From assembly GCA_903902705.1 (NCBI GenBank), contig CAIUVX010000113.1, positions 1,736-65,735 on the forward strand: a stretch of DNA of 64,000 nt. Reading direction: 5' to 3'. Each line of letters opens with the position of its first letter. Positions within the stretch are counted from its first letter, which is position 1. Both the position numbers and the translations under genes were made by a program. The notes beneath the pieces were generated by a model. That model worked only from the letters and a program-made list of their open reading frames with translations. It did no database searches and was not told the origin of the DNA. Positions 1 to 64,000 of this stretch are shown here, in pieces. This stretch comes from an uncultured Methylococcales bacterium. GTDB lineage: Bacteria > Pseudomonadota > Gammaproteobacteria > Methylococcales > Methylomonadaceae.

Positions 1-1
1 A

Positions 2-1708
2 GCCTACTGTTTTTTACGCCGTGTCGAAAATCACATTCAGCAATACCAAGATAAACAAACTCACGATTTGCCGACTAGCGAAATAGTGCAGACTATTCTG
101 GCGTATTCGCTGGATTATGTTGATTGGCACAGTTTTAAAACCGAATTAGATACAGTAAGAGCAGGCGTTCACGCGCTGTTCGATCAAGTGTTTTCGGTAT
201 CTAAGCAAGGGGAAATTCAGCAACTTAATCAAAAAATATGGCTGGGTGTTGCCGATGAACAAGAATTATTGGATGACTTAGGTGAATGCGGTTTTCGCCA
301 TCCTCACGCCAGTCTTGCCGCATTACAGCATTTTAAAAATGCCACTAATATCCGCCGTTTGAGTAGCAAAGGCGCAGGTGTGTTAAATCGTCTAATGCCA
401 CAACTATTCACTTCACTACAAAACGTGGCAAATCCCGATGAAACACTCCATCGCATTTTGGATTTATTTACCGCCGTAGCAGGACGAACAGTTTATTTAT
501 CATTATTGGAAGAAAATCCTCAAGGTTTAGCGCAACTTATTAAACTGTCAGCCGCCAGTCCTTGGATTTGTGAGCATTTAGCCAGCTATCCAATTTTATT
601 TGATGAACTGCTTGATGCTGATTCCTTGTATATTCCGCTCAAAAAATCCGATTTAAACGCCCAGCTTGAGGGTTTGTTAGCCTCTGTTGATGTGCAGGAT
701 TTAGAACGTTTAATGATAGTGTTGCGGCAATTCAAACAACAACAAGTATTGCGTGTTGCAGCGGCTGATATTATGGGGGTGTTGCCTTTGATGGTCGTCA
801 GTGATTACTTAACCTATATTGCCGAAAGCATCGTTGAGCAAGTATTAGCTCATGCTTGGTTAATGCTGGTGGAAAAACACGGTTATCCGCCTGAATGCCA
901 CGATGAACCCAAAGGTTTTGCGATTCTTGGTTTTGGTAAATTGGGCGGATTAGAATTAGGCTATGGTTCTGATTTGGACATGGTGTTTTTATATGACTGT
1001 GCCGATGGTAACGCCTTAACTAATGGCGATAAACCTATTTCAGCGGCACAGTTTTACGGGCGTTTAGGACTAAAAGTACGGCATATTTTAGATACTAAAT
1101 TGTTATCGGGCGTGCTGTATGAAGTCGATATGCGCTTACGTCCATCGGGTGATTCAGGTTTATTAGTCACACCACTCAGTAGCTACGAAGATTATTTAAC
1201 CAATCAAGCGTGGACGTGGGAACATCAAGCCTTAGTCAGAGCGCGATTTATTGCAGGTGATGAAAATTTAAAAAACCAATATCAAGCTATACGTCATCGT
1301 GTATTAAGTTTGCCGCGTGATAAAGACGCATTGAAAATTGAAGTCCGCGAGATGCGCGAAAAAATGCGCACTGCTTTAGCAACCAAAGATAGCGATAAAT
1401 TTGATTTAAAACAAAGCAAAGGTGGCATTGCAGATATTGAATTTATGGTGCAGTTTGGTATTTTAGCGGAAGCGGCTGAGCATCCCTCATTAACCACTTA
1501 CACCGATAATGTCCGCTTGCTGGAAGGTTTACAGGCTCACTGTATCATCTCGCAACACGCCGCTGATACGCTAAAAGCCGCCTATTGTGCGTACCGTGAT
1601 AGGGGACATAAACAAGTATTACAAGGTGACAAAGCCGTTATTGCTGAAACTGAAGTGACTGACCTGCGCGTTCAAGTTGAACAAATTTGGCGGGAAATAA
1701 TGGAATGA
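2..1708 (+). CDS. glnE: Glutamine synthetase adenylyltransferase/adenylyl-removing enzyme, C-terminal part (5' end lies upstream of the window)
   Basis: The frame is open from base 2 (AYCFLRRVENHIQQYQDKQTHDLP...), upstream of the TTG used in the ORF track. The product shows the GlnE nucleotidyltransferase region (GFGKLGGLELGYGSDLDMVFLY, DMRLRPSG, GGIADIEF). Confidence 0.9.
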   Translation, partial: AYCFLRRVENHIQQYQDKQTHDLPTSEIVQTILAYSLDYVDWHSFKTELDTVRAGVHALFDQVFSVSKQGEIQQLNQKIWLGVADEQELLDDLGECGFRHPHASLAALQHFKNATNIRRLSSKGAGVLNRLMPQLFTSLQNVANPDETLHRILDLFTAVAGRTVYLSLLEENPQGLAQLIKLSAASPWICEHLASYPILFDELLDADSLYIPLKKSDLNAQLEGLLASVDVQDLERLMIVLRQFKQQQVLRVAAADIMGVLPLMVVSDYLTYIAESIVEQVLAHAWLMLVEKHGYPPECHDEPKGFAILGFGKLGGLELGYGSDLDMVFLYDCADGNALTNGDKPISAAQFYGRLGLKVRHILDTKLLSGVLYEVDMRLRPSGDSGLLVTPLSSYEDYLTNQAWTWEHQALVRARFIAGDENLKNQYQAIRHRVLSLPRDKDALKIEVREMREKMRTALATKDSDKFDLKQSKGGIADIEFMVQFGILAEAAEHPSLTTYTDNVRLLEGLQAHCIISQHAADTLKAAYCAYRDRGHKQVLQGDKAVIAETEVTDLRVQVEQIWREIME

Positions 1709-1753
1709 ATAATAGACTTGTGCAACATAGTAAAAACTAGCGTGAACAGGAGT

Positions 1754-1780
1754 CCAATAGCTTTAGAGACTGTGAAAGCA
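1754..1780 (+). repeat. 27-nt repeat CCAATAGCTTTAGAGACTGTGAAAGCA, the left arm of an inverted pair with 2346..2372. A third core copy (CTTTCACAGTCTCT) lies at 1874..1887.
   Basis: Direct comparison: the reverse complement of 2346..2372 is CCAATAGTTAAAGAGACTGTGAAAGGT, about 22 of 27 identical. Confidence 0.6.
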
Positions 1781-1833
1781 TTCAAAAACCATCAAAACAT
1801 TATTTTTTAACTTATTTATTTATATATGATAAT

Positions 1834-1861
1834 GGAGTCAAAACTCATGAGTTTTGACTCC
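1834..1861. terminator. Perfect 28-nt palindrome GGAGTCAAAACTCATGAGTTTTGACTCC between convergent glnE and the 141-aa membrane protein gene; candidate bidirectional terminator
   Basis: 12-bp perfect stem seen in the sequence, sitting between two convergent 3' ends. There is no clean U-tract, so the terminator role is inferred. Confidence 0.45.
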
Positions 1862-1913
1862 ATCATCGAATACTTTCACAGTCTCTGGAGCGTTGGAACG
1901 TACACGGTACGAG

Positions 1914-2339
1914 TTAACCACCCGCCAAGTGAAAATTGGCAATAATGTAACTAACGATAAAGCAAAATATCGTTATTGGCGTTATTATCGTTATTGTCGT
2001 TATTATTACAACATTCCATGAGAAATTCATCAGTTGCTTGAGCAAAATAACAGGTGCAAAGGTGAACAAAATCACAAAAAAATAAAACCAAACATTTTCA
2101 CTACCAAAGACGGACATGAGGTGAGCATATTCGTTCTTCACGTTGGTTCCAAAACTAAAAGCAATAGCCACTGTGGTTGCGAAGGCAATGAACCATATCA
2201 GCCCCATGAATATGGGATTAGTATCTTTACTTTTCAATTCGAGATGTACTTTTTTTAGTTCTGCTGCTTCACTTATTTCTTTTTGCCTTTCATTTGCTCT
2301 GGCAATTTCTTCTGGTGTCCAAGAATCATTATTATTCAT
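1914..2339 (-). CDS. Hypothetical small integral membrane protein (about 141 aa from the ATG at 2339; the ORF track extends to a GTG at 2354)
   Basis: Charged N-terminus followed by hydrophobic stretches (IFMGLIWFIAFATTVAIAF, VWFYFFVILFTFAPVILL, VVIITTITIITPITIFCFIVSYII). AAAGG lies 8 nt upstream of the ATG. No family recognised. Confidence 0.55.
   Translation of the reverse strand: MNNNDSWTPEEIARANERQKEISEAAELKKVHLELKSKDTNPIFMGLIWFIAFATTVAIAFSFGTNVKNEYAHLMSVFGSENVWFYFFVILFTFAPVILLKQLMNFSWNVVIITTITIITPITIFCFIVSYIIANFHLAGG
1971..2006. repeat. Four tandem 9-bp units (CGTTATTGG CGTTATTAT CGTTATTGT CGTTATTAT), in frame, inside the membrane protein gene
   Basis: Read directly from the sequence. 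On the minus strand it encodes the ITTITIITPIT segment. Confidence 0.7.
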
Positions 2340-2345
2340 AGAGAT

Positions 2346-2372
2346 ACCTTTCACAGTCTCTTTAACTATTGG
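2346..2372 (-). repeat. Right arm of the 27-nt inverted repeat; overlaps the 5' UTR and RBS of the 141-aa membrane protein gene
   Basis: See 1754..1780. Confidence 0.6.
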
Positions 2373-2433
2373 CTAAAAACAGCTAAAGCTGTTTTACTCC
2401 GACTGTGGCGCAAAAAATCTAATAAAATAAAAA

Positions 2434-2466
2434 GCCCTCTCCTTGGGGAGGGTTGGGTGAGGGAGC
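2434..2466. repeat. Hairpin repeat GCCCTCTCCTTGGGGAGGGTTGGGTGAGGGAGC, same family as 62454..62485 and 62510..62544
   Basis: Self-complementary CCCTCTCC/GGAGAGGG-type core followed by GTTGGGTGAGG. It lies just downstream of the nitroreductase gene 3' end. Confidence 0.6.
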
Positions 2467-3069
2467 TTATTCAATACCCTTGCCCCATTGCCCCGCATAA
2501 AACCGCTCACCCAAGGTAACGCGTGAGCGTTGATCTAATTCGATTGCTTTAAAATCTTCATGAAGCACATCAACATCGGCTTGATAGCCAACTGCCAACA
2601 TTGCCATTGGTGTGCAGTCATGAGGTAAATGAAATAATTCGCGGGTTTTTTCAGCATCAAAACCACCCATTTGATGGACAATTAGCCCTAAAGCTGTGGC
2701 TTGTAAAGATAGGTTAGCGCAAGCCGCTCCCGTGTCATACATTGCCCATCGGTTAGGTTTGTCGTTGTGATTAAAATTAGCCATTGCCACGGCAAGAATT
2801 AGCACAGGGGCATTTTTTGCCCATAATTGATTTCTTTCTACGATACTTGCGTATGCGTTTTGCCAACTGGTGGCATTGGTATTTTTATCGCACACCACAA
2901 AACGCCACGGCTGATCGTTAAAACAAGAAGCAGCCCAACGTGCAGCTTCTAGCAATGCCAATAAATCCTCATGACTGACGGCTTTATCAGCAGCAAACGC
3001 CCTTGGACTCCAACGGGTTTGAATAATATCGTGAATTTTTACACTGGTTATTGCAGATTTGGATTGCAT
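2467..3069 (-). CDS. Nitroreductase family protein
   Basis: 200 aa. N-terminal RWSPRAF-type motif and overall nitroreductase-fold pattern (PSA/CFNDQPWRF, later GGFD). Confidence 0.8.
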   Translation of the reverse strand: MQSKSAITSVKIHDIIQTRWSPRAFAADKAVSHEDLLALLEAARWAASCFNDQPWRFVVCDKNTNATSWQNAYASIVERNQLWAKNAPVLILAVAMANFNHNDKPNRWAMYDTGAACANLSLQATALGLIVHQMGGFDAEKTRELFHLPHDCTPMAMLAVGYQADVDVLHEDFKAIELDQRSRVTLGERFYAGQWGKGIE

Positions 3070-3114
3070 GGTCGTCTCCTTGGTTGAATAAAATTAAATA
3101 ACGCTTATTATCCG

Positions 3115-3342
3115 CTAACCTGCATGACTGCCATCGCAATACGGTGGAGTATTGGTTTTACCACAGGCACATAAATAAACGGTTTTAGTTTCTGCGGCAA
3201 CAAACGCTAACGGGCTATTTTCGGTTGTTTTATGAGATCCATCACAAAGTGGCATTGCTCCACTTAAACGACAACGACAGTGGTAATAGGTTTTTCCTGC
3301 TTCTACATTAACAGCTATCGGCGCGTTATATTTTTCAGTCAT
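3115..3342 (-). CDS. CDGSH iron-sulfur domain-containing protein
   Basis: 75 aa with two literal CDGSH motifs (PLCDGSHK and PYCDGSHA), each preceded by C-x-C. Confidence 0.9.
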   Translation of the reverse strand: MTEKYNAPIAVNVEAGKTYYHCRCRLSGAMPLCDGSHKTTENSPLAFVAAETKTVYLCACGKTNTPPYCDGSHAG

Positions 3343-3381
3343 GTCAATTTCTCTCGAATGGAATAAAGGATGGGGGTTAAA

Positions 3382-4227
3382 TTACAAAAGTGTTAATACG
3401 CCGTTACGGTAATCACGAAACGCTTGTTCAATTTCTTCAACAGTATTCATCACAAATGGTCCTGACTGTACAACGGGTTCATTTAACGGCAGCGCGGCTA
3501 ACAGCAAAAATTGTGCTGACTGCGTTTGCGTTACTATGCTTATGACATTGCCGTTGATTAACTGTCCCAGTTGTCCTGCTTGTAAAACTTTATTATCAAT
3601 CACCAGTTCGCCTTGATAAACATAAACTACTGCGGTGTGTTGTGCGTCTATTGGTACGGTAAGCGATTGCTGTGGACTTAACGATACATCCAAATATAAA
3701 GGTTGGGTACTGACACCTTGTACCGCGCCTTGAATGGATGAATACTCGCCCGCAATGATTTTAATAGTGCCACCATTTGCCAAATCAAGCTGCGGAATAG
3801 TGACGGCAGCAATGTCCTGATAATGTGGTGGTTTCATTTTTTCGTTGGCAGGTAAATTAATCCACAGTTGAAAACCGTGTAACAAGCCATTTTCCTGCTC
3901 TGGCATTTCAGAATGAATAATACCATGAGCCGCTGTCATCCATTGCACATCACCAGCGCGTAAATGCCCTTCGTTGCCTAAATGATCACGGTGTAACATT
4001 GCGCCTTTCAGCATATAGGTAACAGTTTCAAAACCACGGTGTGGATGACTGGGAAAACCGCCTAGGTAATCCGCTGGTTCATCTGAGCCAAATTCATCCA
4101 GTAACAAAAATGGATCAAACGCGTTTTTGTGCTGTGGACTAATTACCCGTTTTAATTTTACCCCCGCGCCATCACTGGTGGTTTGCCCAGTAATAATATT
4201 GACAAGTTGTCTAGTTTTCTCAGTCAT
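3382..4227 (-). CDS. Pirin family protein (bicupin)
   Basis: Pirin signature GFPSHPHRGFETVTYML and the C-terminal cupin half. The ATG at 4227 (MTEKTRQL) is preferred over the upstream ATG at 4239. Confidence 0.9.
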   Translation of the reverse strand: MTEKTRQLVNIITGQTTSDGAGVKLKRVISPQHKNAFDPFLLLDEFGSDEPADYLGGFPSHPHRGFETVTYMLKGAMLHRDHLGNEGHLRAGDVQWMTAAHGIIHSEMPEQENGLLHGFQLWINLPANEKMKPPHYQDIAAVTIPQLDLANGGTIKIIAGEYSSIQGAVQGVSTQPLYLDVSLSPQQSLTVPIDAQHTAVVYVYQGELVIDNKVLQAGQLGQLINGNVISIVTQTQSAQFLLLAALPLNEPVVQSGPFVMNTVEEIEQAFRDYRNGVLTLL

Positions 4228-4687
4228 CTTGCACCCCAAAAAAACTATTTTTCAGCAAATAATCATCGACTGAATAACGCCCACCGCCGATAAACATTAA
4301 TGCTGCGCTCGCTGATAATAACGCCAGTGCGTATTCAATGCCGTGTGTATCCATGAAAAAACCCTTACCCAAATGCACAGCTAACAGCGCGACTAACATA
4401 GTCAAGGCATTCACAGCGGCAGAAGCACGGGTAAATAAACCCAGTATTAAGCCGACACCGCCAAAAAATTCCGCACTACCCGCCAATAACGCCATAAGAA
4501 AATCAGGTTGTAAACCGACCGATGCCATCCATTGTCCTGTACCTTCCAAACCATAACCGCCAAACCATGCAAATAGTTTTTGGCTACCATGTGCGGCAAA
4601 AATCAAGCCAATCGGTACACGCAGTATCAGTACTTCCCAACCTGCATTCGCTGCTAATGTTTTGTTTATTAATGCTTTCATATTCAA
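4220..4687 (-). CDS. DoxX family membrane protein
   Basis: 155 aa with four hydrophobic helices and a DoxX-like GSQKLF..FGGYGL motif. It overlaps the pirin gene start, suggesting an operon. Confidence 0.8.
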   Translation of the reverse strand: MNMKALINKTLAANAGWEVLILRVPIGLIFAAHGSQKLFAWFGGYGLEGTGQWMASVGLQPDFLMALLAGSAEFFGGVGLILGLFTRASAAVNALTMLVALLAVHLGKGFFMDTHGIEYALALLSASAALMFIGGGRYSVDDYLLKNSFFGVQDD

Positions 4688-4760
4688 TCCTCTGCTTATT
4701 TAAATTGTTGAGTACATTATAGGGTTGGCTCACAAAATAAAAAGCGATAGATTTTGCTCA

Positions 4761-4780
4761 ATTCATGCAAAATATTTGAA
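4761..4780. promoter_or_regulatory. Candidate LysR-type T-N11-A operator (ATTCA-N11-TGAA) in the divergent doxX / lysR intergenic region
   Basis: Interrupted dyad read from the sequence, in the position expected for a divergently transcribed LysR regulator. No experimental or matrix support. Confidence 0.3.
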
Positions 4781-4801
4781 CAATTCACACGAGTAAAGCC
4801 G

Positions 4802-5695
4802 ATGAAATATCCTATCACCCTAGATGCACTGGAAGTATTGGATGCCATTGAGCGCAAAGGCAGTTTTGCTGCCGCAGCGAATGAGCTGTTTCGTGTACCG
4901 TCGGCAATCTCTTATAGCATACAAAAGCTGGAACAGGATTTGGATGTGGTATTGTTTCGCAAAGAAGGCAGGAAAGCCGTGCTAACGCCAGCGGGTAAAG
5001 TGTTACTGGAGCAAGGGCGGGAAATTTTGCAAGCAACGGAACGACTCGCCATGACCACGAAAAAAACCCATAGTGGCTGGGAAGCGGTTTTTAATATCGC
5101 CATAGATTCCATTTTGGATTTTGAATTTATCTATCCATTGATTGCACAGTTTTATGAAATACAGCCCGATATTGAAATTAACCTTTACGAAGAGGTACTC
5201 GGTGGTACCCAAGAAGCACTCGCCAGTAATCGCGTGGATTTAGTGATAGGAACAGGAACTGAATTTTTGCCAAGTCATAGCATTAAATATCAAAAAATTC
5301 AGGAGATTGAATGGACATTCGCCGTTGCTCCCGAACATGAATTGACTAAGACCACGTCGCCTTTATCCCGACAACTGATTGAGCAGTATCGTTTTATTGT
5401 GGTCAGAGATTCTGCCAGAAATCAAGCTCCGCAAAGTCAGCGGGTGTTTAGCAAGCGTCCTGTATTAAGTGTGCCATCAATAACAGAAAAAATACAGGCG
5501 CAGTGTTTGGGTTTAGGCGTTGGTTTTTTACCTGCACACAGGATTCACGATGTGCTTGCCCAAGGTTTGCTTATTGCACTGCCATTAGAAGAACCAATAC
5601 CGCCACTCGCTTTATGTATGGCATGGAAAACAAACAATAAAGGCAAAGTGTTACGCTGGTTTATCGAACAGTTATCCCAACACAACTTTGTTTAG
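4802..5695 (+). CDS. LysR family transcriptional regulator
   Basis: N-terminal wHTH (LEVLDAIERKGSFAAAANELFRVPSAISYSIQKLEQDL) plus a LysR substrate-binding domain. The ATG at 4802 gives the canonical N-terminus. Confidence 0.9.
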   Translation: MKYPITLDALEVLDAIERKGSFAAAANELFRVPSAISYSIQKLEQDLDVVLFRKEGRKAVLTPAGKVLLEQGREILQATERLAMTTKKTHSGWEAVFNIAIDSILDFEFIYPLIAQFYEIQPDIEINLYEEVLGGTQEALASNRVDLVIGTGTEFLPSHSIKYQKIQEIEWTFAVAPEHELTKTTSPLSRQLIEQYRFIVVRDSARNQAPQSQRVFSKRPVLSVPSITEKIQAQCLGLGVGFLPAHRIHDVLAQGLLIALPLEEPIPPLALCMAWKTNNKGKVLRWFIEQLSQHNFV

Positions 5696-5940
5696 CATTG
5701 CTTACCTTGTATGAAAATAACCAAACTACCAAAGGTTTCAAATACTTCGGCATTAATTTCGTCGTCTTCGATAATGCAACCAAGTTGCTCTTCAATCAAA
5801 GTAATCACATTAACCACACCAATAGAATCTAATTCGGCTAAATTGCCTAATAAGGGGGTCGCGCTATCAAATAAGGTAATATCTGATTCCAAGTGCAAGG
5901 CTTGTTTTAACAAGTCTTTTGCAAAGTTATTTATATTCAT
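5692..5940 (-). CDS. Acyl carrier protein-like (phosphopantetheine-binding) protein, stand-alone
   Basis: 82 aa, acidic, with an LAELDSIGVVNVI motif containing the DS(I/L) attachment serine. Its 3' end overlaps the convergent LysR gene by 4 nt. Confidence 0.65.
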   Translation of the reverse strand: MNINNFAKDLLKQALHLESDITLFDSATPLLGNLAELDSIGVVNVITLIEEQLGCIIEDDEINAEVFETFGSLVIFIQGKQC

Positions 5941-6131
5941 GTGTTACTCGGCGAACTGCTCGCAATAAATGTCATTAAGTACCCAATAATCGTTAAAATA
6001 GCTGTTGCCGAATTAATTTTCCTAAGCAGTTTTTTTATAAAAACAGACAATTATCTATGAAAACGGCTAATTGGACAATATTATTTATTCATTTAAGATA
6101 CTAACTATCAGCGTTCTTATTTGGTTTGTTT

Positions 6132-6944
6132 ATGAAAAAATTATTAATTTTAGTTTTATTTTTGCCTGTTTTAGTGAGTGCAGAGGTGTATCAATGGAAA
6201 GATGCAAGCCGTGAAGTACCTTTTTCTGATCGCTCCTCAGTACCTGATTCAAAAAAAATAGCGGTAGAGGCTGGCGTTGGTTTATATCGCGTTAAAACGG
6301 TTTATGATGGTGACACGGTCGTCTTAGAAGATGGGCAAAAAATTCGTTTATTAGGGATTAACACCCCCGAAGTACAACACCGTGACAAACTAGCTGATGC
6401 AGGTGGTGAAGATGCGAAAAACTGGCTGATTACCAAACTTAAAGACACCAATGTCCGCCTAGAAACCGATGCCGAAAAAACCGATAGTTACGGTAGAACC
6501 CTAGGCTATTTATTCACTGAAAATAAAGAATTCATCAATCAATCATTGCTTGCTGAAGGTTTGGCAGAAGTGAGTATTTTTCCGCCTAATTTGAAGTATG
6601 TGAATGAATTGGTAACAGCGTCCCAACAAGCAGAAAAAGCCAAACTAGGTATTTGGAAACGTCCTGAATATGCCGTTATTCCTGTGGATGAGCTAACAGA
6701 AGCGGGGCATTTTGGCTGGACACGCTTAGTGGGTAAAGTGAAATCCGTACATCCTGCCAAAAAATTTGTTTATTTACAATTTTCTGACCGCTTTGATGTG
6801 CGTATCGACATGGAATGGTTGTCGTTGTTTCCTGAGCTTAATAGTTATCAAGGCAAAACCATCGAAGTACGAGGCTGGCTGAATAAACGCAAAGATAAAT
6901 TTTCAATGTTAATTCGTCATCCCAGTGCTATAAAATCACTTTAA
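6132..6944 (+). CDS. Secreted thermonuclease (staphylococcal nuclease/SNase-like) family protein with an extra C-terminal domain
   Basis: Signal peptide MKKLLILVLFLPVLVSA. SNase motifs VYDGDTV..IRLLGINTPE and DSYGRTLGYLF. About 100 extra C-terminal residues. Confidence 0.8.
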   Translation: MKKLLILVLFLPVLVSAEVYQWKDASREVPFSDRSSVPDSKKIAVEAGVGLYRVKTVYDGDTVVLEDGQKIRLLGINTPEVQHRDKLADAGGEDAKNWLITKLKDTNVRLETDAEKTDSYGRTLGYLFTENKEFINQSLLAEGLAEVSIFPPNLKYVNELVTASQQAEKAKLGIWKRPEYAVIPVDELTEAGHFGWTRLVGKVKSVHPAKKFVYLQFSDRFDVRIDMEWLSLFPELNSYQGKTIEVRGWLNKRKDKFSMLIRHPSAIKSL

Positions 6945-7066
6945 TTCGCGTATCAAAAAACGCTAATGGGTTAAAACTGTAGTTTGTTATATTATAGCCT
7001 CATGTGTTATTTTCTTTTTCACCTCTTTTTGATAACCGATAACACATTAATAATTAGGAATAATCC

Positions 7067-7519
7067 ATGTTTGAAGACCTACGCGACCTCTATCAAGAGG
7101 TGATTTTTGACCACAACCGTAACCCGCGCAATTTTCGCATTATTGAGAATGCTGACCGACAAGTGGAGGGTTTCAATCCTTTATGCGGCGACCGTTTAAC
7201 GCTATTTTTAAAAATGAATGCTGATACTATTGAAGATGCCAGTTTTCAGGGTTCAGGATGCGCTATTTCTACCGCTTCGGTGTCGTTGATGACTGAAATT
7301 ATTAAAGGAAAAACCGAAACCGAAGCCGAAACCTTATTTAAGCTATTTCATGAAATGACCACAGGAAAAACTGAGGATATTCAATTAGAAGCGGTGGGAA
7401 AACTAGCGGTATTAGCAGGAGTGCGCGAATATCCCGCACGAGTGAAATGCGCAACACTGGCATGGCATACCTTAGATGCGGCATTAAAAAATCAGCAACA
7501 GGCTATTTCTACAGAGTAA
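7067..7519 (+). CDS. SufU/IscU-like (NifU N-terminal family) Fe-S cluster assembly scaffold or sulfur-transfer protein
   Basis: 150 aa with NPLCGD, GSGCAIS and RVKCATLAW cysteine motifs typical of SufU. No other suf or isc genes are adjacent. Confidence 0.8.
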   Translation: MFEDLRDLYQEVIFDHNRNPRNFRIIENADRQVEGFNPLCGDRLTLFLKMNADTIEDASFQGSGCAISTASVSLMTEIIKGKTETEAETLFKLFHEMTTGKTEDIQLEAVGKLAVLAGVREYPARVKCATLAWHTLDAALKNQQQAISTE

Positions 7520-7555
7520 AAATTTATTTTTTAACCAACTATGAAGAGGTGAAAA

Positions 7556-8338
7556 ATGGACCAGCGACAATTTTTTGCAATGCTATTAGCCATTGCAGGT
7601 ATGACAGCATGTGCAAGTAATCCAGTTATCGGTGGTGATCGTGTAATGTCTTCGCCCCCTTATTTACCCGTGACCTTGAGTGTACAAAGTGATAATCAGG
7701 GGAAATTACCCGAATTTCCTTTAAATTCTGATTCCTCACATTATCGCGCCTACATTCAAGCGACTCAGAATGACCGTTATCGATTGCGTGTGGTCAATAA
7801 CAGCAATCAACGGATAGGCTTAGTGATTGCTGTTGATGGTCGTAATATTATCAGCGGAAAGCAATCATGGCTGGCTAACAGTGAACGAATGTATATTTTG
7901 AATCCGCATGATAGCGCGGATTATGAAGGCTGGCGTACTGGCATCAATCAAACCAATCGTTTTTATTTTACCGAAGCCGAGAATTCTTACGCTGCCGCGT
8001 GGGGCGATAATTCAGCAATGGGTGTGATTGCTATGGCTGTGTATGCTGAACGTCCACGTCCGCAAATCTATAATAAAGATGAAGCAATGAGTGGTTCAGC
8101 ATCTAGGGCTGCTACACCATCCGCTGGTACTGGTTTTGGAGAAAGTACCTATTCGCCCAGCATGACAGTATCGTTTGAACCTAGCCCAGAACCCATGGAA
8201 AAACTATTTTTTAAATATGAATGGCGTGAAACTTTGTGCCGCAAAGGTATTTTGCAGGAATGTTCTCATGATAGCGGCAACAGCGGTAATCGACTGTGGA
8301 AAGAAGATGGTTTTGCACCGCCACCACCTTCACGCTGA
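7556..8338 (+). CDS. Hypothetical lipoprotein
   Basis: Signal plus lipobox-like LAIAGMTAC. 260 aa, no family recognised. GAGG lies upstream of the ATG. Confidence 0.6.
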   Translation: MDQRQFFAMLLAIAGMTACASNPVIGGDRVMSSPPYLPVTLSVQSDNQGKLPEFPLNSDSSHYRAYIQATQNDRYRLRVVNNSNQRIGLVIAVDGRNIISGKQSWLANSERMYILNPHDSADYEGWRTGINQTNRFYFTEAENSYAAAWGDNSAMGVIAMAVYAERPRPQIYNKDEAMSGSASRAATPSAGTGFGESTYSPSMTVSFEPSPEPMEKLFFKYEWRETLCRKGILQECSHDSGNSGNRLWKEDGFAPPPPSR

Positions 8339-8350
8339 TACATTGTTCCA

Positions 8351-9766
8351 ATGTATAAGGCATATATAGCAAAGCTGTCCTACGATTTTAAAACCCTGCG
8401 TAATCTGCTGGCGAAAGCGACACCGCCGCGTTCTGGCGATTATCTTGCGGGTGTGGCGGCTGCCAATAATCTGGAGCGCGTCGCGGCGCAATGGGTACTT
8501 GCCGATGTGCCGCTGAAACAGTTTCTCAATGAAGCATTAGTGCCTTATGAGCAGGATGAAGTCACCCGCCTGATTATTGATGAACATGACAGTGTGGCGT
8601 TCGCGCCTGTCAGTCATTTAACAGTCGGCGATTTTCGTGATTGGCTGTTGTCTGAGCATACGACCACCGAGGTATTAACCAGCATTGCCGCTGGTTTAAC
8701 CCCTGAAATGGTCGCGGCGGTGTCTAAAATTATGCGCATTCAGGATTTGATTCTGGTGGCGAAAAAATGCCGCGTGATTACCCGCTTTCGTGGCACGATA
8801 GGGTTAGAAAACCGCTTATCCACCCGTTTACAACCCAATCATCCTACCGATAATCCAGCAGGCGTTGCTGCCAGTTTGCTGGATGGTTTGCTGTATGGTT
8901 GCGGTGATGCGGTTATCGGCATTAACCCCGCATCAGATAATCTGGAAGCCACCTCGCGCTTGCTTTATATGCTGAATGACGTTATCGACCGCTATGCGAT
9001 ACCGACGCAATCTTGTGTGCTGGCTCATGTCACCACCACCTTAAAAGCCATTGAACAAGGCGCACCCGTTGATTTAGTGTTTCAATCCATTGCGGGTACA
9101 CAAAAAGCCAATGACAGTTTTGGTATTAATCTGAATATCTTACACGAAGCCCATCTCGCCGCGCTGGAACTGAAACGCGGTAGCTTATTCGATAATGGAA
9201 TGGGCAATAACTGTATGTATTTTGAAACGGGACAAGGTAGCGCGTTATCCGCCAATGCACACCAAGGACTGGATCAGCAAACCTGTGAAGCCCGCGCTTA
9301 TGCAGTTGCCCGCAAATTTAAACCACTGTTAGTCAATACCGTCGTTGGTTTTATCGGCCCTGAATATCTGTATGACGGTAAGCAGATTATTCGCGCAGGT
9401 TTGGAAGATCATTTTTGCGGCAAATTATTGGGCTTGCCGATGGGTTGTGATGTCTGTTACACCAACCACGCCGAAGCCGATCAGGATGATATGGATATGC
9501 TGTTGACACAATTCGCGGTGGCGGGCGGTACGTTTATTATGGGCATCCCAGGTGCGGATGATGTGATGCTCAATTATCAATCAACTTCATTTCATGACGC
9601 GCTGTATGTGCGCCAAGTGCTAGGCTTAAGACCCGCACCAGAATTTGAACACTGGCTGCAACAACACGGCATTTTTAATGCGGATAATCAATTGATGGCA
9701 CAACGCGAGTTACCCGCTTTATTTAAACCTGCGCTACAAAAACTGACTGGAGGCGGCAATGGCTGA
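8351..9766 (+). CDS. eutB: Ethanolamine ammonia-lyase large subunit
   Basis: 471 aa. N-terminal LLAKATPPRSGD, and end-to-end resemblance to EutB (INPASDN, FETGQGSA, NYQSTSFHD). Confidence 0.92.
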   Translation: MYKAYIAKLSYDFKTLRNLLAKATPPRSGDYLAGVAAANNLERVAAQWVLADVPLKQFLNEALVPYEQDEVTRLIIDEHDSVAFAPVSHLTVGDFRDWLLSEHTTTEVLTSIAAGLTPEMVAAVSKIMRIQDLILVAKKCRVITRFRGTIGLENRLSTRLQPNHPTDNPAGVAASLLDGLLYGCGDAVIGINPASDNLEATSRLLYMLNDVIDRYAIPTQSCVLAHVTTTLKAIEQGAPVDLVFQSIAGTQKANDSFGINLNILHEAHLAALELKRGSLFDNGMGNNCMYFETGQGSALSANAHQGLDQQTCEARAYAVARKFKPLLVNTVVGFIGPEYLYDGKQIIRAGLEDHFCGKLLGLPMGCDVCYTNHAEADQDDMDMLLTQFAVAGGTFIMGIPGADDVMLNYQSTSFHDALYVRQVLGLRPAPEFEHWLQQHGIFNADNQLMAQRELPALFKPALQKLTGGGNG

Positions 9767-10460
9767 TTCTAACGACTTATGGCACAGCTTGAACCAATTC
9801 ACCCCTGCGCGTATTGCCCAAGGGCGTGCAGGCATGAGTCAAACCACACGCAATAGTCTGGAGTTTCAATTAGCCCACGCCTTAGCGCGTGATGCAGTCA
9901 ATATCCCGCTGGATTTTGTTCAACTGGAACAACGTATCAATACACTGGGCTATACAACGCTAACGTTACAAACCCAAGCAGAAAATCAGCGGATGTATTT
10001 ACAACGTCCCGATTTAGGACGCTTGTTAAGCGAATCTGCCGTACGTTGTTTGCAACAGTACCCAAACATTCAAACGGATGCTGTGGTTGTGGTAGCGGAC
10101 GGTTTATCATCCAAAGCCATAGAGCAACACGCAGTACCGTTTTTAAATTTATTGTTGCCCGAACTGCAAGCCAAGGCGTACCAACTGCCGCCTGTCTGTC
10201 TGATTAAACACGGACGAGTTGCGATTGGTGATGCAGTCGCTGACCACTACGCCGCTCGTTTGTGTATCGTGTTAATCGGTGAACGTCCTGGTTTAAGTTC
10301 ACCCGACAGCATGGGCGTTTATTTCACCTATAAAGCAAAATCAGGTATCAGTACCGATGCCGACCGCAACTGTATTTCTAATATTCACAACAACGGACTC
10401 AGTTATGATCTAGCATTAAAAAAGCTGTTGTTTTTGCTGAATGAATCCGAAAAATGTTAG
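9759..10460 (+). CDS. eutC: Ethanolamine ammonia-lyase small subunit
   Basis: Overlaps the eutB stop by 8 nt. Has the TPARI..GRAG motif and LIGERPGLSSPDS typical of EutC. Short form (233 aa). Confidence 0.88.
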   Translation: MADSNDLWHSLNQFTPARIAQGRAGMSQTTRNSLEFQLAHALARDAVNIPLDFVQLEQRINTLGYTTLTLQTQAENQRMYLQRPDLGRLLSESAVRCLQQYPNIQTDAVVVVADGLSSKAIEQHAVPFLNLLLPELQAKAYQLPPVCLIKHGRVAIGDAVADHYAARLCIVLIGERPGLSSPDSMGVYFTYKAKSGISTDADRNCISNIHNNGLSYDLALKKLLFLLNESEKC

Positions 10461-10614
10461 TTTTCGGGGGTCAATTTAAAAGACGAAACCATAGAAACTG
10501 CGCTGAATAATCAACGACAACAAGCAAATTTTTTGCTGGATTAATTTGAGAGACTTTTGAGCGACTACTTAAGTAGTTACGACGGGCTCAGAATGTGTTA
10601 TTCATGCTATTGAT

Positions 10615-13600
10615 TCAATAGCCACCAACAATCGTCACTGTACTTTTACCGCCACCTTGTTTTTCTACTACTACTTTTGCACCGATACGTTCTACTAAAA
10701 TCGGCACATGAGAAATTACCCCAACTTTACGTCCTAACGCTTGCAGAGTGTCTAAACTGGCGATCGCTATGTCTAAGGTTTCAGGGTCGAGACTACCAAA
10801 ACCTTCATCGATAAATAATGATTCCACTTGGGTTTTATTGGATGACAGTGAGGCTAAACCTAATGCTAACGCCAGCGACACTAAAAAGCTTTCGCCACCT
10901 GATAGACTGTGAACGCTACGCACATCGTCTGCCATGTCTCTATCGATAATTTGTAATTCTAAATCACTGCTAGGAACGCGCTGTAAGGCGTAGCGTTTGG
11001 CAAAGTCGGCTAGATGTTTGTTGCTGTGAATGAGCAAAGCTTCTAGGGTGAGACTTTGCGCAAACACGCGAAATTTCGCGCCTGTACTTGAGCCGATTAA
11101 ATCATTCAAGCTTTGCCATTGTTCCCAGCGGTAGCGTTGCTTGTCCAATTCCACTTTAAGATCACTGTTGCTGGTGAGTTTTTTATCATCTTCGCGTAGT
11201 TGCAAATCGTGTTCTTGTTTTTGTTCGTTTAACGATTGTTTTTGTTGTTGTAATTCGCTGGCGGTTTGCAGAGCGGTGACTTCTGGCACGGCAACCGCTA
11301 GAGTTTCATGGTGTTTTCTATCGTCTGTTTTAATGGTCAATAAGGCAGTGGCGGCTTGTAGGGCTTTTTCCAGTTGTGCAATAGTGGCTTTTTGTTCGTC
11401 TAACCAGTGTTCATCTTGTTGCAATAATTCGCTGAGTTGCTCTCGATTAATCGCAAGCCGTTCTAGGTCTTGGTTAAGTGTCGCTAGGGATTTTTGTAGC
11501 TTGTCATCGCGGCGGGTACGTTCTATTTGCCAGTGTTGTTGTTGCGTTTTTTGGCTTGCCAATTCTGTGGTGGCAAGATTAACGGCGGTTGCGGCGTGTT
11601 GTTGGGCTGTTTTTGCTAGTTCTAATTGCTGGGTTAATTGCTGTTCAATAACGTCCGCGCTTACTGGGCTATTAAAATTACCCTTACAGCTTGCAATAAG
11701 TGTGTCACGTTCTAGCACTAAGCTTTGTTTTTGTTCGGTTTCGCGTTGTATGTCGGCTTGCTTAAGCGTGAGCCGTTGTTGACGTTGCTCACAGGTTTGC
11801 GCGGCAAGTTGCGTTCGTTGCAAGCTTGATTCTAGGTTTTTATTAACCGTTGCCAGTTGTTGTTGGTTTTGTTGAAATTGCTGAACTTTCTTACCCAACG
11901 CGACAGGAAATGCTAGATACGTTTGCCAATGATCTAACTGCCCACACGGCACAGCCAATGATTCAATTAGTCCATTCAGTTGGCTTTCTAGGTTATCAAC
12001 AGTCGCCAGATAAGCGCGTAATTCGGCTTTATGTTGCGTGAGTTGTTTATCCAGCGCGGTGTGTTCGTTGCTTAAGGATTCCTGCGTTTGCTTGGCAGTA
12101 TCAAAGGCGTGTTGTGCTGTTTTTATTTTCTGTTGCACCGCTAACGCGGCTTTTTCTTGTTGTTTGATTTGTGCTAAGTCGGCAGTGACGCGCTCATATT
12201 GCGCAGTCAGTAACGGTAATAAATCCACGTTTTGCAAAGCCAACACAGGTTTATTAGGCAAAATCAACGTATGCCAATCATTGAGTAAAATATCGTTGCT
12301 TTCTTTTGCCAAGATTATTTTATGATTTAGCTCAATGGCTTGCTCTTTCTGTTGTTCAATCGTTTGGAAGTGACTGGTGATGATTTTAATCAAGCTGGTT
12401 TTTTCTTGCTCCAATTCATCGACACGCTGTTGTTGTGCTTGCGTGTGTTGGTTATTCAAGGCGATAGCGTGTGTTTGCCACGGATGTTCTAACGCGCCAC
12501 ATACAGGACAAGGCTGATCTTGGATTAACAATGTCCGCAATTGCTGGGCATCTTTATGGCTAGTGGCTTCAATCAGTGCGAGGGCTTTTTTGGCTTCGTC
12601 TAGGCTAATATGATTGATAGCTTGTTGTTGGTTTAGAATGTCGAGTTGTCGGCTAGTGGTTTCTACCGTTTGTTCGATAATTGTTAAGCGTTGCGTGTCT
12701 TGACTTATCTGCGTGTGTACTGCGACTGCTTGCGTGCTTAGTGTAATTGCGCGGCTTAGCTGTTGGCTTTCAAGTTCTAGGCGTTCTTTGTCTTGATGTA
12801 ACTGCGTCAACGAGTATTGTGATTCTTGTTGTTTAAGTTGCGCTAATACGGTTTGTTGCTCATGCAATACTTGTTTTTTAGCATCAATATCCGTTTGTAA
12901 CACGCTCAAGCGTTGCTGGTTTTTATCCACCGTAGACTGGATTTTTTCTGCTGCGGTGATGTCTTCAGTCCGTTGTTTATTGAGTACGCTATAACGATTA
13001 AGCTCACTTTGCCAATGTTTCCAATTCTCGGCAAGCGGTTCTAAGGCTTGATGCTCGGCTAACCAATCGTTTAACTGTTGCCACGCGGCGTGTTGTTCAG
13101 CTTGCTGTTTTATCAGGGTGTTGTGTTGCTGTTGGGCGGTGCTTAACTCATTATGAAGCTGATTTTGTTCAGTAGTTAAACCGTTAAGCGTTGTTTGCAA
13201 GACTTCAAGACGGGTATCCAATACACGAATCGCTTTTAACACAGGTTGGGCTTGCTGGTGCTGGGTTTCGACTGCCAGTAAGTGAGCATTTTGTGTGCTT
13301 AACTGCGCGTTGGCAGCGTGCAGTTTTATGTCCGCCGCTGCCTGAGCTTCCAGCGCGGTTTTTAATTTTGTCTCGGCATCATCATAATCCACTTGTGCCT
13401 GTTGATAATGGTTTAATAACGGTCTTAATGGCTGTGCGGCTTCGACTTGTTTGAGATGCACACGCAAGGGTTCAGCGTCATTCCATGCCTGTGAACTGTC
13501 AGCCAAGGCATTACTGGTTAACTGTTCCGCTTGTTGGAATTTTTTCAGTTTCACATACCAGTCGATAATTTTTTGATTATCGATAAGTTGCTTATCCAGT

Positions 13601-14355
13601 TCCAGCACCGAAGCGGCAAGCACATCACGTTGCTGTTCCAGCTCTTGTCGTGCTGAACTTTCCAATGGAATTTGATGTTGCATTAATCCACTAATGCGGT
13701 CTAGTTCTACCTTTTCCACTTTGGCGCGTTCAAACGCGGCAATCGAAAGTTCTGAATAGAGTTCCGTTCCCGTAATGCGTTCAAGCAAACTGGAACGTTC
13801 ATCTTTTTTGGCTTTTAAAAATGCGGCAAAATCACCTTGAGCCAATAAAACCGAACGGCGAAACTGCTCAAAACTTAAATCCACCAAGTTGCTTATCGCC
13901 TCTAAAGTGCTGGTTTTTCCCTGCCCCAAACGTTGCCCACTGTCAATATGACTGAGCAGAATTTCTTGTGCTTGTAACCTACCGCCTGCTTTACCTCTGG
14001 CACGGCTGACTTGCCAACGCGCTCGATAGGCTTGTTTATCTTTGCCGACAAAATCCACTTCCGCGTAGGCATGACTTGCACCGCGCCGCAAAATCGAGCG
14101 TACATCATTATGTTTTACGCGCTGATTTTCGTCTTCGTCTTTGTGTCCTACCGCAACGCCAATGCCATCAGGCAAACGTGGCATTTTGTCATATAACGCC
14201 AAACACAAAGCATCCAAAATCGTGCTTTTACCCGCGCCTGTTTGTCCTGTAATCGCAAATAAACCGACCGTTTGTAACGCGCCTTCGTTTAATAAAATTT
14301 CAAATTCATCGGCAAGACTGGCAAGATTTTTACCGCGTATGGCTAAAATACGCAT
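10615..14355 (-). CDS. sbcC: Exonuclease SbcC (SMC-like ATPase)
   Basis: 1246 aa. Walker A GQTGAGKST, a very long Q/L-rich coiled coil, a CPVCG zinc hook in the middle, and C-terminal LSGGE plus Walker B LFIDEGFG. Confidence 0.93.
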   Translation of the reverse strand: MRILAIRGKNLASLADEFEILLNEGALQTVGLFAITGQTGAGKSTILDALCLALYDKMPRLPDGIGVAVGHKDEDENQRVKHNDVRSILRRGASHAYAEVDFVGKDKQAYRARWQVSRARGKAGGRLQAQEILLSHIDSGQRLGQGKTSTLEAISNLVDLSFEQFRRSVLLAQGDFAAFLKAKKDERSSLLERITGTELYSELSIAAFERAKVEKVELDRISGLMQHQIPLESSARQELEQQRDVLAASVLELDKQLIDNQKIIDWYVKLKKFQQAEQLTSNALADSSQAWNDAEPLRVHLKQVEAAQPLRPLLNHYQQAQVDYDDAETKLKTALEAQAAADIKLHAANAQLSTQNAHLLAVETQHQQAQPVLKAIRVLDTRLEVLQTTLNGLTTEQNQLHNELSTAQQQHNTLIKQQAEQHAAWQQLNDWLAEHQALEPLAENWKHWQSELNRYSVLNKQRTEDITAAEKIQSTVDKNQQRLSVLQTDIDAKKQVLHEQQTVLAQLKQQESQYSLTQLHQDKERLELESQQLSRAITLSTQAVAVHTQISQDTQRLTIIEQTVETTSRQLDILNQQQAINHISLDEAKKALALIEATSHKDAQQLRTLLIQDQPCPVCGALEHPWQTHAIALNNQHTQAQQQRVDELEQEKTSLIKIITSHFQTIEQQKEQAIELNHKIILAKESNDILLNDWHTLILPNKPVLALQNVDLLPLLTAQYERVTADLAQIKQQEKAALAVQQKIKTAQHAFDTAKQTQESLSNEHTALDKQLTQHKAELRAYLATVDNLESQLNGLIESLAVPCGQLDHWQTYLAFPVALGKKVQQFQQNQQQLATVNKNLESSLQRTQLAAQTCEQRQQRLTLKQADIQRETEQKQSLVLERDTLIASCKGNFNSPVSADVIEQQLTQQLELAKTAQQHAATAVNLATTELASQKTQQQHWQIERTRRDDKLQKSLATLNQDLERLAINREQLSELLQQDEHWLDEQKATIAQLEKALQAATALLTIKTDDRKHHETLAVAVPEVTALQTASELQQQKQSLNEQKQEHDLQLREDDKKLTSNSDLKVELDKQRYRWEQWQSLNDLIGSSTGAKFRVFAQSLTLEALLIHSNKHLADFAKRYALQRVPSSDLELQIIDRDMADDVRSVHSLSGGESFLVSLALALGLASLSSNKTQVESLFIDEGFGSLDPETLDIAIASLDTLQALGRKVGVISHVPILVERIGAKVVVEKQGGGKSTVTIVGGY

Positions 14356-15581
14356 TATTCGATTCCTTCTAACAACTCATTAAACAACGCGGTGAGATCA
14401 TCAGGCGCGGGCGTGTCGTATTTAGTCTGATAACAGCGTTGAAACACATCCAACGGTTGCAATTCTTCCAAGCGTTGCTCAATCTGCAAATCAGCCAGAC
14501 TGTTATCATTGCCTGTGTATGCGGTAGTTATTTTTAATAAGCGCACAGGCAACACACTAATCACCTCTTCAATCTGTTGGCGCAAACTAGGCTCTGGTTT
14601 ATCCAGTTTAATACGCAATTCCACAAACGGATGCTGTGCTTCTGGCAAATCGGCTAAATCCAAACTTTCTAATTGCGCCAGCACATTGGACAGCGTGGCA
14701 AACTCTTTGCTGTTAGGAATGCGCAATAACTCAACAACGCGTGGAATTTTAAGTTTTGTGATGACTACGTCCTGCCCTGCTGTCACCTCAACTTGCAACA
14801 CCGAATGCACATAATGACTTTCATCAAATGACAGCGGAATCGGTGAACCGCTGTAGCGGATATGCTCATTCGCGCCTACGGTTTGCGCCAAATGCAAATG
14901 CCCCAACGCCACATAAGCTATGGCTTTAGGAAATAGCTCAACAGGTAGCGCGTGTTGATTACCGCCCAAAATTTTCCGCTCGCTGAGTTCCGACACATTG
15001 CCATTCACCATATAACAATGCCCCGTCATAATCAGACTTTCGCCGTGTTGAGCGTGGTTTTGCAGTTGGGTAAATAACTCATCGTACAGTGATTTAACGC
15101 CCGTCACTAACGGATCATCGTCTTCACTATTGGGCAAATCGGCATTGCGCAAAAATGGCATAGCTCCACACCACGCCTTAATCTCACCTTGCGCATTGGT
15201 CAACGGGACTATTAACCGCCGCCAATCAATAGCCTGATTGTCACGCCGCAAACCACCAACCATATAAACGCCCAAGGCATTCAGAATCGACGAAGGCGCG
15301 TCCAAGCGGGTTGCCGAATCGTGATTACCACCGACTAAAATAATATCCAACGCAGCTTGCTGTTTTTTAGCACTGACTAAAAACTCATACAATTGCGCTT
15401 GTGCCTGTGCGGATGGATTTGCCGAATCAAAAATATCCCCCGCCACAATCAGTGCATCGGCTTGTTTGTCCAATAATTCAGCCAGCAACCAATTCAAAAA
15501 TTGCTGGTGTTCGGTGTGTCGTGAAACACCGTGTAAAGTATGACCTAAATGCCAATCGGCGGTGTGTATGAGTCTTAGCAT
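14355..15581 (-). CDS. sbcD: Exonuclease SbcD (Mre11-type metallophosphoesterase)
   Basis: MLRLIHTADWHLG, AGDIFD, GNHD and GHLH motifs. Its stop overlaps the sbcC start. Confidence 0.93.
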   Translation of the reverse strand: MLRLIHTADWHLGHTLHGVSRHTEHQQFLNWLLAELLDKQADALIVAGDIFDSANPSAQAQAQLYEFLVSAKKQQAALDIILVGGNHDSATRLDAPSSILNALGVYMVGGLRRDNQAIDWRRLIVPLTNAQGEIKAWCGAMPFLRNADLPNSEDDDPLVTGVKSLYDELFTQLQNHAQHGESLIMTGHCYMVNGNVSELSERKILGGNQHALPVELFPKAIAYVALGHLHLAQTVGANEHIRYSGSPIPLSFDESHYVHSVLQVEVTAGQDVVITKLKIPRVVELLRIPNSKEFATLSNVLAQLESLDLADLPEAQHPFVELRIKLDKPEPSLRQQIEEVISVLPVRLLKITTAYTGNDNSLADLQIEQRLEELQPLDVFQRCYQTKYDTPAPDDLTALFNELLEGIE

Positions 15582-15678
15582 GATGAGAGGTAATGTTAAT
15601 TAATGGAGAATTGCGAGGTAGGGTTTACTTTGTGTTTTACAAATTTTGGTAACAGGTTAAATCTGTTATAGAGGTCGT

Positions 15679-15879
15679 TTACGCTAGCTGCTCACGTCCG
15701 TCTGCCATAAAATCATCCGAAAACTGAGCCATTGAAGCAAACCACTGATCCCAAGAATTTTCTATAGGTTCTAATTTCTTATCATCATAATCTGGCGCAA
15801 TCTCCACCTTGCCAACCAACTCTCTTATATCGGGTTTCTTTACGACTTGATGATTTTTAATAAACTCAGTTAATGCCAT
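15679..15879 (-). CDS. Small hypothetical protein, possibly an orphan or truncated antitoxin-like protein
   Basis: 66 aa. The C-terminal FSDDFMADGREQ resembles the C-terminal tail I recall from VapB/AbrB-type antitoxins. No toxin partner is adjacent. It borders an IS200 remnant. Confidence 0.35.
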   Translation of the reverse strand: MALTEFIKNHQVVKKPDIRELVGKVEIAPDYDDKKLEPIENSWDQWFASMAQFSDDFMADGREQLA

Positions 15880-15989
15880 TTCTATTAATAAATCAGGATT
15901 CTACACCGCAACAAGATTAGCCGCTTTTGCAAATAATTGTTAATCGATGGTTAAGGCAGGTTTAGTCATGATTGCTCAAGCTAAACAAT

Positions 15990-16477
15990 TATTTATACGA
16001 CCTCACGTCGCACTACGAAGGAATCCTTACCGTCCCCCTAGTACAACGTTTCGAAACTGGCATCCTAGTTTTCGGGCAGCGAATGATGAAAAACTTAACA
16101 ACCACCAGCTAAAGCTGTTAGGTCAATTCGCCAGAAATGGCGCAAAAGTAGCCTCTCGCCCAAAAGTGTCTCCCCCACTATCGCTTTTTCAAATCGGGAA
16201 AGCTCTCAAACAGCTTTATCGAACACCTTCCTTTGATTCGCCTCATTATCTCGCTCGGTGCAATGTTCGGCGGCGCAGAGACAAAAATGGGCATCATGAT
16301 CCTGACTGACGACACCTTTGATGATTTCTCAACAAAGGCTTCATACGTCTGTCTGATCAATTCACGGACTTTCAATCCAACATCTCCTTTCAATACTTTA
16401 TAACGATATTTCGTCACAAATACTTGTGGTATTGAATTTTGTAAACCGTATGACTTCCATAACGATAATCCATAAGC
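15990..16477 (-). pseudogene. tnpA: IS200/IS605-family Y1 transposase (tnpA) pseudogene with several frameshifts and an in-frame stop
   Basis: Minus-strand pieces read by eye in three frames: MDYRYGSHTVYKIQYHKYL*, TKYRYKVLKGDVGLKVRELIRQ, EIIKGVVSQDH, FVSAPPNIAPSEIMRRIKGR.SIKLFE.FPDLKKR, then TAG, then WGRHFWARGYFCAISGELT. The lower boundary is approximate. Confidence 0.8.
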
Positions 16478-16533
16478 TCTCCTTCTTTTTCAGGCTTTTA
16501 GCTTATCATAACTCACACATCATAGATAAATCT

Positions 16534-16554
16534 AACCGCCTAAAGGCGGTGGTT
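16534..16554. repeat. Subterminal hairpin AACCGCC-TAAA-GGCGGTGGTT next to the tnpA remnant (candidate IS200 left-end hairpin)
   Basis: Stem-loop seen about 60 nt upstream of the degenerate tnpA start, where IS200/IS605 elements carry their DNA hairpins. Confidence 0.5.
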
Positions 16555-16838
16555 TTAACTTTGAAAACGGACTAATAAACCCGTTGAGCCAAAAATGACA
16601 AAAAATTGGCAGGGTGAAATGCGGGCGTTAAGTATTGTGGACAAGGACAACCCGCGTTGAATAGTTCTGTATTTAGTTTGATTAAAGCGGCGATAGAATT
16701 AGGTGAGTTGGCAACTGTCGTCCCTCATGATATGGATGCGTTATGGAAAGCTTATAATCGCGCCGAACGAGCATTGGATAAAACGGAAAAAACCTTGTAT
16801 TACATGGAGTAAGTGGGTGCGTTTGAACACAGCCCACT

Positions 16839-17333
16839 TTACCGTCTAGCGCGAAAAAAATCTCTGAGTAAATCGCCGCATTCTGTTTCTAATACACCGC
16901 CTGTCCACTCAACACGATGATTCAAAAATGGCGCGTTAGTCAAGCTCAAGGCATGACAGACCGCGCCACGCTTAGGATCAAACGCGCCAAACACCAGCCG
17001 CTTTATACGCGCATGACTGATTGCCCCCATGCACATCACGCACGGTTCTAAGGTGACATAAAGCGTGGTATCTACCAGTCGATAATTTTCCACCGCCCTG
17101 CCCGCTTGCCGTAAAGCTACCACCTCCGCATGAGCGGTTGGATCATGGCTGGCGATTGAATCATTCCAGCCTTCGGCGATACACTTTTCATTTTTAACAA
17201 TCAACGCTCCAACTGGCACTTCACCTCGTGCTTCGGCGCGTTGTGCCAAACGTATGGCATAACGCATCCAAGCTTCATCTTTTTCGTCTCCGTTTGAAAA
17301 AAGCGGGATGGCGGGATTTAACATTACTCCCAT
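16839..17333 (-). CDS. tadA: tRNA adenosine(34) deaminase
   Basis: CMP/dCMP deaminase zinc motifs HAEVVALR and PCVMCMGAI. 164 aa. Overlaps the guaA stop. Confidence 0.92.
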
Positions 17334-18907
17334 TCAATCGTTGCAGGTGGCTTGCCGCTGATGTCATAAGTGACGCGAGAAATCCCTGCCACTTCGTTAA
17401 TAATCCGCCGTGAGATTAAATCCAAAAAGTTGTATGGCAAATGCGCCCAACGAGCCGTCATAAAATCGATGGTTTCCACGGCACGAATGGCAATCACATA
17501 ATCATAGCGACGACCATCACCCATCACACCGACAGATTTAACAGGCAAAAATACCGCAAATGCTTGACTGACTTTATTGTACAAATCATGGCGATACAGT
17601 TCTTCAATAAAAATCGCATCGGCTTTACGCAATAAATCGGCGTATTCTTTTTTCACTTCGCCCAAAATTCTTACGCCCAAACCAGGACCAGGGAATGGAT
17701 GACGATGCACCATATCGGCAGGCAAGCCCAATTCCACGCCTAATTTACGCACTTCATCTTTAAACAATTCGCGCAAGGGTTCAACCAATTTCAGCGTCAT
17801 ATTTTCAGGCAAGCCGCCAACATTATGATGTGACTTAATCAAATGCGCTTTGCCACTTTTAGAGCCAGCTGATTCAATCACGTCGGGATAAATCGTGCCT
17901 TGCGCTAACCATTTTGCATCTTTAATTTTGCCCGCTTCATCATCAAAAATGTCGATAAACAAATTACCGATGATTTTGCGTTTTTGTTCAGGATCAGTCA
18001 CACCGCTGAGTGCGTCTAAATAACGCTGTTCCGCATTCACGCGTATGACTTTAACACCTAAATGTTCAGCGAAAATCGCCATTACCGCATCGCCTTCGTG
18101 CAGACGCAACAAGCCCGTATCGACGAACACACAGGTTAATTGCGTGCCAATTGCTTTATGCAATAACGCAGCGACCACCGACGAATCCACGCCACCCGAT
18201 AAGCCTAAAATAACATGATCCGTGCCTACTTTTTCACGAACCGCTCGAACGCTTTCTTCAATAATATTGCTAGAATTCCAAAGGGCATCACAGCCACACA
18301 AATCCAAAACAAAACGCGATAAAATACGTCCGCCTTGCTTCGTGTGCGTAACTTCTGGATGAAATTGCAATGCGTAAAATCCTTTAGCTTCATTCGCTAT
18401 CCCCGCAATCGGCGCACCGTCTGAACTGGCAATCATGATAAAACCGTCAGGCAATTCAGTCACTCTATCACCATGACTCATCCACACATCCAGCAAACCA
18501 AAGCCTTCTGCTGATAAATGATCTTCAATGCCTGACAATAATTTAGAATGCCCACGCGCTCGAATCTGCGCATAACCAAATTCCCTATGGTCAGACGTTT
18601 CCACCTTACCGCCTAATTGCTCCGTCATGGTTTGCATTCCATAACAAATACCCAGCACAGGCACGCCCAATTCAAACACAGCTTGTGGCGCACGCGGCGT
18701 ATCACTACTCGTCACCGTTTCAGGCCCGCCCGACAAAATAATGCCATTGGGTTTAAAATTTTTGACTTCTTCATCACTGCATTCGCAGGAATAAATTTCA
18801 CAATAAACGCCGATTTCACGAATACGCCGTGCGATAAGTTGGGTATATTGCGAGCCGAAATCGAGGATGAGGATTTTGTGGGTATGAATATTTGAGGCTG
18901 GTTTCAT
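17324..18907 (-). CDS. guaA: GMP synthase (glutamine-hydrolysing)
   Basis: 527 aa. GATase domain (ILGICYGMQ), ATP-PPase SGGVDSS motif, and the canonical C-terminus KPPATIEWE. Confidence 0.97.
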
Positions 18908-19102
18908 GATGACAGTTGTTTGAATTAAATAAAGAATCGCTAAAAAGAAGCTATGGTATTTTTGTTAGCTGTCATTATAACAATTAAGCTCAATGCAAGG
19001 GCAAAACTCATTGTGTTCTTTTTAAGCCAGTGGAGACACATTTAAAACGCTACTGGAAACGTGTAAGATGTAGCTTATTTCTCAGACTATTTTAACTAAA
19101 CG

Positions 19103-19696
19103 ATGACTCAACGAATCGCCCAAGTCGAGCGTAATACGCTTGAAACTCAAATTAAAATTAACATCAATTTAGATGGCACAGGTAAAGCCTCCTTCGTCAC
19201 AGGCGTACCTTTTTTGAATCACATGATGGATCAAATTGCTCGACATGGTTTGATTGATATGGATATTGTCGCGCATGGCGATTTAGAGATTGATGCGCAT
19301 CATACAGTGGAAGATATAGGTATTACGCTGGGTCAGGCGTTTGCTCAAGCACTTGGTGATAAAAAAGGGATTTCTCGTTATGGTCACGCATACATTCCAT
19401 TAGATGAAGCACTTTCACGGGTGGTGATTGATTTTTCAGGTCGGTCTGGCTTGTTTTATGAGGTCAAATATCCCAGAGCCTCCATCGGCGGTTTTGATGT
19501 CGATTTGTTCCGTGAGTTTTTTCAAGGTTTTGTTAATCATGCGGGTGTCACGCTGCATATTGATAATTTGAAAGGCGCGAATGCCCATCATGTTGCCGAA
19601 ACTATTTTTAAAGCCTTAGGTCGCGCTATCCGTATGGCAATTACCGCCGATGAGCGAATGGCGGGTATAATGCCATCTACTAAGGGTGTTCTCTAG
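19103..19696 (+). CDS. hisB: Imidazoleglycerol-phosphate dehydratase (monofunctional)
   Basis: 197 aa. [15 protein letters not shown] and NAHHVAE motifs. Confidence 0.95.
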
Positions 19697-19749
19697 TTTT
19701 ATTCACGCATGGTTTTTCGCCGTGCCACTCACTGCAAATTCTTATACTT

Positions 19750-20391
19750 ATGTCTTCTGTTGCTGTCATTGATTACGGAATGGGCAATCTCCATTCCATT
19801 GCCAAAGCCTTACAACACGCCGCCCCCGAAGTGGATGTGTTAGTCACGGCTAATGAAAATGAAATTTTAAACGCGGATCGCGTGGTTTTCCCAGGTGTGG
19901 GTGCAATGCGCGATTGTATGCAGGCATTACAACAATCAGGTTTGGACGCTGTGATTAAACAAGTTGCCAACACTAAACCATTGTTAGGTATTTGCTTGGG
20001 AATGCAGGCGTTACTTACTGACAGTGCGGAAAATGGGCATACCGATGGACTGAATATTTTCCAAGGTCATGTGGTACATTTTCCAGAACCGTTGCGTGAT
20101 GCCCAAGGCGAGATATTAAAAGTGCCGCACATGGGCTGGAATCAAGTGGCGCAACGTCCGCATCCATTGTGGGAAAACATTCCACAAAACAGCCGCTTTT
20201 ATTTTGTGCATAGCTATTATGCCCAGCCTGATGATGCGTCTGTAATTGCGGCAACTACCGATTATCCCGATGCCTTCGCCTGTGCTTTGGCGCGAAACAC
20301 TATTTTTGCCGTACAATTTCACCCTGAAAAAAGTCAGGCAGTTGGCTTACAACTGTTAAAAAACTTTTTACACTGGAATGGTCAAGTTTAA
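19750..20391 (+). CDS. hisH: Imidazole glycerol phosphate synthase, glutamine amidotransferase subunit
   Basis: 213 aa. [17 protein letters not shown] and FHPEKS motifs. Confidence 0.95.
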
Positions 20392-20396
20392 TCAAC

Positions 20397-20430
20397 ATGA
20401 CTGCTAGTCCTTCAAAGGACTGGCAGTCAT
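20397..20430. repeat. Palindromic element ATGACTGCTAGTCCTTCAAAGGACTGGCAGTCAT, a slightly degenerate copy of the 36-bp palindrome family, between hisH and hisA
   Basis: Same sequence family as 37086..37119 and 55235..55270. The ORF-track N-terminal extension of hisA ([12 protein letters not shown]) is just its translation. Confidence 0.8.
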
Positions 20431-20447
20431 TAACTATTGAGGTTTTT

Positions 20448-21182
20448 ATGCTGTTAATTCCCGCTATTGATTTAAAAGATGGAAAATGTGTGCGCCTACG
20501 TCAAGGACGCATGGAAGATGACACGGTATTTTCTGATAATCCTGTTGAAGTTGCAGGTCGTTGGGTTGCCTTAGGTGCAAGACGCATACATTTAGTTGAT
20601 TTAGATGGCGCGTTTGCAGGTAAACCCAGAAATGCCGACGTAATTCACGCGATTGTCGAAGCCTATCCCGATGTTCCTGTGCAAATCGGCGGCGGTATTC
20701 GTGATGAAGATACCATTCAAGCCTATCTCAATGCAGGCGTGGAATACGTCATCATCGGCACTAAAGCCGTCAACGAACCGCATTTTGTTCGTGATATGGC
20801 AATCGAATACCCGCGCCGCATTATCGTCGGCTTGGATGCCAAAGACGGCAAAGTCGCGATTGACGGCTGGTCAAAACTGTCCAAACATGACGTAATCGAT
20901 TTAGCGCAACACTTTGAATCCGATGGCGTAGAAGCCATTATTTACACCGACATTTCCAGAGATGGCATGATGCAAGGTGTCAACGTCGAAGCCACAGCCC
21001 GCTTAGCCCGTGCTATTAACATCCCCGTGATTGCCTCAGGCGGCATCACCAACATGGACGATATACACGCCTTAGGTAAAGTCGCCCACGAAGGCATTAT
21101 GGGCGCGATTACAGGTCGAGCAATTTATGAAGGGTCATTGGATTTTGCCGAAGCGGAGAGGATTGCTGAGACTTACGCATGA
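20448..21182 (+). CDS. hisA: ProFAR isomerase HisA
   Basis: [17 protein letters not shown] start with TGAGG upstream; GGGIR and SGGI motifs. The start at 20448 is preferred over 20397. Confidence 0.93.
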
Positions 21183-21640
21183 AAAGCTCAGAAGAAATAA
21201 AGCAACTTGCTTACGAGCGATTAAGCGAAGCGGAAATACTTTGTGAGAATGAAAAGTATGATGGCGCGTTTTATTTAGCAGGTTACAGTATTGAATTGAT
21301 GCTGAAAGCTAAAGTGTGCGAACATTTTGATATTGATAATTTGTTTGATGAGACGTGTCAAATTTATGGCGTTGGCGAAGTCAGAAAAGCGTTAAAAACG
21401 CACGACATTGGTGTATTGTTAGTGTTTAGTGGTTTATTCATCAAACTTGAAAACGCAAAAAGTACCGATAAAGTGTTAATGCAGACTTATGCTCGCCTGT
21501 TTGCAACATCGGGGCGTTGTTTATGGAATGAGCAGGTACGTTATCAAGTACTTGGTAGTCAGAATGCTGAAAACGTTCAGGCATTGATAACGTTGTTACA
21601 ACATGAAGCAGGAGTATTGCAATGGATAGAAAAGAATTAG
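21179..21640 (+). CDS. HEPN domain-containing protein (predicted RNase-type toxin or effector)
   Basis: 153 aa. HEPN-like N-terminal helix pair ([27 protein letters not shown]) and an intact Rx4-6H motif R69-KALKT-H75 followed by D (codons at 21383..21403). Its ATG overlaps the hisA TGA (ATGA). Confidence 0.7.
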
Positions 21641-21936
21641 CCATTAAATTGGAAGATTTCAAAAAAACGTGTCAAAACAAAGGCTACATCATTGGAGAAC
21701 TTTATTTTGATGAAGCCATTCCAGGCATGATTCCAAGTTCTTTCATTGTCAAAATGATGGTTAAAAAATCATGGATGGACACAATGAGTAGCACGGGCAA
21801 AGCTTTAGACGCACTTATTGATGTACTTTGGGATACCACCGAAGCCAAAACCCGCACAAGTGTCCATGTGTTAAGTATTTATAATGAAGATGAGCGTGAT
21901 TTGCTTGAACAACCGCTACACCGTGAAGTCGCCTAA
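21622..21936 (+). CDS. Hypothetical 104-aa protein, paralog of the N-terminal half of the next gene
   Basis: Overlaps the HEPN gene by 19 nt. Shares MD.KEL...L..F.....Y.I.E...D.A.P.....F..K..V.K.W...S and H.L.IY with 21966..22523. No MNT (GS..DxD) motif visible. Confidence 0.6.
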   Translation: MDRKELAIKLEDFKKTCQNKGYIIGELYFDEAIPGMIPSSFIVKMMVKKSWMDTMSSTGKALDALIDVLWDTTEAKTRTSVHVLSIYNEDERDLLEQPLHREVA

Positions 21937-21965
21937 ATTTTAAATATTTAGTAAGGATTATTGCG

Positions 21966-22523
21966 ATGGATATAAAAGAATTAATAGCTGAATTAAAATA
22001 CTTTATTGAAGGCTATAAAAGTGAGAGCTACCTAATAAATGAACCATGTATTGATGTGGCTTATCCGTTTAGTGTTGATGCTTTTGTTATTAAAATAACA
22101 GTGGAAAAAGAATGGACAGAATCTGTTAGTAATTGGGAGCGTTTATTGATGAATATTCTTAAAAAGACGACCACAGTTAAAACTTATAAAAACATTCACT
22201 TATTAGTTATTTATATTTTTGGCACAACAAAAAAACGTGCTTTAATTAATCCATCTTTAACCTATGAACAAATTAAAAATTTATGTTTTAGTAAAAAGTA
22301 TTATATTCGTCAATTAACTGAAGAGTGTGTAAAGCACGGCAACTTAAGTAACAGACAAATAAAGCAAATATGTCGTATTTTAGATGACGGATATTCTGTA
22401 GATTCTTGTGATAAGGGAATAATTATATTATTAATGGAGAGATACTGGACAAATTACGATTTCAGATGCTTTATAAATAAAAATGGTTTTAAAAAACTAC
22501 GCCTGCTATCTAATAACCTTTAG
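21966..22523 (+). CDS. Hypothetical 185-aa protein: N-terminal domain paralogous to the 104-aa protein plus a unique C-terminal extension of about 95 aa
   Basis: Long ORF in a visibly very AT-rich stretch. N-terminal similarity to the preceding ORF seen by eye. No family recognised. Confidence 0.55.
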   Translation: MDIKELIAELKYFIEGYKSESYLINEPCIDVAYPFSVDAFVIKITVEKEWTESVSNWERLLMNILKKTTTVKTYKNIHLLVIYIFGTTKKRALINPSLTYEQIKNLCFSKKYYIRQLTEECVKHGNLSNRQIKQICRILDDGYSVDSCDKGIIILLMERYWTNYDFRCFINKNGFKKLRLLSNNL

Positions 22524-22552
22524 AATTCAATTAACTAAATAAAAATAAATAC

Positions 22553-23326
22553 ATGAGCCTAGCCAAACGTATTATTCCCTGCCTTGATGTTGATAACGGT
22601 CGCGTTGTAAAAGGCGTGCAGTTTGTTGATATTCGTGATGCAGGAGACCCTGTGGAAATCGCCCGCCGTTATGACCGTGAAGGCGCGGATGAAATCACCT
22701 TTTTAGACATCACTGCTACCCATCATGAACGCAACACAATGGTTCATGTGGTGGAACAAGTTGCCAGTGAAGTGTTTATACCGCTCACGGTGGGCGGCGG
22801 TATTCGTACCTTAGACGACATACGCACCATGTTAAACGCAGGTGCGGATAAGGTTGGCATTAACAGCGCGGCAATCTTTAGACCTGAATTTGTCAGAGAA
22901 GCCGCCGAACGTTTTGGCTCGCAATGTATCGTGGTTGCCATTGATGCCAAAAAAGTCAGTGCGGACGGTGAACCCAATCGCTGGGAGATTTTCACCCACG
23001 GCGGACGCAAACCCACAGGCATAGACGCAGTCGAATGGGCGGTGAAAATGGTTGAATTTGGCGCGGGTGAAATTCTATTAACCAGCATGGACAAAGACGG
23101 CACGAAAAGCGGCTTTAACTTACCCTTAACCCGCGCTGTCAGTGAAGCGGTCTCTGTGCCTGTGATTGCATCGGGTGGCGTAGGTAACTTAGACCATTTA
23201 GCCGAAGGCATACTCGAAGGCAAAGCCGATGCGGTATTAGCCGCCAGTATTTTTCATTTTGGTGAATATACCATTGAACAAGCCAAGCGACATTTGCGTT
23301 CACGCGGTATTGAAGTGAGATTATAA
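22553..23326 (+). CDS. hisF: Imidazole glycerol phosphate synthase, cyclase subunit
   Basis: 257 aa. [18 protein letters not shown] and ASGG motifs. Confidence 0.96.
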
Positions 23327-23328
23327 TC

Positions 23329-23597
23329 ATGCCCACTATTTCTATGTTTTACGGCATTATTATTGTGTGTACTTCATGGATAATAAACAACACAAACTGC
23401 CACATATCCATGTTAAATATCAGGATGATGAAGTTATTGTTGCTATTCCAGAGGGTGATATTTTGGAAGGCAGTATTCCAAAAGCCAAAATGAAATTATT
23501 ACAAGCATGGATTGAAATACATAAGGATGAGTTAATGGCAGATTGGCAACTCGCTGTTTCTGGTGAACTGCCTTATAAAATTGAACCGTTACGTTAA
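23329..23597 (+). pseudogene. DUF4160 domain protein with an apparent frameshift at a GTGTGT run
   Basis: The ATG at 23329 encodes MPTISMFYGIII, the characteristic DUF4160 N-terminus. The rest of the domain (YFMDNKQHKLPHIHVKYQDDE...) continues in another frame from 23367. The frames meet at GTGTGT (23365..23370). Confidence 0.65.
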
Positions 23598-23601
23598 TAT
23601 C

Positions 23602-23871
23602 ATGAATCCCCGTGTTAAAACCGTTAAACCAACGGATGATTATCAATTAATACTGGAATTTACTAATGGTGAATGCGGTATTTATGATTGTAAACCATTA
23701 TTAGATTTTGGTGTATTTAGGGAATTACAAGACATTAACTATTTTAAACAAGTTACTATTATTGATGGCACGGTAACGTGGGTAAATGAACAAGATATTT
23801 GTCCTGATACGCTTTATTTGGATTCTGTGATGATTGATAATGAAATAGCCACAATAGATAGACTGATGTAA
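23602..23871 (+). CDS. DUF2442 domain-containing protein
   Basis: MNPRVKTVKPTDDYQLILEFTNGE...D...L pattern typical of DUF2442. It directly follows DUF4160, as in the common two-gene arrangement. Confidence 0.7.
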   Translation: MNPRVKTVKPTDDYQLILEFTNGECGIYDCKPLLDFGVFRELQDINYFKQVTIIDGTVTWVNEQDICPDTLYLDSVMIDNEIATIDRLM

Positions 23872-23881
23872 AGAAGCCTAT

Positions 23882-23921
23882 CGTTCGCGATTGATGGGCT
23901 TCGTACCTCAGCCCATCCTAT
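23882..23921 (-). repeat. Copy of the repeat ATAGGATGGGCTGAGGYACGAAGCCCAT...TCGCG in inverted orientation relative to 25809..25844
   Basis: The reverse complement of 23882..23921 aligns with 25809..25844 with 3-4 mismatches. Contains an internal GGGCT/AGCCC hairpin. Confidence 0.7.
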
Positions 23922-23971
23922 GCACTATGCACTCGACCTACCGACTAAAAATAAATAGTTAGATAACAATT

Positions 23972-24385
23972 ATGAATGAAATAATTACAAATCTTGTCTT
24001 TAGTATCCCACCAGGTATTGTCAGTGGACTCTATGCTGGGATTGTGGTTGCTAGATACCAACGGTTTGCTGACCTACGTTTGCAAGCAAAAAAACTTATC
24101 CTTGAAATCGAATTCATCAATCATGGCAACAAAATAATTTTTCCCAAAAGAAAAGGCATTCCTGAATTTGATATTATCGTATCGGATTTGCTATTTCTAA
24201 GACACAAGAAGGCGGCAGAGACTATTCTTCAACTTTCTGTAGATATAAGAAGTGCTATTACTAGGGCGGAAGCGGGACAAATCGATATTAATTCATTCAA
24301 TAACGATTATCTATCATGGCAAGTATCGATTCGTAGTATTTCACCAAGCCCTCTCCAAGTGCTTCGGTTATGGGGTGGGCTTTAA
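23972..24385 (+). CDS. Hypothetical protein with an N-terminal transmembrane helix
   Basis: 137 aa; LVFSIPPGIVSGLYAGIVVA hydrophobic segment. No family recognised. Confidence 0.5.
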   Translation: MNEIITNLVFSIPPGIVSGLYAGIVVARYQRFADLRLQAKKLILEIEFINHGNKIIFPKRKGIPEFDIIVSDLLFLRHKKAAETILQLSVDIRSAITRAEAGQIDINSFNNDYLSWQVSIRSISPSPLQVLRLWGGL

Positions 24386-24525
24386 TTCTCCTTGTAACAC
24401 AGTCGAAGACGATCTTGCATCTTCATGATGTATTAAAAGACGCTGGAGCGTCAACTAACGCATTCCAACGCAGAGCGTTGGAACGATTTATTGTAAAGTT
24501 AGCAAATAACGGAGCTTTTATAAAA

Positions 24526-25005
24526 ATGAAAAATAATTTTTTATTCATGGTTTTTATTTTCACCTCTAGTTTTATTAACCCTGTTTCTGTTAATGCAGAG
24601 GGTATTGTTACTATAGCTACACTGACTGGAAAATGTACTAAAGTAGAGGCAATGGGTGTATTGGCAGATCCTAAGTTATGTTCAAACAAATTAATAAACA
24701 ATATACATCCGAATGGTCGTAGTGCATTCACATTTATGCTCAAGGATGATGTACTTATTTATTTTTCAGGGGATGGTTCAAAGCAAATTCATACAGATGA
24801 GGATAATGCAACACAACCCATTGATCGGGTTTCTTTTACTTTTGATGGTAGCACTGATGAACTCAAAGCTATTGGTTTTTGTGTATTTTCAAATCCATAT
24901 AAACATAAACCTGCAAAAGTAATATGCTCTGCCGATACCAGTCAAGGTACATTTTCTGGAGAATTTATCAGTAATGGCGTTAGTCCTGATATTAACGAAA
25001 TATAA
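24526..25005 (+). CDS. Hypothetical secreted protein
   Basis: The start at MKNNFLFMVFIFTSSFINPVSVNA gives a clean signal peptide. The upstream part of the listed ORF (24370..) is translation of dispersed repeats. Confidence 0.5.
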   Translation: MKNNFLFMVFIFTSSFINPVSVNAEGIVTIATLTGKCTKVEAMGVLADPKLCSNKLINNIHPNGRSAFTFMLKDDVLIYFSGDGSKQIHTDEDNATQPIDRVSFTFDGSTDELKAIGFCVFSNPYKHKPAKVICSADTSQGTFSGEFISNGVSPDINEI

Positions 25006-25086
25006 TCGAACCTGTAAGCCTTGTAGGGTACGCCGTGCGTACCTTTAAATCTACGCAAAAATACAGGGAAGTTAATGGCATAAAAA

Positions 25087-25207
25087 AGCCGTGAAGTTGT
25101 TGGCTTCACGGCTTGATGTGTTGGGTTTCGCTATCGCTCTACCCAACCTACAGGCTACGGGCTGAATTGGTATAATCGGTGGGCAAGCAAAAAGACGCTT
25201 GCCCACC
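25087..25207. repeat. Cluster of three structured repeats: hairpin AGCCGTGAAG/CTTCACGGCT (25087..25113), a GTTGGGT...ACCCAACCTAC element (25118..25164), and hairpin GGTGGGCAAGC/GCTTGCCCACC (25178..25207)
   Basis: Stems read directly from the sequence. The second element recurs at 25690..25748. Confidence 0.7.
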
Positions 25208-25246
25208 CTACCTGACTTTACCAAATTTTATTAGGAATTTTAAAAC

Positions 25247-25648
25247 ATGAAAGAGTTTGGTGTTATCACGTTGCTTTTTAGCTTATTTGCTTCTAGTTAT
25301 GCTTATGGTTATGAAACGACCCTTGATCGGGAACAAGAAGAGCGGGAAAAAGATCGAATGTATGGATATATTACTGAACTTGATAACAGACTTATTTCTT
25401 ACAAGAGTTATCATGAAAAAATGCAGTTTTTATCAAAAACAGAGACATATTTAGATAATAATGAAAGTAATTATTCTATATCAGATTTTTACGCTAGAAA
25501 AAACGTAATAATCATTGAAAAATGTGCTTTAGGAGTGAGTTTAAAAATCGATAAAAATAAAGCCATGAAACTATGCAGTTCTGCGTTTTTTGAAGATAAA
25601 AAAAAGGACGCTAAAAAAAAGGACGCTTGGGGCGTTCCTGTTGAGTGA
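25247..25648 (+). CDS. Hypothetical secreted protein
   Basis: 133 aa; signal peptide-like MKEFGVITLLFSLFASSYA; lysine-rich tail. No family recognised. Confidence 0.5.
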   Translation: MKEFGVITLLFSLFASSYAYGYETTLDREQEEREKDRMYGYITELDNRLISYKSYHEKMQFLSKTETYLDNNESNYSISDFYARKNVIIIEKCALGVSLKIDKNKAMKLCSSAFFEDKKKDAKKKDAWGVPVE

Positions 25649-25689
25649 TTTTTATTAAGCCATGTAGGATGGAAAAACAAAAAATGCTT

Positions 25690-25748
25690 GCCAGCTCGTA
25701 GGTTGGGTTTCGTTATCACTCTACCCAACCTACGAGCTACGGGCTGGC
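25690..25748. repeat. Long hairpin element GCCAGCTCGTAGGTTGGGT...ACCCAACCTACGAGCT(ACGG)GCTGGC
   Basis: Arms of about 19 nt read from the sequence. Same family as 25118..25164 and related to 48843..48875 and 48915..48947. Confidence 0.7.
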
Positions 25749-25808
25749 ATGAATCATTAATCGTTACAACGCTCCGCGTTGTAACGCAACCGAAGACGCT
25801 CTAGCACG

Positions 25809-25844
25809 ATAGGATGGGCTGAGGCACGAAGCCCATTATTCGCG
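25809..25844 (+). repeat. Repeat ATAGGATGGGCTGAGGCACGAAGCCCATTATTCGCG, inverted partner of 23882..23921
   Basis: See 23882..23921. It is preceded by a TCGTTACAACGCTCCGCGTTGTAACG hairpin (25761..25786). Confidence 0.7.
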
Positions 25845-25914
25845 TTGCAACAATGCAAATCTTATCGCGTTATTTTTACAAAAAAACCGTTAAATCTATC
25901 GAGTAAGAATATTA

Positions 25915-26157
25915 ATGCCATTTGAAGTTATTAGCGAAATTAACGAAATAGAAACATTTACTGTCGGTTCTAAAATTCGAGAATTGAATAGATTGCAAGA
26001 GACTTATGGCAAAGGACGTTGGCGGAAATGCAAAGGAACTGCCATTATTAAACTAACGGATAATTCATTATTTTTAGCTGAATTACATTGGTATGAAGCA
26101 AAAGGAATTGGCAAAAAAGAACTGAAAATTAAATCGTTGTTGGAGGAAATACAATGA
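25915..26157 (+). CDS. Conserved hypothetical 80-aa protein, first gene of an overlapping pair
   Basis: GKGRWRKCKGTAIIKL....AELHWYEAKGIGKKELKIK motif. I recall it from unannotated small proteins in other bacteria but cannot name a family. Confidence 0.55.
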   Translation: MPFEVISEINEIETFTVGSKIRELNRLQETYGKGRWRKCKGTAIIKLTDNSLFLAELHWYEAKGIGKKELKIKSLLEEIQ

Positions 26158-26390
26158 TAGCGTCTGATATAAAAACAGATGGTTTTGTGGTTTGCATAGA
26201 TAATAAAGAATATCCTGCTTCTTTGGAACAGTTTAAAATTTATCGTGTGCTTGTAGATGAAACTGCCGCTCAACATAATTTTATCCGCGTCATTGATGAA
26301 TCGGGCGAAGATTATTTATATCCTGCTGATTATTTCATGCCGATTACGCTCACTGAACAAATTGCCCTAGCGATTTTACAAGCCGCTTAA
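26154..26390 (+). CDS. Conserved hypothetical 78-aa protein, second gene of the overlapping pair
   Basis: ATGA overlap with the previous gene. YPASLE..KIY.....E.AA.....RVIDESGEDYLYPADYF motif. No named family recognised. Confidence 0.55.
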   Translation: MIASDIKTDGFVVCIDNKEYPASLEQFKIYRVLVDETAAQHNFIRVIDESGEDYLYPADYFMPITLTEQIALAILQAA

Positions 26391-26436
26391 AATTTATGAA
26401 CGATACACAAACCGATATTAAGAGAATACATAAAAC

Positions 26437-26832
26437 ATGAATTGGTTAAATGAAATTCGCTGGACAGAAGAGGGCTTAATCCCTGTGATTGCCCAGCAAC
26501 ACGACAGCGGCAAAGTGGTGATGTTTGCGTGGATGAATCGTGAATCCTTGGCTTTAACGGTGCAGGAAGGTTATGCGGTGTATTGGTCACGCTCACGCGG
26601 TCGGTTATGGCGTAAGGGCGAAGAATCAGGGCATAGACAAAAAGTCATCGGCTTATTTATGGATTGTGATGAAGATGTGCTGTTGCTGCACATTGAACAA
26701 GAAGGCGGTATTGCCTGTCATACGGGACGTGAAAGCTGTTTTTATCGGCAGTTGGTTGATGGGCAATGGCAAGCAGTTGAGCCTGTGTTAAAAAATCCAG
26801 CCGAGATTTATGCAACACACGATGTAATTTGA
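26437..26832 (+). CDS. hisI: Phosphoribosyl-AMP cyclohydrolase (monofunctional, no HisE domain)
   Basis: 131 aa. [30 protein letters not shown] and CHTG..SCF motifs. Confidence 0.93.
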
Positions 26833-26980
26833 CTTTGTGTCTCAGCGTTTTTGAGATTGTCCATAATCTCAAAAAATACTTGTTGTCTGCTCTGTTGGTG
26901 ACTTTGGTTGCTTGAGACCAGAATATTAAAGCTATAGCCTCAAAATGAATCATGTTATGAAACTTTTTCGTGAATGACGA

Positions 26981-27490
26981 TTATCGATCTAATAATCCCA
27001 ATAATCCTTTCATTAATGCTAATGGTGTCGGCGGACAACCACTGATAGTCATATCAACAGGAATCACGTTAGACACCGCGCCACAGCACGCATAAGACTG
27101 ACCAAATTCACCGCCACAGACAGCGCAATCACCGACAGCGACTACCCATTTTGGATTAGGGGTGGCTTCATAAGTGCGTAACAGCGCAGTTTGCATGTGG
27201 CGTGATACTGGACCTGTGACTAATAACACATCGGCATGACGGGGCGAGGCGACGAAGTGAATACCAAAACGTTCAATGTCATAAAATGGATTATTGATAG
27301 CGTGAATTTCTAATTCACAGCCGTTACACGAACCCGCATCCACTTGACGAATGGCGATACTGCCCGAAAACTTTTTATCAATGCGGCGTTTAATTTCAAT
27401 CCCTAAAGTTTCCAGTTCCGCATCTTTAGGTGCTTTACATTTTTCGGTGACAATTCCCGTGGTGACTATTTTTTTCAGTAGTTTTAACAT
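26981..27490 (-). CDS. NuoB/HycG/HyfI-like small subunit of a group-4-hydrogenase-like membrane complex
   Basis: 169 aa. Retains the four cysteines of the proximal [4Fe-4S] site (GSCNGCE, GDCA, GCPP). Confidence 0.85.
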   Translation of the reverse strand: MLKLLKKIVTTGIVTEKCKAPKDAELETLGIEIKRRIDKKFSGSIAIRQVDAGSCNGCELEIHAINNPFYDIERFGIHFVASPRHADVLLVTGPVSRHMQTALLRTYEATPNPKWVVAVGDCAVCGGEFGQSYACCGAVSNVIPVDMTISGCPPTPLALMKGLLGLLDR

Positions 27491-27499
27491 GGTCGTTTC

Positions 27500-29110
27500 C
27501 TATAAATCATTGCCCGAATACGAGCCATTCAGGGATTTGTTACACACGGGAAAATCAGGAACTATATTATTAAGTGCCAGTTTTTCTAATGCAGGCCAGT
27601 TTAAAATACTGGGATCACGCGGATAAAAACGGGCGATTTTATTATCTGCTGCAAAACGTATGTATGAAATAATTTCACCGCGAAAACCATCAACGATTCC
27701 CAAGCCTTCGCTATCTATTGCAGGGGTTTTCCACGTCGTTGTGATTTCACCTTCTGGCAACAATTGAATAAAGCGTTCGATAAGTTTTAATGAGGCATTA
27801 ATTTCTTTATGCCTTACCCAAAACCGTGACGCAATATCGCCTTGGTCTTCAAGTGCGACTTTAAAGCTGACTTGATCGTAAGGCGCGTAAGCTGCGTCAC
27901 GGCGTACATCAAAATCTTGTCCGCTGGCACGTCCCACATAACCGACTGTACCAAATGCTGCCGCTATCTCAGGCGATAAATAACCCGCTGTATATAATCT
28001 GTCTTCTAAAGAGGAGTTAAGGTCTACGGCAAGCATGATTTCTGCTAGTTCTTCTCTGATTTGAATAATGTCTTTTTTGAGCAATTCACAAGACAGTTGC
28101 GATACATCACAACTCACACCCGCAGGAATAACAACATCCATCAACAACCGATGCCCAAACACACTGGCATTGGTACGCAACCACAACTCGCGCAAACGGG
28201 TGAACTGCATTTGCGCAAAAGTAAACGCCACGTCATTACAAATCGCGCCCATATCACCGAGATGATTAGCGATACGTTCACGTTCTGCCACGATGCCGCG
28301 TATCAAATTGGCGCGTGCGGGTACGACAATGTCAGCCGCTTGTTCCATTGCCTGACACGCTGCCCAACAATGCCCCACTGTGCTGTCACCTGAAACCCGT
28401 CCTGCTAAACGTGCTAAGGATTCTGGCGTTCTACCCTCGGCAATTTTTTCGATACCTTTATGCACATAACCTAAGCGTTCTTCAAGATTCAAAATCAACT
28501 CTCCCACCGCTAGAAAACGAAAATGGCCTGGTTCAATAATGCCCGCATGAACGGGCCCGACGGGGATTTCATACACACCTGCACCGTGACCTTTGATAAA
28601 GTCATAGTGCATATCGGGCGGTGTAATATCGGCGGGTGAGCCTTGTGCTGGAAAATCTTTGCGCAAGGGGTATTGGTGTTTGTCCCACGCCTGATGACGT
28701 GTCCAGCGGCGATTATCAGGATGTCCGATAAATTTTATACCGAACATATCTTGGGTGTGGCGTTCACTACGATTTGCCGCTGGATAAACCGTGGCTTGCG
28801 TAGGCAGTTCGAGTTTTGTACCATTAATTAGGGTACGCAATACGATATAAACGCCGTGTTTTTCAAAACAGGCGTTAACCATAAACTGTTCATTCGCTTG
28901 TTCTGCCCAACCTGCCACCCAGCGCAATTTTTCTGCAACCGCAGTGATAGCGAAATGTTGCCAATGTTTATCTGCAATTTGCCATACAGCGACGTTATTT
29001 AGGGGCGAATGGTGGACAATACCTCCGATATAATCACCAATCGGTTTGTCTGGCATTTCTGGATCTATCCAGCCAACGTGTTGAGTTAAAAATGTGGTTG
29101 TCCAGTTCAT
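27500..29110 (-). CDS. Fused NuoC-NuoD / HycE-HyfG-like large subunit that appears to lack the NiFe cysteine ligands (Ehr/MBX-like)
   Basis: 536 aa. GPVHAGIIEPGHFRF and RLGYVHKGIEK motifs. RVSGDS (28382..28399) sits where hydrogenases have R.CG.C. The C-terminus DFPVCNKSLNGSYSGNDL (SYSG at 27512..27523) sits where they have DPC..C. Confidence 0.8.
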   Translation of the reverse strand: MNWTTTFLTQHVGWIDPEMPDKPIGDYIGGIVHHSPLNNVAVWQIADKHWQHFAITAVAEKLRWVAGWAEQANEQFMVNACFEKHGVYIVLRTLINGTKLELPTQATVYPAANRSERHTQDMFGIKFIGHPDNRRWTRHQAWDKHQYPLRKDFPAQGSPADITPPDMHYDFIKGHGAGVYEIPVGPVHAGIIEPGHFRFLAVGELILNLEERLGYVHKGIEKIAEGRTPESLARLAGRVSGDSTVGHCWAACQAMEQAADIVVPARANLIRGIVAERERIANHLGDMGAICNDVAFTFAQMQFTRLRELWLRTNASVFGHRLLMDVVIPAGVSCDVSQLSCELLKKDIIQIREELAEIMLAVDLNSSLEDRLYTAGYLSPEIAAAFGTVGYVGRASGQDFDVRRDAAYAPYDQVSFKVALEDQGDIASRFWVRHKEINASLKLIERFIQLLPEGEITTTWKTPAIDSEGLGIVDGFRGEIISYIRFAADNKIARFYPRDPSILNWPALEKLALNNIVPDFPVCNKSLNGSYSGNDL

Positions 29111-30570
29111 AACGGACTACTCCCTGAAATTAAAAAGGTCGCTTGTGAAAACCAATGCGCCAAAAAGCCTGGAATGGCTAAACCTAGCCATAACACTAAG
29201 GCTAAATGAATTATCACAGGTAATAAGTTGGCTTTAACAGGCTGTTGACCTTCGGGTTTTTCACCGTACACCATGGGTTGTATGTGACGAAATAAGCCCG
29301 CAAAAGCAATACCGATACCGAGTAATAACGGCAAAGTCAGCCACGGATAACTGTGCATAGTCGCCAGTAATACTAAAAATTCACTGGTGAATACGCCAAA
29401 CGGAGGGAAGCCTGCAATAGAAATCGTGCCAATTAATAAGCCCCAGCCGATTTTGGGTTGGGTTTTAATCAGTCCGCGTATTTTGTCCATGCGTTGTGTG
29501 CCTGCGACTTGGGTAGCATGACCGACGGTGACAAAAATTGCCGATTTGGTGAGTGAATGGACAGTCATGTGTAGCAAAGCGGCAAAAGTAGCCAACGCGC
29601 CACCGACACCAAACGCAAAAGTCATTAAACCCATGTGTTCAATAGAGGAGTAACTGAACAAGCGTTTAATGTCTTTTTGTCTGTGTAAAAATAACGCACC
29701 GACTAAAAATGACAACAAACCAAAGCCCATCATTAAATGTCCCGCCATATCGGAATGGGTCGCGCCATCGACTAACATTTTGTTACGCACTACTGCGTAT
29801 AAAGCATCATTCAATAACAAGCCTGATAAAACCGCCGACATTGGTGTTGGTCCTTCGGAATGCGCATCGGGTAGCCAGTTGTGCAACGGTACTAAACCAA
29901 TTTTCGTACCGTAACCAATCAGCATAAATACAAAGGCAATTTGCAATACTTCGGGATTTAATTGACTGGCGTGTTGAAACAGTTCTGACCACAACAGCGC
30001 GTTTTCGCCGTCACCAATTTGCACCGCCGCGTAATACAATAAAATTGTGCCGAACAGAGCTTGAGCAATACCGACACCACACAGTATGAAATATTTCCAC
30101 GCGGCTTCGATAGATTCAGGGGTGCGGTATAAACTCACCAACAAGACCGTTGCCAGTGTTGCCGCTTCCATACCAACCCACATCACGCCCATGTTATTGG
30201 TGGTCAATACCAAATACATCGCCAACATGAAGCCTTGATACATTGAGTAGTACAGCTTCAAGCGTTTATCAGTGAGTTTGCCCAGTTCTTTTTCATGCGC
30301 CATGTAGGGATTGGAAAAGATAGATGTGGTCAAGCCAACAAACGCGGTCAAGACAATCAAGTAGACATTAAATGAATCAATCAAAAACGCTTTATCAGCC
30401 GATAAAATCGTACCGTTATTAAGTACGTTAATGGCTAACCATATCGTGGCAAATAAACTAACACTATTAAACCAAACATTTATTTTTCCTATTTCGGCTT
30501 TATGTCCTGATAAGGCAAAAAACACGATGCCAACAAAGGCAATGGATAACAACAAATAGACGGGGATCAT
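29107..30570 (-). CDS. HyfF/NuoM/NuoN-like proton-conducting antiporter-type membrane subunit
   Basis: 487 aa polytopic membrane protein. WLPDAH..GPTP.SA.LSG motif of the Mrp/NuoLMN family. 4-nt overlaps with both neighbours. Confidence 0.85.
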   Translation of the reverse strand: MIPVYLLLSIAFVGIVFFALSGHKAEIGKINVWFNSVSLFATIWLAINVLNNGTILSADKAFLIDSFNVYLIVLTAFVGLTTSIFSNPYMAHEKELGKLTDKRLKLYYSMYQGFMLAMYLVLTTNNMGVMWVGMEAATLATVLLVSLYRTPESIEAAWKYFILCGVGIAQALFGTILLYYAAVQIGDGENALLWSELFQHASQLNPEVLQIAFVFMLIGYGTKIGLVPLHNWLPDAHSEGPTPMSAVLSGLLLNDALYAVVRNKMLVDGATHSDMAGHLMMGFGLLSFLVGALFLHRQKDIKRLFSYSSIEHMGLMTFAFGVGGALATFAALLHMTVHSLTKSAIFVTVGHATQVAGTQRMDKIRGLIKTQPKIGWGLLIGTISIAGFPPFGVFTSEFLVLLATMHSYPWLTLPLLLGIGIAFAGLFRHIQPMVYGEKPEGQQPVKANLLPVIIHLALVLWLGLAIPGFLAHWFSQATFLISGSSPL

Positions 30571-31244
30571 TTGTCCACCTCATTTAATTTATTCATTAAA
30601 TCCACATCCAAAGAATCAATGCTAGAGCGAATATGAAAGAAGAAAATACCGAACAATACGGCGGCGACTAATACGTCAAAGGCAATACCCAGTTCGACCA
30701 CCATCGGCATTCCTTTCGTGGCAACAATGGCGGCAAAAAATAAGCCGTTTTCGATGGACATAAAACCGACAACGTGAGCAATGGCTTGTTTATGAGAAAT
30801 CATTAATAGCATTCCTAATAACACCACCGACAAACTCACCGCCAAGGCGTTCAGCATCACGGGTGAAGTGGTTTGGACGATAGGATGTAAAACGTAATAA
30901 CTAAACACCATTAAACTTGCACCGCCTAACATAATGGCGGTTTGATTACCTAAGGCTTCCACATCACGGTGCAGGTTGGATTTTAAGACTTCGTTGCGTA
31001 GCATCCACGGAATAAAAATCACTTTTAGCGCGAGCGTTAATACCGCTGAAATGTATAAATGATGATTGTCTAAACTGTACGCGGCGACAGCCGTGGTCAG
31101 TGTCAATAACAAACCCTGTATCGCAAATACAAAAATCAAGCGTAATAAACGACCTTGCCCTAACATCAAAAAAGAGGTTAATCCCACTAATGCCGCCATT
31201 GATAAAATGATTTGCGTATACAAATCTTGCGATTCAATATTCAT
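30567..31244 (-). CDS. HyfE-like small membrane subunit
   Basis: 225 aa from the ATG at 31244 (MNIESQDLYTQIIL...), which forms an ATGA overlap with the upstream gene. The 302-aa version in the ORF track runs through the preceding gene. Confidence 0.75.
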   Translation of the reverse strand: MNIESQDLYTQIILSMAALVGLTSFLMLGQGRLLRLIFVFAIQGLLLTLTTAVAAYSLDNHHLYISAVLTLALKVIFIPWMLRNEVLKSNLHRDVEALGNQTAIMLGGASLMVFSYYVLHPIVQTTSPVMLNALAVSLSVVLLGMLLMISHKQAIAHVVGFMSIENGLFFAAIVATKGMPMVVELGIAFDVLVAAVLFGIFFFHIRSSIDSLDVDLMNKLNEVDK

Positions 31245-32185
31245 CGTGAAGCCTCCAAAATGATGTGACTCAACATACCCAGCAAGCCCAGTAAATAAGC
31301 AAAACCTAGGTACTCTTGCACTCTGAATAAGCGCATTTTTGCAACTAGCGTTTCTGCGATGCCCAAAATAATGGATAACACCATCAGTTTGCCGATAATT
31401 GCCAGTAGCCCATAGCCCAAATCGTGTAGCGAGAAGGTTTGCGCTATACCCCACGGAAAAAAGATATTGGCACACAACACCCCATAGAGCATTAATTTAA
31501 GCTGACTAGCCCATTCAATTAACGCTAAATGCCGTCCGCTGTATTCCAGAATCATAGCTTCATGAATCATAGTCAGCTCTAAATGGGTGGTCGGATTATC
31601 CACAGGAATACGCCCTGTTTCTGCCACTGCCACCAAAATTAACGCGAATAAAGCGAATACAAACGAGGGACGTAATACCAGCCCCTGTTCTAATACATGG
31701 CTAATTGCCAACGATAAATTAGTGGTTGAAGCGGTCATGGTTAACGTAAAAATAGCCATTAACATCGCGGGTTCGGCTAACGAGGAAATAGTCATTTCTC
31801 TCGATGAACCCATGCCACCAAATGCTGTACCCACATCGAGTCCTGCTAATGCCAGAAAAAACCGTGCAAACGCAAAAAAACCCACCATCACAATCACATC
31901 CGCGCTTGCAGAGGTGGGTAGATCAACAGCGATCAACGGAACGACTGTGGCGGCCAATACGGTCGCCGAAAAAATAATATAGGGTGCTTTTATGAATAAC
32001 CACGAAGCTTGTTCAGAAACAACAGGCTGTTTATTGGTTAATTTTAGTAAATCCCGATACGGCTGTAACAGCGATGGAGGTTGTCGGTTTTGTAGATAAC
32101 ATTTACAGACTTTTAACCAACCTGCCAATAAGGGGGCTAAAGCAACAAACAAGGTAGTTTGTAATATAGCGATTAACCAGTTCAT
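31241..32185 (-). CDS. HyfC/HycD/NuoH-like membrane subunit
   Basis: 314 aa, polytopic. GR.PVDNP..H.ELTM.HE motif characteristic of HycD/NuoH. Confidence 0.85.
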   Translation of the reverse strand: MNWLIAILQTTLFVALAPLLAGWLKVCKCYLQNRQPPSLLQPYRDLLKLTNKQPVVSEQASWLFIKAPYIIFSATVLAATVVPLIAVDLPTSASADVIVMVGFFAFARFFLALAGLDVGTAFGGMGSSREMTISSLAEPAMLMAIFTLTMTASTTNLSLAISHVLEQGLVLRPSFVFALFALILVAVAETGRIPVDNPTTHLELTMIHEAMILEYSGRHLALIEWASQLKLMLYGVLCANIFFPWGIAQTFSLHDLGYGLLAIIGKLMVLSIILGIAETLVAKMRLFRVQEYLGFAYLLGLLGMLSHIILEASR

Positions 32186-32222
32186 GCTATTTCTCCAGTA
32201 GGCGCGAATTCATTCGCATTTT

Positions 32223-32251
32223 CTCGTTCCCACGCGCTGCGTGGGAACGAG
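32223..32251. repeat. Hairpin repeat CTCGTTCCCACGCGCTGCGTGGGAACGAG, inside the hyf-like operon between the HyfB-like and HyfC-like genes
   Basis: 11-12-bp stem read from the sequence. It belongs to the TCGTTCC(C/A)ACGC...GCGT(G/T)GGAACGA family seen at about 10 loci in the window. Confidence 0.8.
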
Positions 32252-32290
32252 TGAATGACAGGCAGTCCTTTATACTTAGTAATCTATTCA

Positions 32291-34396
32291 TCAGCTAATC
32301 ACCCACAACAACACCAACAAAGTGACAAACGAGTAGCCTAAATAAGTTCGGATATTGCCCGTTTGAATGCGCCCAACCTGTTTGGATAAGTTATTTACGC
32401 CACGCTCTAAAGGTTGATAGACCCACGGCCAACTATGATCTTGAATATGTAAGGCATAATGCACCGCAGCCACATCTTGATCCATAGCACCCTGCATGTC
32501 TTTATTGACTTGTTCATCAATAATCCATGCTTTGGCAAAAATGCGCCGAAACGGCATAGTGAAGGCACTAGAGGTGTACTGCATACGCGGCGTTAAACCG
32601 CCAAAGCCACAATCCCACGTTTCTCCAATACGAATGGCTTTATCTGGGTCACGGCGTAAATACCAATAACACACGCAACCCGCTATCAACGCGCCGATTA
32701 ACACCAACGGTGGTGAATAAGACGCTTGTTCAGGGGCAACAGGAGCAAGCCATAGCCAACTTAATCCGTTGTTATTCGCCAAAGTTTGATTCAATAACTG
32801 CCCTGTCACGCGATTAATTAAGCGAATAATTACACTGGGAAAAATACCGACTAAAAAGCACATTCCCGCTAATAAAGTCGTTGCCGCTATCATGCCTTTA
32901 TCTTTCACTTCATGAGCTTTTTCACTATGACGTGAACGAGGTACACCCAAAAACGTTAACCCAAACACTTTGACAAAACACGCTGCGGCTAAGGCGGCGG
33001 TTAATGCCAATGCAGCCGCAGACACAGGAATCAAACTGCGTAACACGCCGTTATCCAAGACATCCACTTGCAATGCGGTTTGAAACGCCAACCATTCAGA
33101 GACAAAACCGTTAAACAACGGCAAAGAAGAAATACTCATACAGCCGACTAAAAACACCATGCTGGTTTGCGGCATTTTTTTAATTAAACCGCCCAACATA
33201 TCGATGTTCAGTTCGTGGGTTTGCTGGTGAATCATACCTGCACCCAAAAACAACAAGTTCTTGAATAATGCGTGGTTGAAAGCATGAAACAACGCAGCTA
33301 AAAACCCCAATGCGGCTAATTCTGGGTGTCCGTTATCGAGAAAAATCATAGCCAAACCCAGCACCATAAAAATAATGCCAATGTTTTCGACTGAACTATA
33401 CGCCAACAAACGTTTTAAATTCGGCTGCATCATGGCGTATAAAATTCCGCCTAAGGCTGAGATTGTACCGATGACTAGTAACACCACGCCCCATTGCCAC
33501 TGAATTTTATCCAGCAAATCAAAGCTAAAACGTATTAAGCCATATATGGCAACTTTCAACATCACGCCACTCATCAGCGCGGAAATATGCGACGGTGCGA
33601 CAGGATGAGCTTCAGGCAACCAGACATGAATCGGCACTATACCTGCTTTCATGCCAAAGCCTAACACCGCTAAACCAAAGGCGATACTTGCCCAAGTAGT
33701 TGATAACTGCGCGTGCCGCAAGGCATCAAAGGTAAAGCCATCCGAAAAACTTGCCAACACGCCAAAGGCTAAAATAATGGCTAACGCGCCGACTTCTGCC
33801 ATCAATAAATATAAGAATGCCGCTCTACGATTAGCAGAGTTTTCATGTTGAAACGCTACCAAAAAGTAACTGGCAACTGACATTAATTCCCACGCAATCA
33901 TAAACACAAAAGCATCATCAGCGAGTAACACCAACAACATTCCTGTGACAAATAAGCCTGTAAACAAACCCAGTACCGCAAAGGGATGGTCTTTTTCTTT
34001 GTAATGATGCACATAACCTGGCCCGTATAAACTAACCGCGCCGACGGCAATGCCGATGATTAAAAAGAAAAATCCCGACAATGCGTCAAAACGAATATGC
34101 CAAGGCAACCACGGCAAACCTAAACCGATTTGGTCAGTCACTACCGTGTTGCTTATTAGCACGCTTAAGCCCGCTAATACCGCAAATCCGCCTGACAATC
34201 CCAATGCTATAAATACCACTTGCCGTAAAAAATTAGGATAGTGATGTTCTTCCAAACAATGATCTATAAATGCAGAAGGGGTTTTTAAAAACCTGTGTTG
34301 CAGTGCTAACAGGAACTGCTGTTGATTACTTAGCAAGGCTAACAAACCAGAAGTAAAACTGAATAGCACAGCACAATAAGCTAATAATAGAATCAT
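32291..34396 (-). CDS. HyfB/NuoL/MrpA-like antiporter-type membrane subunit
   Basis: 701 aa polytopic protein. WLPEAHP.APS..SALMSG and LLAYSS.EN.G motifs. Confidence 0.85.
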   Translation of the reverse strand: MILLLAYCAVLFSFTSGLLALLSNQQQFLLALQHRFLKTPSAFIDHCLEEHHYPNFLRQVVFIALGLSGGFAVLAGLSVLISNTVVTDQIGLGLPWLPWHIRFDALSGFFFLIIGIAVGAVSLYGPGYVHHYKEKDHPFAVLGLFTGLFVTGMLLVLLADDAFVFMIAWELMSVASYFLVAFQHENSANRRAAFLYLLMAEVGALAIILAFGVLASFSDGFTFDALRHAQLSTTWASIAFGLAVLGFGMKAGIVPIHVWLPEAHPVAPSHISALMSGVMLKVAIYGLIRFSFDLLDKIQWQWGVVLLVIGTISALGGILYAMMQPNLKRLLAYSSVENIGIIFMVLGLAMIFLDNGHPELAALGFLAALFHAFNHALFKNLLFLGAGMIHQQTHELNIDMLGGLIKKMPQTSMVFLVGCMSISSLPLFNGFVSEWLAFQTALQVDVLDNGVLRSLIPVSAAALALTAALAAACFVKVFGLTFLGVPRSRHSEKAHEVKDKGMIAATTLLAGMCFLVGIFPSVIIRLINRVTGQLLNQTLANNNGLSWLWLAPVAPEQASYSPPLVLIGALIAGCVCYWYLRRDPDKAIRIGETWDCGFGGLTPRMQYTSSAFTMPFRRIFAKAWIIDEQVNKDMQGAMDQDVAAVHYALHIQDHSWPWVYQPLERGVNNLSKQVGRIQTGNIRTYLGYSFVTLLVLLWVIS

Positions 34397-34431
34397 AATA
34401 TTCTCTAGTTGGTAACTACAATATTGTCACG

Positions 34432-34460
34432 TCGTTCCCACGCTCTGGCGTGGAAACGAG
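34432..34460. repeat. Hairpin repeat TCGTTCCCACGCTCTGGCGTGGAAACGA between the SulP gene and the HyfB-like gene
   Basis: Same family as 32223..32251. Confidence 0.8.
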
Positions 34461-34466
34461 GAAAAA

Positions 34467-36125
34467 CTAGGCAGTTTGCTTCACGCGCCGTGCCGCCAAA
34501 TGGTGATCTGAAAAAGGCTCGTGATATTCCAAGCCTGAAAACTCACAAACTCCACCTGTGGCTTCATAGTTATGTTGAAAATCATGAAAAAATCCCATGA
34601 CAGAATGGTCTAACAAATAGGCATCATTGAGTTGGAATACGATGGTTTTACCTTTTTCTAAACCTGCCACCGCTTCTTTTAATGCCATTAAATTAGAAAA
34701 CACTGCCGCGCCATCAATATTCACATAAATGACACCAGCATTTTTTTCATTGATTTCAAAGTGCATTTTAAACAGATTGTTGAAAGTAACGCCGTGCATT
34801 AAATGAATAACCAATTCAACCACAATACCGATAGCCACACCCACCAATAAATCGGTAGCAATCACACCGATTGCTGTTACCACAAAAATAAAAAGCTGTT
34901 CTTTACCAATGTGTAAAACGTGAATAAATTCTTTAGGTGCTGCTAAACGAAAGCCTGTAAAAACCAATAATGAAGCCAACGCCGCCAATGGAATACTGTG
35001 TATTAACTGCGGAAATAACACCACGAACAATAACAATAACGCACCATGAAAAAAGTTAGCCCAACTGGTTTTTGCACCATTATTGACATTAGCCGAACTC
35101 CGCACGATTTCCGCAATCATTGGTAAGCCGCCTACACAACCTGCCACTAAATTACCGACACCTACCGCTGTTAAGTCTTTATTCAAATTAGAATGACGTT
35201 TATAAGGGTCTAATTTATCCACTGCCATTGCACTTAATAAACTTTCCAAACTGCCGACTAAACTAATCGCCACCACTGCTTCCCAAAATTCCAGAGTGGC
35301 AAATTTAGAAAAATCAGGAAAGTAAAAGCTAGACATAAAGTTGTCAGCAATAACCACCAAAAACTTTGGACCCACTTCTAACGAATCAGTGTGAGAGTGT
35401 GTGTAATTACCATCGGGTAGCAATAAGTAAATATGTTGGTGTTCCAACTGAAAATAATGCCCCAAACCTATACCAAGTAAGACCACAATCAACGGCGCAG
35501 GAATCATTTTTAACGGGTGCTTATCTTCTATTAGTGACCAAATGATGAGAATAGCGAGTCCTGCAAAACCAATAACCGCTATTTCCAGATTCAAATTAGC
35601 AAAACTTTCTGGAATTTGCGCAATGGTAGAAAACAAACTGCCTTTATCGGGTGTAACACCGAGCATTACATGAATTTGTTTCGCCATGATGATAATGCCG
35701 ATAGCGGCCAACATACCATGCACTACCGAGGTAGGGAAAAATGAACTCAAGCGTCCTGCTTTTAAAACACCCATTAAGATTTGTATCACACTGGCAATAA
35801 CAATCGCAGCCAAGGTGTAACGATAGCCTGCCATTGCATCGCCTTCGCCCAAACCCTGCACGGCATCGTAGACCACGACGATTAAACCCGCCGCAGGACC
35901 ATTAATGGTAATAAATGAACCGCTGATACGCGACACTAACACGCCACCGATAATCGCGGTGATAATACCCGCCGAAGGTGGAAATCCCGAAGCCATTGAA
36001 ATGCCTAAGCACAATGGCAAGGCAATTAAAAATACTAAAAAACCTGACAGCAAATCGCTACGCCAGTTTTCTTTTAAACCTGCTAAACCCGTTTTGGGTA
36101 ACGCTGAAAGAGAAGAGTCACTCAT
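34467..36125 (-). CDS. SulP family inorganic anion transporter with a C-terminal STAS domain
   Basis: 552 aa. N-terminal DLLSG..V....LP..L..A..SG.PP..G motif, many TM segments, and a soluble C-terminal STAS-like domain. Confidence 0.88.
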   Translation of the reverse strand: MSDSSLSALPKTGLAGLKENWRSDLLSGFLVFLIALPLCLGISMASGFPPSAGIITAIIGGVLVSRISGSFITINGPAAGLIVVVYDAVQGLGEGDAMAGYRYTLAAIVIASVIQILMGVLKAGRLSSFFPTSVVHGMLAAIGIIIMAKQIHVMLGVTPDKGSLFSTIAQIPESFANLNLEIAVIGFAGLAILIIWSLIEDKHPLKMIPAPLIVVLLGIGLGHYFQLEHQHIYLLLPDGNYTHSHTDSLEVGPKFLVVIADNFMSSFYFPDFSKFATLEFWEAVVAISLVGSLESLLSAMAVDKLDPYKRHSNLNKDLTAVGVGNLVAGCVGGLPMIAEIVRSSANVNNGAKTSWANFFHGALLLLFVVLFPQLIHSIPLAALASLLVFTGFRLAAPKEFIHVLHIGKEQLFIFVVTAIGVIATDLLVGVAIGIVVELVIHLMHGVTFNNLFKMHFEINEKNAGVIYVNIDGAAVFSNLMALKEAVAGLEKGKTIVFQLNDAYLLDHSVMGFFHDFQHNYEATGGVCEFSGLEYHEPFSDHHLAARRVKQTA

Positions 36126-36262
36126 AATACATTCCCATTTTGAAAAAATTATTTATTTACCTTTAAAAAGCAAAAATTATGCCAAATATTTTAAAAGCTA
36201 TAACATACTGAATAAATGACTATTTTTTGTATAGAAGAAAGCCCTATTAAAATTTAAGGAGC

Positions 36263-36287
36263 AAAACAACCCGTGGGCGGTTGTTTT
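36263..36287 (+). terminator. Orphan terminator-like hairpin AAAACAACC-CGTGGGC-GGTTGTTTT in a divergent intergenic region
   Basis: 9-bp stem ending in a T-run, read from the sequence. No annotated gene ends here. Confidence 0.3.
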
Positions 36288-36347
36288 AAACCAATCGATT
36301 AATTTGATACGACCACCACAATACCTCATGTTCAAAAAAATTCCACT

Positions 36348-37058
36348 ATGAAACCAATGACTAATATTTTTAAATATACCGCATCGCTCATTGCGACTTC
36401 GCTATTATTGAGTAACTGTGCTTTATCAGCGACACAAGAATACGCTGCGTGTGCCAATAATCTTACCTCTCCCATTGCTAACTTTTGCGAGGTTAAGCCT
36501 CGTGTACTATGGCGCGGTTCTAAGCCCGACGAAGATGAGGCTGCGTGGCTTATTAAGCATGGCGTTAAAACTATCGTCAATCTGGAATCGTTGTATGACG
36601 ATATAGATACTCTTGAAGATGTCCATCTTACCGATACAGATATATATGAGGTTAATTACTTTCGAGTGCGGACGTGGGAGCCTTTATACGCTTTTGCTAA
36701 AACGGAAGCAGATGAAGATGTTATTCATTTTCTTGCCATTGCCCGTCAAGCAAAATTGCCACTTTATGTTCATTGTCGTGCTGGAGAAAATCGCACTGGG
36801 GTAATGGTGGCAGCTTATAAAATCATTATAGATGGGCAGAACAGCCCCGCTGAAATAGAGGCTGTGCTGAAAGAAATGCAGAGTTATAAAGGCGTGTGGT
36901 CTACTTCTACAGCCGAGTACATTAAAGAGCTATCACTGCGACGTAACGAGATTCTGCAAAAGCTTAAGGCATTCACCGTAGAACAACCCACTCAAGTCAT
37001 TTGCAAGAACGGAAAATGTACCAGCACAATCAGTATTTTTGGTACAACGGAACGGTGA
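36348..37058 (+). CDS. Secreted or lipoprotein tyrosine/dual-specificity phosphatase-like protein
   Basis: Signal/lipobox LLLSNC. CX5R active-site motif VHCRAGENRTG. Confidence 0.8.
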   Translation: MKPMTNIFKYTASLIATSLLLSNCALSATQEYAACANNLTSPIANFCEVKPRVLWRGSKPDEDEAAWLIKHGVKTIVNLESLYDDIDTLEDVHLTDTDIYEVNYFRVRTWEPLYAFAKTEADEDVIHFLAIARQAKLPLYVHCRAGENRTGVMVAAYKIIIDGQNSPAEIEAVLKEMQSYKGVWSTSTAEYIKELSLRRNEILQKLKAFTVEQPTQVICKNGKCTSTISIFGTTER

Positions 37059-37085
37059 GGGGTTAAACCTGTTATAGCAATATCA

Positions 37086-37119
37086 ATGACTGCCAGTCCT
37101 TTAAAGGTCTGGCAGTCAT
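37086..37119. repeat. Palindromic element ATGACTGCCAGTCCTTTAAAGGTCTGGCAGTCAT between two convergent genes
   Basis: Second copy of the 36-bp palindrome family; one mismatch in the arm. Confidence 0.85.
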
Positions 37120-37158
37120 GCTCAAAAGTTTTAATCGCTTAACACGGTGGAGTAAATC

Positions 37159-38208
37159 TTAATTACCTTTAACTATCATAGGTTCAAAGGTAAATAAATT
37201 ACGGCTTTCTGGGTGTACTGATACTTTTATCCAATGCACATTGGGGCTACCGAATGTTTCTACGCGGGTAAAGTTTTTAATCAAATGCGCTTGATCGATC
37301 AGTGGTTTGTCAACTTTAAAGAAATGCACGTCACCATGCACCAGTACAACTTCACCGTCGAATTTATTAGTCTCTTCTGTCAAAACTCTCAGAAACTCAT
37401 TGTAGCCATCGTATCCAGCCAAAGTACGTTCGTTAAAAGTTTCTGTTTCTGGTAAATCGAAACTAGGGTCAGCTTGAATGGTGATCATTACACCACGCGC
37501 TTTGCCAGCTTTAGCTTTTTGAAACGATTCTTTAAGAAAATCGATGTTCGCCGCATCACGGTCTAGGTATTCAGCATTATCTGCGACGCAATCTGCGAGG
37601 GTTCGCGCACTTTTACTGGTACATTCGCTATTAGAACTCACCTTATTATTGTTGCTGCCTGGAACGTTCAAACCAACAAACACCACGTTGCCGTGTGTCC
37701 AGCGTACATTTTCAACAAATTCCTGACCCAGTTGACCTTGATGTTCCAGCTTCATTTTTTTCTGTCCGAAGCTATCTGGGCTACTGAACATTGTTTGACG
37801 AATATAATTCAATCTTTCCAGATTGTTGTAGCTACCATTATTAGTGCGGTGGCAGTCAGTCCACTCATTGTCACCAGGGATGTAAACCATCGGTTTTTTA
37901 AACGAGTTGAAGCGCACAATAGCATCACTGTATTGCTGGTTGCTACAAACTGAACTACCGTCTTTGATGTCACCGTCGAACACAGTGAAGGCAACTTTAG
38001 ACGCGTTTATATCGTCAATCAATGCTTGAATTTTAGGGGCATCACCATTTTTGGCATAAGGCATATCGCCCCACAGCGCGAAGCTAAATTCTTCGGCTTC
38101 TGCTTCATGTTTAGTAGACTCGTTTTCGCTTGCGAAAACGCTGTTAAAACCGACGGTAATCGCTAATGCAACAAGGCTACGCGCCAGTGTTTTATTGATA
38201 ATGAACAT
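37159..38208 (-). CDS. Secreted calcineurin-like metallophosphoesterase
   Basis: Signal peptide. Metallophosphoesterase motifs WGDMPY, FDGDIKDG, PGDNEW and VHGDVH. Confidence 0.8.
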   Translation of the reverse strand: MFIINKTLARSLVALAITVGFNSVFASENESTKHEAEAEEFSFALWGDMPYAKNGDAPKIQALIDDINASKVAFTVFDGDIKDGSSVCSNQQYSDAIVRFNSFKKPMVYIPGDNEWTDCHRTNNGSYNNLERLNYIRQTMFSSPDSFGQKKMKLEHQGQLGQEFVENVRWTHGNVVFVGLNVPGSNNNKVSSNSECTSKSARTLADCVADNAEYLDRDAANIDFLKESFQKAKAGKARGVMITIQADPSFDLPETETFNERTLAGYDGYNEFLRVLTEETNKFDGEVVLVHGDVHFFKVDKPLIDQAHLIKNFTRVETFGSPNVHWIKVSVHPESRNLFTFEPMIVKGN

Positions 38209-38712
38209 TTGTATAACTCCAGAGAAAAACTTTGAATAACGCGAAGGGGCAAATTGTTGGGGCTAGTTTCTGCAAACAACTTATGTTTCTGAATGCTGGG
38301 CTATTTGCCTATAAAAAACTAACCTGAATATTATAGATAGCGGATGTGACAAAACAGAGTACTTAACATGACAGATTAGTTACCTTATTGTTACAAGCAC
38401 TTAGCTCTATCTCTTTGCCTAGTGACTATTTTTTTAAGTTAAATACTGCTCTCGTGGGGTTTGTCATAACAGGGTAAAGAACGTAAACTATTGGCTAATT
38501 TCAGACATTGAACGATCTATTCCGCAGTCGTGGACACAAGCTTTAAGCCTCAAAAATAGGTCAATAGTCTGTTAAAGCTTACTCGATCTCCCTTGCAATA
38601 TTTCAAGTGTTTGATCAAATATAAAAATAGCCTGAGTGAAACGAAATTCATCAATTGTGGATGACGCGCTTAGCACATCTAGCAGGATAGCATCTACAAC
38701 TTATGAAAAATT

Positions 38713-40167
38713 ATGAGTGAAGAAATTTTAATCAATATTACCCCACCCGAAACCCGCGTTGCCGTGATTGAAAATGGTGTGTTGCAAGAACTGATTATTG
38801 AACGTAGCCGTGAACGCGGTTTAGTCGGTAATATTTATAAAGGCGAGGTATGCAGGGTATTACCTGGTATGCAGGCTGCTTTTGTCGATATTGGTTTGCC
38901 AAAAGCGGCTTTTTTGCATTTGTCGGATTTATCCACTCAAGAGCTAGAGCGTAAAGGCTCAGAGAATATCGAGCATTATCTGCATGAAGGGCAACACATC
39001 ATTGTGCAGGTGTTCAAAGACCCGATAGGCAGTAAAGGAGCGCGGCTAACAACGGATATATCGATACCGTCGCGGTTTCAAGTCTATATGCCCTATGCCA
39101 GTAACTCAGGGGTATCACAACGGATTGAACATGAGCCAGAGCGCAACCGTTTAAGAGCCTGTGTGGATGCCTTTAGACAAGAACACGGTTGTGGCGGATT
39201 TATTGCCAGAACCGCAGCAGAATGTGTGGAGGAGGAGATACTCATCGCTGACATGGTGTTTTTGCTGAAACTGTGGGAATCTATTTCAGAAAAAATTACC
39301 ACTACCAAAGCCAAGGCGTTTATTCATAAAGATTTGCCGCTTAGTATTCGCACCTTACGCGATTTACATAAAGAGGGATTGGAAAGAATTCGTATTGATT
39401 CCAAAGAAACCTATCATAAATTATTGGAATTTGCTGAGGTGTTTGTGCCTGAAATCGTTCCTATCATTGAGCATTACACGGGCGAATGCCCTGTGTTTGA
39501 TATTTACAATGTCGAAGATGAAATTAAAAAAGCCTTGGAGCGTAAAGTTAAACTAAAATCTGGCGGGCATTTGGTCTTCGATCAAACCGAAGCCATGACT
39601 ACGGTGGATGTCAATACAGGCGGTTATGTTGGCGGACGTAATCTGGAAGAAACTATTTTTAAAACCAATTTAGAAGCCGCGCAAACTATCGCCCGTCAAC
39701 TACGGTTACGCAATTTAGGCGGCATTATTATTATCGATTTTATCGATATGAAAAGCGAAGATCATAAGCAACAAGTGTTACAAGCGTTGGAACGTAATTT
39801 ATCCAAGGATCGCGCCAAAACTAAGATTACCGAGGTGTCTATTTTAGGTTTGGTGGAAATGACCCGTAAACGCACTCGTGAAAGCTTGGAACATATTCTG
39901 TGTGAACCTTGTAGTGCTTGTGGTGGACGTGGGGTATTAAAAACCGCTGAATCTATGTGTTTGGAAATATTTCGAGAAATTATTCGTGAAGTGCGTTTAT
40001 ATAAAGTGCAGACTATTTTGGTACTTGCCTCAAATGATGTAGTGGCTATGTTACTGGATGAAGAGGCCGATATGCTGGCAGAATTGGAAATATTTTTGGA
40101 TGTACAAATTAAATTTAGAGCTGAATCAGAATACAATCAAGAACAGTATGATGTGGTGTTACTTTAA
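38713..40167 (+). CDS. rng: Ribonuclease G (RNase E/G family)
   Basis: 484 aa. S1 domain (GNIYKG.V..VLPGMQAAFVDIG), DVNTG and GGIIIIDFIDM motifs. Followed by yhdP, as in E. coli. Confidence 0.92.
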   Translation: MSEEILINITPPETRVAVIENGVLQELIIERSRERGLVGNIYKGEVCRVLPGMQAAFVDIGLPKAAFLHLSDLSTQELERKGSENIEHYLHEGQHIIVQVFKDPIGSKGARLTTDISIPSRFQVYMPYASNSGVSQRIEHEPERNRLRACVDAFRQEHGCGGFIARTAAECVEEEILIADMVFLLKLWESISEKITTTKAKAFIHKDLPLSIRTLRDLHKEGLERIRIDSKETYHKLLEFAEVFVPEIVPIIEHYTGECPVFDIYNVEDEIKKALERKVKLKSGGHLVFDQTEAMTTVDVNTGGYVGGRNLEETIFKTNLEAAQTIARQLRLRNLGGIIIIDFIDMKSEDHKQQVLQALERNLSKDRAKTKITEVSILGLVEMTRKRTRESLEHILCEPCSACGGRGVLKTAESMCLEIFREIIREVRLYKVQTILVLASNDVVAMLLDEEADMLAELEIFLDVQIKFRAESEYNQEQYDVVLL

Positions 40168-40200
40168 AATCCAAGTCATGCCGCCTAAGGAACTGTTTTT

Positions 40201-43200
40201 GTGATTCATCATATCAAACGAGCTACCCGCCATCTTATTTTCTGGTCGTTGATTTCAGTCGCGCTAGGTTTATTAGCTGTGCGAATATTGTTAGTTGTCA
40301 TTGATAACTACAAAGCTGAATTAGCCGCTGAAATTAGTAAACAAGTCGAAGCCCCCGTTACTATTGGACATTTAAGAACCCATATTAATGGTGTTAAACC
40401 ACAACTGATACTAGAAGATATTGCTATTTCTGCTCCTCAAAATAGCAAATCTCCACCGCCTATTAAATTACGCGAATTGCGCTTAGGCATTAATTTAATG
40501 GATTTATTGCTCAATCGGGATTTACTGTCATCATCGTGGGTAACGTTAGTAGGTGCAGAACTCACGGTAAAAAGACAAGCTGACGGCAGTATTGCCATTG
40601 TTGGTTTAAAAGCAGGCGGCGGGCAGCCGCTATGGTTATTGCAAGGTCATAAATATCAAGTATTACAGAGTTCAGTAACGTGGCAGGACGAACAAAAAAA
40701 CGGTAAGTCACTGACATTTGATGATGTCAATATCATGATACACAACGAGGGCGAGCGACACCGTATCAATATCATGATGGATTTACCCAAAAAGCGAGGG
40801 GACATTTTAAGAGTCTCATTGGATGTTAAAGGCAATATTTTTGAACCCCTAGCCATTGAAGGGTCAGGATTTATTGAAGGTAAAGCCATTAATTTACCCG
40901 AATGGGTGACGGTAGATTTGCCGTTGGGACTGAACATTAAATCGGGTGTTAGTGATTTTAAAGTCTGGGGGCTATGGCAACATTCAAAATTAATTGCCCT
41001 CACGGGTGATATACAGGCAAAGACCGTATTTATGACTCAACCACATAAAAGGGACTTTAATAACCGCTATTTTTCCGCGTTGGTTTTCTGGAATAACCAC
41101 GATCAGGAATGGCGACTTGATGTTGAACGATTTTTACTGGAGACGGCAAATAAAAAATATCCCGAAACAGCGTTCAGCGTCTCAAGTAATCATACTGATG
41201 ATCAGCAACTACATAATATAAAGCTGTCCAGTCAACAAATTGATGTGCAGGAATTCGCTAATCTTGCCGAATTTTTCGCGCCCTTAACCGATGAACAAGG
41301 CAAATTATTGACACAAGCGCAGGCAACAGGGCAATTAGAAAATGTCAGTTTATCTGCCGACTTTGATAGTAAGCAATTCGCCATTAACGGACAATTTAAC
41401 CATTTTAGTATCGCACCTGTTTCGTCACTCCCTGGTATAGAAAATCTCACTGGACAACTCACTGGCAACGAACAACAAGGCAGTGTGCGTTTAATTACCC
41501 GTCATGCCCAATTTAAACATCCGAATTTATTTCGTAATCCCATTCCTATCAATACTCTCAACGGCACACTAACTTGGCAACAAACAGCTGATGATTGGAC
41601 AATAGCGAGTTCGATGCTTAAAGTAAACTCCCCCGATATTCAAAGTAAAAGTCGTTTGAAACTCATTATTCCTAAGGAAAATCAGCCGATTTTTATGGAT
41701 TTACAAACGGCGTTTTCTGGTAAAAACATGGCTAAGGCAAGCACTTATTATCCTATTGGCGTAATGGATTCTATGCTAGTCGATTGGTTGGATCATGCGT
41801 TTATCGGTGGCAATGTCCCTAAAGGTGACGTGTTATTTTACGGTAATCTAATCGACTTTCCGTTTAAGAATGGGCAAGGCGTTTTTCAAGCCATATTTCA
41901 AGCGAAACAACTAGAACTTATCTATCACCCCGATTGGCCGCATTTAACTGAATTAGAGGGTGAAGTGTCATTTTTACAAAATAGTTTGCAGGTTAATATT
42001 GCTCAAGGTAAAACTAATAATATTCACATTAAACAAGCAGACATTAGTATTCCTGTGTTAGATAAATGTGATCGACTACAGGTTAAGGGCGCGTTTGCCG
42101 CCACTATCGCCGATACCTTAGCTTTTCTACAAAAAACCCCGTTAAACTTACCCATCAACAACGTGTCGAATGCCATTACCACACAAGGCAACACAGAAGT
42201 GAATTTGGCACTCACCGTTCCTTTAATCAACATTCCACCAAAAATTGATGGGACTGCTACCCTAAGCAATGCCAGTTTGACTGTCAACGCATTGGACTTG
42301 TTAATTGATAAAATGACTGGCACTTTAAAATTCAATGAGCAAGGTATTTACACTAACAACATCAATGCTGTAACGTTAGGCTATCCTGTAAAATTTGCTA
42401 TTAAACACGATGATCAAAAATCCACCATTAGTGGGTCAGGACGCACAGATATAAACGAGCTAAGCAAACAATTCAAGCTGGCTGGCTTGTCGGTGGCAAA
42501 AGGTAGTAGCGACTATAAATTGGAATTACAGCTCCCCTACGGCGATAAACCTTCACAGTTAAACGTACAATCGCTGTTAGCGGGTATAACACTGGATTTA
42601 CCAGATAGCTTAGCAAAAACCAGTCAGCAACAACGTTTGTTATCACTAGACTTTAGCCTAGTTGACAAACCCTTATTACCGATTAGGGTAAATTACGATA
42701 ATAAACTCAAAGCTGACTTGAGCTTTGATGTCAAACAACAACGCATTCAAGCAGGGAATATTTTAATTGGCTCAGGCAATGTCGGCAAAATACCCGACAC
42801 AGGGATTAAACTAGAACTTAATAGCGAGTTTCTAGCCTTGCAAAATTGGTTAGGCTTAGGTTTTTCAATGGCTCAAAACGATTCCACATCAACACCAACA
42901 ACTACCCAAATTAATGAAATAAAAATTCACAGTGGCTCTGCTTTATGGAAAAAAACCCCGCTGGGTTTATTTGACTTAAGCTTAAAACCTGATGATAAGC
43001 AGTGGATGGGATTATTAAACAGTCAATTCGCTAAGGGCAAACTCAACATCCCGTTTAATTTTAAAGGTCAAAACCGTATCACACTGAACATGGATGAACT
43101 GGATTTATCGCTGATTAAACAACTCAATACCGAAGAAACTACCCAAATACCCTCACTCATTCCAGAAGCAATTTCGCTAATCACCGTCACTAGCAACAAA

Positions 43201-44034
43201 ACACGCTGGCAAGGTATTGATCTAGGGCAGTTAAGCCTAATCACTGAGCGTACCAATAATGGTATGAACTTTAAAAACATAACACTTAATGGCGAACTAC
43301 AGAAATTGACGCTATCAGGTGACTGGCAAGTCAACGGTAAACAATCGACCACTCGCGCACAAGGTCGTTTAGAGTTGATGCGTGCGGATGAACTGCTCAA
43401 GCAACTAGACATAAGTAAAGATTTCACCAAAACCAGCGGTAGCATCGATTTTAATGTCCATTGGCAAGGTGCGCCGCAACAATTTTCTCTCACTAGCTTA
43501 CAAGGTACGCTCGACACCGAATTAAAAAATGGACGTATTTTAAGCATCGAACCTGGGTTTGGGCGCGTACTAGGTGTATTAGCGGTTGCGCAATGGATTA
43601 AACGCTTACAACTTGATTTTGGTGATATATATGAAGAAGGACTAACCTTTAACAGCATCACGGGGCATTTTGATTTAGCGCAAGGCAAGGCACACACTGA
43701 CAATCTTATCGTCGATTCTGTTCCTGCTAAAATCACCCTCACAGGCGATACTAATTTTCTGCGGCACACCGTTGATTATACCGTGATGGTTGCACCAAAA
43801 AGTGCAGATGCCGTACCTATAGCTGGTACAATCATGAGCAAAGTCACTTCTTTCATTGGTAAATCACTAACAGGTAAAGACCAAGATGGATTTTTCTTTG
43901 GCTCACAATATTTAGTCACAGGCGAGTGGGGCAAAGTACAAGTTATCCCCCGTCATGAAAACGATGGTTTATTGCAAAAAACGTGGAATGGTCTCACTGA
44001 CTTTTCGTGGCTCAACCAACAAAAAAACCAATAG
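40201..44034 (+). CDS. yhdP: YhdP family (AsmA-like) large envelope protein
   Basis: 1277 aa, N-terminal TM anchor, repetitive beta-rich sequence. The position immediately after rng matches the conserved rng-yhdP synteny. Confidence 0.8.
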   Translation: MIHHIKRATRHLIFWSLISVALGLLAVRILLVVIDNYKAELAAEISKQVEAPVTIGHLRTHINGVKPQLILEDIAISAPQNSKSPPPIKLRELRLGINLMDLLLNRDLLSSSWVTLVGAELTVKRQADGSIAIVGLKAGGGQPLWLLQGHKYQVLQSSVTWQDEQKNGKSLTFDDVNIMIHNEGERHRINIMMDLPKKRGDILRVSLDVKGNIFEPLAIEGSGFIEGKAINLPEWVTVDLPLGLNIKSGVSDFKVWGLWQHSKLIALTGDIQAKTVFMTQPHKRDFNNRYFSALVFWNNHDQEWRLDVERFLLETANKKYPETAFSVSSNHTDDQQLHNIKLSSQQIDVQEFANLAEFFAPLTDEQGKLLTQAQATGQLENVSLSADFDSKQFAINGQFNHFSIAPVSSLPGIENLTGQLTGNEQQGSVRLITRHAQFKHPNLFRNPIPINTLNGTLTWQQTADDWTIASSMLKVNSPDIQSKSRLKLIIPKENQPIFMDLQTAFSGKNMAKASTYYPIGVMDSMLVDWLDHAFIGGNVPKGDVLFYGNLIDFPFKNGQGVFQAIFQAKQLELIYHPDWPHLTELEGEVSFLQNSLQVNIAQGKTNNIHIKQADISIPVLDKCDRLQVKGAFAATIADTLAFLQKTPLNLPINNVSNAITTQGNTEVNLALTVPLINIPPKIDGTATLSNASLTVNALDLLIDKMTGTLKFNEQGIYTNNINAVTLGYPVKFAIKHDDQKSTISGSGRTDINELSKQFKLAGLSVAKGSSDYKLELQLPYGDKPSQLNVQSLLAGITLDLPDSLAKTSQQQRLLSLDFSLVDKPLLPIRVNYDNKLKADLSFDVKQQRIQAGNILIGSGNVGKIPDTGIKLELNSEFLALQNWLGLGFSMAQNDSTSTPTTTQINEIKIHSGSALWKKTPLGLFDLSLKPDDKQWMGLLNSQFAKGKLNIPFNFKGQNRITLNMDELDLSLIKQLNTEETTQIPSLIPEAISLITVTSNKTRWQGIDLGQLSLITERTNNGMNFKNITLNGELQKLTLSGDWQVNGKQSTTRAQGRLELMRADELLKQLDISKDFTKTSGSIDFNVHWQGAPQQFSLTSLQGTLDTELKNGRILSIEPGFGRVLGVLAVAQWIKRLQLDFGDIYEEGLTFNSITGHFDLAQGKAHTDNLIVDSVPAKITLTGDTNFLRHTVDYTVMVAPKSADAVPIAGTIMSKVTSFIGKSLTGKDQDGFFFGSQYLVTGEWGKVQVIPRHENDGLLQKTWNGLTDFSWLNQQKNQ

Positions 44035-44045
44035 AGGAAAACAAT

Positions 44046-44879
44046 ATGAGTAAATGTGCCGCCATACAAATGGTATCGGGACTAACCGTTAGCGACAACC
44101 TAGTAGAAGCCGAAAAACTCATTGCCGAAGCCGTTAAAGCAGGGGCAAAACTTGTGGCATTACCTGAGAATTTTGCCTTAATGGGTAGCCACGAATCAGA
44201 TAAAATCAAGGTCAAAGAAGTCGCTGGCTCAGGATTTATTCAAGACTTTTTATCCAACACCGCCAAAAAATATGGTGTTTGGATTGTTGGCGGTACAGTA
44301 CCTATTGCAGGTGATGATGCCAATAAAGTCCGCGCCGCTTGTCTTATTTATAACGAGCTAGGCGAACAAGTAGCGCGTTATGACAAAGTGCATTTATTTG
44401 ATGTCAGCGTCCCTGATACCAATGAAGTTTACCGCGAATCCGACTCCATAGAAGCAGGCACACAAGCGTTAATCATTGATTCCCCGTTTGGCAGATTAGG
44501 CATTGCGATTTGTTACGACCTACGGTTTCCTGAATTTTTTCGTAATATGACTGAACTAGGCGTAGACGTACTAATTATTCCCGCCGCATTTACTCACGAA
44601 ACAGGCGCGGCACATTGGGAAGTGTTGCTACGCGCTAGAGCTATCGAAAATCTGTGTTATGTTATCGCCCCAAATCAAGGGGGGCTTCATGAAAACGGGC
44701 GCAGAACTTTTGGACACAGCATGATTATTGATCCGTGGGGAATCGTACTCGATTGCTATAAAATCGGAGTTGGTTTTGCCTGTGCTGACATTGCCCCTGA
44801 GCGGTTACAAAAAATACGCAGTGCCTTCCCTGTGTTAAATCATCAACGTTTTTCGTGTGAAAAAATATGCAAACCCTAA
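44046..44879 (+). CDS. Carbon-nitrogen hydrolase (nitrilase superfamily) protein
   Basis: E-K-C triad contexts LPENF, YDKVHLF and GIAICYDLRFPE. The ATG at 44046 is preceded by GAGGA. Confidence 0.88.
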   Translation: MSKCAAIQMVSGLTVSDNLVEAEKLIAEAVKAGAKLVALPENFALMGSHESDKIKVKEVAGSGFIQDFLSNTAKKYGVWIVGGTVPIAGDDANKVRAACLIYNELGEQVARYDKVHLFDVSVPDTNEVYRESDSIEAGTQALIIDSPFGRLGIAICYDLRFPEFFRNMTELGVDVLIIPAAFTHETGAAHWEVLLRARAIENLCYVIAPNQGGLHENGRRTFGHSMIIDPWGIVLDCYKIGVGFACADIAPERLQKIRSAFPVLNHQRFSCEKICKP

Positions 44880-45454
44880 TTAAAAGTTTATTACTTGCCT
44901 TACTGTTAGTGTCTTGTGGCGCAAACAAAGATAGCCGTTACCGTGATATGTCAGAACTTGAGCGTCCTCCTAACTTGTCATCGGCTACTACGACGACTAA
45001 AAGTAATACCTCTACGGCTACAAAACAGCAAGCAACAGAAACCTACGCGCCTGACGAAAGTCGCATTGAGAAAAAGCAAGGAAAAGCAGGTTTAGACGAT
45101 GCCGTTTATTTGACTGACTCAACGCCCCCACAAATAAAAATCAAACAACCGCTAGATAAAGCGTGGAATACCGTAGAACGCGGACTAAAACAAAGTGAGA
45201 TAAAAATCACTGACCACGAGCGTGATAAGGCACAATATCATGTGACCTATACGCCTAGCAGTGTTTTAAGTTTTATGAAAATAGAGTCGAAAACCATTTA
45301 TCTGTTGACGCTAAAAGCAGAAGGCAACGAAACCACAGTGACGGCAACCCTAGCACCAGAGCCAAATAGTAGCACGGACGATAAAGACGACAACACCTTG
45401 CAGCTTATGCACCTGTTATTCGATACTCTGCACGACGACTTAAGAGAAGAATAA
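44867..45454 (+). CDS. Hypothetical lipoprotein
   Basis: Lipobox LLLVSCG, then a T/S-rich linker and a small globular domain. Any resemblance to a BamC N-domain is too weak to call. Confidence 0.55.
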   Translation: MQTLIKSLLLALLLVSCGANKDSRYRDMSELERPPNLSSATTTTKSNTSTATKQQATETYAPDESRIEKKQGKAGLDDAVYLTDSTPPQIKIKQPLDKAWNTVERGLKQSEIKITDHERDKAQYHVTYTPSSVLSFMKIESKTIYLLTLKAEGNETTVTATLAPEPNSSTDDKDDNTLQLMHLLFDTLHDDLREE

Positions 45455-45462
45455 CAGTCTCC

Positions 45463-45483
45463 CCCGCCATTCTTAGTGGCGGG
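45463..45483. terminator. Hairpin CCCGCCA-TTCTTAG-TGGCGGG between convergent 3' ends
   Basis: 7-bp GC-rich stem between the lipoprotein gene and the endopeptidase gene. No clear U-tract. Confidence 0.4.
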
Positions 45484-45495
45484 AAAATATTAACT

Positions 45496-45978
45496 TTACG
45501 CCCTTATATTAGCTTGCCACGCACTCAAACTGGGTTGAGCGAATAATTTTTCTACCAATACAACCGCCGCTCGCAAACTGTTTTCCGCTGTTTCAGATAA
45601 ACCTTCGCCTAATTCAAAGCGCACCGCCTGCATAGTCAACAAAAAACACGGCGGCGGTGCAGTTTTTTCAATATCTGAATAAACCTGCATTACAGCGGCA
45701 GGATTCATAGCGTGCGTGGTGTAGCTATTATCACAAACAGGTTGTAACTGGCTAAAATGTATCGGCTGAGTATTAGCCACTGACGCATCAGCAAATAACA
45801 CCAGCTGCCGCTGTTTTAAATCCAGCGCGTGTTCGATTTGAAGTTGAAAATCGGTTAATAATTCCACCGTGTGCAAACACGCGGCGGGTATTCGTTCCAA
45901 TAACAACACGCCCAGCGCGTCATCGCCACGGCTGGGATTGCCAAAGCCTAGTAATAAAATCGGTTTAATCATAGTCAC
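45496..45978 (-). CDS. Hydrogenase maturation endopeptidase (HyaD/HybD/HoxW family)
   Basis: 160 aa. N-terminal LLLGFGNPSRGDDALG motif typical of the family. Confidence 0.85.
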   Translation of the reverse strand: MTMIKPILLLGFGNPSRGDDALGVLLLERIPAACLHTVELLTDFQLQIEHALDLKQRQLVLFADASVANTQPIHFSQLQPVCDNSYTTHAMNPAAVMQVYSDIEKTAPPPCFLLTMQAVRFELGEGLSETAENSLRAAVVLVEKLFAQPSLSAWQANIRA

Positions 45979-46078
45979 TTTAAGTTCACACGCTCCAGCG
46001 TGGAAATTCCTCTGACACCATGCTAGTGGTGTGTAAAAAGACGCTGGAGCGTCAATAGAACGATAGAGTTAAAAGATA

Positions 46079-46136
46079 CCGTTCGTGGTGAGCTTGTCGA
46101 ACCACATTCACACTTCGACAGGCTCAGTGCGAACGG
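46079..46136. repeat. Structured 58-nt element CCGTTCGTGGTGAGC..GTCGAA..TTCGAC..GCTCAGTGCGAACGG followed by TTTT
   Basis: Nested inverted repeats read from the sequence. It lies just downstream of the adenosine deaminase-like gene and could act as its terminator. Confidence 0.55.
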
Positions 46137-46181
46137 TTTTATAATCATTTTATGGCTGTTAGCTATACCTCAAACAGCACG

Positions 46182-47729
46182 TTACAAGCTTGTTTCAAAT
46201 ACTCGAAAACGTTTTTCCAATTCCCATTGTTCTTGTGCTTTTTCGCTAGTGTTTAAAAAGGCGGCACACGCAGTTGATGGATTATCGATTCCCGCGTTAT
46301 CGTTAGCACAGACGGCTACACGATGACTAAAATTATCGGGCGATTGCCAAAGACTAGAACCAGAAAGAAAGCTGTGTTCAAGACTGGCTCTGACCAATTG
46401 CTTAAGGTCGGCATACTGTAAATTATAGGTATCTACCGCACGCACAAATTCATGGGTCAAATCAATGCGTGACACGCCTTCATCATCAGTCGATAACGCC
46501 AACGGTACACCAAATTTTCGCTCAATCGGAAACGGATGTTCCTCGCCTTGAATGCCCAAAATAACTGCATTGCTGGTTAAATTGGTTTCTATCAGAATAT
46601 GTTTATCCGCCATTTCTTTTAATAACTCGTAGGGACGTTGTTCCACCATCACATCTACGCCGTGACCTATGCGTTCCGCATGAGCCACTTCTACCGCCAT
46701 TCGCACATGACAACACAACTCATTAGGTGGCACATCACCTGCCTTAATTTCACCCGCGTGTAAACTAATATGCACTTTGGGATAAACACTGTGCAGAAAA
46801 CCTATTATCCGCATTTGTAGTGCGTAGTCGCGCATAGAAATCACACTGTCTTCAGGCATGACTAAATTAACACCGACCACACGCGGATCTGTTGACGCAA
46901 TTTCAAAGCCTAGTAACGCTTGCGCAAACACTTGTTCTTTAGGAAAACCCCGCAATATTTGATACAAATAGCGAATTTTAACGCGACAAGCAGGCGCGGC
47001 ATAAGGCTCACGGCAATGTTCTAACTGTTGTCGCTGTTGCTCATATTGTGTAATATTATTGCTATAAACCGTCACATCCTCACGCAAACCTTGCGCTAGA
47101 ATGGTATTGCGTAATGTCGCAAAATCATTATTCCACGTCAATTGTTTGACTATCGCTTTAGTGCGATCAAACTTGCCTGTCGTCATCAACTCAAGATACT
47201 GCTCGTTTTGGGCAGCGGCACGGCTTGCCACTTCATCCAACCATTCAGAAGAATGTGCAGGATTTAAACCATTAAATTTATCGAAACTGGCAAAAAAATG
47301 ATCGTGACCACTCACGCCAGAACTAGCGATAAAATTTCGCATAGATAACGAATTAACTAAATCATCGTATAGTTTTTGATTTTTTAGCGCGTTGGCGGCG
47401 GGAATATTGTTTTCTTCACACTTTGCATCTTTATTTGGAGCAACCAAAGCAAACGCTGACACATCAACGCACACGCCATCTTCCGCCGCCTGCCGAATAT
47501 AAGTTTCCGCATAAATCGCCCCGCTAAGATGACTATGCAAATCAGCCCCTTTCGGCATTTGCATTAAAAAAGAGTGTAATGTCAACGGATTAGCGCGAAC
47601 AGATTCAAAGACCCGCGCCACCCGTTGTTCAGAACTAGGCGATTGTAGGTTTTTTGCTAAAGCGGATGTTTCACCAAGGAAAAACGTCAGTAACAATAAA
47701 CAATATTGAAGCGTTAGATGTAGTTTCAT
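46182..47729 (-). CDS. Secreted adenosine/AMP deaminase family protein
   Basis: The start at MKLHLTLQYCLLLLTFFLGETSALA gives a signal peptide and removes the overlap with hypE. Metal-site contexts DLHSHLSG, HAGE and LSTDDEGV. Confidence 0.8.
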   Translation of the reverse strand: MKLHLTLQYCLLLLTFFLGETSALAKNLQSPSSEQRVARVFESVRANPLTLHSFLMQMPKGADLHSHLSGAIYAETYIRQAAEDGVCVDVSAFALVAPNKDAKCEENNIPAANALKNQKLYDDLVNSLSMRNFIASSGVSGHDHFFASFDKFNGLNPAHSSEWLDEVASRAAAQNEQYLELMTTGKFDRTKAIVKQLTWNNDFATLRNTILAQGLREDVTVYSNNITQYEQQRQQLEHCREPYAAPACRVKIRYLYQILRGFPKEQVFAQALLGFEIASTDPRVVGVNLVMPEDSVISMRDYALQMRIIGFLHSVYPKVHISLHAGEIKAGDVPPNELCCHVRMAVEVAHAERIGHGVDVMVEQRPYELLKEMADKHILIETNLTSNAVILGIQGEEHPFPIERKFGVPLALSTDDEGVSRIDLTHEFVRAVDTYNLQYADLKQLVRASLEHSFLSGSSLWQSPDNFSHRVAVCANDNAGIDNPSTACAAFLNTSEKAQEQWELEKRFRVFETSL

Positions 47730-47757
47730 GGGTAGTGGGTTAGGTTGTTGGTTGTAT

Positions 47758-48795
47758 TTAACAAATACGCGGCAGTTGTTCACCGCTTAATAAATCCAAG
47801 CCGCGCACTATGCCCATTGCTGTGCTGAGGGTTAATAAGCCGTTAGCATGAGCGGTTTTGACTGTACCGATTTGGCAAGCGTGTTGCCCTGCTTGGTGTT
47901 TTTGTAACACAGACAACGCGCTGGCAACTTGCTCAGGTGGTAGAAATAACGCAAAACAGCCTTCATTGGCGATATATAAGGGATCAAAACCTAGCAACTC
48001 ACAAGCGGTACGGACAGGTTCAATAATCGGTAATGACGTTTCGGTTATTTCAATATGCACCGCCGCACTGTGGGCTAATTCAATCAAACACGATGCTAAG
48101 CCGCCGCGTGTTAAGTCACGCAAACAATGTATATTTATACCTGCTTGTAATAGGTCTTGTACTAACGGCGATAATACTGCGCAATCACTGACTATGTCGC
48201 TTTCAAACTCTAAACCTTCGCGCTCTAACATCACTGCGATACCGTGTCGCGCTAAGTCGCCGCTGAGTATCACCGCATCACCGATTTGAATGCTGGACGG
48301 TTGAATAATCAAATCGGTGTCCAGCAAACCAACGCCAGCGGTGTTGATGTACAGCCCATCACCTTTGCCTCTATCGACCACTTTGGTGTCACCCGTGACT
48401 ATCATCACGCCTGCTTGTTCAGCGGTTTTTTGCATGGATTGTAAAATGGTTTGCAAGGTTTCAATCGGGAAACCTTCTTCAATAATCAGCGAACAGCTTA
48501 AAAATAACGGTTTCGCGCCGCTCATGGCTAAATCATTGACCGTACCGCATACCGCCAGTTTGCCTATATCGCCGCCTTTAAAAAACAGCGGTTTGATGAC
48601 ATAAGAATCGCTGGTAAATGCCACGCGCTGATTGCCAATGCTAAACACCGCGCTGTCATGTTGCTGGTTTAAATAGTCATTGCTAAACGTGGGTTGTACC
48701 ACCCGCGCCAGTAATTGCTGCATCAAGCGACCGCCGCCGCCGTGCGCCATAACGATTTGTTCATATTGCAAAGGTAAGGGACAGGATAATTCCAC
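47758..48795 (-). CDS. hypE: Hydrogenase maturation protein HypE
   Basis: 345 aa. AIR-synthase-like fold motifs and the diagnostic C-terminal PRIC. Confidence 0.95.
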   Translation of the reverse strand: MELSCPLPLQYEQIVMAHGGGGRLMQQLLARVVQPTFSNDYLNQQHDSAVFSIGNQRVAFTSDSYVIKPLFFKGGDIGKLAVCGTVNDLAMSGAKPLFLSCSLIIEEGFPIETLQTILQSMQKTAEQAGVMIVTGDTKVVDRGKGDGLYINTAGVGLLDTDLIIQPSSIQIGDAVILSGDLARHGIAVMLEREGLEFESDIVSDCAVLSPLVQDLLQAGINIHCLRDLTRGGLASCLIELAHSAAVHIEITETSLPIIEPVRTACELLGFDPLYIANEGCFALFLPPEQVASALSVLQKHQAGQHACQIGTVKTAHANGLLTLSTAMGIVRGLDLLSGEQLPRIC

Positions 48796-48842
48796 TGATT
48801 CACTCCAAGTTTATTTTTTCATCGTTCCAACGCGCCAGTTAG

Positions 48843-48947
48843 GTAGGTCGGGTTAGGCGATAGCCGTAACCCGACAAAAGCGTGAATTATATCGTGTATG
48901 TTGATGTTGCCATTGTGTCGGGTTACGCTATCGCTAACCCGACCTAC
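48843..48947. repeat. Two GTAGGTCGGGTTA...TAACCCGAC(CTAC) hairpin elements (48843..48875 and 48915..48947)
   Basis: Stems CGGGTTA/TAACCCG read from the sequence. Related in architecture to the GTTGGGT/ACCCAAC elements at about 25.1 and 25.7 kb. Confidence 0.7.
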
Positions 48948-48960
48948 AAGGCTTTGTGTG

Positions 48961-48990
48961 TATGAAGACGCTGGAGCGTTGGAACGATGA
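48961..48990. repeat. Repeat TATGAAGACGCTGGAGCGTTGGAACGATGA, the left bracket of the 102-aa ORF
   Basis: Its reverse complement reappears at 49349..49407 with a 28-nt internal duplication. Confidence 0.8.
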
Positions 48991-48994
48991 AAAA

Positions 48995-49303
48995 TTATTT
49001 AACGCTACTATGATAAATATCATCGTTGTAATTACACGCTTTTGTTATCACATCTATTGCCAATTCCCCTGTCGTAGTCAACCTAGGATAAGCCTCCATT
49101 TCTTTATACTCTTGAATACCATGTTTTATGCACTCATCAACATTCGCTTTATGTTGTTTCTCAAATTGTGCGATTTGCTGATTGTATTCTGCAATTTTCT
49201 TCTTATTTTCTTGGCGCACATTGATGACCCAAACAACAAATAACGCGACACAAATTAATAATACCAAATATCTTGGCTTCATAAGACTACTTAACTTCTT
49301 CAT
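48995..49303 (-). CDS. Hypothetical membrane-anchored 102-aa protein inserted between hypD and hypE
   Basis: N-terminal anchor YLVLLICVALFVVWVI followed by a charged helical region. No family recognised. Confidence 0.5.
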   Translation of the reverse strand: MKKLSSLMKPRYLVLLICVALFVVWVINVRQENKKKIAEYNQQIAQFEKQHKANVDECIKHGIQEYKEMEAYPRLTTTGELAIDVITKACNYNDDIYHSSVK

Positions 49304-49348
49304 AAACTTTCCTAAAACAGTGGATTGAGCTTAAAGTCTAGCAGATTC

Positions 49349-49428
49349 TCATCGTTCCAACGCTCCAGCGTTGGAATGCTTCAGTTGACGCTCCAGCGTC
49401 TTCATACGCAACGCTGGAGCATGGAAAC
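49349..49428. repeat. Composite repeat TCATCGTTCCAACGCTCCAGCGT[TGGAATGCTTCAGTTGACGCTCCAGCGT]CTTCATA plus CAACGCTGGAGCATGGAAAC, the right bracket of the 102-aa ORF
   Basis: Read directly from the sequence; inverted relative to 48961..48990. Confidence 0.8.
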
Positions 49429-49435
49429 TATAAAT

Positions 49436-50524
49436 TCAACTAACCCGCCGATAACGATAATAAGCCGCACACGCGCCCTCAGTAGAAACCATCGTCGCAC
49501 CTAACGGATGCTCAGGTGTACAGGTGGTGGCAAATTCGGGGCATTGGGCAGGTTTGATTAAACCTTGTAGCACATCACCACTGCGACAGGCGACAGGTTC
49601 TTGGGTGTTGACGGCTTGCACATTAAACTTATGTTCGGCATTCCATGCGGCAAATTCAGGGGCAAGCATCAGACCACTTTGCGGGATTTCACCCAAGCCG
49701 CGCCACAAACGGTCAACGGTGATAAAAACCTGCTGCATGGCGTGTTGTGCGGCAGGGTTGCCTTGTTCACGCACTACACGACTGTAGGCATTTTCGACTT
49801 CAAACCGTCCAGATTCGAGTTGTTGAATACATTGATAAATACCTTGCAGAATATCTACAGGTTCAAAACCTGTAACCACAATCGGCGCACGATAGCGTTC
49901 TGCAATCGGGTGGTATTGTGCATAGCCCATGATGGCGCACACATGACCTGCGGCTAGAAAGCCTTGTACTTGGCAGTTAGGCGATGACAATAACGCCCGC
50001 ATCACAGGTGGCACACAGACATGACAGGTTAAGAGGGAAAAGTTTTTCAAGCCCAGTTGTTTGGCTTGTTGAGCGGCTAAAGCAGTGGTCGGCGCGGTGG
50101 TTTCAAAACCGACGGCAAAAAATACTACTTCACGGTTTGGATTGTCTTGAGCAATTTTCAGCGCGTCCAAGGGTGAATACACGATACGAATATCCGCGCC
50201 TTGGGCTTTGCTACTGAGTAAATCTTGATGCGAACTCGGCACACGCAACATATCACCAAACGAACAGAAAATAATATTCGGCACGTTGGCAATGGCTAAG
50301 GCTTTGTCGATATATTCCAACGGTGTGACGCAAACAGGACAACCAGGTCCATGAATTAAACGGATGTTATCGGGCAGTAATTGATCGATACCGTATTGAA
50401 TAATGCTGTGGGTTTGACCACCGCACACTTCCATAATTGTCCACGGCTGTGTGCTGATTTGTTGAATGGCGGCGACTAATTTCTTAGCCACCACAGGATC
50501 ACGAAAGGCAAGTTTATTGAACAT
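49436..50524 (-). CDS. hypD: Hydrogenase maturation protein HypD
   Basis: 362 aa. [20 protein letters not shown] and FETT motifs. Confidence 0.95.
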
Positions 50525-50750
50525 TGGCTAACTCAGCAAAGGCGGCAAGCGTGATTCGTGCTTCGTCTTCATCGAGTATCGACAACGCCAAACCCGCATG
50601 AACAATCACATAATCATTAACCTTGGCTTCGGGTAAATAAGCCAAACTAATGTCTTTTATTACACCTGAAAAATCGACACGCGCCATACGTTGCAGATTG
50701 TCTTTATTTTCAGTGATACTGATAATTTTTGCGGGAATGGCTAGGCACAT
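50514..50750 (-). CDS. hypC: Hydrogenase maturation chaperone HypC
   Basis: 78 aa starting MCLAIPAKI, the essential N-terminal Cys2 motif. Confidence 0.93.
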
Positions 50751-50755
50751 TAGCG

Positions 50756-51106
50756 TTACTCGCCGCCTTTATCGGATTTGAAATTAGCGGGAGTGTTATT
50801 GTATCTGGTCAGGATGGCAATACGTTGTTTGTAGGATTTTTTCACGCAATCAACGGTTTGACAGGTATTCCGTTGCTTTAACCATGCCAGTTGCTGTTTT
50901 TTGAAAAGGTCGGGATTTTTGTTATCGGTCAACGCCAATTGAAATTGTGAACCTAGTTCGTCATCCAGATCAGACAAATCTGGATTCTGACAAATCGCTT
51001 TTTCGATAAAAGTTTTGGCTTTTTGACAATCAAAACTCACCGCTTGAGCAGCACTTACACACATCACTAACAGTAGTAAACTCACTACACGAACAAAGAT
51101 AAACAT
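50756..51106 (-). CDS. Secreted DUF1311 / LprI-like (lysozyme inhibitor family) protein
   Basis: Signal peptide, then FDC.KA....E..IC....L..LD..L and AWLK.R..C pattern with four cysteines. Confidence 0.6.
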   Translation of the reverse strand: MFIFVRVVSLLLLVMCVSAAQAVSFDCQKAKTFIEKAICQNPDLSDLDDELGSQFQLALTDNKNPDLFKKQQLAWLKQRNTCQTVDCVKKSYKQRIAILTRYNNTPANFKSDKGGE

Positions 51107-51199
51107 AACTTCTCCTTAAAAAATGACTCTTACAGGTTAACTTGTACAAGAAAACACAGTATGCAGTAAATCAAACTAGCTCTCAACTTTAGTCATGTT

Positions 51200-51532
51200 T
51201 CAATTATTTCGAGTGACTAAAGAATTTCTTATTTCAGTTACGTTGGTGTTTAACTGTCCGACCGTTTTTAATAACATTTTCATGACGCTATCGCGCTTGT
51301 TAATGACTCCTTCTAATTCCACAACTTGCTTTTGCAACTCAGTGTATTTCACTTCAGTAGCTGCTAAACGCTGTTCTAAATCGGCATTTTCCAATTCCAG
51401 AAAACTCAAGGCTTCATTCACCTCTTTAAACTGTTTAAGCTCATTTTCTAAACCATCGGTATTGGCTTTTAACAATTCGGTTTGCTCTTGTACTTCTTTA
51501 TCTAATTGTTCAATTTCATCTAAATTAATCAT
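51200..51532 (-). CDS. Hypothetical coiled-coil protein
   Basis: 110 aa, E/L/K/Q-rich with heptad character. GAGGA lies about 11 nt upstream of the ATG. The overlapping plus-strand ORF (51195..51584) is S/C/F-rich and judged spurious. Confidence 0.5.
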   Translation of the reverse strand: MINLDEIEQLDKEVQEQTELLKANTDGLENELKQFKEVNEALSFLELENADLEQRLAATEVKYTELQKQVVELEGVINKRDSVMKMLLKTVGQLNTNVTEIRNSLVTRNN

Positions 51533-51664
51533 GGTCTGGAGTATCCTCTATAAGTTGATGATTGTTAATGACTATGGGCGATAAACACATCTATTGCATT
51601 ACGCATTGAAATTTTAGTTACATTTTTAAAAAAATGTGACCAATGATACAAACTTATACGCTAT

Positions 51665-53932
51665 TCATTGAATAGAGTCGCCACAACAATACGCATAAAT
51701 CTGTCCTAATGCCAAACCGCCGTCATTCGGTGGAATAGTCGCATGACGAAATAACGTGTAGTGCTGTGCTTGTTCTGCTTTAACAATAGCTTCGACTAAA
51801 TAAGCATTTTGAAAACAGCCGCCGCTTAACACTAGGCGGGTAGCGTTCATTTTTTCCGCAATTGTAAATACCCAATTGGCTAGACTATGATGTATGCGGG
51901 CGGCGATTTCTGCACGGCTGGCTTGGTTTAAATCGGTTAACACGGCAGTGAGTAAAGGTTGCCAATCCAGTATTAAACACTCTGCTTCAATTAAGCTTGT
52001 TGGGTACGCATTGTGTACCTTTTCATCGATTGCGCAAGCTTCCAATGCCATTGCCGCTTGTCCTTCAAAATCGCTTATTTGACATAAACCTAGCAAGCTG
52101 GCAAAGGCATCAAACAAGCGTCCAATGCTGGTGGTCATCGGGCAGTTGAGTTGTTTTTTGACCATACCCTGTAGTAATTTAAGTTCAGTTATTGAAAACG
52201 CACTGAGTAAATCAGCATAATTACCGCTGAATAATTCATCGCCTAAACTGGCATAAAGCAAACCCAACGCGGCACGACGCGGTTCTTTAATCGCGGCAAA
52301 ACCACCGATTAATGGAAATGGGCGACAATGAGCGACTCGTTGCCAGCCGTTTGGAGTGATGTGTAAAAATTCACCACCCCAAAGCTGATTATCTATGCCT
52401 AAACCCGTTCCATCCCATGCCACACCTAACACGGGCGGTTCGAGTTGATGTTCTGCCATGCACGCTAAAATATGCGCGTAATGATGCTGCACGGTTTTTA
52501 GCGGTAAGCCTACACTTTGGGCATAGACACTGCTGACATAATCAGGGTGATTATCGCTGATAACTTGCTCAGGTTTGAGTGCGTAAAATTGGCTTAAATC
52601 AGCGATAGTGGCGCGGTGTTGCTGTGCTGTTGCCAGTTGCTCTAAATCGCCTAAATGTTGACTGAGCATAATGTGATGCTGGTGGGCAATGGCTACCGTA
52701 TTTTTCATTTGCCCACCGACTGCCAGCGTGGTAACTATCGGCTGTTTTAATTTAATCGGCGTTGGTACATAACCTCTGGCACGACGCAATACTGTTGGTG
52801 TATCGGCAATCACGCGGATAATCGAATCATCCAGTGGTCTTAATACGGCTCTGTCATGCACCAGAAAAAAATCGGCTAAACCGTTTAAATTATCAAAGGC
52901 TTGCTGATTGTCTATGCAAATTGGTTCACCGTGACGATTGCCGCTGGTGGCTATCACAGGACGCTTAATCTCTGCCATAATGAGATGATGAACAGGCGAA
53001 GACGGTAGCATAATACCTAATAGCACTTGCTTAGGTGCGACATTATCCAATAGGTTTTTTGCTTGCGGTTTGGCTTTGGTTAATACGATAGGTGCTGCGG
53101 AAGAACGCAAGCACTGTTGTTCTATCTGGTTAAGTTCACAAAGTTGCTGGGCTTCAAGCAATGAACCCACCATCACTGCAAATGGTTTACTTGCCCGTTG
53201 TTTTAACCGCCGCAATCTTGCCACGGCTGTTGCGTTAGTTGCATCCAGCAACAATTGAAAACCACCGATGGCTTTAATAGCAACAATATTGCCGTCTTTT
53301 AAGGCGTTAATAGTATCGTTTAATGCGCCCTGCCCTCGCGTGATAAGATTGCCAACCCCATCACAAAATAAAAGTTGAGGTCCACAATCAGGGCAAGCAA
53401 TGGTTTGGGCAAAAAAACGACGGTCATTCGGATTTTGATATTCAGCGGCACAACGCACACACAACGAAAAATCACGCAAACTGGTTTGCTCACGATCATA
53501 AGGCAAGCCGTGCATCACACTGTAACGAGGGCCACAATGACAACAGCTAATAAACGGGTGTTGATAGCGGCGATTATTGGCATCACACATTTCCGCTACA
53601 CACGCGTCACATACCACAATATCAGGACAAGCAAACACAGCGGCTAGCTCATCAGTATTCAAACTGGGTTTGAATTGAAAGTCTTGCTGATAAGTGACTG
53701 GAATGTTCTGTTGCTGACAATCGCTAATATGACCACAAGCGGGGATATTATTTTGTAAATCGATCAAAAAATCGGCTAGGGATTGTTCATCACCTTCAAT
53801 TTCAATTAATACACGGTCGCGGTCATTAGCAACCCAACCCGCGAGCTTATGAGTTGATGCTAAACGATAAACGTAAGGGCGAAAACCGATGCCTTGTAAT
53901 AAACCTGTTAAGGTGATTTGGGTACGTTTCAA
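51665..53932 (-). CDS. hypF: Carbamoyltransferase HypF
   Basis: 755 aa. Acylphosphatase domain (GLLQGIGFRPYVYRLA), four CxxC zinc-finger motifs, and YrdC-like and Kae1-like domains. Confidence 0.95.
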   Translation of the reverse strand: MKRTQITLTGLLQGIGFRPYVYRLASTHKLAGWVANDRDRVLIEIEGDEQSLADFLIDLQNNIPACGHISDCQQQNIPVTYQQDFQFKPSLNTDELAAVFACPDIVVCDACVAEMCDANNRRYQHPFISCCHCGPRYSVMHGLPYDREQTSLRDFSLCVRCAAEYQNPNDRRFFAQTIACPDCGPQLLFCDGVGNLITRGQGALNDTINALKDGNIVAIKAIGGFQLLLDATNATAVARLRRLKQRASKPFAVMVGSLLEAQQLCELNQIEQQCLRSSAAPIVLTKAKPQAKNLLDNVAPKQVLLGIMLPSSPVHHLIMAEIKRPVIATSGNRHGEPICIDNQQAFDNLNGLADFFLVHDRAVLRPLDDSIIRVIADTPTVLRRARGYVPTPIKLKQPIVTTLAVGGQMKNTVAIAHQHHIMLSQHLGDLEQLATAQQHRATIADLSQFYALKPEQVISDNHPDYVSSVYAQSVGLPLKTVQHHYAHILACMAEHQLEPPVLGVAWDGTGLGIDNQLWGGEFLHITPNGWQRVAHCRPFPLIGGFAAIKEPRRAALGLLYASLGDELFSGNYADLLSAFSITELKLLQGMVKKQLNCPMTTSIGRLFDAFASLLGLCQISDFEGQAAMALEACAIDEKVHNAYPTSLIEAECLILDWQPLLTAVLTDLNQASRAEIAARIHHSLANWVFTIAEKMNATRLVLSGGCFQNAYLVEAIVKAEQAQHYTLFRHATIPPNDGGLALGQIYAYCCGDSIQ

Positions 53933-54020
53933 TGCTATCTTTTATTATCCATCATACTTATAAAATCGCTCCAGTATCGTTCAATACCTTATAATCTGCA
54001 AACGCGCTTAACTGTGGGTA

Positions 54021-55199
54021 GTGGCGTGGCTCGTGGAAACGAGACAAAATGGATTTAAAACAACAGAGAACACAATCGTGAGTAGAACAAATTTTCATAA
54101 CGTTAAACGAGTGGTCGTTAAAATCGGTAGCTCTTTATTGACCAAAGGCGGTAAAGGCTTGGATAAAGCCGCGATTGCCGAATGGGTCAGCCAAATGGCA
54201 GTATTAAAACACCAAGACATCGACGTTATTTTAGTGTCTTCGGGTGCGGTTGCCGAAGGTGTAGCCCGTTTAGGACTTAAATCACGTCCAATCACCTTAC
54301 ACGAATTACAAGCCACCGCCGCTGTCGGACAAATGGGCTTGGTACGCGTATTCGATGATAATTTTCAGCAACACAAACTTCATGCCGCCCAAGTGTTATT
54401 AACGCATGACGACTTGGCGAATAGACAACGTTATTTGAATGCGCGTAGCACTTTATTAACCTTGCTGAAATTTGGCGTAGTACCCGTGATTAATGAAAAT
54501 GACACCGTGGCTACCGAAGAAATTCGCTTCGGTGATAATGACACCCTCGCCGCGTTGGTTGCTAATTTAGTCGAAGCAGATTTATTGATTATTTTGACCG
54601 ATCAAAAAGGTTTATACACAGGTGATCCCAGCATTTATCCCGATGCCACGTTAATTTCTGAAATCAGCGTTAATGATGACCGCTTAAACACTATGGCAGG
54701 TGATAGCCGTAGCGGTTTAGGACGCGGCGGAATGTCCACCAAAGTCAGAGCCGCACGTTTAGCTGCAAGGTCTGGCGCGGCAACCATCGTAGTTGCAGGC
54801 GCGGCTGAACACGTCATTACCGAAGTCATTGCAGGTGCGGTTGTAGGCACGCATTTCTTACCCGATATAGAACCTTTTGCGGCAAGAAAACGCTGGTTGG
54901 CAGGACAATTGCAAGTTAAAGGACAAGTCGTATTGGATGCTGGCGCGGTGAACGTCTTACAAAATGAAGGTAAAAGTCTACTTGCTGTCGGCGTTAAAAC
55001 CGTGTCAGGCACATTTGAACGCGGCGAATTAGTGGCTTGTTTAAATGAAAGCGGCATAGAAATAGCGCGAGGACTCATCAATTACAGCCACACCGACACC
55101 CGTTTGATTGCAGGTAAAAGCAGTAGCGAATTTGAAAAAATTCTGGGTTACGCCGATGATTCCGAATTAATACACCGTGATAATATGGTGTTGGTGTAG
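54021..55199 (+). CDS. proB: Glutamate 5-kinase with a C-terminal PUA domain
   Basis: VVKIGSSLLT, NENDTVA and FGDNDTLAA motifs, with a PUA domain at the C-terminus. The start is uncertain: GTG at 54021 or GTG at 54078. Confidence 0.92.
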   Translation: MAWLVETRQNGFKTTENTIVSRTNFHNVKRVVVKIGSSLLTKGGKGLDKAAIAEWVSQMAVLKHQDIDVILVSSGAVAEGVARLGLKSRPITLHELQATAAVGQMGLVRVFDDNFQQHKLHAAQVLLTHDDLANRQRYLNARSTLLTLLKFGVVPVINENDTVATEEIRFGDNDTLAALVANLVEADLLIILTDQKGLYTGDPSIYPDATLISEISVNDDRLNTMAGDSRSGLGRGGMSTKVRAARLAARSGAATIVVAGAAEHVITEVIAGAVVGTHFLPDIEPFAARKRWLAGQLQVKGQVVLDAGAVNVLQNEGKSLLAVGVKTVSGTFERGELVACLNESGIEIARGLINYSHTDTRLIAGKSSSEFEKILGYADDSELIHRDNMVLV

Positions 55200-55234
55200 G
55201 GTGGAGTATTAAATCTGTGATTTTTGCTTTTAAG

Positions 55235-55270
55235 AATGACTGCCAGTCCTTTAAAGGACTGGCAGTCATT
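55235..55270. repeat. Perfect 36-bp palindrome AATGACTGCCAGTCCTTTAAAGGACTGGCAGTCATT downstream of proB
   Basis: Perfect 18-bp arms read from the sequence. This is the reference copy of the family. Confidence 0.9.
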
Positions 55271-55322
55271 AAATGGCTTAACCCGCTACCAGCCAGTCAC
55301 TAAATTTTGATAACAAATATTC

Positions 55323-58300
55323 ATGCACAACAACTACTTCGATTCCGCGCACACTGAATTATTCCAAGGTATTAACCTGATAGAAGCCAGTGCGGGTACG
55401 GGTAAAACCTATGCGATTGCGATGTTGGTGTTGCGCTTTGTGGTGGAACAGGATTTAGGTATAGAAAAGATATTGGTGGTGACTTTTACCAAAGCAGCGA
55501 CCGAGGAATTGAGAGACCGAGTGCGTAGTCGTTTAGCGGAAACTAGACGGATACTGAACGCACTTGATAGCGATAACAACGACCAAGGAATCGTGAATTG
55601 GTTGAATGAACTGGCAATTGAACCAGAGTTAATCAAGCAACGCTTGAATAAAGCCTTGTTAGACATCGATCAAGCCAGTATTTTTACCATTCACAGTTTT
55701 TGCCAACGAGTATTGCGTGAACACGCGTTGGAAAGTGGGCAGTTATTTGACGCTGAATTAACCGATGATTTAGCCAGTATTAAACAAGCGTGCGTTGATG
55801 ATTTTTGGCGCAAACAGCTTTATAGCCGTAATCAATGGCAGTTTGCGGTATTGATTTCGGATTATTCAACGCCTGACGCTTTGTTAGCTAGCATTAATGG
55901 AATTGTCGATCATGTGGTGGTGTATCCAGATTATCAGGATTTAGATGAGGTGTTGCAGGAATTAGAGAGCGTAGTGGATGAAGCAAAAGTCGCGCTAAGT
56001 GCTTTTTCAAATTCGCTACAAGCGGGTTTTAAGGATGAAAAATTTAATGCTAGTTATTGCAGTGCTTATAAAGTGTCGTATCCCCTATTAAACGACTGGT
56101 TACATGGACGTAGCACACAAATTCCTGATGCTAAAAGTTTGGCTTTGTTCACTCATGACGGTCTACAAGCGGGATTAAATGGTAATAAATTTAGAGCCTC
56201 AAAAACCCAAACTTCCATAGAACGTAAAACCGAATATCTTGCTCAGTTAGCCATTGATACCTTGCCTTTTGACGCGCTTGCTAATGCTGTCCAGCAAGTG
56301 ACTTTAGTCTTGCGCCGTTCGTTATTAGAAACGCTACGCGCTGACTTGGATAAGCGATTACAGCAACTGAATGTATTGTCGTTTGATAATTTAATTACTC
56401 GTTTATCTGACGCATTAACAGGCGATAAAGCTGATTTACTTGCCAACGAATTGCGTGAGCGTTTTGCTGCCGCGTTGATTGATGAATTTCAAGATACTGA
56501 TAATAGCCAATGGGCTATTTTTTCTACGGTGTTTGGAGTGGACAGCCATTTTTTATATTTAATCGGCGATCCCAAACAGGCGATTTATAAATTTCGCGGT
56601 GCAGATATTTTTTCTTATCTGGCAGCACAAAAACAAGCCGATTATCACTTTACCTTAGGAAAAAACTGGCGTTCACATCCGCGATTAGTTGAGGCGGTGA
56701 ACGCGCTATTTCAACGCGATAATCCGTTTATATTGGATGAATTAGCATTTCATGCAGTTGAACCCGCTAAATCAGCAAGCGATGGTGAATTGCATTACCG
56801 TCCAAAACTTGTTTTGGACTCCAGCCCAGTTGCGCCGATGGTGTTATGGCAATTATCACCTAGCGATAGCAAAACAGGCTATTGGGGAAAAAGCGATGCT
56901 GAAAAAGAAATTCGTATCGCGGTGTGTAATGAAATTGTCGAATTACTGCAATCCTATCAATTACAGCCCAAAAATCATAGCGTACAACCGCAAGACATAG
57001 CCATATTGGTTAGAAGCAATAAACAAGCGCAAGATTATCAAATCGCCTTGCGTGACGTGGGCGTACCTGCGGTGTTGAACAGCGTGGAGTCTATTTTTAC
57101 TAGCCCAGAAGCGCGTGAACTGCATACGCTTTTACAGGCAGTAGCAAATCCTAGCGACAGCGGTTTACTGAAACAAGCCTTAACCCTGCACTGGTTTGCC
57201 TTGGATTTGCAACGTTTGTACGCGCTGTTTAATGATGAAACTGCATTAGATGAATGGATGGCGCGGTTTTTAAGTTATTACCAAGAGTGGCAAAAACTGG
57301 GCTTAATGGCGATGATGCAACGCTTGCTTACTCAAGAAAAAATCCGCTTACAGCTTGCCAATACCACCCAAGTAGAACGGCAGTTAACCAATATCTACCA
57401 TCTGATTGAACTGGTACATCAAGCCGCTATCAATGACCATCTCGGCATTAATAAAACACTGGATTGGTTGCAAGCGTCCATCCACAAAGCCAGCGCATCC
57501 GAAGCCCAGCAATTACGGCTGGAAAGTGATGATGATGCAGTGCAGATTGTCACTATGCACCGCTCTAAAGGACTGGAATATCCGATTGTTTTTTGCCCCT
57601 GCCTTGGGCAACACAATGATCGTTTACACAGCGAGCGTGAATTAATCACCTGCCATGATAATGGCAAAATAATTGTTGATTTGGGTTCACCCTATTTTGA
57701 GCAACACCGCCAACAAGCCATCATCGAAGAACACGCGGAAGATGTGCGCTTATTTTATGTGGCAGTCACTCGTGCTAAATACCGCTGTTATATTACTTGG
57801 GCGAATGTGCGTTCAGAAAACAAACCAAATGCGTCGGCGTTGGCATCGCTAATGGATTTTGCTGACGGTGATTTTGTTCAGCAACAAGCCAAGTTGCAAA
57901 GTTTTGAGCAAGCACAACCGCAAAGTTTTGTTTATCAGCTATTAGAATCGGTCAATGAACCGACAGGAAGTTATAAAAAACAGCAAAAAACAATTTCATT
58001 ACGCGGCAACCAACGGCTACGAACGTCTTTATATAGCTACTGGCAAATGAGTAGCTACACCGCCCTATCTGCATTAAGCGAACATAGCGCACCAGAATTG
58101 CCCGAAGATAAAGCCCGCGAACAAATCGAGTTATCCACGCCGCGACTTCTCACCGCTAAAGATTTACCCAAAGGTGCGCATACAGGCAACGCAGTTCATG
58201 ATTTGCTAGAAAATAATGCGTTTAGTGCGTTGGCACAACGTAAAGGCAGTATCACCTTACGCGAAAAAGCCTGTCAACGTTATAGCTTAAAACTTGACCG

Positions 58301-58847
58301 TCCTGAATTACTCGATGATCTATTGGAAAAGGTAGTGAAAACACCGTTATCGAATAATGATCCAGATTTTTGTTTAATGAATTTACCAGAATCTCAATGC
58401 TTAAAAGAAATGCCGTTTTATTTAGCTATGCAGGAAATAAATGTTCAGAAAATCAATGATATTTTGCAAGCTACGCCTGCTTATCAAGTGTTAAGCAGTA
58501 AAATAATGTGCGGTTATTTAACGGGGTTTATCGATCTGATTTGTGAATACCAAGGGCGTTATTATGTAATGGATTATAAAACTAATTTCTTAACTGACTA
58601 CGATGACGGCAATTTAACCCTCGCTATGCGTGAACATAACTACGGTTTGCAATATTGGCTTTATACTGTGGTACTGCATCGGTATTTACAAAACCGCCTG
58701 CCTAATTATGACTACGAACAACATTTTGGCGGTGTGCGTTATTTGTTCGTGCGTGGTATGTTGCCCGATGTCCCTATGAGCGGCGTGTATCACGATAAAC
58801 CCGATTATCAGCGCGTCAATCAGTTACTAATATTGTTCGGTGAATAA
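55323..58847 (+). CDS. recB: Exodeoxyribonuclease V beta subunit (RecB: UvrD-type helicase plus PD-(D/E)xK nuclease)
   Basis: 1174 aa. ASAGTGKT Walker A, DEFQDTD, TMHRSKGLEYP, and the C-terminal nuclease motif GFIDLICEYQGRYYVMDYKTN. Confidence 0.9.
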   Translation: MHNNYFDSAHTELFQGINLIEASAGTGKTYAIAMLVLRFVVEQDLGIEKILVVTFTKAATEELRDRVRSRLAETRRILNALDSDNNDQGIVNWLNELAIEPELIKQRLNKALLDIDQASIFTIHSFCQRVLREHALESGQLFDAELTDDLASIKQACVDDFWRKQLYSRNQWQFAVLISDYSTPDALLASINGIVDHVVVYPDYQDLDEVLQELESVVDEAKVALSAFSNSLQAGFKDEKFNASYCSAYKVSYPLLNDWLHGRSTQIPDAKSLALFTHDGLQAGLNGNKFRASKTQTSIERKTEYLAQLAIDTLPFDALANAVQQVTLVLRRSLLETLRADLDKRLQQLNVLSFDNLITRLSDALTGDKADLLANELRERFAAALIDEFQDTDNSQWAIFSTVFGVDSHFLYLIGDPKQAIYKFRGADIFSYLAAQKQADYHFTLGKNWRSHPRLVEAVNALFQRDNPFILDELAFHAVEPAKSASDGELHYRPKLVLDSSPVAPMVLWQLSPSDSKTGYWGKSDAEKEIRIAVCNEIVELLQSYQLQPKNHSVQPQDIAILVRSNKQAQDYQIALRDVGVPAVLNSVESIFTSPEARELHTLLQAVANPSDSGLLKQALTLHWFALDLQRLYALFNDETALDEWMARFLSYYQEWQKLGLMAMMQRLLTQEKIRLQLANTTQVERQLTNIYHLIELVHQAAINDHLGINKTLDWLQASIHKASASEAQQLRLESDDDAVQIVTMHRSKGLEYPIVFCPCLGQHNDRLHSERELITCHDNGKIIVDLGSPYFEQHRQQAIIEEHAEDVRLFYVAVTRAKYRCYITWANVRSENKPNASALASLMDFADGDFVQQQAKLQSFEQAQPQSFVYQLLESVNEPTGSYKKQQKTISLRGNQRLRTSLYSYWQMSSYTALSALSEHSAPELPEDKAREQIELSTPRLLTAKDLPKGAHTGNAVHDLLENNAFSALAQRKGSITLREKACQRYSLKLDRPELLDDLLEKVVKTPLSNNDPDFCLMNLPESQCLKEMPFYLAMQEINVQKINDILQATPAYQVLSSKIMCGYLTGFIDLICEYQGRYYVMDYKTNFLTDYDDGNLTLAMREHNYGLQYWLYTVVLHRYLQNRLPNYDYEQHFGGVRYLFVRGMLPDVPMSGVYHDKPDYQRVNQLLILFGE

Positions 58848-59038
58848 AATATTTTCATGCCAAAAAAGTTTTTTCTGAGTAACTATAACTCTTTAATACA
58901 ATGTTTTACACCTCATTCTTAATGTAATTAGCGCATTTATAATGCTTTCCTCGCACTCTACTAAGTAGATTTATGCTTGAATTACACTACTATTGGCATT
59001 ATGTTAATGCCGTTAACATACTTTGTGTAGCAGTAACT

Positions 59039-59362
59039 ATGTCCGATTTTGATCCACTTGATGATAATGGCGATGATTTAGCAACTAAAGAAGCTAAACC
59101 ACAGCTACAAAGACCACCTTTATATAAGGTGATTTTATTAAATGATGATTTTACGCCTATGGATTTTGTGATTGAAATTCTGATGGATTTTTTTGCGATG
59201 CCTGAGGACAAAGCGACACAGGTCATGTTACAAATACATACGCAAGGAGTGGGAGTGTGCGGTACATACAGTAAAGATGTAGCAGAAACTAAAGTAGTTA
59301 TAGTCAACGAATATTCTCGTGAACATCAGCATCCATTGTTGTGCGCGATGGAAGAAGTATAA
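59039..59362 (+). CDS. clpS: ATP-dependent Clp protease adaptor ClpS
   Basis: [19 protein letters not shown] and H..G....G motifs. The ATG at 59039 gives the normal length of about 107 aa. Confidence 0.93.
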
Positions 59363-59374
59363 AGTGGAGCATTT

Positions 59375-61636
59375 ATGTTAAGTAAAGAACTTGAAGTTAC
59401 CCTAAACACCGCCTTTAAAAACGCGCGTGATAAACGTCACGAATTTATCACGGTAGAGCATTTGTTACTGGCATTGCTAGATAATGCGGCGGCCGAAACC
59501 ATTATGAAGGCGTGTGCTTGTAATATTAAAATGCTACGCGGACAGTTGACGCAATTTATTGACGAGACTATTTCGTATATTTCCGAAGGTGTACAACGCG
59601 AGACTCAGCCGACCTTGGGATTTCAGCGCGTATTACAGCGTGCAGTATTTCATGTACAGGCATCTGATAAAAAAGAAGTGACAGGCGCGAGCTTATTTGT
59701 TGCCCTGTTCAGTGAGCAAGACTCACACGCGGTTTATTTACTGAATAAACAAGAAATAACCCGCCTCGATGTAGTCAACTTTTTGGCACATGGCACGACA
59801 AAAATGGATCAAGATTCCGAAGCTGACGAGCGCAATACAGACGCTAATCAAGCTGATCCAGATAATTCCAGTAGTCCCTTAGAAAAATACACCACTAATC
59901 TGAATGAAGAAGCGCGACAAGGTCGTATTGACCCATTGATTGGTAGAGAGCTAGAAATCGAGCGCACCATTCAAACCTTATGCCGTCGCCGTAAAAATAA
60001 TCCGTTATTAGTCGGTGAAGCAGGCGTGGGTAAAACAGCGATTGCTGAAGGCTTAGCAAAACGAATAGTGGAAGGCGAAGTCCCTGAAGTGCTAAAAAAC
60101 AGCGTGATTTATTCACTCGATTTAGGTGCGTTAGTAGCAGGGACTAAATACCGTGGTGATTTTGAAAAACGCCTTAAATCCTTAGTCAGTCACTTGAAAA
60201 AAGAACCTGATTCGATTTTGTTCATAGACGAAATTCATACCATCATTGGTGCAGGTTCTGCTTCTGGTGGGGTGATGGATGCGTCCAACCTAATCAAACC
60301 TGTACTCGCTTCGGGGCAGTTGCGTTGTATTGGTTCGACCACTTATCAAGAATATCGCGGTATTTTTGAAAAAGACCACGCCTTAGCTCGCCGTTTTCAA
60401 AAAATTGATGTTCTTGAACCTTCAGTTGAAGACACCATTTTGATTTTGAAAGGTTTGAAATCCCGTTTTGAACAACATCACGACGTTAAATATACACCCG
60501 AAGCCTTACGTCTAGCGGCTGAATTATCTGACCGTTATATCACCGATAGACATTTGCCCGACAAAGCTATTGACGTGATTGATGAAGCAGGTGCGAAACA
60601 GCGCATGGCGACAAAAGCCTTGCGTAAACAACTGATTGAAGCGGTTGATATAGAAGAAATTGTCTCTAAAATAGCCAGAGTACCTGCTAAATCAGTGTCA
60701 TCTAACGACATTGATAAATTAGGCAACTTAGAGAAAAATCTAAAAATGCTGGTGTTTGGTCAAGATGAAGCCATTAATGCTTTAGCCTCTGCTATCAAAT
60801 TATCACGCGCTGGACTGAGGGAATCGCAAAAAACCATCGGCTCATTTATTTTTGCAGGGCCTACGGGTGTTGGAAAAACCGAAGTTACCCGCCAATTAGC
60901 GAAAGTATTAGGCATAGAGTTAATTCGTTTTGATATGTCCGAATACATGGAACGTCACACGGTTTCAAGATTGATAGGCGCACCTCCTGGTTATGTTGGT
61001 TTTGACCAAGGCGGTTTATTAACTGAACAAGTCACTAAACATCCGCACGCTGTTTTATTGCTGGATGAACTGGAAAAAGCCCATCCTGATGTCTTTAACC
61101 TGTTGTTACAAGTGATGGATCATGGCTCATTAACCGACAATAATGGACGTAAAGCGGATTTTCGCAATATCATTCTGGTCATGACTACTAATGCAGGTGC
61201 GGCAGAAGGCAGTCGCGCTTCTATCGGTTTCACCTCTCAAGATCACGCCACCGATAGCTTAAAAGTGATTGAAAAAGGCTTTTCACCCGAATTTCGTAAT
61301 CGTTTAGATGCCATTATTCAATTCAAACCCCTCGATATTTCTATCGTTGGCTATGTAGTGGATAAATTCATTTTTGAATTAGAAGCCTTATTATCCGATA
61401 AACAAGTCACCCTTGCTCTGGATACCGAAGCCCGCTTATGGTTAGCTGAACACGGTTGCGATCCAAAAATGGGCGCAAGACCGATGGCGCGATTAATCCA
61501 AGAGAAAATTAAAAAACCTCTGGCTAATGATCTGCTATTTGGCAAACTCGCGCACGGTGGACACGTTAGAATTTATGTGGAAAATAATGAACTGGCTTTT
61601 GCCATAGAAAGCAAAGAGCTGGTTGTTTCTGACTAA
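59375..61636 (+). CDS. clpA: ATP-dependent Clp protease ATP-binding subunit ClpA
   Basis: 753 aa. Clp N-domain, two AAA+ modules ([16 protein letters not shown]), no middle domain. Follows clpS. Confidence 0.96.
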
Positions 61637-61651
61637 AGGACGCAGTAACTA

Positions 61652-62083
61652 ATGACCTCTTTACATGAACAAGATTTTTACGCATGGACAAAACAGCAAG
61701 CCGATATTTTAAAATCGGGGAATGTTCGTGTGTTAGATGTTCATTATTTGATAGAGGAATTAGAAAACATGGGGGCGCGTGAAAAGCGCGAATTGGTTCA
61801 TAGGCTGACTTTATTACTGGGGCATTTATTGAAATGGGTGTATCAACCAGAAAGACGCGGCAATAGTTGGATTGCAACTATTGAAGAACAGCGTTTAGAG
61901 GTTAGTGACTTAATACAAGACAACCCTAGTTTAAAATATCAGCTAGAACAACAATTCGAAAAAGCCTACACCAAAGCGATTTTATTTGCAGTAAAGGAAA
62001 CTAATTTATCCAAGTCTACTTTCCCCAATGAATCGCCTTTCACTTTGAAACAAACCTTGAACAGAGACTATTTACCAGACTAG
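61652..62083 (+). CDS. DUF29 domain-containing protein
   Basis: LHEQDFYAWT..QA..L........D...LIEELE.MG..EKREL..RL..LL.HLLKW.YQP..R..SW pattern typical of DUF29. Confidence 0.75.
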   Translation: MTSLHEQDFYAWTKQQADILKSGNVRVLDVHYLIEELENMGAREKRELVHRLTLLLGHLLKWVYQPERRGNSWIATIEEQRLEVSDLIQDNPSLKYQLEQQFEKAYTKAILFAVKETNLSKSTFPNESPFTLKQTLNRDYLPD

Positions 62084-62090
62084 AACGATA

Positions 62091-62122
62091 GCGTTAATTC
62101 CATCGCAAGATGGAATTAACGC
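62091..62122. terminator. Perfect 14-bp stem hairpin GCGTTAATTCCATC-GCAA-GATGGAATTAACGC between convergent DUF29 and infA; overlaps the infA stop codon
   Basis: Read directly from the sequence; GNRA-like GCAA loop. Its position between convergent 3' ends suggests a bidirectional terminator. Confidence 0.55.
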
Positions 62123-62334
62123 ATACGGAAAGTGATACGACCTTTAGATAAATCGTAGGGAGTCATTTCAACTTTAACGCTGTCACCCGTCAAAATACGA
62201 ATATAATGCTTGCGCATTTTTCCTGAAATATGAGCGGTTACAACATGACCGTTCTCTAGTTGTACACGAAACATAGTATTTGGAAGGGTGTCAATCACCT
62301 TACCTTCCATTTCAATTTGATCTTCTTTAGCCAT
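62116..62334 (-). CDS. infA: Translation initiation factor IF-1
   Basis: [30 protein letters not shown]...GRITFR, a near-universal IF-1 sequence. 72 aa from the ATG at 62334. Confidence 0.96.
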
Positions 62335-62453
62335 TGTGTTTAATCCAAGCAATTAAAAGTGTCAATTATACCACAAGCCTGATTTTAACAACACAACCGC
62401 GTTCATTCCACGTTAGCTATAATTTCAAAAATGGCTTATAAAAACCCCAAACT

Positions 62454-62544
62454 CCCTCTCCTGCTGGAGAGGGTTGGGGTGAGGAGAATAAAATCAAGTG
62501 TTTACATTTCCCCTCATCCCAACCTTCTCCCTCTGGAGAAGGAG
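62454..62544. repeat. Inverted pair of CCCTCTCC..GGAGAGGGTTGGGGTGAGG-type elements (62454..62485 forward, 62510..62544 reverse)
   Basis: Read from the sequence; same family as 2434..2466. Confidence 0.7.
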
Positions 62545-62634
62545 TAATAGCACTTGTGTAGATACCTATGCTTTTATGGTGTAGCATAAGCTGAATTCAA
62601 AATTCTCCATTACCTTCTTTATTGATTGCTGTTT

Positions 62635-64000
62635 ATGACCACTAAAAAAACCACCGATGCCACGCCGCACATCGCCAATACGAATTTCCCTATTGTTGGC
62701 ATCGGCGCGTCAGCGGGTGGTTTAGAAGCCTTTGAGCAATTTTTTCATGCTATGCCCGCGAATAGCGGACTGGCTTTTGTGTTAGTGCCGCATCTTGATC
62801 CCAGTCATGGCAGTTTGCTCACGGAAATTTTGCAACGTTCCACCACCATGCCTGTGATTGAGGCACTGGATCAACTCCCTGTTGAAGCCAATCATGTCTA
62901 TATCATTCCACCTAATCGGGATATGGAAATTTTTCATGGTGAATTGCAACTGACTGTACCCGTTGCGCCACGCGGGCAACGCTTGCCGATTGATAATTTT
63001 TTGCGCTCATTGGCGGACGATCAGCAAGAAAACGCCATCGGCATTATTCTATCTGGTACAGGAACTGACGGCACACAAGGAGCGCGAGCTATTCATGGTA
63101 TGGGTGGTATTGTGTTAGTGCAAGAACCTGGCACGGCTAAATATGACGGAATGCCAACTAGCGTGATTAATGCGGGTTATGCCACTCATAGCCTGCCTAT
63201 CGATAGAATGTGGGCAACACTGCAAGCTGATATGCGTAACATTACCCTGCATATTGAGAACACTCCGCCTTCCAAAACAGCAATGGGCATAAAACACATA
63301 CTGCTTCAATTACGCGCCACTACAGGTCATGACTTCGCCTTATACAAACAAAGCACTATCGGGCGGCGCATTGAACGGCGAATGTTGCAACATAATATCG
63401 ACAACATTGACGTTTATGCGCGTTATATGAAAGAAAATCTAGCCGAGGCACGGATTTTATTCAAAGAATTGCTGATTAATGTCACCAGTTTTTTCCGTGA
63501 TACCGAGGCGTTTTCGGTGCTTGAAAATAGCATTCTTCCTTCTTTGTGTGCTGATAAATCTGATGATTTTGTCTTTCGTGCGTGGGTAGCAGGTTGCTCG
63601 ACGGGCGAAGAAGCTTACTCGATTGCCATATTGCTACGCGAATTTATGACTAAAACTCATCGCGAATTTAAAGTGCAGATATACAGCACTGATTTGGATG
63701 AAGATGTGATTTCTATCGCCCGCACAGGTTTTTATGCACCCAATATCGTATTAGATGTCACGCCAGATCGATTAAATCGCTTCTTCATTAAAGAAGAGTC
63801 TGGCTATCGCATCAAAAAAGACATCCGTGAGATGGTGGTATTCGCCATTCAAAACGTCATTAAAGACCCACCGTTTACCAAACTGGAGTTATTGAGTTGC
63901 CGCAATCTGATGATTTATCTGGAAGCTGAATTACAAAATCGTTTGATTCCGACTTTTCACTATGCGCTCAATCCCAATGGCGTGCTGTTTCTATCACCGT
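62635..64000 (+). CDS. CheB methylesterase / CheR methyltransferase fusion protein, N-terminal part (continues beyond the window)
   Basis: Not in the ORF track because it is open-ended. Translating by hand from the ATG at 62635 gives IVGIGASAGGLEAF..F (CheB-type), then HDF..YK..T..RRIERRM, FFRD, AGCSTGEEAYS and CRN..IY (CheR SAM-binding). No stop before base 64000. Confidence 0.85.
   Translation, partial: MTTKKTTDATPHIANTNFPIVGIGASAGGLEAFEQFFHAMPANSGLAFVLVPHLDPSHGSLLTEILQRSTTMPVIEALDQLPVEANHVYIIPPNRDMEIFHGELQLTVPVAPRGQRLPIDNFLRSLADDQQENAIGIILSGTGTDGTQGARAIHGMGGIVLVQEPGTAKYDGMPTSVINAGYATHSLPIDRMWATLQADMRNITLHIENTPPSKTAMGIKHILLQLRATTGHDFALYKQSTIGRRIERRMLQHNIDNIDVYARYMKENLAEARILFKELLINVTSFFRDTEAFSVLENSILPSLCADKSDDFVFRAWVAGCSTGEEAYSIAILLREFMTKTHREFKVQIYSTDLDEDVISIARTGFYAPNIVLDVTPDRLNRFFIKEESGYRIKKDIREMVVFAIQNVIKDPPFTKLELLSCRNLMIYLEAELQNRLIPTFHYALNPNGVLFLSP

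Follow-up and report, generated by a model that had tools for sequence, protein, structure and literature searches.

A HEPN protein and its translationally coupled partner at the hisA–hisF junction of Methylococcales: a candidate toxin–antitoxin module

HEPN RNases are among the commonest toxin and defence effectors of prokaryotes. Described neutralisers comprise MNT enzymes (PMC7641770; PMC3710099), the RNA of AbiV (10.1101/2024.05.05.592566) and RnlB-type proteins (PMC8266594). In HEPN-MNT systems (HepT/MntA, type VII) a HEPN RNase toxin is paired with one small neutralising protein. Such pairs are highly mobile, dispersed over chromosomes and frequent among environmental bacteria (PMC7641770; PMC3710099). 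The MNT gene almost always lies 5′ of the HEPN gene (PMC3710099). AbiV of Lactococcus (abiV1/abiV2, a type III toxin–antitoxin or abortive infection system) is a small stand-alone protein of the HEPN-T/AbiV type. It also has two components, with a partner that restrains the RNase (10.1101/2024.05.05.592566; PMC3710099); here the antitoxin is an RNA encoded upstream. In RnlA-RnlB and LsoA-LsoB, a HEPN RNase toxin is inhibited by binding of a small dedicated protein antitoxin (PMC8266594). RnlA is a multi-domain protein of 357 aa. The toxin gene comes first in the rnlAB operon.

We analysed a 64,000-nt window from an uncultured Methylococcales bacterium. A sequence-only reading had proposed that three genes between hisA and hisF form an undescribed toxin–antitoxin or defence cassette, with an orphan HEPN protein and a duplicated partner.

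Layout of the cassette

The gene order is hisA, g1, g2, g3, hisF, with every gene on the + strand. The left flank, hisA, spans 20448..21182 (Pfam His_biosynth, E 3.6e-83). An alternative ORF start at 20397 adds a 5′ extension that overlaps a repeat element; hisA homologues in two related loci (L001 and L002) support 20448, the likely true start. The right flank, hisF, spans 22553..23326 (Pfam His_biosynth, E 2.5e-88). The start of g1 (21179..21640; 153 aa) lies on the hisA stop in a 4-nt ATGA overlap. In turn, g1 overlaps g2 (21622..21936; 104 aa) by 19 nt (21622..21640), such that the HEPN 3′ end (..WIEKN and stop) shares sequence with the g2 5′ end (MDRKEL..). A Shine-Dalgarno sequence for g2, AGGAG, is found at 21610-21614. 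We considered a programmed frameshift fusion of g1 and g2; a canonical slippery heptamer was not seen in the 19-nt overlap. The third gene, g3, occupies 21966..22523 and encodes 185 aa. Hence, three co-directional ORFs with ATGA and 19-nt overlaps, as first proposed, are borne out by the coordinates. The AT-richness attributed to the third gene is also real: GC content is 0.28 for g3 and 0.49 for hisA and hisF. Both g1 and g2 have a value of 0.38. In 25 of 25 genomes, the GC content of the cassette falls short of that of its flanks by 9-13 points or more.

A divergent HEPN protein with a partner, X

The g1 product is a divergent, HEPN-T/AbiV-like HEPN protein. It matches Pfam HEPN family PF05168 with 24.2 bits (cut-off 22), over residues 5-47 only, which is the N-terminal third. 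The AF2 model is all-helical with a pLDDT of 92. In Foldseek searches of the PDB the best matches are all HEPN structures (1ufb, 1o3u, 1wol, 3o10, 4nqf, 2hsb, 9bj6, which is AbiV, and 8xeh), a HEPN-MNT complex among them, and all are weak (E 0.4-3, TM 0.44-0.58). We found 183 homologues. One, from Acinetobacter plasmid pAJ4131, aligns with g1 at an hhalign probability of 99.7% and matches PF05168 with 26.8 bits over profile positions 8-107 of 117. PDB sequence searches with the HEPN profile and the plasmid HEPN returned nothing meaningful. The g1 protein itself matches phrog_5737 (E 6e-9). AbiV models match g1 far under their cut-offs (PF18728, 13.3 vs 27.1 bits; TIGR04498, 13 vs 27) and one homologue, P0038, carries PF18728.

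The R-x5-H motif of g1, 69-RKALKTH-75 (21383..21403), falls between helices 2 and 3 according to AF2 secondary structure. This is a helix2-helix3 insert and not the canonical end of helix 3. His75 is invariant in 53 of 53 family members. Most of them also have Arg69; four carry Lys instead, and the residue is lacking in the most distant members and in the Acinetobacter plasmid homologue. Only Arg121 is conserved at the canonical position. It belongs to a second invariant block, W116-N-E-Q-V-R121-Y122 (21524..21544). W116, R121 and Y122 are invariant in all 53 homologues, as is Lys43, and E118 is 98% conserved. The basic residue of the canonical HEPN motif probably lies in this block, a positional argument that follows HEPN proteins of the AbiV/AF0298 type (Anantharaman 2013, PMC3710099). 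Assignment of g1 as a HEPN protein with an Rx4-6H motif is therefore upheld by the motif and the PF05168 score, but the protein is divergent, the motif is at a non-canonical position and its Arg is not invariant.

A parallel can be drawn with AbiV. Judged by AF2 secondary structure, AbiV 91-RNHKSKH-97 and the g1 motif have equal spacing and both follow the second core helix. The R91A substitution abolishes the rRNase activity of AbiV (bioRxiv 10.1101/2024.05.05.592566). Both proteins also have a conserved Glu and Lys in the helix before the motif. AbiV is longer, at 201 aa. The Rx4HxY motif of HepT is missing from g1: Asp-Ile follows His75, leaving no Tyr at +2, and the invariant Tyr122 follows Arg121 rather than a His. 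We infer that g1 is an AbiV/HEPN-T-like RNase toxin.

The protein encoded by g2, hereafter X, belongs to no family in Pfam, NCBIfam, PADLOC or PHROG. A set of 1.84 billion proteins yields about 70 X-family representatives at the 50% identity level. Its AF2 model (pLDDT 87) has the topology alpha-beta-beta-alpha-alpha-beta-alpha, with no significant match in the PDB or a viral fold library. Foldseek against the PDB gave only weak, generic alpha/beta matches (EscJ, the MamM C-terminal domain and BolA; E>=0.011), and a sequence search of the PDB with the X profile gave nothing meaningful. Across phyla, X conserves Cys17 (87%), the Glu31-Ala-Tyr-Pro-Gly35 loop (69-90%), Trp51 (94%) and Arg78 (85%). 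Met1-Asp2 is also conserved, because these codons are shared with the overlapping HEPN gene. Comparison with the closest genome, L014, shows purifying selection on both genes (dN/dS 0.12 for g1 and 0.11 for g2).

That X is a divergent MNT was considered and ruled out. Pfam, NCBIfam and PADLOC gave no nucleotidyltransferase match at E<=1 for either g2 or g3; PDB sequence, PDB fold and viral fold searches agree, and the G[SG]...DxD motif is absent from X. By ORF content, no MNT gene lies beside the pair in about 50 related loci. The prediction of a non-MNT partner thus held. In addition, gene order differs from HEPN-MNT, since the HEPN gene is 5′ here. A Barstar-like RNase inhibitor was also rejected: the Pfam hint is weak (E 0.14) and the fold search gives no support. 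Autoregulatory type II antitoxins commonly, but not universally, carry a DNA-binding domain (HTH, RHH or AbrB). None was detected by Pfam in X or in the C-terminal domain of its long form (see below), and Foldseek found no HTH/RHH-type match for X. At E<=1, no protein of the window matches a Pfam family that carries the RnlA or RnlB name, and no RnlB-like entry is among the best 50 Foldseek PDB matches listed for X. What is shared with RnlAB and HEPN-MNT is the predicted layout, in which a single small protein neutralises a HEPN RNase toxin. For AbiV, the two-component layout is shared and restraint by X is predicted. The position of an abiV2-type RNA antitoxin, upstream of g1, is occupied by hisA with its 4-nt overlap. 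Instead, the candidate antitoxin is a downstream coupled protein with a confident predicted fold that is under purifying selection.

X could alternatively be an enzyme that covalently modifies the HEPN protein, in the manner of MntA AMPylating HepT (type VII), rather than a stoichiometric binder. The conserved polar or unusual residues of X are consistent with this, and the invariant Tyr122 beside Arg121 recalls the Tyr of the HepT Rx4HxY motif that MntA AMPylates (PMC7641770; PMC3710099). However, X matches no nucleotidyltransferase or other enzyme family, no nucleotidyltransferase is among its Foldseek matches, and in a domain of about 90 residues lacking G[SG]...DxD no catalytic dyad or triad is obvious. 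Some of the conservation, at Met1-Asp2, is also imposed by the overlapping codons. We consider an enzymatic X unlikely.

Distribution, divergence and decay of the pair

The HEPN-X pair is found at the hisA–hisF junction of about 28 Methylococcales genomes from several genera, flanked on both sides by 4-nt start/stop overlaps. Among hisA-anchored metagenome loci, hisA abuts hisF in about 70 of 72, the arrangement that the sequence-only reading had suggested looking for in relatives, and the cassette is present in 2. Therefore, the cassette is accessory. The pair also occurs at unrelated sites, away from his genes, in Bacteroidota, Planctomycetota, Acidobacteriota and Ignavibacteria. It spans at least five phyla. 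About 40 of some 50 loci share an overlap between HEPN and X of exactly 19 nt, among them loci of Methylococcales, Bacteroidota, Planctomycetota and Ignavibacteria. Outside Methylococcales, the neighbourhood varies and consists of housekeeping genes, as is typical of a mobile module that is self-contained. Hence, the HEPN protein is not an orphan, because it has a dedicated, coupled partner kept across at least five phyla. The neighbourhood sought in other genomes does exist, in about 50 loci, as the pair. The layout is that of a generic type II toxin–antitoxin locus: two small, co-directional, overlapping genes, patchily distributed and moving together.

The third gene is a later addition. 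Its N-terminal X domain (21966..22235) is a divergent paralogue of g2, with 33% identity over 87 aa by BLASTP (E 7e-10). The X profile matches g3 with E 3.9e-32, a profile in which the g3 N-terminal 90 residues were 1 of 19 rows. The paralogy first suggested is thus sound. The C-terminal domain of about 95 aa (22236..22523) matches no Pfam family. It carries the NP.LT.EQIK..L motif of a long-X subfamily and can be aligned to long-X partners from L001, L011, L025, L022, L010, L050 and P0148-P0168. The low GC of g3 matches other long-X genes, and dN/dS for the whole of g3 is 0.24 against metagenome contig L059, which has the same insertion. The closest genome, L014, lacks g3; there the X stop overlaps the hisF start (..GCCGCATGAGCC..). 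Alignment of the window to L014 by blastn stops at 21914 and restarts at 22552. Comparison with L014 and L059 thus delimits a lineage-specific insertion of about 0.62 kb (21937..22552), at the ancestral junction of X stop and hisF start. Since g3 is a divergent long form missing from the closest genome, it represents a further partner copy that was gained recently. That it arose by a recent tandem duplication of g2 was ruled out by the 33% identity, the separate low-GC long-X subfamily and the absence from L014. We conclude that g3 is a true paralogue and was added horizontally. The conserved unit is therefore the HEPN-X pair rather than three genes, and what had been read as a duplicated partner is an addition specific to its lineage. 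Horizontal acquisition, as originally suggested, holds for g3. The cassette is no recent insertion in the his operon. Rather, it has occupied the Methylococcales junction for long and throughout the clade, and it is highly polymorphic.

The polymorphism is striking against the flanks. In genomes where hisA and hisF are 97-99% identical (dS 0.2-0.4), HEPN proteins are 49-62% and X proteins 31-53% identical, and synonymous divergence of both is saturated. HEPN and X identities track each other (Pearson r=0.69), and neither correlates with the flanks. Both genes are under purifying selection (dN/dS 0.11-0.12). Genealogies of hisA and hisF conflict across the cassette. Judged from these sequence comparisons, the polymorphism is of the conflict type.

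A housekeeping accessory of the Methylococcales his operon, which processes or stabilises his mRNA or tunes hisF, would explain why about 28 genomes keep the cassette at one junction, with a 4-nt overlap at either end. Purifying selection on both genes is compatible with such a role. So is the lack of a predicted internal terminator. Against this, the module is found without his genes in four other groups, and about 70 of 72 hisA-anchored relatives lack it. Cassette identities of 31-62%, beside flanking enzymes at 97-99%, are unlike those of a housekeeping factor, and the HEPN gene is pseudogenised in several carriers. A housekeeping role is highly improbable, and we ruled it out on distribution and variability.

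Decay and copy number differ between the two genes. Extra X copies occur in the window and L059, and in L001, L022 and L044; an extra HEPN gene occurs in none. In six loci (L020, L026, L032, L042, L047 and L050) X is intact but the HEPN gene is truncated or otherwise disrupted. These counts rest on MAGs, in which frameshifts may be assembly errors. The reverse case, HEPN kept and X frameshifted, is seen in L029 only, for which the name of the contig (tig...) points to assembly from long reads; the frameshifts may therefore be assembly errors. This asymmetry suggests antitoxin-like behaviour of X. Orphan antitoxin or immunity genes and chromosomal anti-addiction modules show the same pattern, with a spare neutraliser beside a polymorphic locus and never a spare toxin. 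Such a pattern would arise if spare antitoxins gave protection against alleles that are non-cognate or lost, a concept from toxin–antitoxin and polymorphic-toxin biology. The HEPN protein has no secretion or trafficking domain; hence, the locus is not of the polymorphic secreted-toxin type.

A predicted toxin-first module in an essential operon

The module is conserved, coupled, mobile, polymorphic, under purifying selection, co-diverging and asymmetric in its decay. Our preferred interpretation, with a probability of roughly 0.55, is that the core is an autonomous two-gene, toxin-first module of a HEPN toxin and a protein antitoxin. Against it weigh the weak Foldseek matches of g1 and a Pfam match confined to its N-terminal third, the lack of a DNA-binding domain in X, the absence of an evident promoter for the module in Methylococcales, the X frameshift of L029, and the scarcity of phage, viral and plasmid copies. 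The RNase activity and toxicity of g1, its neutralisation through binding and what g3 does are inferred as follows. The g1 protein would be a metal-independent RNase, with an active site likely formed by His75, Arg/Lys69, Lys43, Arg121 and Tyr122. X, made by translational coupling to g1, would be its cognate antitoxin and most likely neutralises g1 by direct binding, following type II logic. The module may have entered the Methylococcales junction once, where it would be transcribed within the his operon and persist as allele classes that have diverged deeply. Lineages would exchange these classes by homologous recombination in the conserved his flanks. As a horizontally acquired long-form X, g3 would most likely serve as a spare or non-cognate antitoxin, that is, an anti-addiction or immunity gene.

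An abortive-infection or anti-phage system, in which X restrains a HEPN RNase effector, overlaps the toxin–antitoxin interpretation in mechanism and differs in the selective function that maintains the cassette. X would sense a phage cue, or be lost when host expression is shut off, as for AbiV or RnlAB, and allele diversity would reflect an arms race with phage inhibitors. The closest characterised relatives by motif type are anti-phage AbiV (10.1101/2024.05.05.592566; PMC13064643) and the HEPN toxin RnlA (PMC8266594). The weak AbiV model matches of g1, PF18728 in P0038 and the phrog_5737 match point the same way, and extreme polymorphism with recombination is typical of defence loci. However, no PADLOC model matches g1, g2 or g3. 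Among 100 neighbour proteins from 27 non-Methylococcales loci, most are housekeeping and defence genes are not enriched; the PADLOC matches obtained are generic ATPase or DprA-type cross-matches. In Methylococcales, the module sits inside a biosynthetic operon. Phage copies were not found by tblastn of HEPN, nor viral-contig copies with HEPN and X profiles. We regard an anti-phage function as possible but doubtful. Plasmids are similarly poor in relatives: blastn of the cassette gave no match, and the only two plasmid HEPN homologues are distant, each with a different partner. That of the Acinetobacter plasmid HEPN is not X by hhalign.

Consistent with the original proposal, the locus is toxin–antitoxin-like, has a non-MNT partner and is undescribed in the family libraries and literature searched; searches for HEPN proteins with hisA/hisF or Methylococcales found no description of the module. 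The module is not located in defence islands.

More tentatively, HEPN-X may be a new class of HEPN toxin–antitoxin or immunity system with an unseen antitoxin fold. In methanotrophs it would be balanced, recombining, multi-allelic and entrenched in an essential operon, so that expression and loss would be tied to histidine biosynthesis. Stray X genes such as g3 would then provide cross-immunity, allowing or opposing the replacement of alleles.

If X is an antitoxin, it would add a further protein inhibitor family of HEPN, and one without an assigned structure class. The co-diverged series of toxin and partner alleles would be natural material for mapping specificity. A cultured carrier, Methylovulum psychrotolerans Sph1 (L008), makes the cassette open to experiment. 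The setting is unusual, with a conflict-type cassette translationally fused into the histidine operon across one bacterial order. The locus is a tractable case of how selfish or defence modules entrench in essential operons and exchange by flank-mediated recombination.

The hisA–hisF junction and its conserved gene pair

Three genes on the plus strand separate hisA from hisF in the window. The hisA ORF (plus strand) opens at 20397 and ends at 21182; homologues begin at residues encoded from 20448. The first gene, g1 (21179..21640; 153 aa), begins at an ATGA that overlaps the hisA stop codon. It shares 19 nt with g2 (21622..21936; 104 aa), whose ATG lies 7 nt 3' of an AGGAG. The third gene, g3 (21966..22523; 185 aa), is 29 nt 3' of g2 and hisF (plus strand) starts at 22553. 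These ORFs and overlaps agree with the sequence-only reading, as does the AT-richness of g3 (GC 0.28, compared to 0.38 for g1, 0.38 for g2 and 0.49 for hisA and hisF). The suggested paralogy was also upheld: over its first ~87 residues, g3 is homologous to g2 (33% identity, E 7e-10). A profile built on g2 with its homologues scored g3 at E 3.9e-32; one of its 19 rows is the N-terminal 90 residues of g3 itself. Beyond g3, this profile matches nothing else within the 64-kb window. None of the three genes matches a nucleotidyltransferase, as had been noticed, or a defence model in family libraries including PADLOC.

A HEPN-profile scan, using one genome per species, identified 56 loci. About 28 Methylococcales genomes carry a g1–g2 type pair, HEPN–X, between hisA and hisF (order hisB-hisH-hisA-HEPN-X-hisF), usually with 4-nt overlaps at both hisA/HEPN and X/hisF. 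Carriers are Crenothrix, Methylovulum (including the isolate M. psychrotolerans Sph1), Methyloprofundus, Methylomonas and Methylocucumis MAGs. The pair also occurs in Bacteroidota (Mucilaginibacter, Dyadobacter, Spirosoma, Saprospiraceae and Chitinophagales) and in one MAG each of Planctomycetaceae, Acidobacteriota and Ignavibacteria. Outside Methylococcales, his genes are absent from the vicinity and no neighbour is conserved; intergenic spacers are ordinary, and the genes around the pair serve housekeeping, not defence. In about 40 of about 50 loci, drawn from all carrier phyla, HEPN and X overlap by exactly 19 nt. Hence, g1 is not the orphan it was taken for, and the conserved unit is the pair rather than all three genes, g3 being absent from the closest genome (L014).

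As a control not conditioned on HEPN, we used 80 hisA-anchored metagenome contigs (hisA identity 74–91%). Whether hisA abuts hisF in relatives had been raised from the sequence; it does so directly in about 70 of the 72 contigs that also contain hisF. The cassette is present in one of the 72 (L077). In L081, the other carrier, HEPN follows hisA; that contig stops short of hisF and so falls outside the 72. Given this scarcity, and the unrelated sites in other phyla, we conclude that HEPN–X is an autonomous, mobile, accessory module, separate from histidine biosynthesis.

The HEPN protein and its partner

The g1 product narrowly passes the Pfam HEPN model PF05168 (24.2 bits, cut-off 22), over its N-terminal third only, and AbiV models score below threshold. 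Its AlphaFold model is all-helical (pLDDT 92). The nearest PDB structures are nearly all HEPN (TT1696, TM0613, ST0689, sacsin HEPN, 4nqf, AF0298, AbiV and a HEPN-MNT complex), with weak scores (E 0.4–3, TM 0.44–0.58). A distant but secure homologue (hhalign probability 99.7%), from Acinetobacter plasmid pAJ4131, bridges the assignment because its match spans nearly the whole of the Pfam HEPN profile.

Lys43, His75, Leu80, Trp116, Arg121 and Tyr122 are invariant in 53 family members. Arg69 is found in most, is Lys in four, and is absent from the most distant members and the pAJ4131 homologue. In AbiV/AF0298-type HEPN-T proteins, an insert between helices 2 and 3 supplies the His while a basic residue stays at the canonical motif position; g1 has exactly this pattern (PMC3710099). 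The AbiV R-x5-H motif (91-RNHKSKH-97) sits in the flexible helix 2–3 insert, and R91A and R91A/H97A abolish rRNA cleavage (10.1101/2024.05.05.592566). Since His placement and basic residue match, g1 69-RKALKTH-75 is best read as an AbiV-type motif. By analogy with AbiV, g1 is plausibly an active RNase. The proposed classical small HEPN with Rx4-6H thus stands for the motif and the PF05168 match, but not for a classical helix-3 motif.

Two distant HEPN homologues precede genes for unrelated partners, with ~22-nt overlaps: a 134-aa protein without named function in Acinetobacter johnsonii pAJ4131 (L060, 2998–3797), and a 460-aa DUF3800 protein on a Deinococcus plasmid (L061, 2998–4766). Downstream partners may be exchanged within the wider HEPN clade.

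In Pfam, NCBIfam, PADLOC and PHROGs, X falls into no family. Among 1.84 billion representatives searched exhaustively with its profile, only about 70 clusters matched, nearly all ~100 aa long; a subset measures 175–194 aa. The X model (pLDDT 87; order alpha-beta-beta-alpha-alpha-beta-alpha) has no significant match in PDB or viral models (best E 0.011, TM ≤0.56). Its nearest matches, for example EscJ, the MamM C-terminal domain and BolA, are two-layer alpha/beta domains of a generic kind; no nucleotidyltransferase is among them. The 104-aa protein is therefore neither a divergent MNT nor a member of a known family by these checks. X is less likely to be an MntA-like enzyme, a role that found no support. 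Across phyla, conservation falls mostly on hydrophobic residues, joined by Cys17, an E-A-Y-P-G loop between strands 1 and 2, Trp51 and Arg78. Met1-Asp2 is fixed by the overlapping HEPN Trp-Ile codons.

Cassette divergence, extra partners and other his operon inserts

Six genomes (L010, L014, L017, L020, L028 and L050) encode hisA and hisF proteins 97–99% identical to those of the window. Identity is 49–90% for HEPN and 31–88% for X. Synonymous divergence is 0.2–0.4 in hisB/H/A/F and the downstream DUF4160/DUF2442 pair. The cassette reaches saturation (>1.4 or not computable) in all except L014, where dS of 0.50–0.52 is about twice that of the flanks (0.23–0.24). Against L014, HEPN has a dN/dS of 0.12 and X one of 0.11. 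These ratios indicate that both are under purifying selection, so that rapid protein evolution alone does not account for the divergence.

HEPN and X identities, compared pairwise over 25 genomes, correlate with one another (Pearson 0.69) but hardly at all with those of hisA or hisF; the nearest genome by HEPN is often not nearest by hisA. Cassette GC is 9–13 or more points under the flanks in all 25. Genealogies of hisA and hisF conflict (L011, L013, L015, L018, L021, L022, L025 and L028). For instance, L018 and L028 are 87% identical in hisA and 97% in hisF; L011 and L022, 82% and 95%. These conflicts imply that recombination breakpoints lie within the cassette or at its edges. A neighbour-joining tree of HEPN plus X, which carries no support values, groups all Methylococcales alleles into a single clade. 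The window's close relatives spread over at least five of its deep branches, each shared with other genera. The simplest interpretation is that the module entered the hisA–hisF junction once, long ago. Deeply diverged allele classes would then have been long maintained, and moved by homologous recombination via conserved flanks.

In L014 (hisA 99%, HEPN 90%, X 88%) the X stop overlaps the hisF start (..GCCGCATGAGCC..) and g3 is absent. About 0.62 kb with g3 is inserted exactly at this overlap in the window, and likewise in metagenome contig L059. A word-indexed search of 5.8 billion protein clusters found only two close relatives of g3. It aligns with the long-X subfamily, whose members join an X domain to a ~90-aa C-terminal domain bearing an NP.LT.EQIK motif. 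Long-X (GC 0.27–0.30) is the HEPN-coupled partner itself in L001, L010, L011, L022, L025 and L050. Long-X affinity and absence from L014 rule out a recent tandem duplicate of g2; g3 is thus, judging from sequence, an acquired extra partner gene. Its low GC agrees, and the horizontal acquisition first proposed is borne out. Comparison with L059 (dN/dS 0.24, from 18 non-synonymous and 16 synonymous changes) indicates purifying selection on g3. Further loci have additional X copies, 5' of HEPN in L001 and L022, and 3' in L044; no locus examined has an extra HEPN.

Other small genes interrupt this operon. An overlapping DUF4160 (23367..23597) and DUF2442 (23563..23871) pair lies between hisF and hisI, and at the same site in L001, L002/L009, L010, L011, L014, L020, L028 and L050. 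Unlike HEPN–X, this second small two-gene module tracks the flanks (89–99% aa identity, dS 0.13–0.31), and so evolves quite differently. Between DUF2442 and hisI (26437..26832; PRA-CH) is a ~2.4-kb AT-rich island (23972–26390) of small ORFs without named function, including an 80-aa and 78-aa pair (25915..26157 and 26154..26390; 4-nt overlap) with no Pfam family. In other Methylococcales (L001), the operon has further inserts, among them Uma2 twice, Unstab_antitox and ORF11_beta. The Methylococcales his operon resembles a hotspot of small accessory genes.

Short REP/MITE-like repeats occur at 20397–20430, 23886–23921, 25809–25844, 25120–25164 and 25702–25746. They include a 36-nt inverted pair (92% complementary), bracketing much of the AT-rich island, and a 45-nt direct repeat. 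A related 34–42-nt element lies between hisH and hisA, and elsewhere in L010, L014, L017, L020 and L050; the apparent N-terminal extension of hisA passes through it. No hisE directly follows hisI in the window. Instead, a minus-strand cluster (26981–34396) resembles, by translations alone, hydrogenase-4/formate-hydrogenlyase-type membrane and large-subunit genes. At that position, L002 and other related genomes carry hisE and tatABC.

Proposed function and relation to known systems

HEPN is frameshifted, interrupted or truncated beside an intact X in L020, L026, L032, L042, L047 and L050. The reverse was seen only in L029, whose contig name (tig...) suggests long-read assembly; MAG errors limit the weight of these counts. 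A toxin-antitoxin-type module, in which HEPN would be the RNase toxin and X the cognate protein that neutralises it, fits the evidence, because the genes are small, coupled, co-travelling and co-diverging, X copies accumulate, and HEPN is disrupted with X intact. X has no DNA-binding domain. In Methylococcales, the cassette seems to depend on transcription of the his operon: neither a promoter nor a terminator could be convincingly located inside the cassette.

Selective value may lie in addiction, or selfish persistence. Alone or alongside this, the module may provide anti-phage abortive infection, as do AbiV and RnlAB. Cassette polymorphism favours conflict; the lack of defence-island context and PADLOC matches argues against a classical defence-island system.

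The closest characterised systems are AbiV, HepT/MntA and RnlAB. HEPN–X lacks an AbiV model match and an RNA antitoxin, defining features of AbiV, and the MNT and Rx4HxY motif that define HepT/MntA. With RnlAB it shares only general logic; rnlAB is likewise toxin-first in gene order. In the library searched, we found no paper on a HEPN between hisA and hisF, nor on the X family. For these reasons we class HEPN–X as a putative toxin module built on HEPN, distinguished by a new family of protein partners and by an unusual mode of life, polymorphic and embedded in an operon.

Follow-up and report, generated by a model that had tools for sequence, protein, structure and literature searches.

An Ehr-type complex lacking the NiFe ligands and preceded by a SulP transporter gene in a Methylococcales methanotroph

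Introduction

The name Ehr (energy-converting hydrogenase-related) reportedly dates from 2005, and genome papers mention Ehr repeatedly. Ehr complexes form a Cys-less class of unsolved function (PMC4378227, PMC10284858, PMC7735108, PMC6349859, PMC7894505). They have already been described in Geobacter (G. sulfurreducens GSU0739-0745), Acidithiobacillus (A. ferrooxidans hyfBCEFGI), Nitrospira and Sulfobacillus, and a model published for the genomes of peat methanotrophs includes Ehr (PMC6155033). Like the locus analysed here, they combine a large subunit without the L1/L2 CxxC motifs with a small subunit that has a [4Fe-4S] site (PMC7894505, PMC7735108, PMC10284858, PMC4378227). The best sequence and structure matches to our locus are E. 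coli hydrogenase 4/formate hydrogenlyase-2 (HyfABCDEFGHIJ) and hydrogenase 3 (Hyc; PDB 7z0s). Complex I and the Pyrococcus furiosus MBS/MBX complexes (PDB 6u8y) offer further comparisons, the latter being likewise hydrogenase-derived respiratory complexes that lack a complete NiFe site. Here we compare with these systems a locus from a 64-kb window, by which we mean the whole stretch of DNA analysed.

Results

Six open reading frames on the minus strand (34396..26981) were assigned with Pfam and NCBIfam profiles as HyfB-, HyfC-, HyfE-, HyfF-, HyfG- and HyfI-like, here named EhrA, B, C, D, L and S (Table 1). EhrA and EhrD score above the cut-offs of NF005086 (hydrogenase 4 subunit B, 816 bits) and NF005045 (hydrogenase 4 subunit F, 771 bits). 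EhrB matches Pfam NADHdh (E 1e-35) and is 79-95% identical among Methylococcales loci, while EhrS matches Oxidored_q6 (E 2e-32) and is NuoB-type. EhrL consists of Complex1_30kDa, the N-terminus of NiFeSe_Hases and Complex1_49kDa, that is, a NuoC-NuoD-type fusion. EhrC matches NF008556 (hydrogenase 4 membrane subunit, E 8e-22) in an alignment that begins at residue 87 of a longer GTG frame; translated from its ATG it begins MNIESQD. These profiles confirm the hyfBCEFGI-like content given in a preliminary description of this DNA and, with the ATG start of EhrC, also its 4-nt overlaps (HyfC/HyfE 31241-31244, HyfE/HyfF 30567-30570 and HyfF/HyfG 29107-29110). The frames are unbroken in 80 related loci. 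Within the window's cluster we found neither a NuoI/HycF-type ferredoxin subunit nor a dehydrogenase gene.

Table 1. Features of the locus within the window.
Feature	Coordinates	Strand	Length	Remarks
EhrA, HyfB-like antiporter-type subunit	32291..34396	-	701 aa	NuoL/MrpA-like
EhrB, HyfC-like subunit	31241..32185	-	314 aa	NuoH-like
EhrC, HyfE-like membrane subunit	30567..31244	-	225 aa	ATG start at 31244
EhrD, HyfF-like antiporter-type subunit	29107..30570	-	487 aa	NuoM/N-like
EhrL, HyfG-HycE-like large subunit	27500..29110	-	536 aa	NiFe ligands missing
EhrS, HyfI-NuoB-like small subunit	26981..27490	-	169 aa	four Cys, one [4Fe-4S]
SulP/SLC26-family anion transporter	34467..36125	-	552 aa	first gene of probable operon
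Sigma-54-type -24/-12 promoter-like element	36169..36184	-		TGGCATAATTTTTGCT; ends 44 nt upstream of SulP start codon
Palindrome in SulP-hyfB spacer	34434..34457	.		12-bp hairpin; RNA fold

To place the ligand positions, EhrL was aligned by HMMER to E. coli HycE (PDB 7z0s_E, E 1e-61) and by MAFFT with HycE, HyfG and NuoCD. Both alignments agree: HycE RVC241GIC244GFAH corresponds to EhrL RVS240GDS243TVGH, and DPC531YSC534TD to NGS530YSG533ND, so that Ser240, Ser243, Ser530 and Gly533 occupy the four cysteine positions. All four ligands are thus lost, just as in the earlier by-eye alignment; no cysteine pairs fall at these positions, and the protein cannot be a conventional [NiFe]-hydrogenase. 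As it lacks the NiFe site, the complex is predicted neither to make nor to consume H2. In further contrast to Hyf and Hyc, EhrL ends (...GNDL) at the HycE cleavage point, without the C-terminal extension for protease processing. An AlphaFold model (pLDDT 90.3) has HycE 7z0s_E as its top Foldseek match (TM 0.90) and compares with E. coli NuoCD at TM 0.85, and the alignment shows nearly all charged residues common to true hydrogenases to be retained. Gly241 aligns with the quinone-binding tyrosine of complex I, which speaks against the quinone-linked role once proposed. Finally, 120/120 of the closest homologues end in NGSYSG(N/S)DL, so the missing ligands are not due to chance or a sequencing artefact.

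The replacement extends well beyond these homologues, with R-x-S-G-D ... N-x-S-Y-S-G-x-D-L-COOH taking the place of the ligand motifs across a large family. Among the 101 nearest full-length representatives of 50% clusters, 74 lack cysteine at all four positions and 80 carry no more than one there; about 75 show the same Cys-less signature as EhrL, and SGD ... N-x-SY(S/A)G-x-DL-COOH is common to most. In an alignment of 59 sequences Gly533 never varies, and Asp242 and Ser530 each reach a conservation of at least 90%. The same C-terminus was seen in all 119 profile matches from Nitrospirota, Bacillota and Desulfuromonadaceae. The replacement residues thus form a conserved family signature shared across phyla. 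A neighbour-joining tree, calculated without support values, places EhrL inside a large Cys-less clade, within which one four-Cys sequence also nests. The six-gene module (NuoL-like, NuoH-like, HyfE-like, NuoM/N-like, large, small) recurs with matching gene sizes in five unrelated genomes. By module, signature and tree position we class the locus as a typical Ehr module, which bears out the Ehr half of the earlier class assignment; its MBX/MBS half fails (see Discussion).

EhrS keeps the four cluster cysteines attributed to it before: Cys55, Cys58, Cys122 and Cys152 fall at the ligand positions of HycG, HyfI and NuoB in the alignment, and the three motifs that hold them are kept in 63/64 Methylococcales orthologues. 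Unlike HycG and HyfI, EhrS has no C-terminal tail of roughly 80 residues, and unlike complex I, which has a tandem CC, it carries the hydrogenase-type CxxC. In two loci, L090 (Desulfosporosinus acidiphilus, Bacillota) and L091, the small subunit is fused to a 2x[4Fe-4S] ferredoxin domain, an argument that members of the family transfer electrons. The canonical ion-translocation residues are present in both EhrA (Glu170, Lys250, His371, His375, Lys379, Glu434) and EhrD (Glu135, Lys223, His334, His338, Lys342, Glu397), in a pattern identical to that of E. coli HyfB and HyfF.

All seven genes (SulP and the six Ehr genes) are under strong purifying selection, with dN/dS of 0.02-0.12 (0.06-0.12 for EhrL, 0.02-0.11 for SulP). 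EhrL is the least conserved subunit, at 67-78% identity; for most membrane subunits the figure is 80-90% in most loci. Conserved motifs, low dN/dS and intact antiporter residues indicate that the ligand loss is not decay, and we infer that the complex is functional.

At the protein level the locus shares 98% identity with a Methylococcales lake MAG, and the best 80 genome matches are all Methylococcales or unclassified MAGs, the named genera including Crenothrix, Methylobacter, Methylovulum and Methylomonas. These matches identify the host as a methane-oxidising Methylococcales methanotroph rather than the "putative sulfur bacterium" first suggested. The host is an aerobic methanotroph, unlike the other Ehr hosts compared.

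A SulP gene lies directly upstream of hyfB in 51/60 Methylococcales loci. The SulP protein of our locus matches Pfam Sulfate_transp (E 1e-63) and reaches none of the NCBIfam thresholds tried (DauA, sulP, BicA), and its nearest solved structures are BicA (6ki1, E 3e-24) and SLC26Dg (5da0). The linkage is absent in about 8/60 Methylococcales loci and in all five Ehr loci from other lineages; SulP is therefore dispensable for Ehr function, and lying side by side is in itself no proof of coupling. Upstream of SulP we found TGGCATAATTTTTGCT, which has one mismatch to TGGCAC-N5-TTGCW; the two strands of the window together contain only six sites that match as well. In 23/50 related Methylococcales loci a corresponding element begins 55-71 nt before the first SulP gene, a consensus match with at most one mismatch in only about half of relatives. 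Promoter function is inferred from this match and, as in E. coli hyf, the operon would be sigma-54-type. Among related loci, 19 have a gene for an NtrC-type sigma-54 activator and 18 one for a histidine kinase, mostly downstream of hyfI. The 70-nt SulP-hyfB spacer folds strongly as RNA (-25.8 kcal/mol, z -5.2) and contains no terminator-like site: its hairpin was rejected as an intrinsic terminator for want of a U-tract. The hairpin, sought across relatives, was not conserved there; a similar copy lies at 45984-46007. The SulP adjacency and the element before SulP together suggest a seven-gene operon.

Discussion

We consider it likely that the locus encodes a functional, ion-coupled, SulP-linked redox complex of the Ehr type (EhrA-B-C-D-L-S = HyfB-C-E-F-G-I-like) in a Methylococcales methanotroph. 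The complex is related by descent to complex I and to the group 4 [NiFe]-hydrogenases but lacks the NiFe site. With complex I it has in common the NuoC-NuoD fusion fold, a NuoB-like cluster site and NuoH-like and antiporter-like subunits, but NuoEFG and NuoI are absent; compared with E. coli Hyf, HyfA, HyfD, HyfH, HyfJ and the formate dehydrogenase partner are missing. Electron transfer at the cluster of EhrS and at the interface of EhrL, EhrS and EhrB would be coupled, in either direction, to the passage of H+ or Na+ through EhrA and EhrD. In Methylomonadaceae-type methanotrophs Ehr would be transcribed with the upstream SulP from a sigma-54-dependent promoter, and because of this co-transcription the ion gradient made or used by Ehr is probably tied to SulP-mediated anion transport; candidate substrates are bicarbonate, formate or another carboxylate, and sulfate.

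In NDH-1MS and DAB, antiporter modules of the complex I type have been turned to CO2 uptake. The SulP-Ehr operon might similarly serve energy-coupled inorganic-carbon uptake, with SulP as a BicA-like bicarbonate transporter and Ehr providing an ion gradient or vectorial CO2 hydration, as in cyanobacterial NDH-1MS/CupA or DabAB. The closest solved SulP structure is indeed that of cyanobacterial BicA, the BicA family model is matched at E 3e-38, and in Acidithiobacillus caldus hyfBCEFG clusters adjoin beta-carbonic anhydrase or carbon-fixation genes (PMC3826726). We nevertheless regard this reading as unlikely: the BicA score is 131 bits against a cut-off of 880 and lower than the DauA score, a CA-like subunit is missing from the operon, neither the window nor 88 related loci have a Can-type beta-carbonic anhydrase within 10 kb, and none of five outgroup Ehr loci has neighbours related to carbon. 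RuMP-type methanotrophs, moreover, have a modest DIC demand.

It also seems improbable that the complex is a secondary Mrp-like cation/proton antiporter in which EhrL and EhrS form a structural or regulatory cap without redox turnover. The intact antiporter residues, the missing electron-input module and the lower conservation of EhrL would fit such a role, but the strictly kept EhrS cysteines, the ferredoxin-domain fusions in two non-Methylococcales loci and the strong constraint on EhrL, including its hydrogenase-shared charged residues, weigh against it.

Rather doubtful is a formate-linked, FHL-like complex without H2 formation, with Ehr as its membrane arm and SulP moving formate. Formate dehydrogenase and HycB/HycF-type connecting subunits are both missing from the window's cluster, neither protein type is among the neighbour gene families recurring in 80 related loci, no electron acceptor is known once the NiFe site is gone, and SulP as a formate carrier is pure conjecture. 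This has to be set against the sigma-54 element upstream of SulP and the sigma-54-dependent E. coli hyf operon, which has the activator HyfR and, as its last gene, focB for a formate channel. Geobacter grown on formate also contained more of the Ehr subunits (PMC7894505), for Margulisbacteria an FDH-Ehr complex was hypothesised (PMC6349859), and in a model built on methanotroph MAGs EHR bears the label 'part of formate hydrogenlyase complex' (PMC6155033).

An MBX/MBS-type sulfane-sulfur reductase, although of the same superfamily and also without a complete NiFe site, is very improbable, as EhrL scores 62 bits to MbsL (6u8y_L) but 213 to HycE, the six genes, without Mrp-type additional subunits, contrast with a 13-gene cluster that includes an Mrp module, and a bacterial lineage of aerobic methanotrophs contrasts with an archaeal one. 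A decaying, non-functional hydrogenase remnant, as suggested by the lost ligands and by one paper that treats Geobacter Ehr as already non-functional (PMC13194489), is contradicted by the low dN/dS of all genes, and the intact frames in 80 loci and a replacement motif conserved across phyla likewise make it hardly credible.

Returning to the SulP-linked redox complex, most Methylococcales differ from the five other lineages in that a SulP gene and a sigma-54-type element precede the Ehr module. This linkage in Methylococcales and the conserved sigma-54-type promoter element are what is new here, and the probable SulP-Ehr operon offers a handle for function tests in culturable Methylobacter.

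Ligand residues of the large and small subunits

We compared the large subunit (EhrL, 536 aa) with PDB sequences using HMMER: it matched E. coli HycE (7z0s_E, E 1e-61), with RVSGDSTVGH lying opposite HycE RVCGICGFAH and NGSYSGND opposite DPCYSCTD. The ligand positions came out alike when the protein was aligned by MAFFT with E. coli HycE, HyfG and the NuoD-type protein NuoCD: Ser240, Ser243, Ser530 and Gly533 occupy the positions of HycE Cys241, Cys244, Cys531 and Cys534, and no cysteines fall at L1 or L2. The two concordant alignments fully confirm the loss of all four NiFe cysteine ligands that the preliminary description had proposed, and the protein is a group 4 large-subunit homologue without these cysteines, as expected of an Ehr protein. 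The group 4 motifs RxCGxCxxxH (L1) and DPCxxCxxH/R (L2) are replaced by RVSGDSTVGH and NGSYSGNDL. The protein terminates at Leu536, one residue short of where the HycE core motif DPCYSCTDR stops, and neither alignment shows a tail past this residue that could serve as the C-terminal extension for a maturation protease. The small subunit (EhrS) retains Cys55, Cys58, Cys122 and Cys152 at the positions that hold the cluster ligands in HycG, HyfI and NuoB, so that here too the earlier reading holds. Thus a small subunit with a proximal [4Fe-4S] cluster is shared with group 4 [NiFe]-hydrogenases, while the L1/L2 motifs and the C-terminal extension are missing.

Two other large-subunit residues are unusual. 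Ala330 is Gly in 95% of family members, and Asp474 is Glu in 99% of both Ehr proteins and true hydrogenases; Asp474 is common to only 12 of the 116 matched close Methylococcales homologues.

Gene content and class assignment

The six ORFs of the Ehr cluster form the complete Ehr module of NuoL-like, NuoH-like, HyfE-like, NuoM/N-like, large and small subunits. Since the HyfE-like gene necessarily starts at the ATG listed in the table, the 4-nt gene overlaps previously described hold. Both antiporter-like subunits keep the TM5 Glu, TM7 Lys, TM8 His/His/Lys and TM12 Glu, a pattern identical at every position to that of E. coli HyfB and HyfF.

Features of the window discussed in the text
Feature	Coordinates	Strand	Basis or remark
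SbcC (1246 aa) / SbcD (408 aa)	10615-15581	minus	nuclease pair
Histidine operon	19103-26832	plus	hisB, hisH, hisA, hisF ... hisI; interrupted
Two ORFs between hisA and hisF	21179-22523		no family matches
hisF-hisI interval	23563-26276		about 3 kb of small ORFs
Scanned ORF in this interval	24370-25005		no family match
Ehr cluster	26981-34396	minus	six ORFs
Small subunit	26981-27490	minus	NuoB/HyfI-like (Pfam and NCBIfam)
Large subunit	27500-29110	minus	NuoC-NuoD-type; NiFeSe_Hases N-terminal match
HyfF-like		minus	771 bits, above cut-off (Pfam and NCBIfam)
HyfE-like	start ATG at 31244	minus	Pfam and NCBIfam
HyfC/NuoH-like		minus	Pfam and NCBIfam
HyfB-like		minus	NCBIfam hydrogenase 4 subunit B model, 816 bits, above cut-off
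Palindrome GTTCCCACGC-N4-GCGTGGAAAC-type, first copy	34434-34457		between SulP and hyfB
SulP/SLC26 transporter	34467-36125	minus	Pfam Sulfate_transp, E 1e-63; directly upstream of Ehr cluster
Palindrome of the same type, second copy	45984-46007		
hypE	47758-48795	minus	[NiFe]-hydrogenase maturation
hypD	49436-50524	minus	[NiFe]-hydrogenase maturation
hypC	50514-50750	minus	[NiFe]-hydrogenase maturation
hypF	51665-53932	minus	[NiFe]-hydrogenase maturation

Respiratory complex I differs in carrying a quinone-headgroup tyrosine on NuoD and a NuoEFG/NuoI input module. Neither is present here: Gly241 lies opposite the Tyr in the RIEY motif of E. coli NuoCD, and Pfam and NCBIfam models detect no homologues of NuoE, F, G or I in the cluster, nor is there a NuoI/HycF-type subunit. 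A complex I-like quinone site was therefore rejected, and with it the suggestion of a quinone-linked role loses support. The proposed alternative of an MBX/MBS-type sulfane-sulfur reductase fares no better, since MbsL (6u8y_L) matches only distantly, with 62 bits versus 213 bits for HycE; the cluster consists of six genes only, not a multi-gene Mrp-type cluster. The accompanying idea of a sulfur-linked role is not supported.

To place the protein among its relatives, 1.8 billion 50%-identity cluster representatives were searched and 101 full-length matches aligned. All four ligand cysteines are present in 21 of these and none in 74, most of the latter reading R-x-S-G-D-x together with N-x-S-Y-(S/A)-G-x-D-L at the extreme C-terminus. 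The window protein carries this Cys-less family signature (SGD / N-x-SYSG-x-DL-COOH). In a neighbour-joining tree of 105 sequences, which has no support values and is indicative only, it groups within a large Cys-less clade and not with true hydrogenases; the Cys-less clade adjoins a four-Cys clade and is separated from E. coli HycE and HyfG. Used as a profile query, the Cys-less alignment reached Nitrospirota, Desulfosporosinus and other Bacillota, and Desulfuromonadaceae, and in five non-methanotroph genome contexts the six Ehr genes occur in identical order with matching sizes; the contigs of two further representatives, P0121 and P0130, were not long enough to include neighbouring genes. 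Two of these five, L090 (Desulfosporosinus acidiphilus) and L091, carry a fused ferredoxin domain on the small subunit, which hints that the Ehr family trades electrons, in either direction, with a soluble partner. These small subunits are 244-266 aa long, with an N-terminal 2x[4Fe-4S] ferredoxin domain joined to the NuoB-like domain.

Altogether, the Cys-less large subunit, the six-gene module, the Cys-less clade and the shared C-terminal signature uphold the main interpretation of the preliminary description, that the locus belongs to the already named Ehr class. According to one account (PMC7894505, citing Coppi), Ehr stands for "Ech-" or "energy-converting hydrogenase-related" and was first described in Geobacter sulfurreducens as EhrA, EhrC, EhrL and EhrS. 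In Sulfobacillus, Ehr is described as "six syntenic genes" that "lack the binding site motifs" and whose "function remains unknown" (PMC4378227), and in comammox Nitrospira as "phylogenetically close to the group 4f" without "typical CxxC motifs" (PMC10284858). HydDB classifies the A. ferrooxidans hyfBCEFGI cluster as non-hydrogenase (PMC7735108), Ehr is present in Margulisbacteria (PMC6349859), and "EHR" appears in the figure legend of a methanotroph MAG model (PMC6155033). The cluster itself reveals no new kind of system.

Selection and conservation

The C-terminus NGSYSG(N/S)DL is found in 120 of the 120 closest database homologues (72-88% identity). At greater distance, 59 aligned Cys-less sequences (30-50% identity to the query) all have Gly533, with Asp242 and Ser530 each kept in at least 90%; nearly all charged residues common to the large subunit and true hydrogenases are kept. 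Against five orthologous loci, the large subunit had a Nei-Gojobori dN/dS of 0.06-0.12, and the six remaining genes gave 0.00-0.12; on these values pseudogenisation of the cluster was rejected. The confident AlphaFold model of the large subunit (pLDDT 90.3) superposed best on HycE (TM 0.90) and next on E. coli NuoCD (TM ~0.85). The large subunit is a member of a selected, intact, non-hydrogenase protein family.

Linkage to a SulP transporter and a candidate sigma-54 promoter

The SulP gene directly upstream abuts hyfB in 51 of the 60 Methylococcales loci whose sequence extends far enough upstream, and gaps of about 2 kb between the two in relatives correspond to a second SulP paralogue. Two tandem SulP paralogues (~530-545 aa each) lie upstream of hyfB in about 18 of the related loci L007-L060, including many Methylobacter/Crenothrix-type genomes; the window has one. 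SulP was found in none of the five non-Methylococcales Ehr contexts. It is therefore not a general Ehr partner, and the link is lineage-specific.

A candidate sigma-54-type element, TGGCATAATTTTTGCT, lies upstream of SulP and ends 44 nt before its start codon. In 23 of 50 relatives an element of equal quality begins 55-71 nt ahead of the first SulP gene, against a chance expectation of about 1. No intrinsic terminator is predicted in the 70-nt SulP-hyfB spacer. This spacer holds a palindrome that forms a stable hairpin (-25.8 kcal/mol, z -5.2). Spacers of relatives are variable, with unrelated palindromes or short tandem repeats, so the hairpin was rejected as a conserved regulatory RNA; since the window holds a second, similar palindrome, it is probably a REP-like dispersed element. 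Related loci also encode, mostly downstream of hyfI, an NtrC-type sigma-54 response regulator/activator (19 loci) and a HAMP/HisKA sensor histidine kinase (18 loci); relatives bearing them include L003, L004, L006, L035, L053 and L063. In 36 loci the gene after hyfI encodes a predicted outer-membrane protein with a signal peptide (~236 aa), probably a beta-barrel; the window has a convergent hisI there instead.

The SulP/sigma-54 association with Ehr appears previously undescribed: literature searches that included SulP returned no description of it, and a 97-genome Methylobacter survey reports hydrogenase groups 1d, 1e, 2c and 3d only and leaves the Ehr cluster unmentioned.

Host and surroundings

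At the protein level the locus shares 98% identity with a Methylococcales lake MAG, and all 80 of the 80 best genome matches are Methylococcales or unclassified MAGs, with Crenothrix, Methylobacter, Methylovulum, Methylomonas and Methyloglobulus among those named. The premise of a "putative sulfur bacterium" host was thus wrong. Housekeeping neighbours (his genes, RNase G, YhdP) flank the cluster; the SbcC/SbcD pair is ordinary and unrelated to Ehr. The hypF-hypC-hypD-hypE cluster (47758-53932) lies about 20 kb from the Ehr cluster and is not contiguous with it. Its products could not mature a Cys-less large subunit, and its presence implies that the genome encodes true [NiFe]-hydrogenases at other loci; in Methylobacter-type genomes, other hydrogenases can account for hyp genes (PMC12810054).

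Discussion

The complex has no NiFe site, keeps its [4Fe-4S] site and ion-translocation residues, is under strong purifying selection and shows conserved synteny with SulP. On this basis, Ehr would be functional and translocate ions, with a peripheral arm in which electron transfer still takes place or is sensed. The methanotroph complex is probably co-expressed with the SulP anion carrier under sigma-54 control, so that the ion gradient and carrier transport would probably be linked. A tentative extension, which we consider rather unlikely in this specific form, is that Methylomonadaceae-type methanotrophs recruited Ehr as the dedicated energiser of SulP, the seven genes together forming a "primary-pump plus carrier" unit that is under sigma-54 control and imports or exports an anion (e.g. 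bicarbonate or formate).

Several rivals compete with the main reading. One is a role of SulP-Ehr in inorganic-carbon uptake. The nearest solved structure to SulP is BicA; by NCBIfam the protein is a generic SulP, scoring 131.5 bits versus the BicA equivalog cut-off of 880, and is no equivalog of DauA or of the TIGR sulP model. A nearby beta-carbonic anhydrase was sought by tblastn with E. coli Can, with zero matches near the window locus or in 88 loci. Formate-linked operation of Ehr is a second rival, and a non-redox Mrp-like antiporter a third, to be set beside both the intact antiporter residues and the retained [4Fe-4S] ligands. MBS-like sulfur reduction and a dead hydrogenase remnant are essentially excluded, the former by the distant MbsL match and the latter by the dN/dS values.

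Ehr was named some twenty years ago, is still without an assigned function, and is widespread, occurring in Nitrospira, Acidithiobacillus, Geobacter, Nitrospirota, Bacillota and most Methylococcales genomes sampled. Genome pipelines call it "hydrogenase" or "NADH-quinone oxidoreductase subunit C", which can inflate inferred H2 metabolism in methanotrophs. Our analysis adds strong selection and intact ion-translocation and Fe-S residues, and, as judged from sequence, apparently ties methanotroph Ehr to a SulP transporter and a candidate sigma-54 promoter. Since carriers are in culture (Methylobacter tundripaludum SV96, M. luteus, M. marinus A45, Methylomonas lenta and Methyloglobulus morosus, with Methylovulum miyakonense as a natural comparison without SulP), Ehr function is directly testable, and the SulP/sigma-54 association offers a practical route to it. 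If the energiser reading is true, it would give an Ehr complex a physiological role for the first time.
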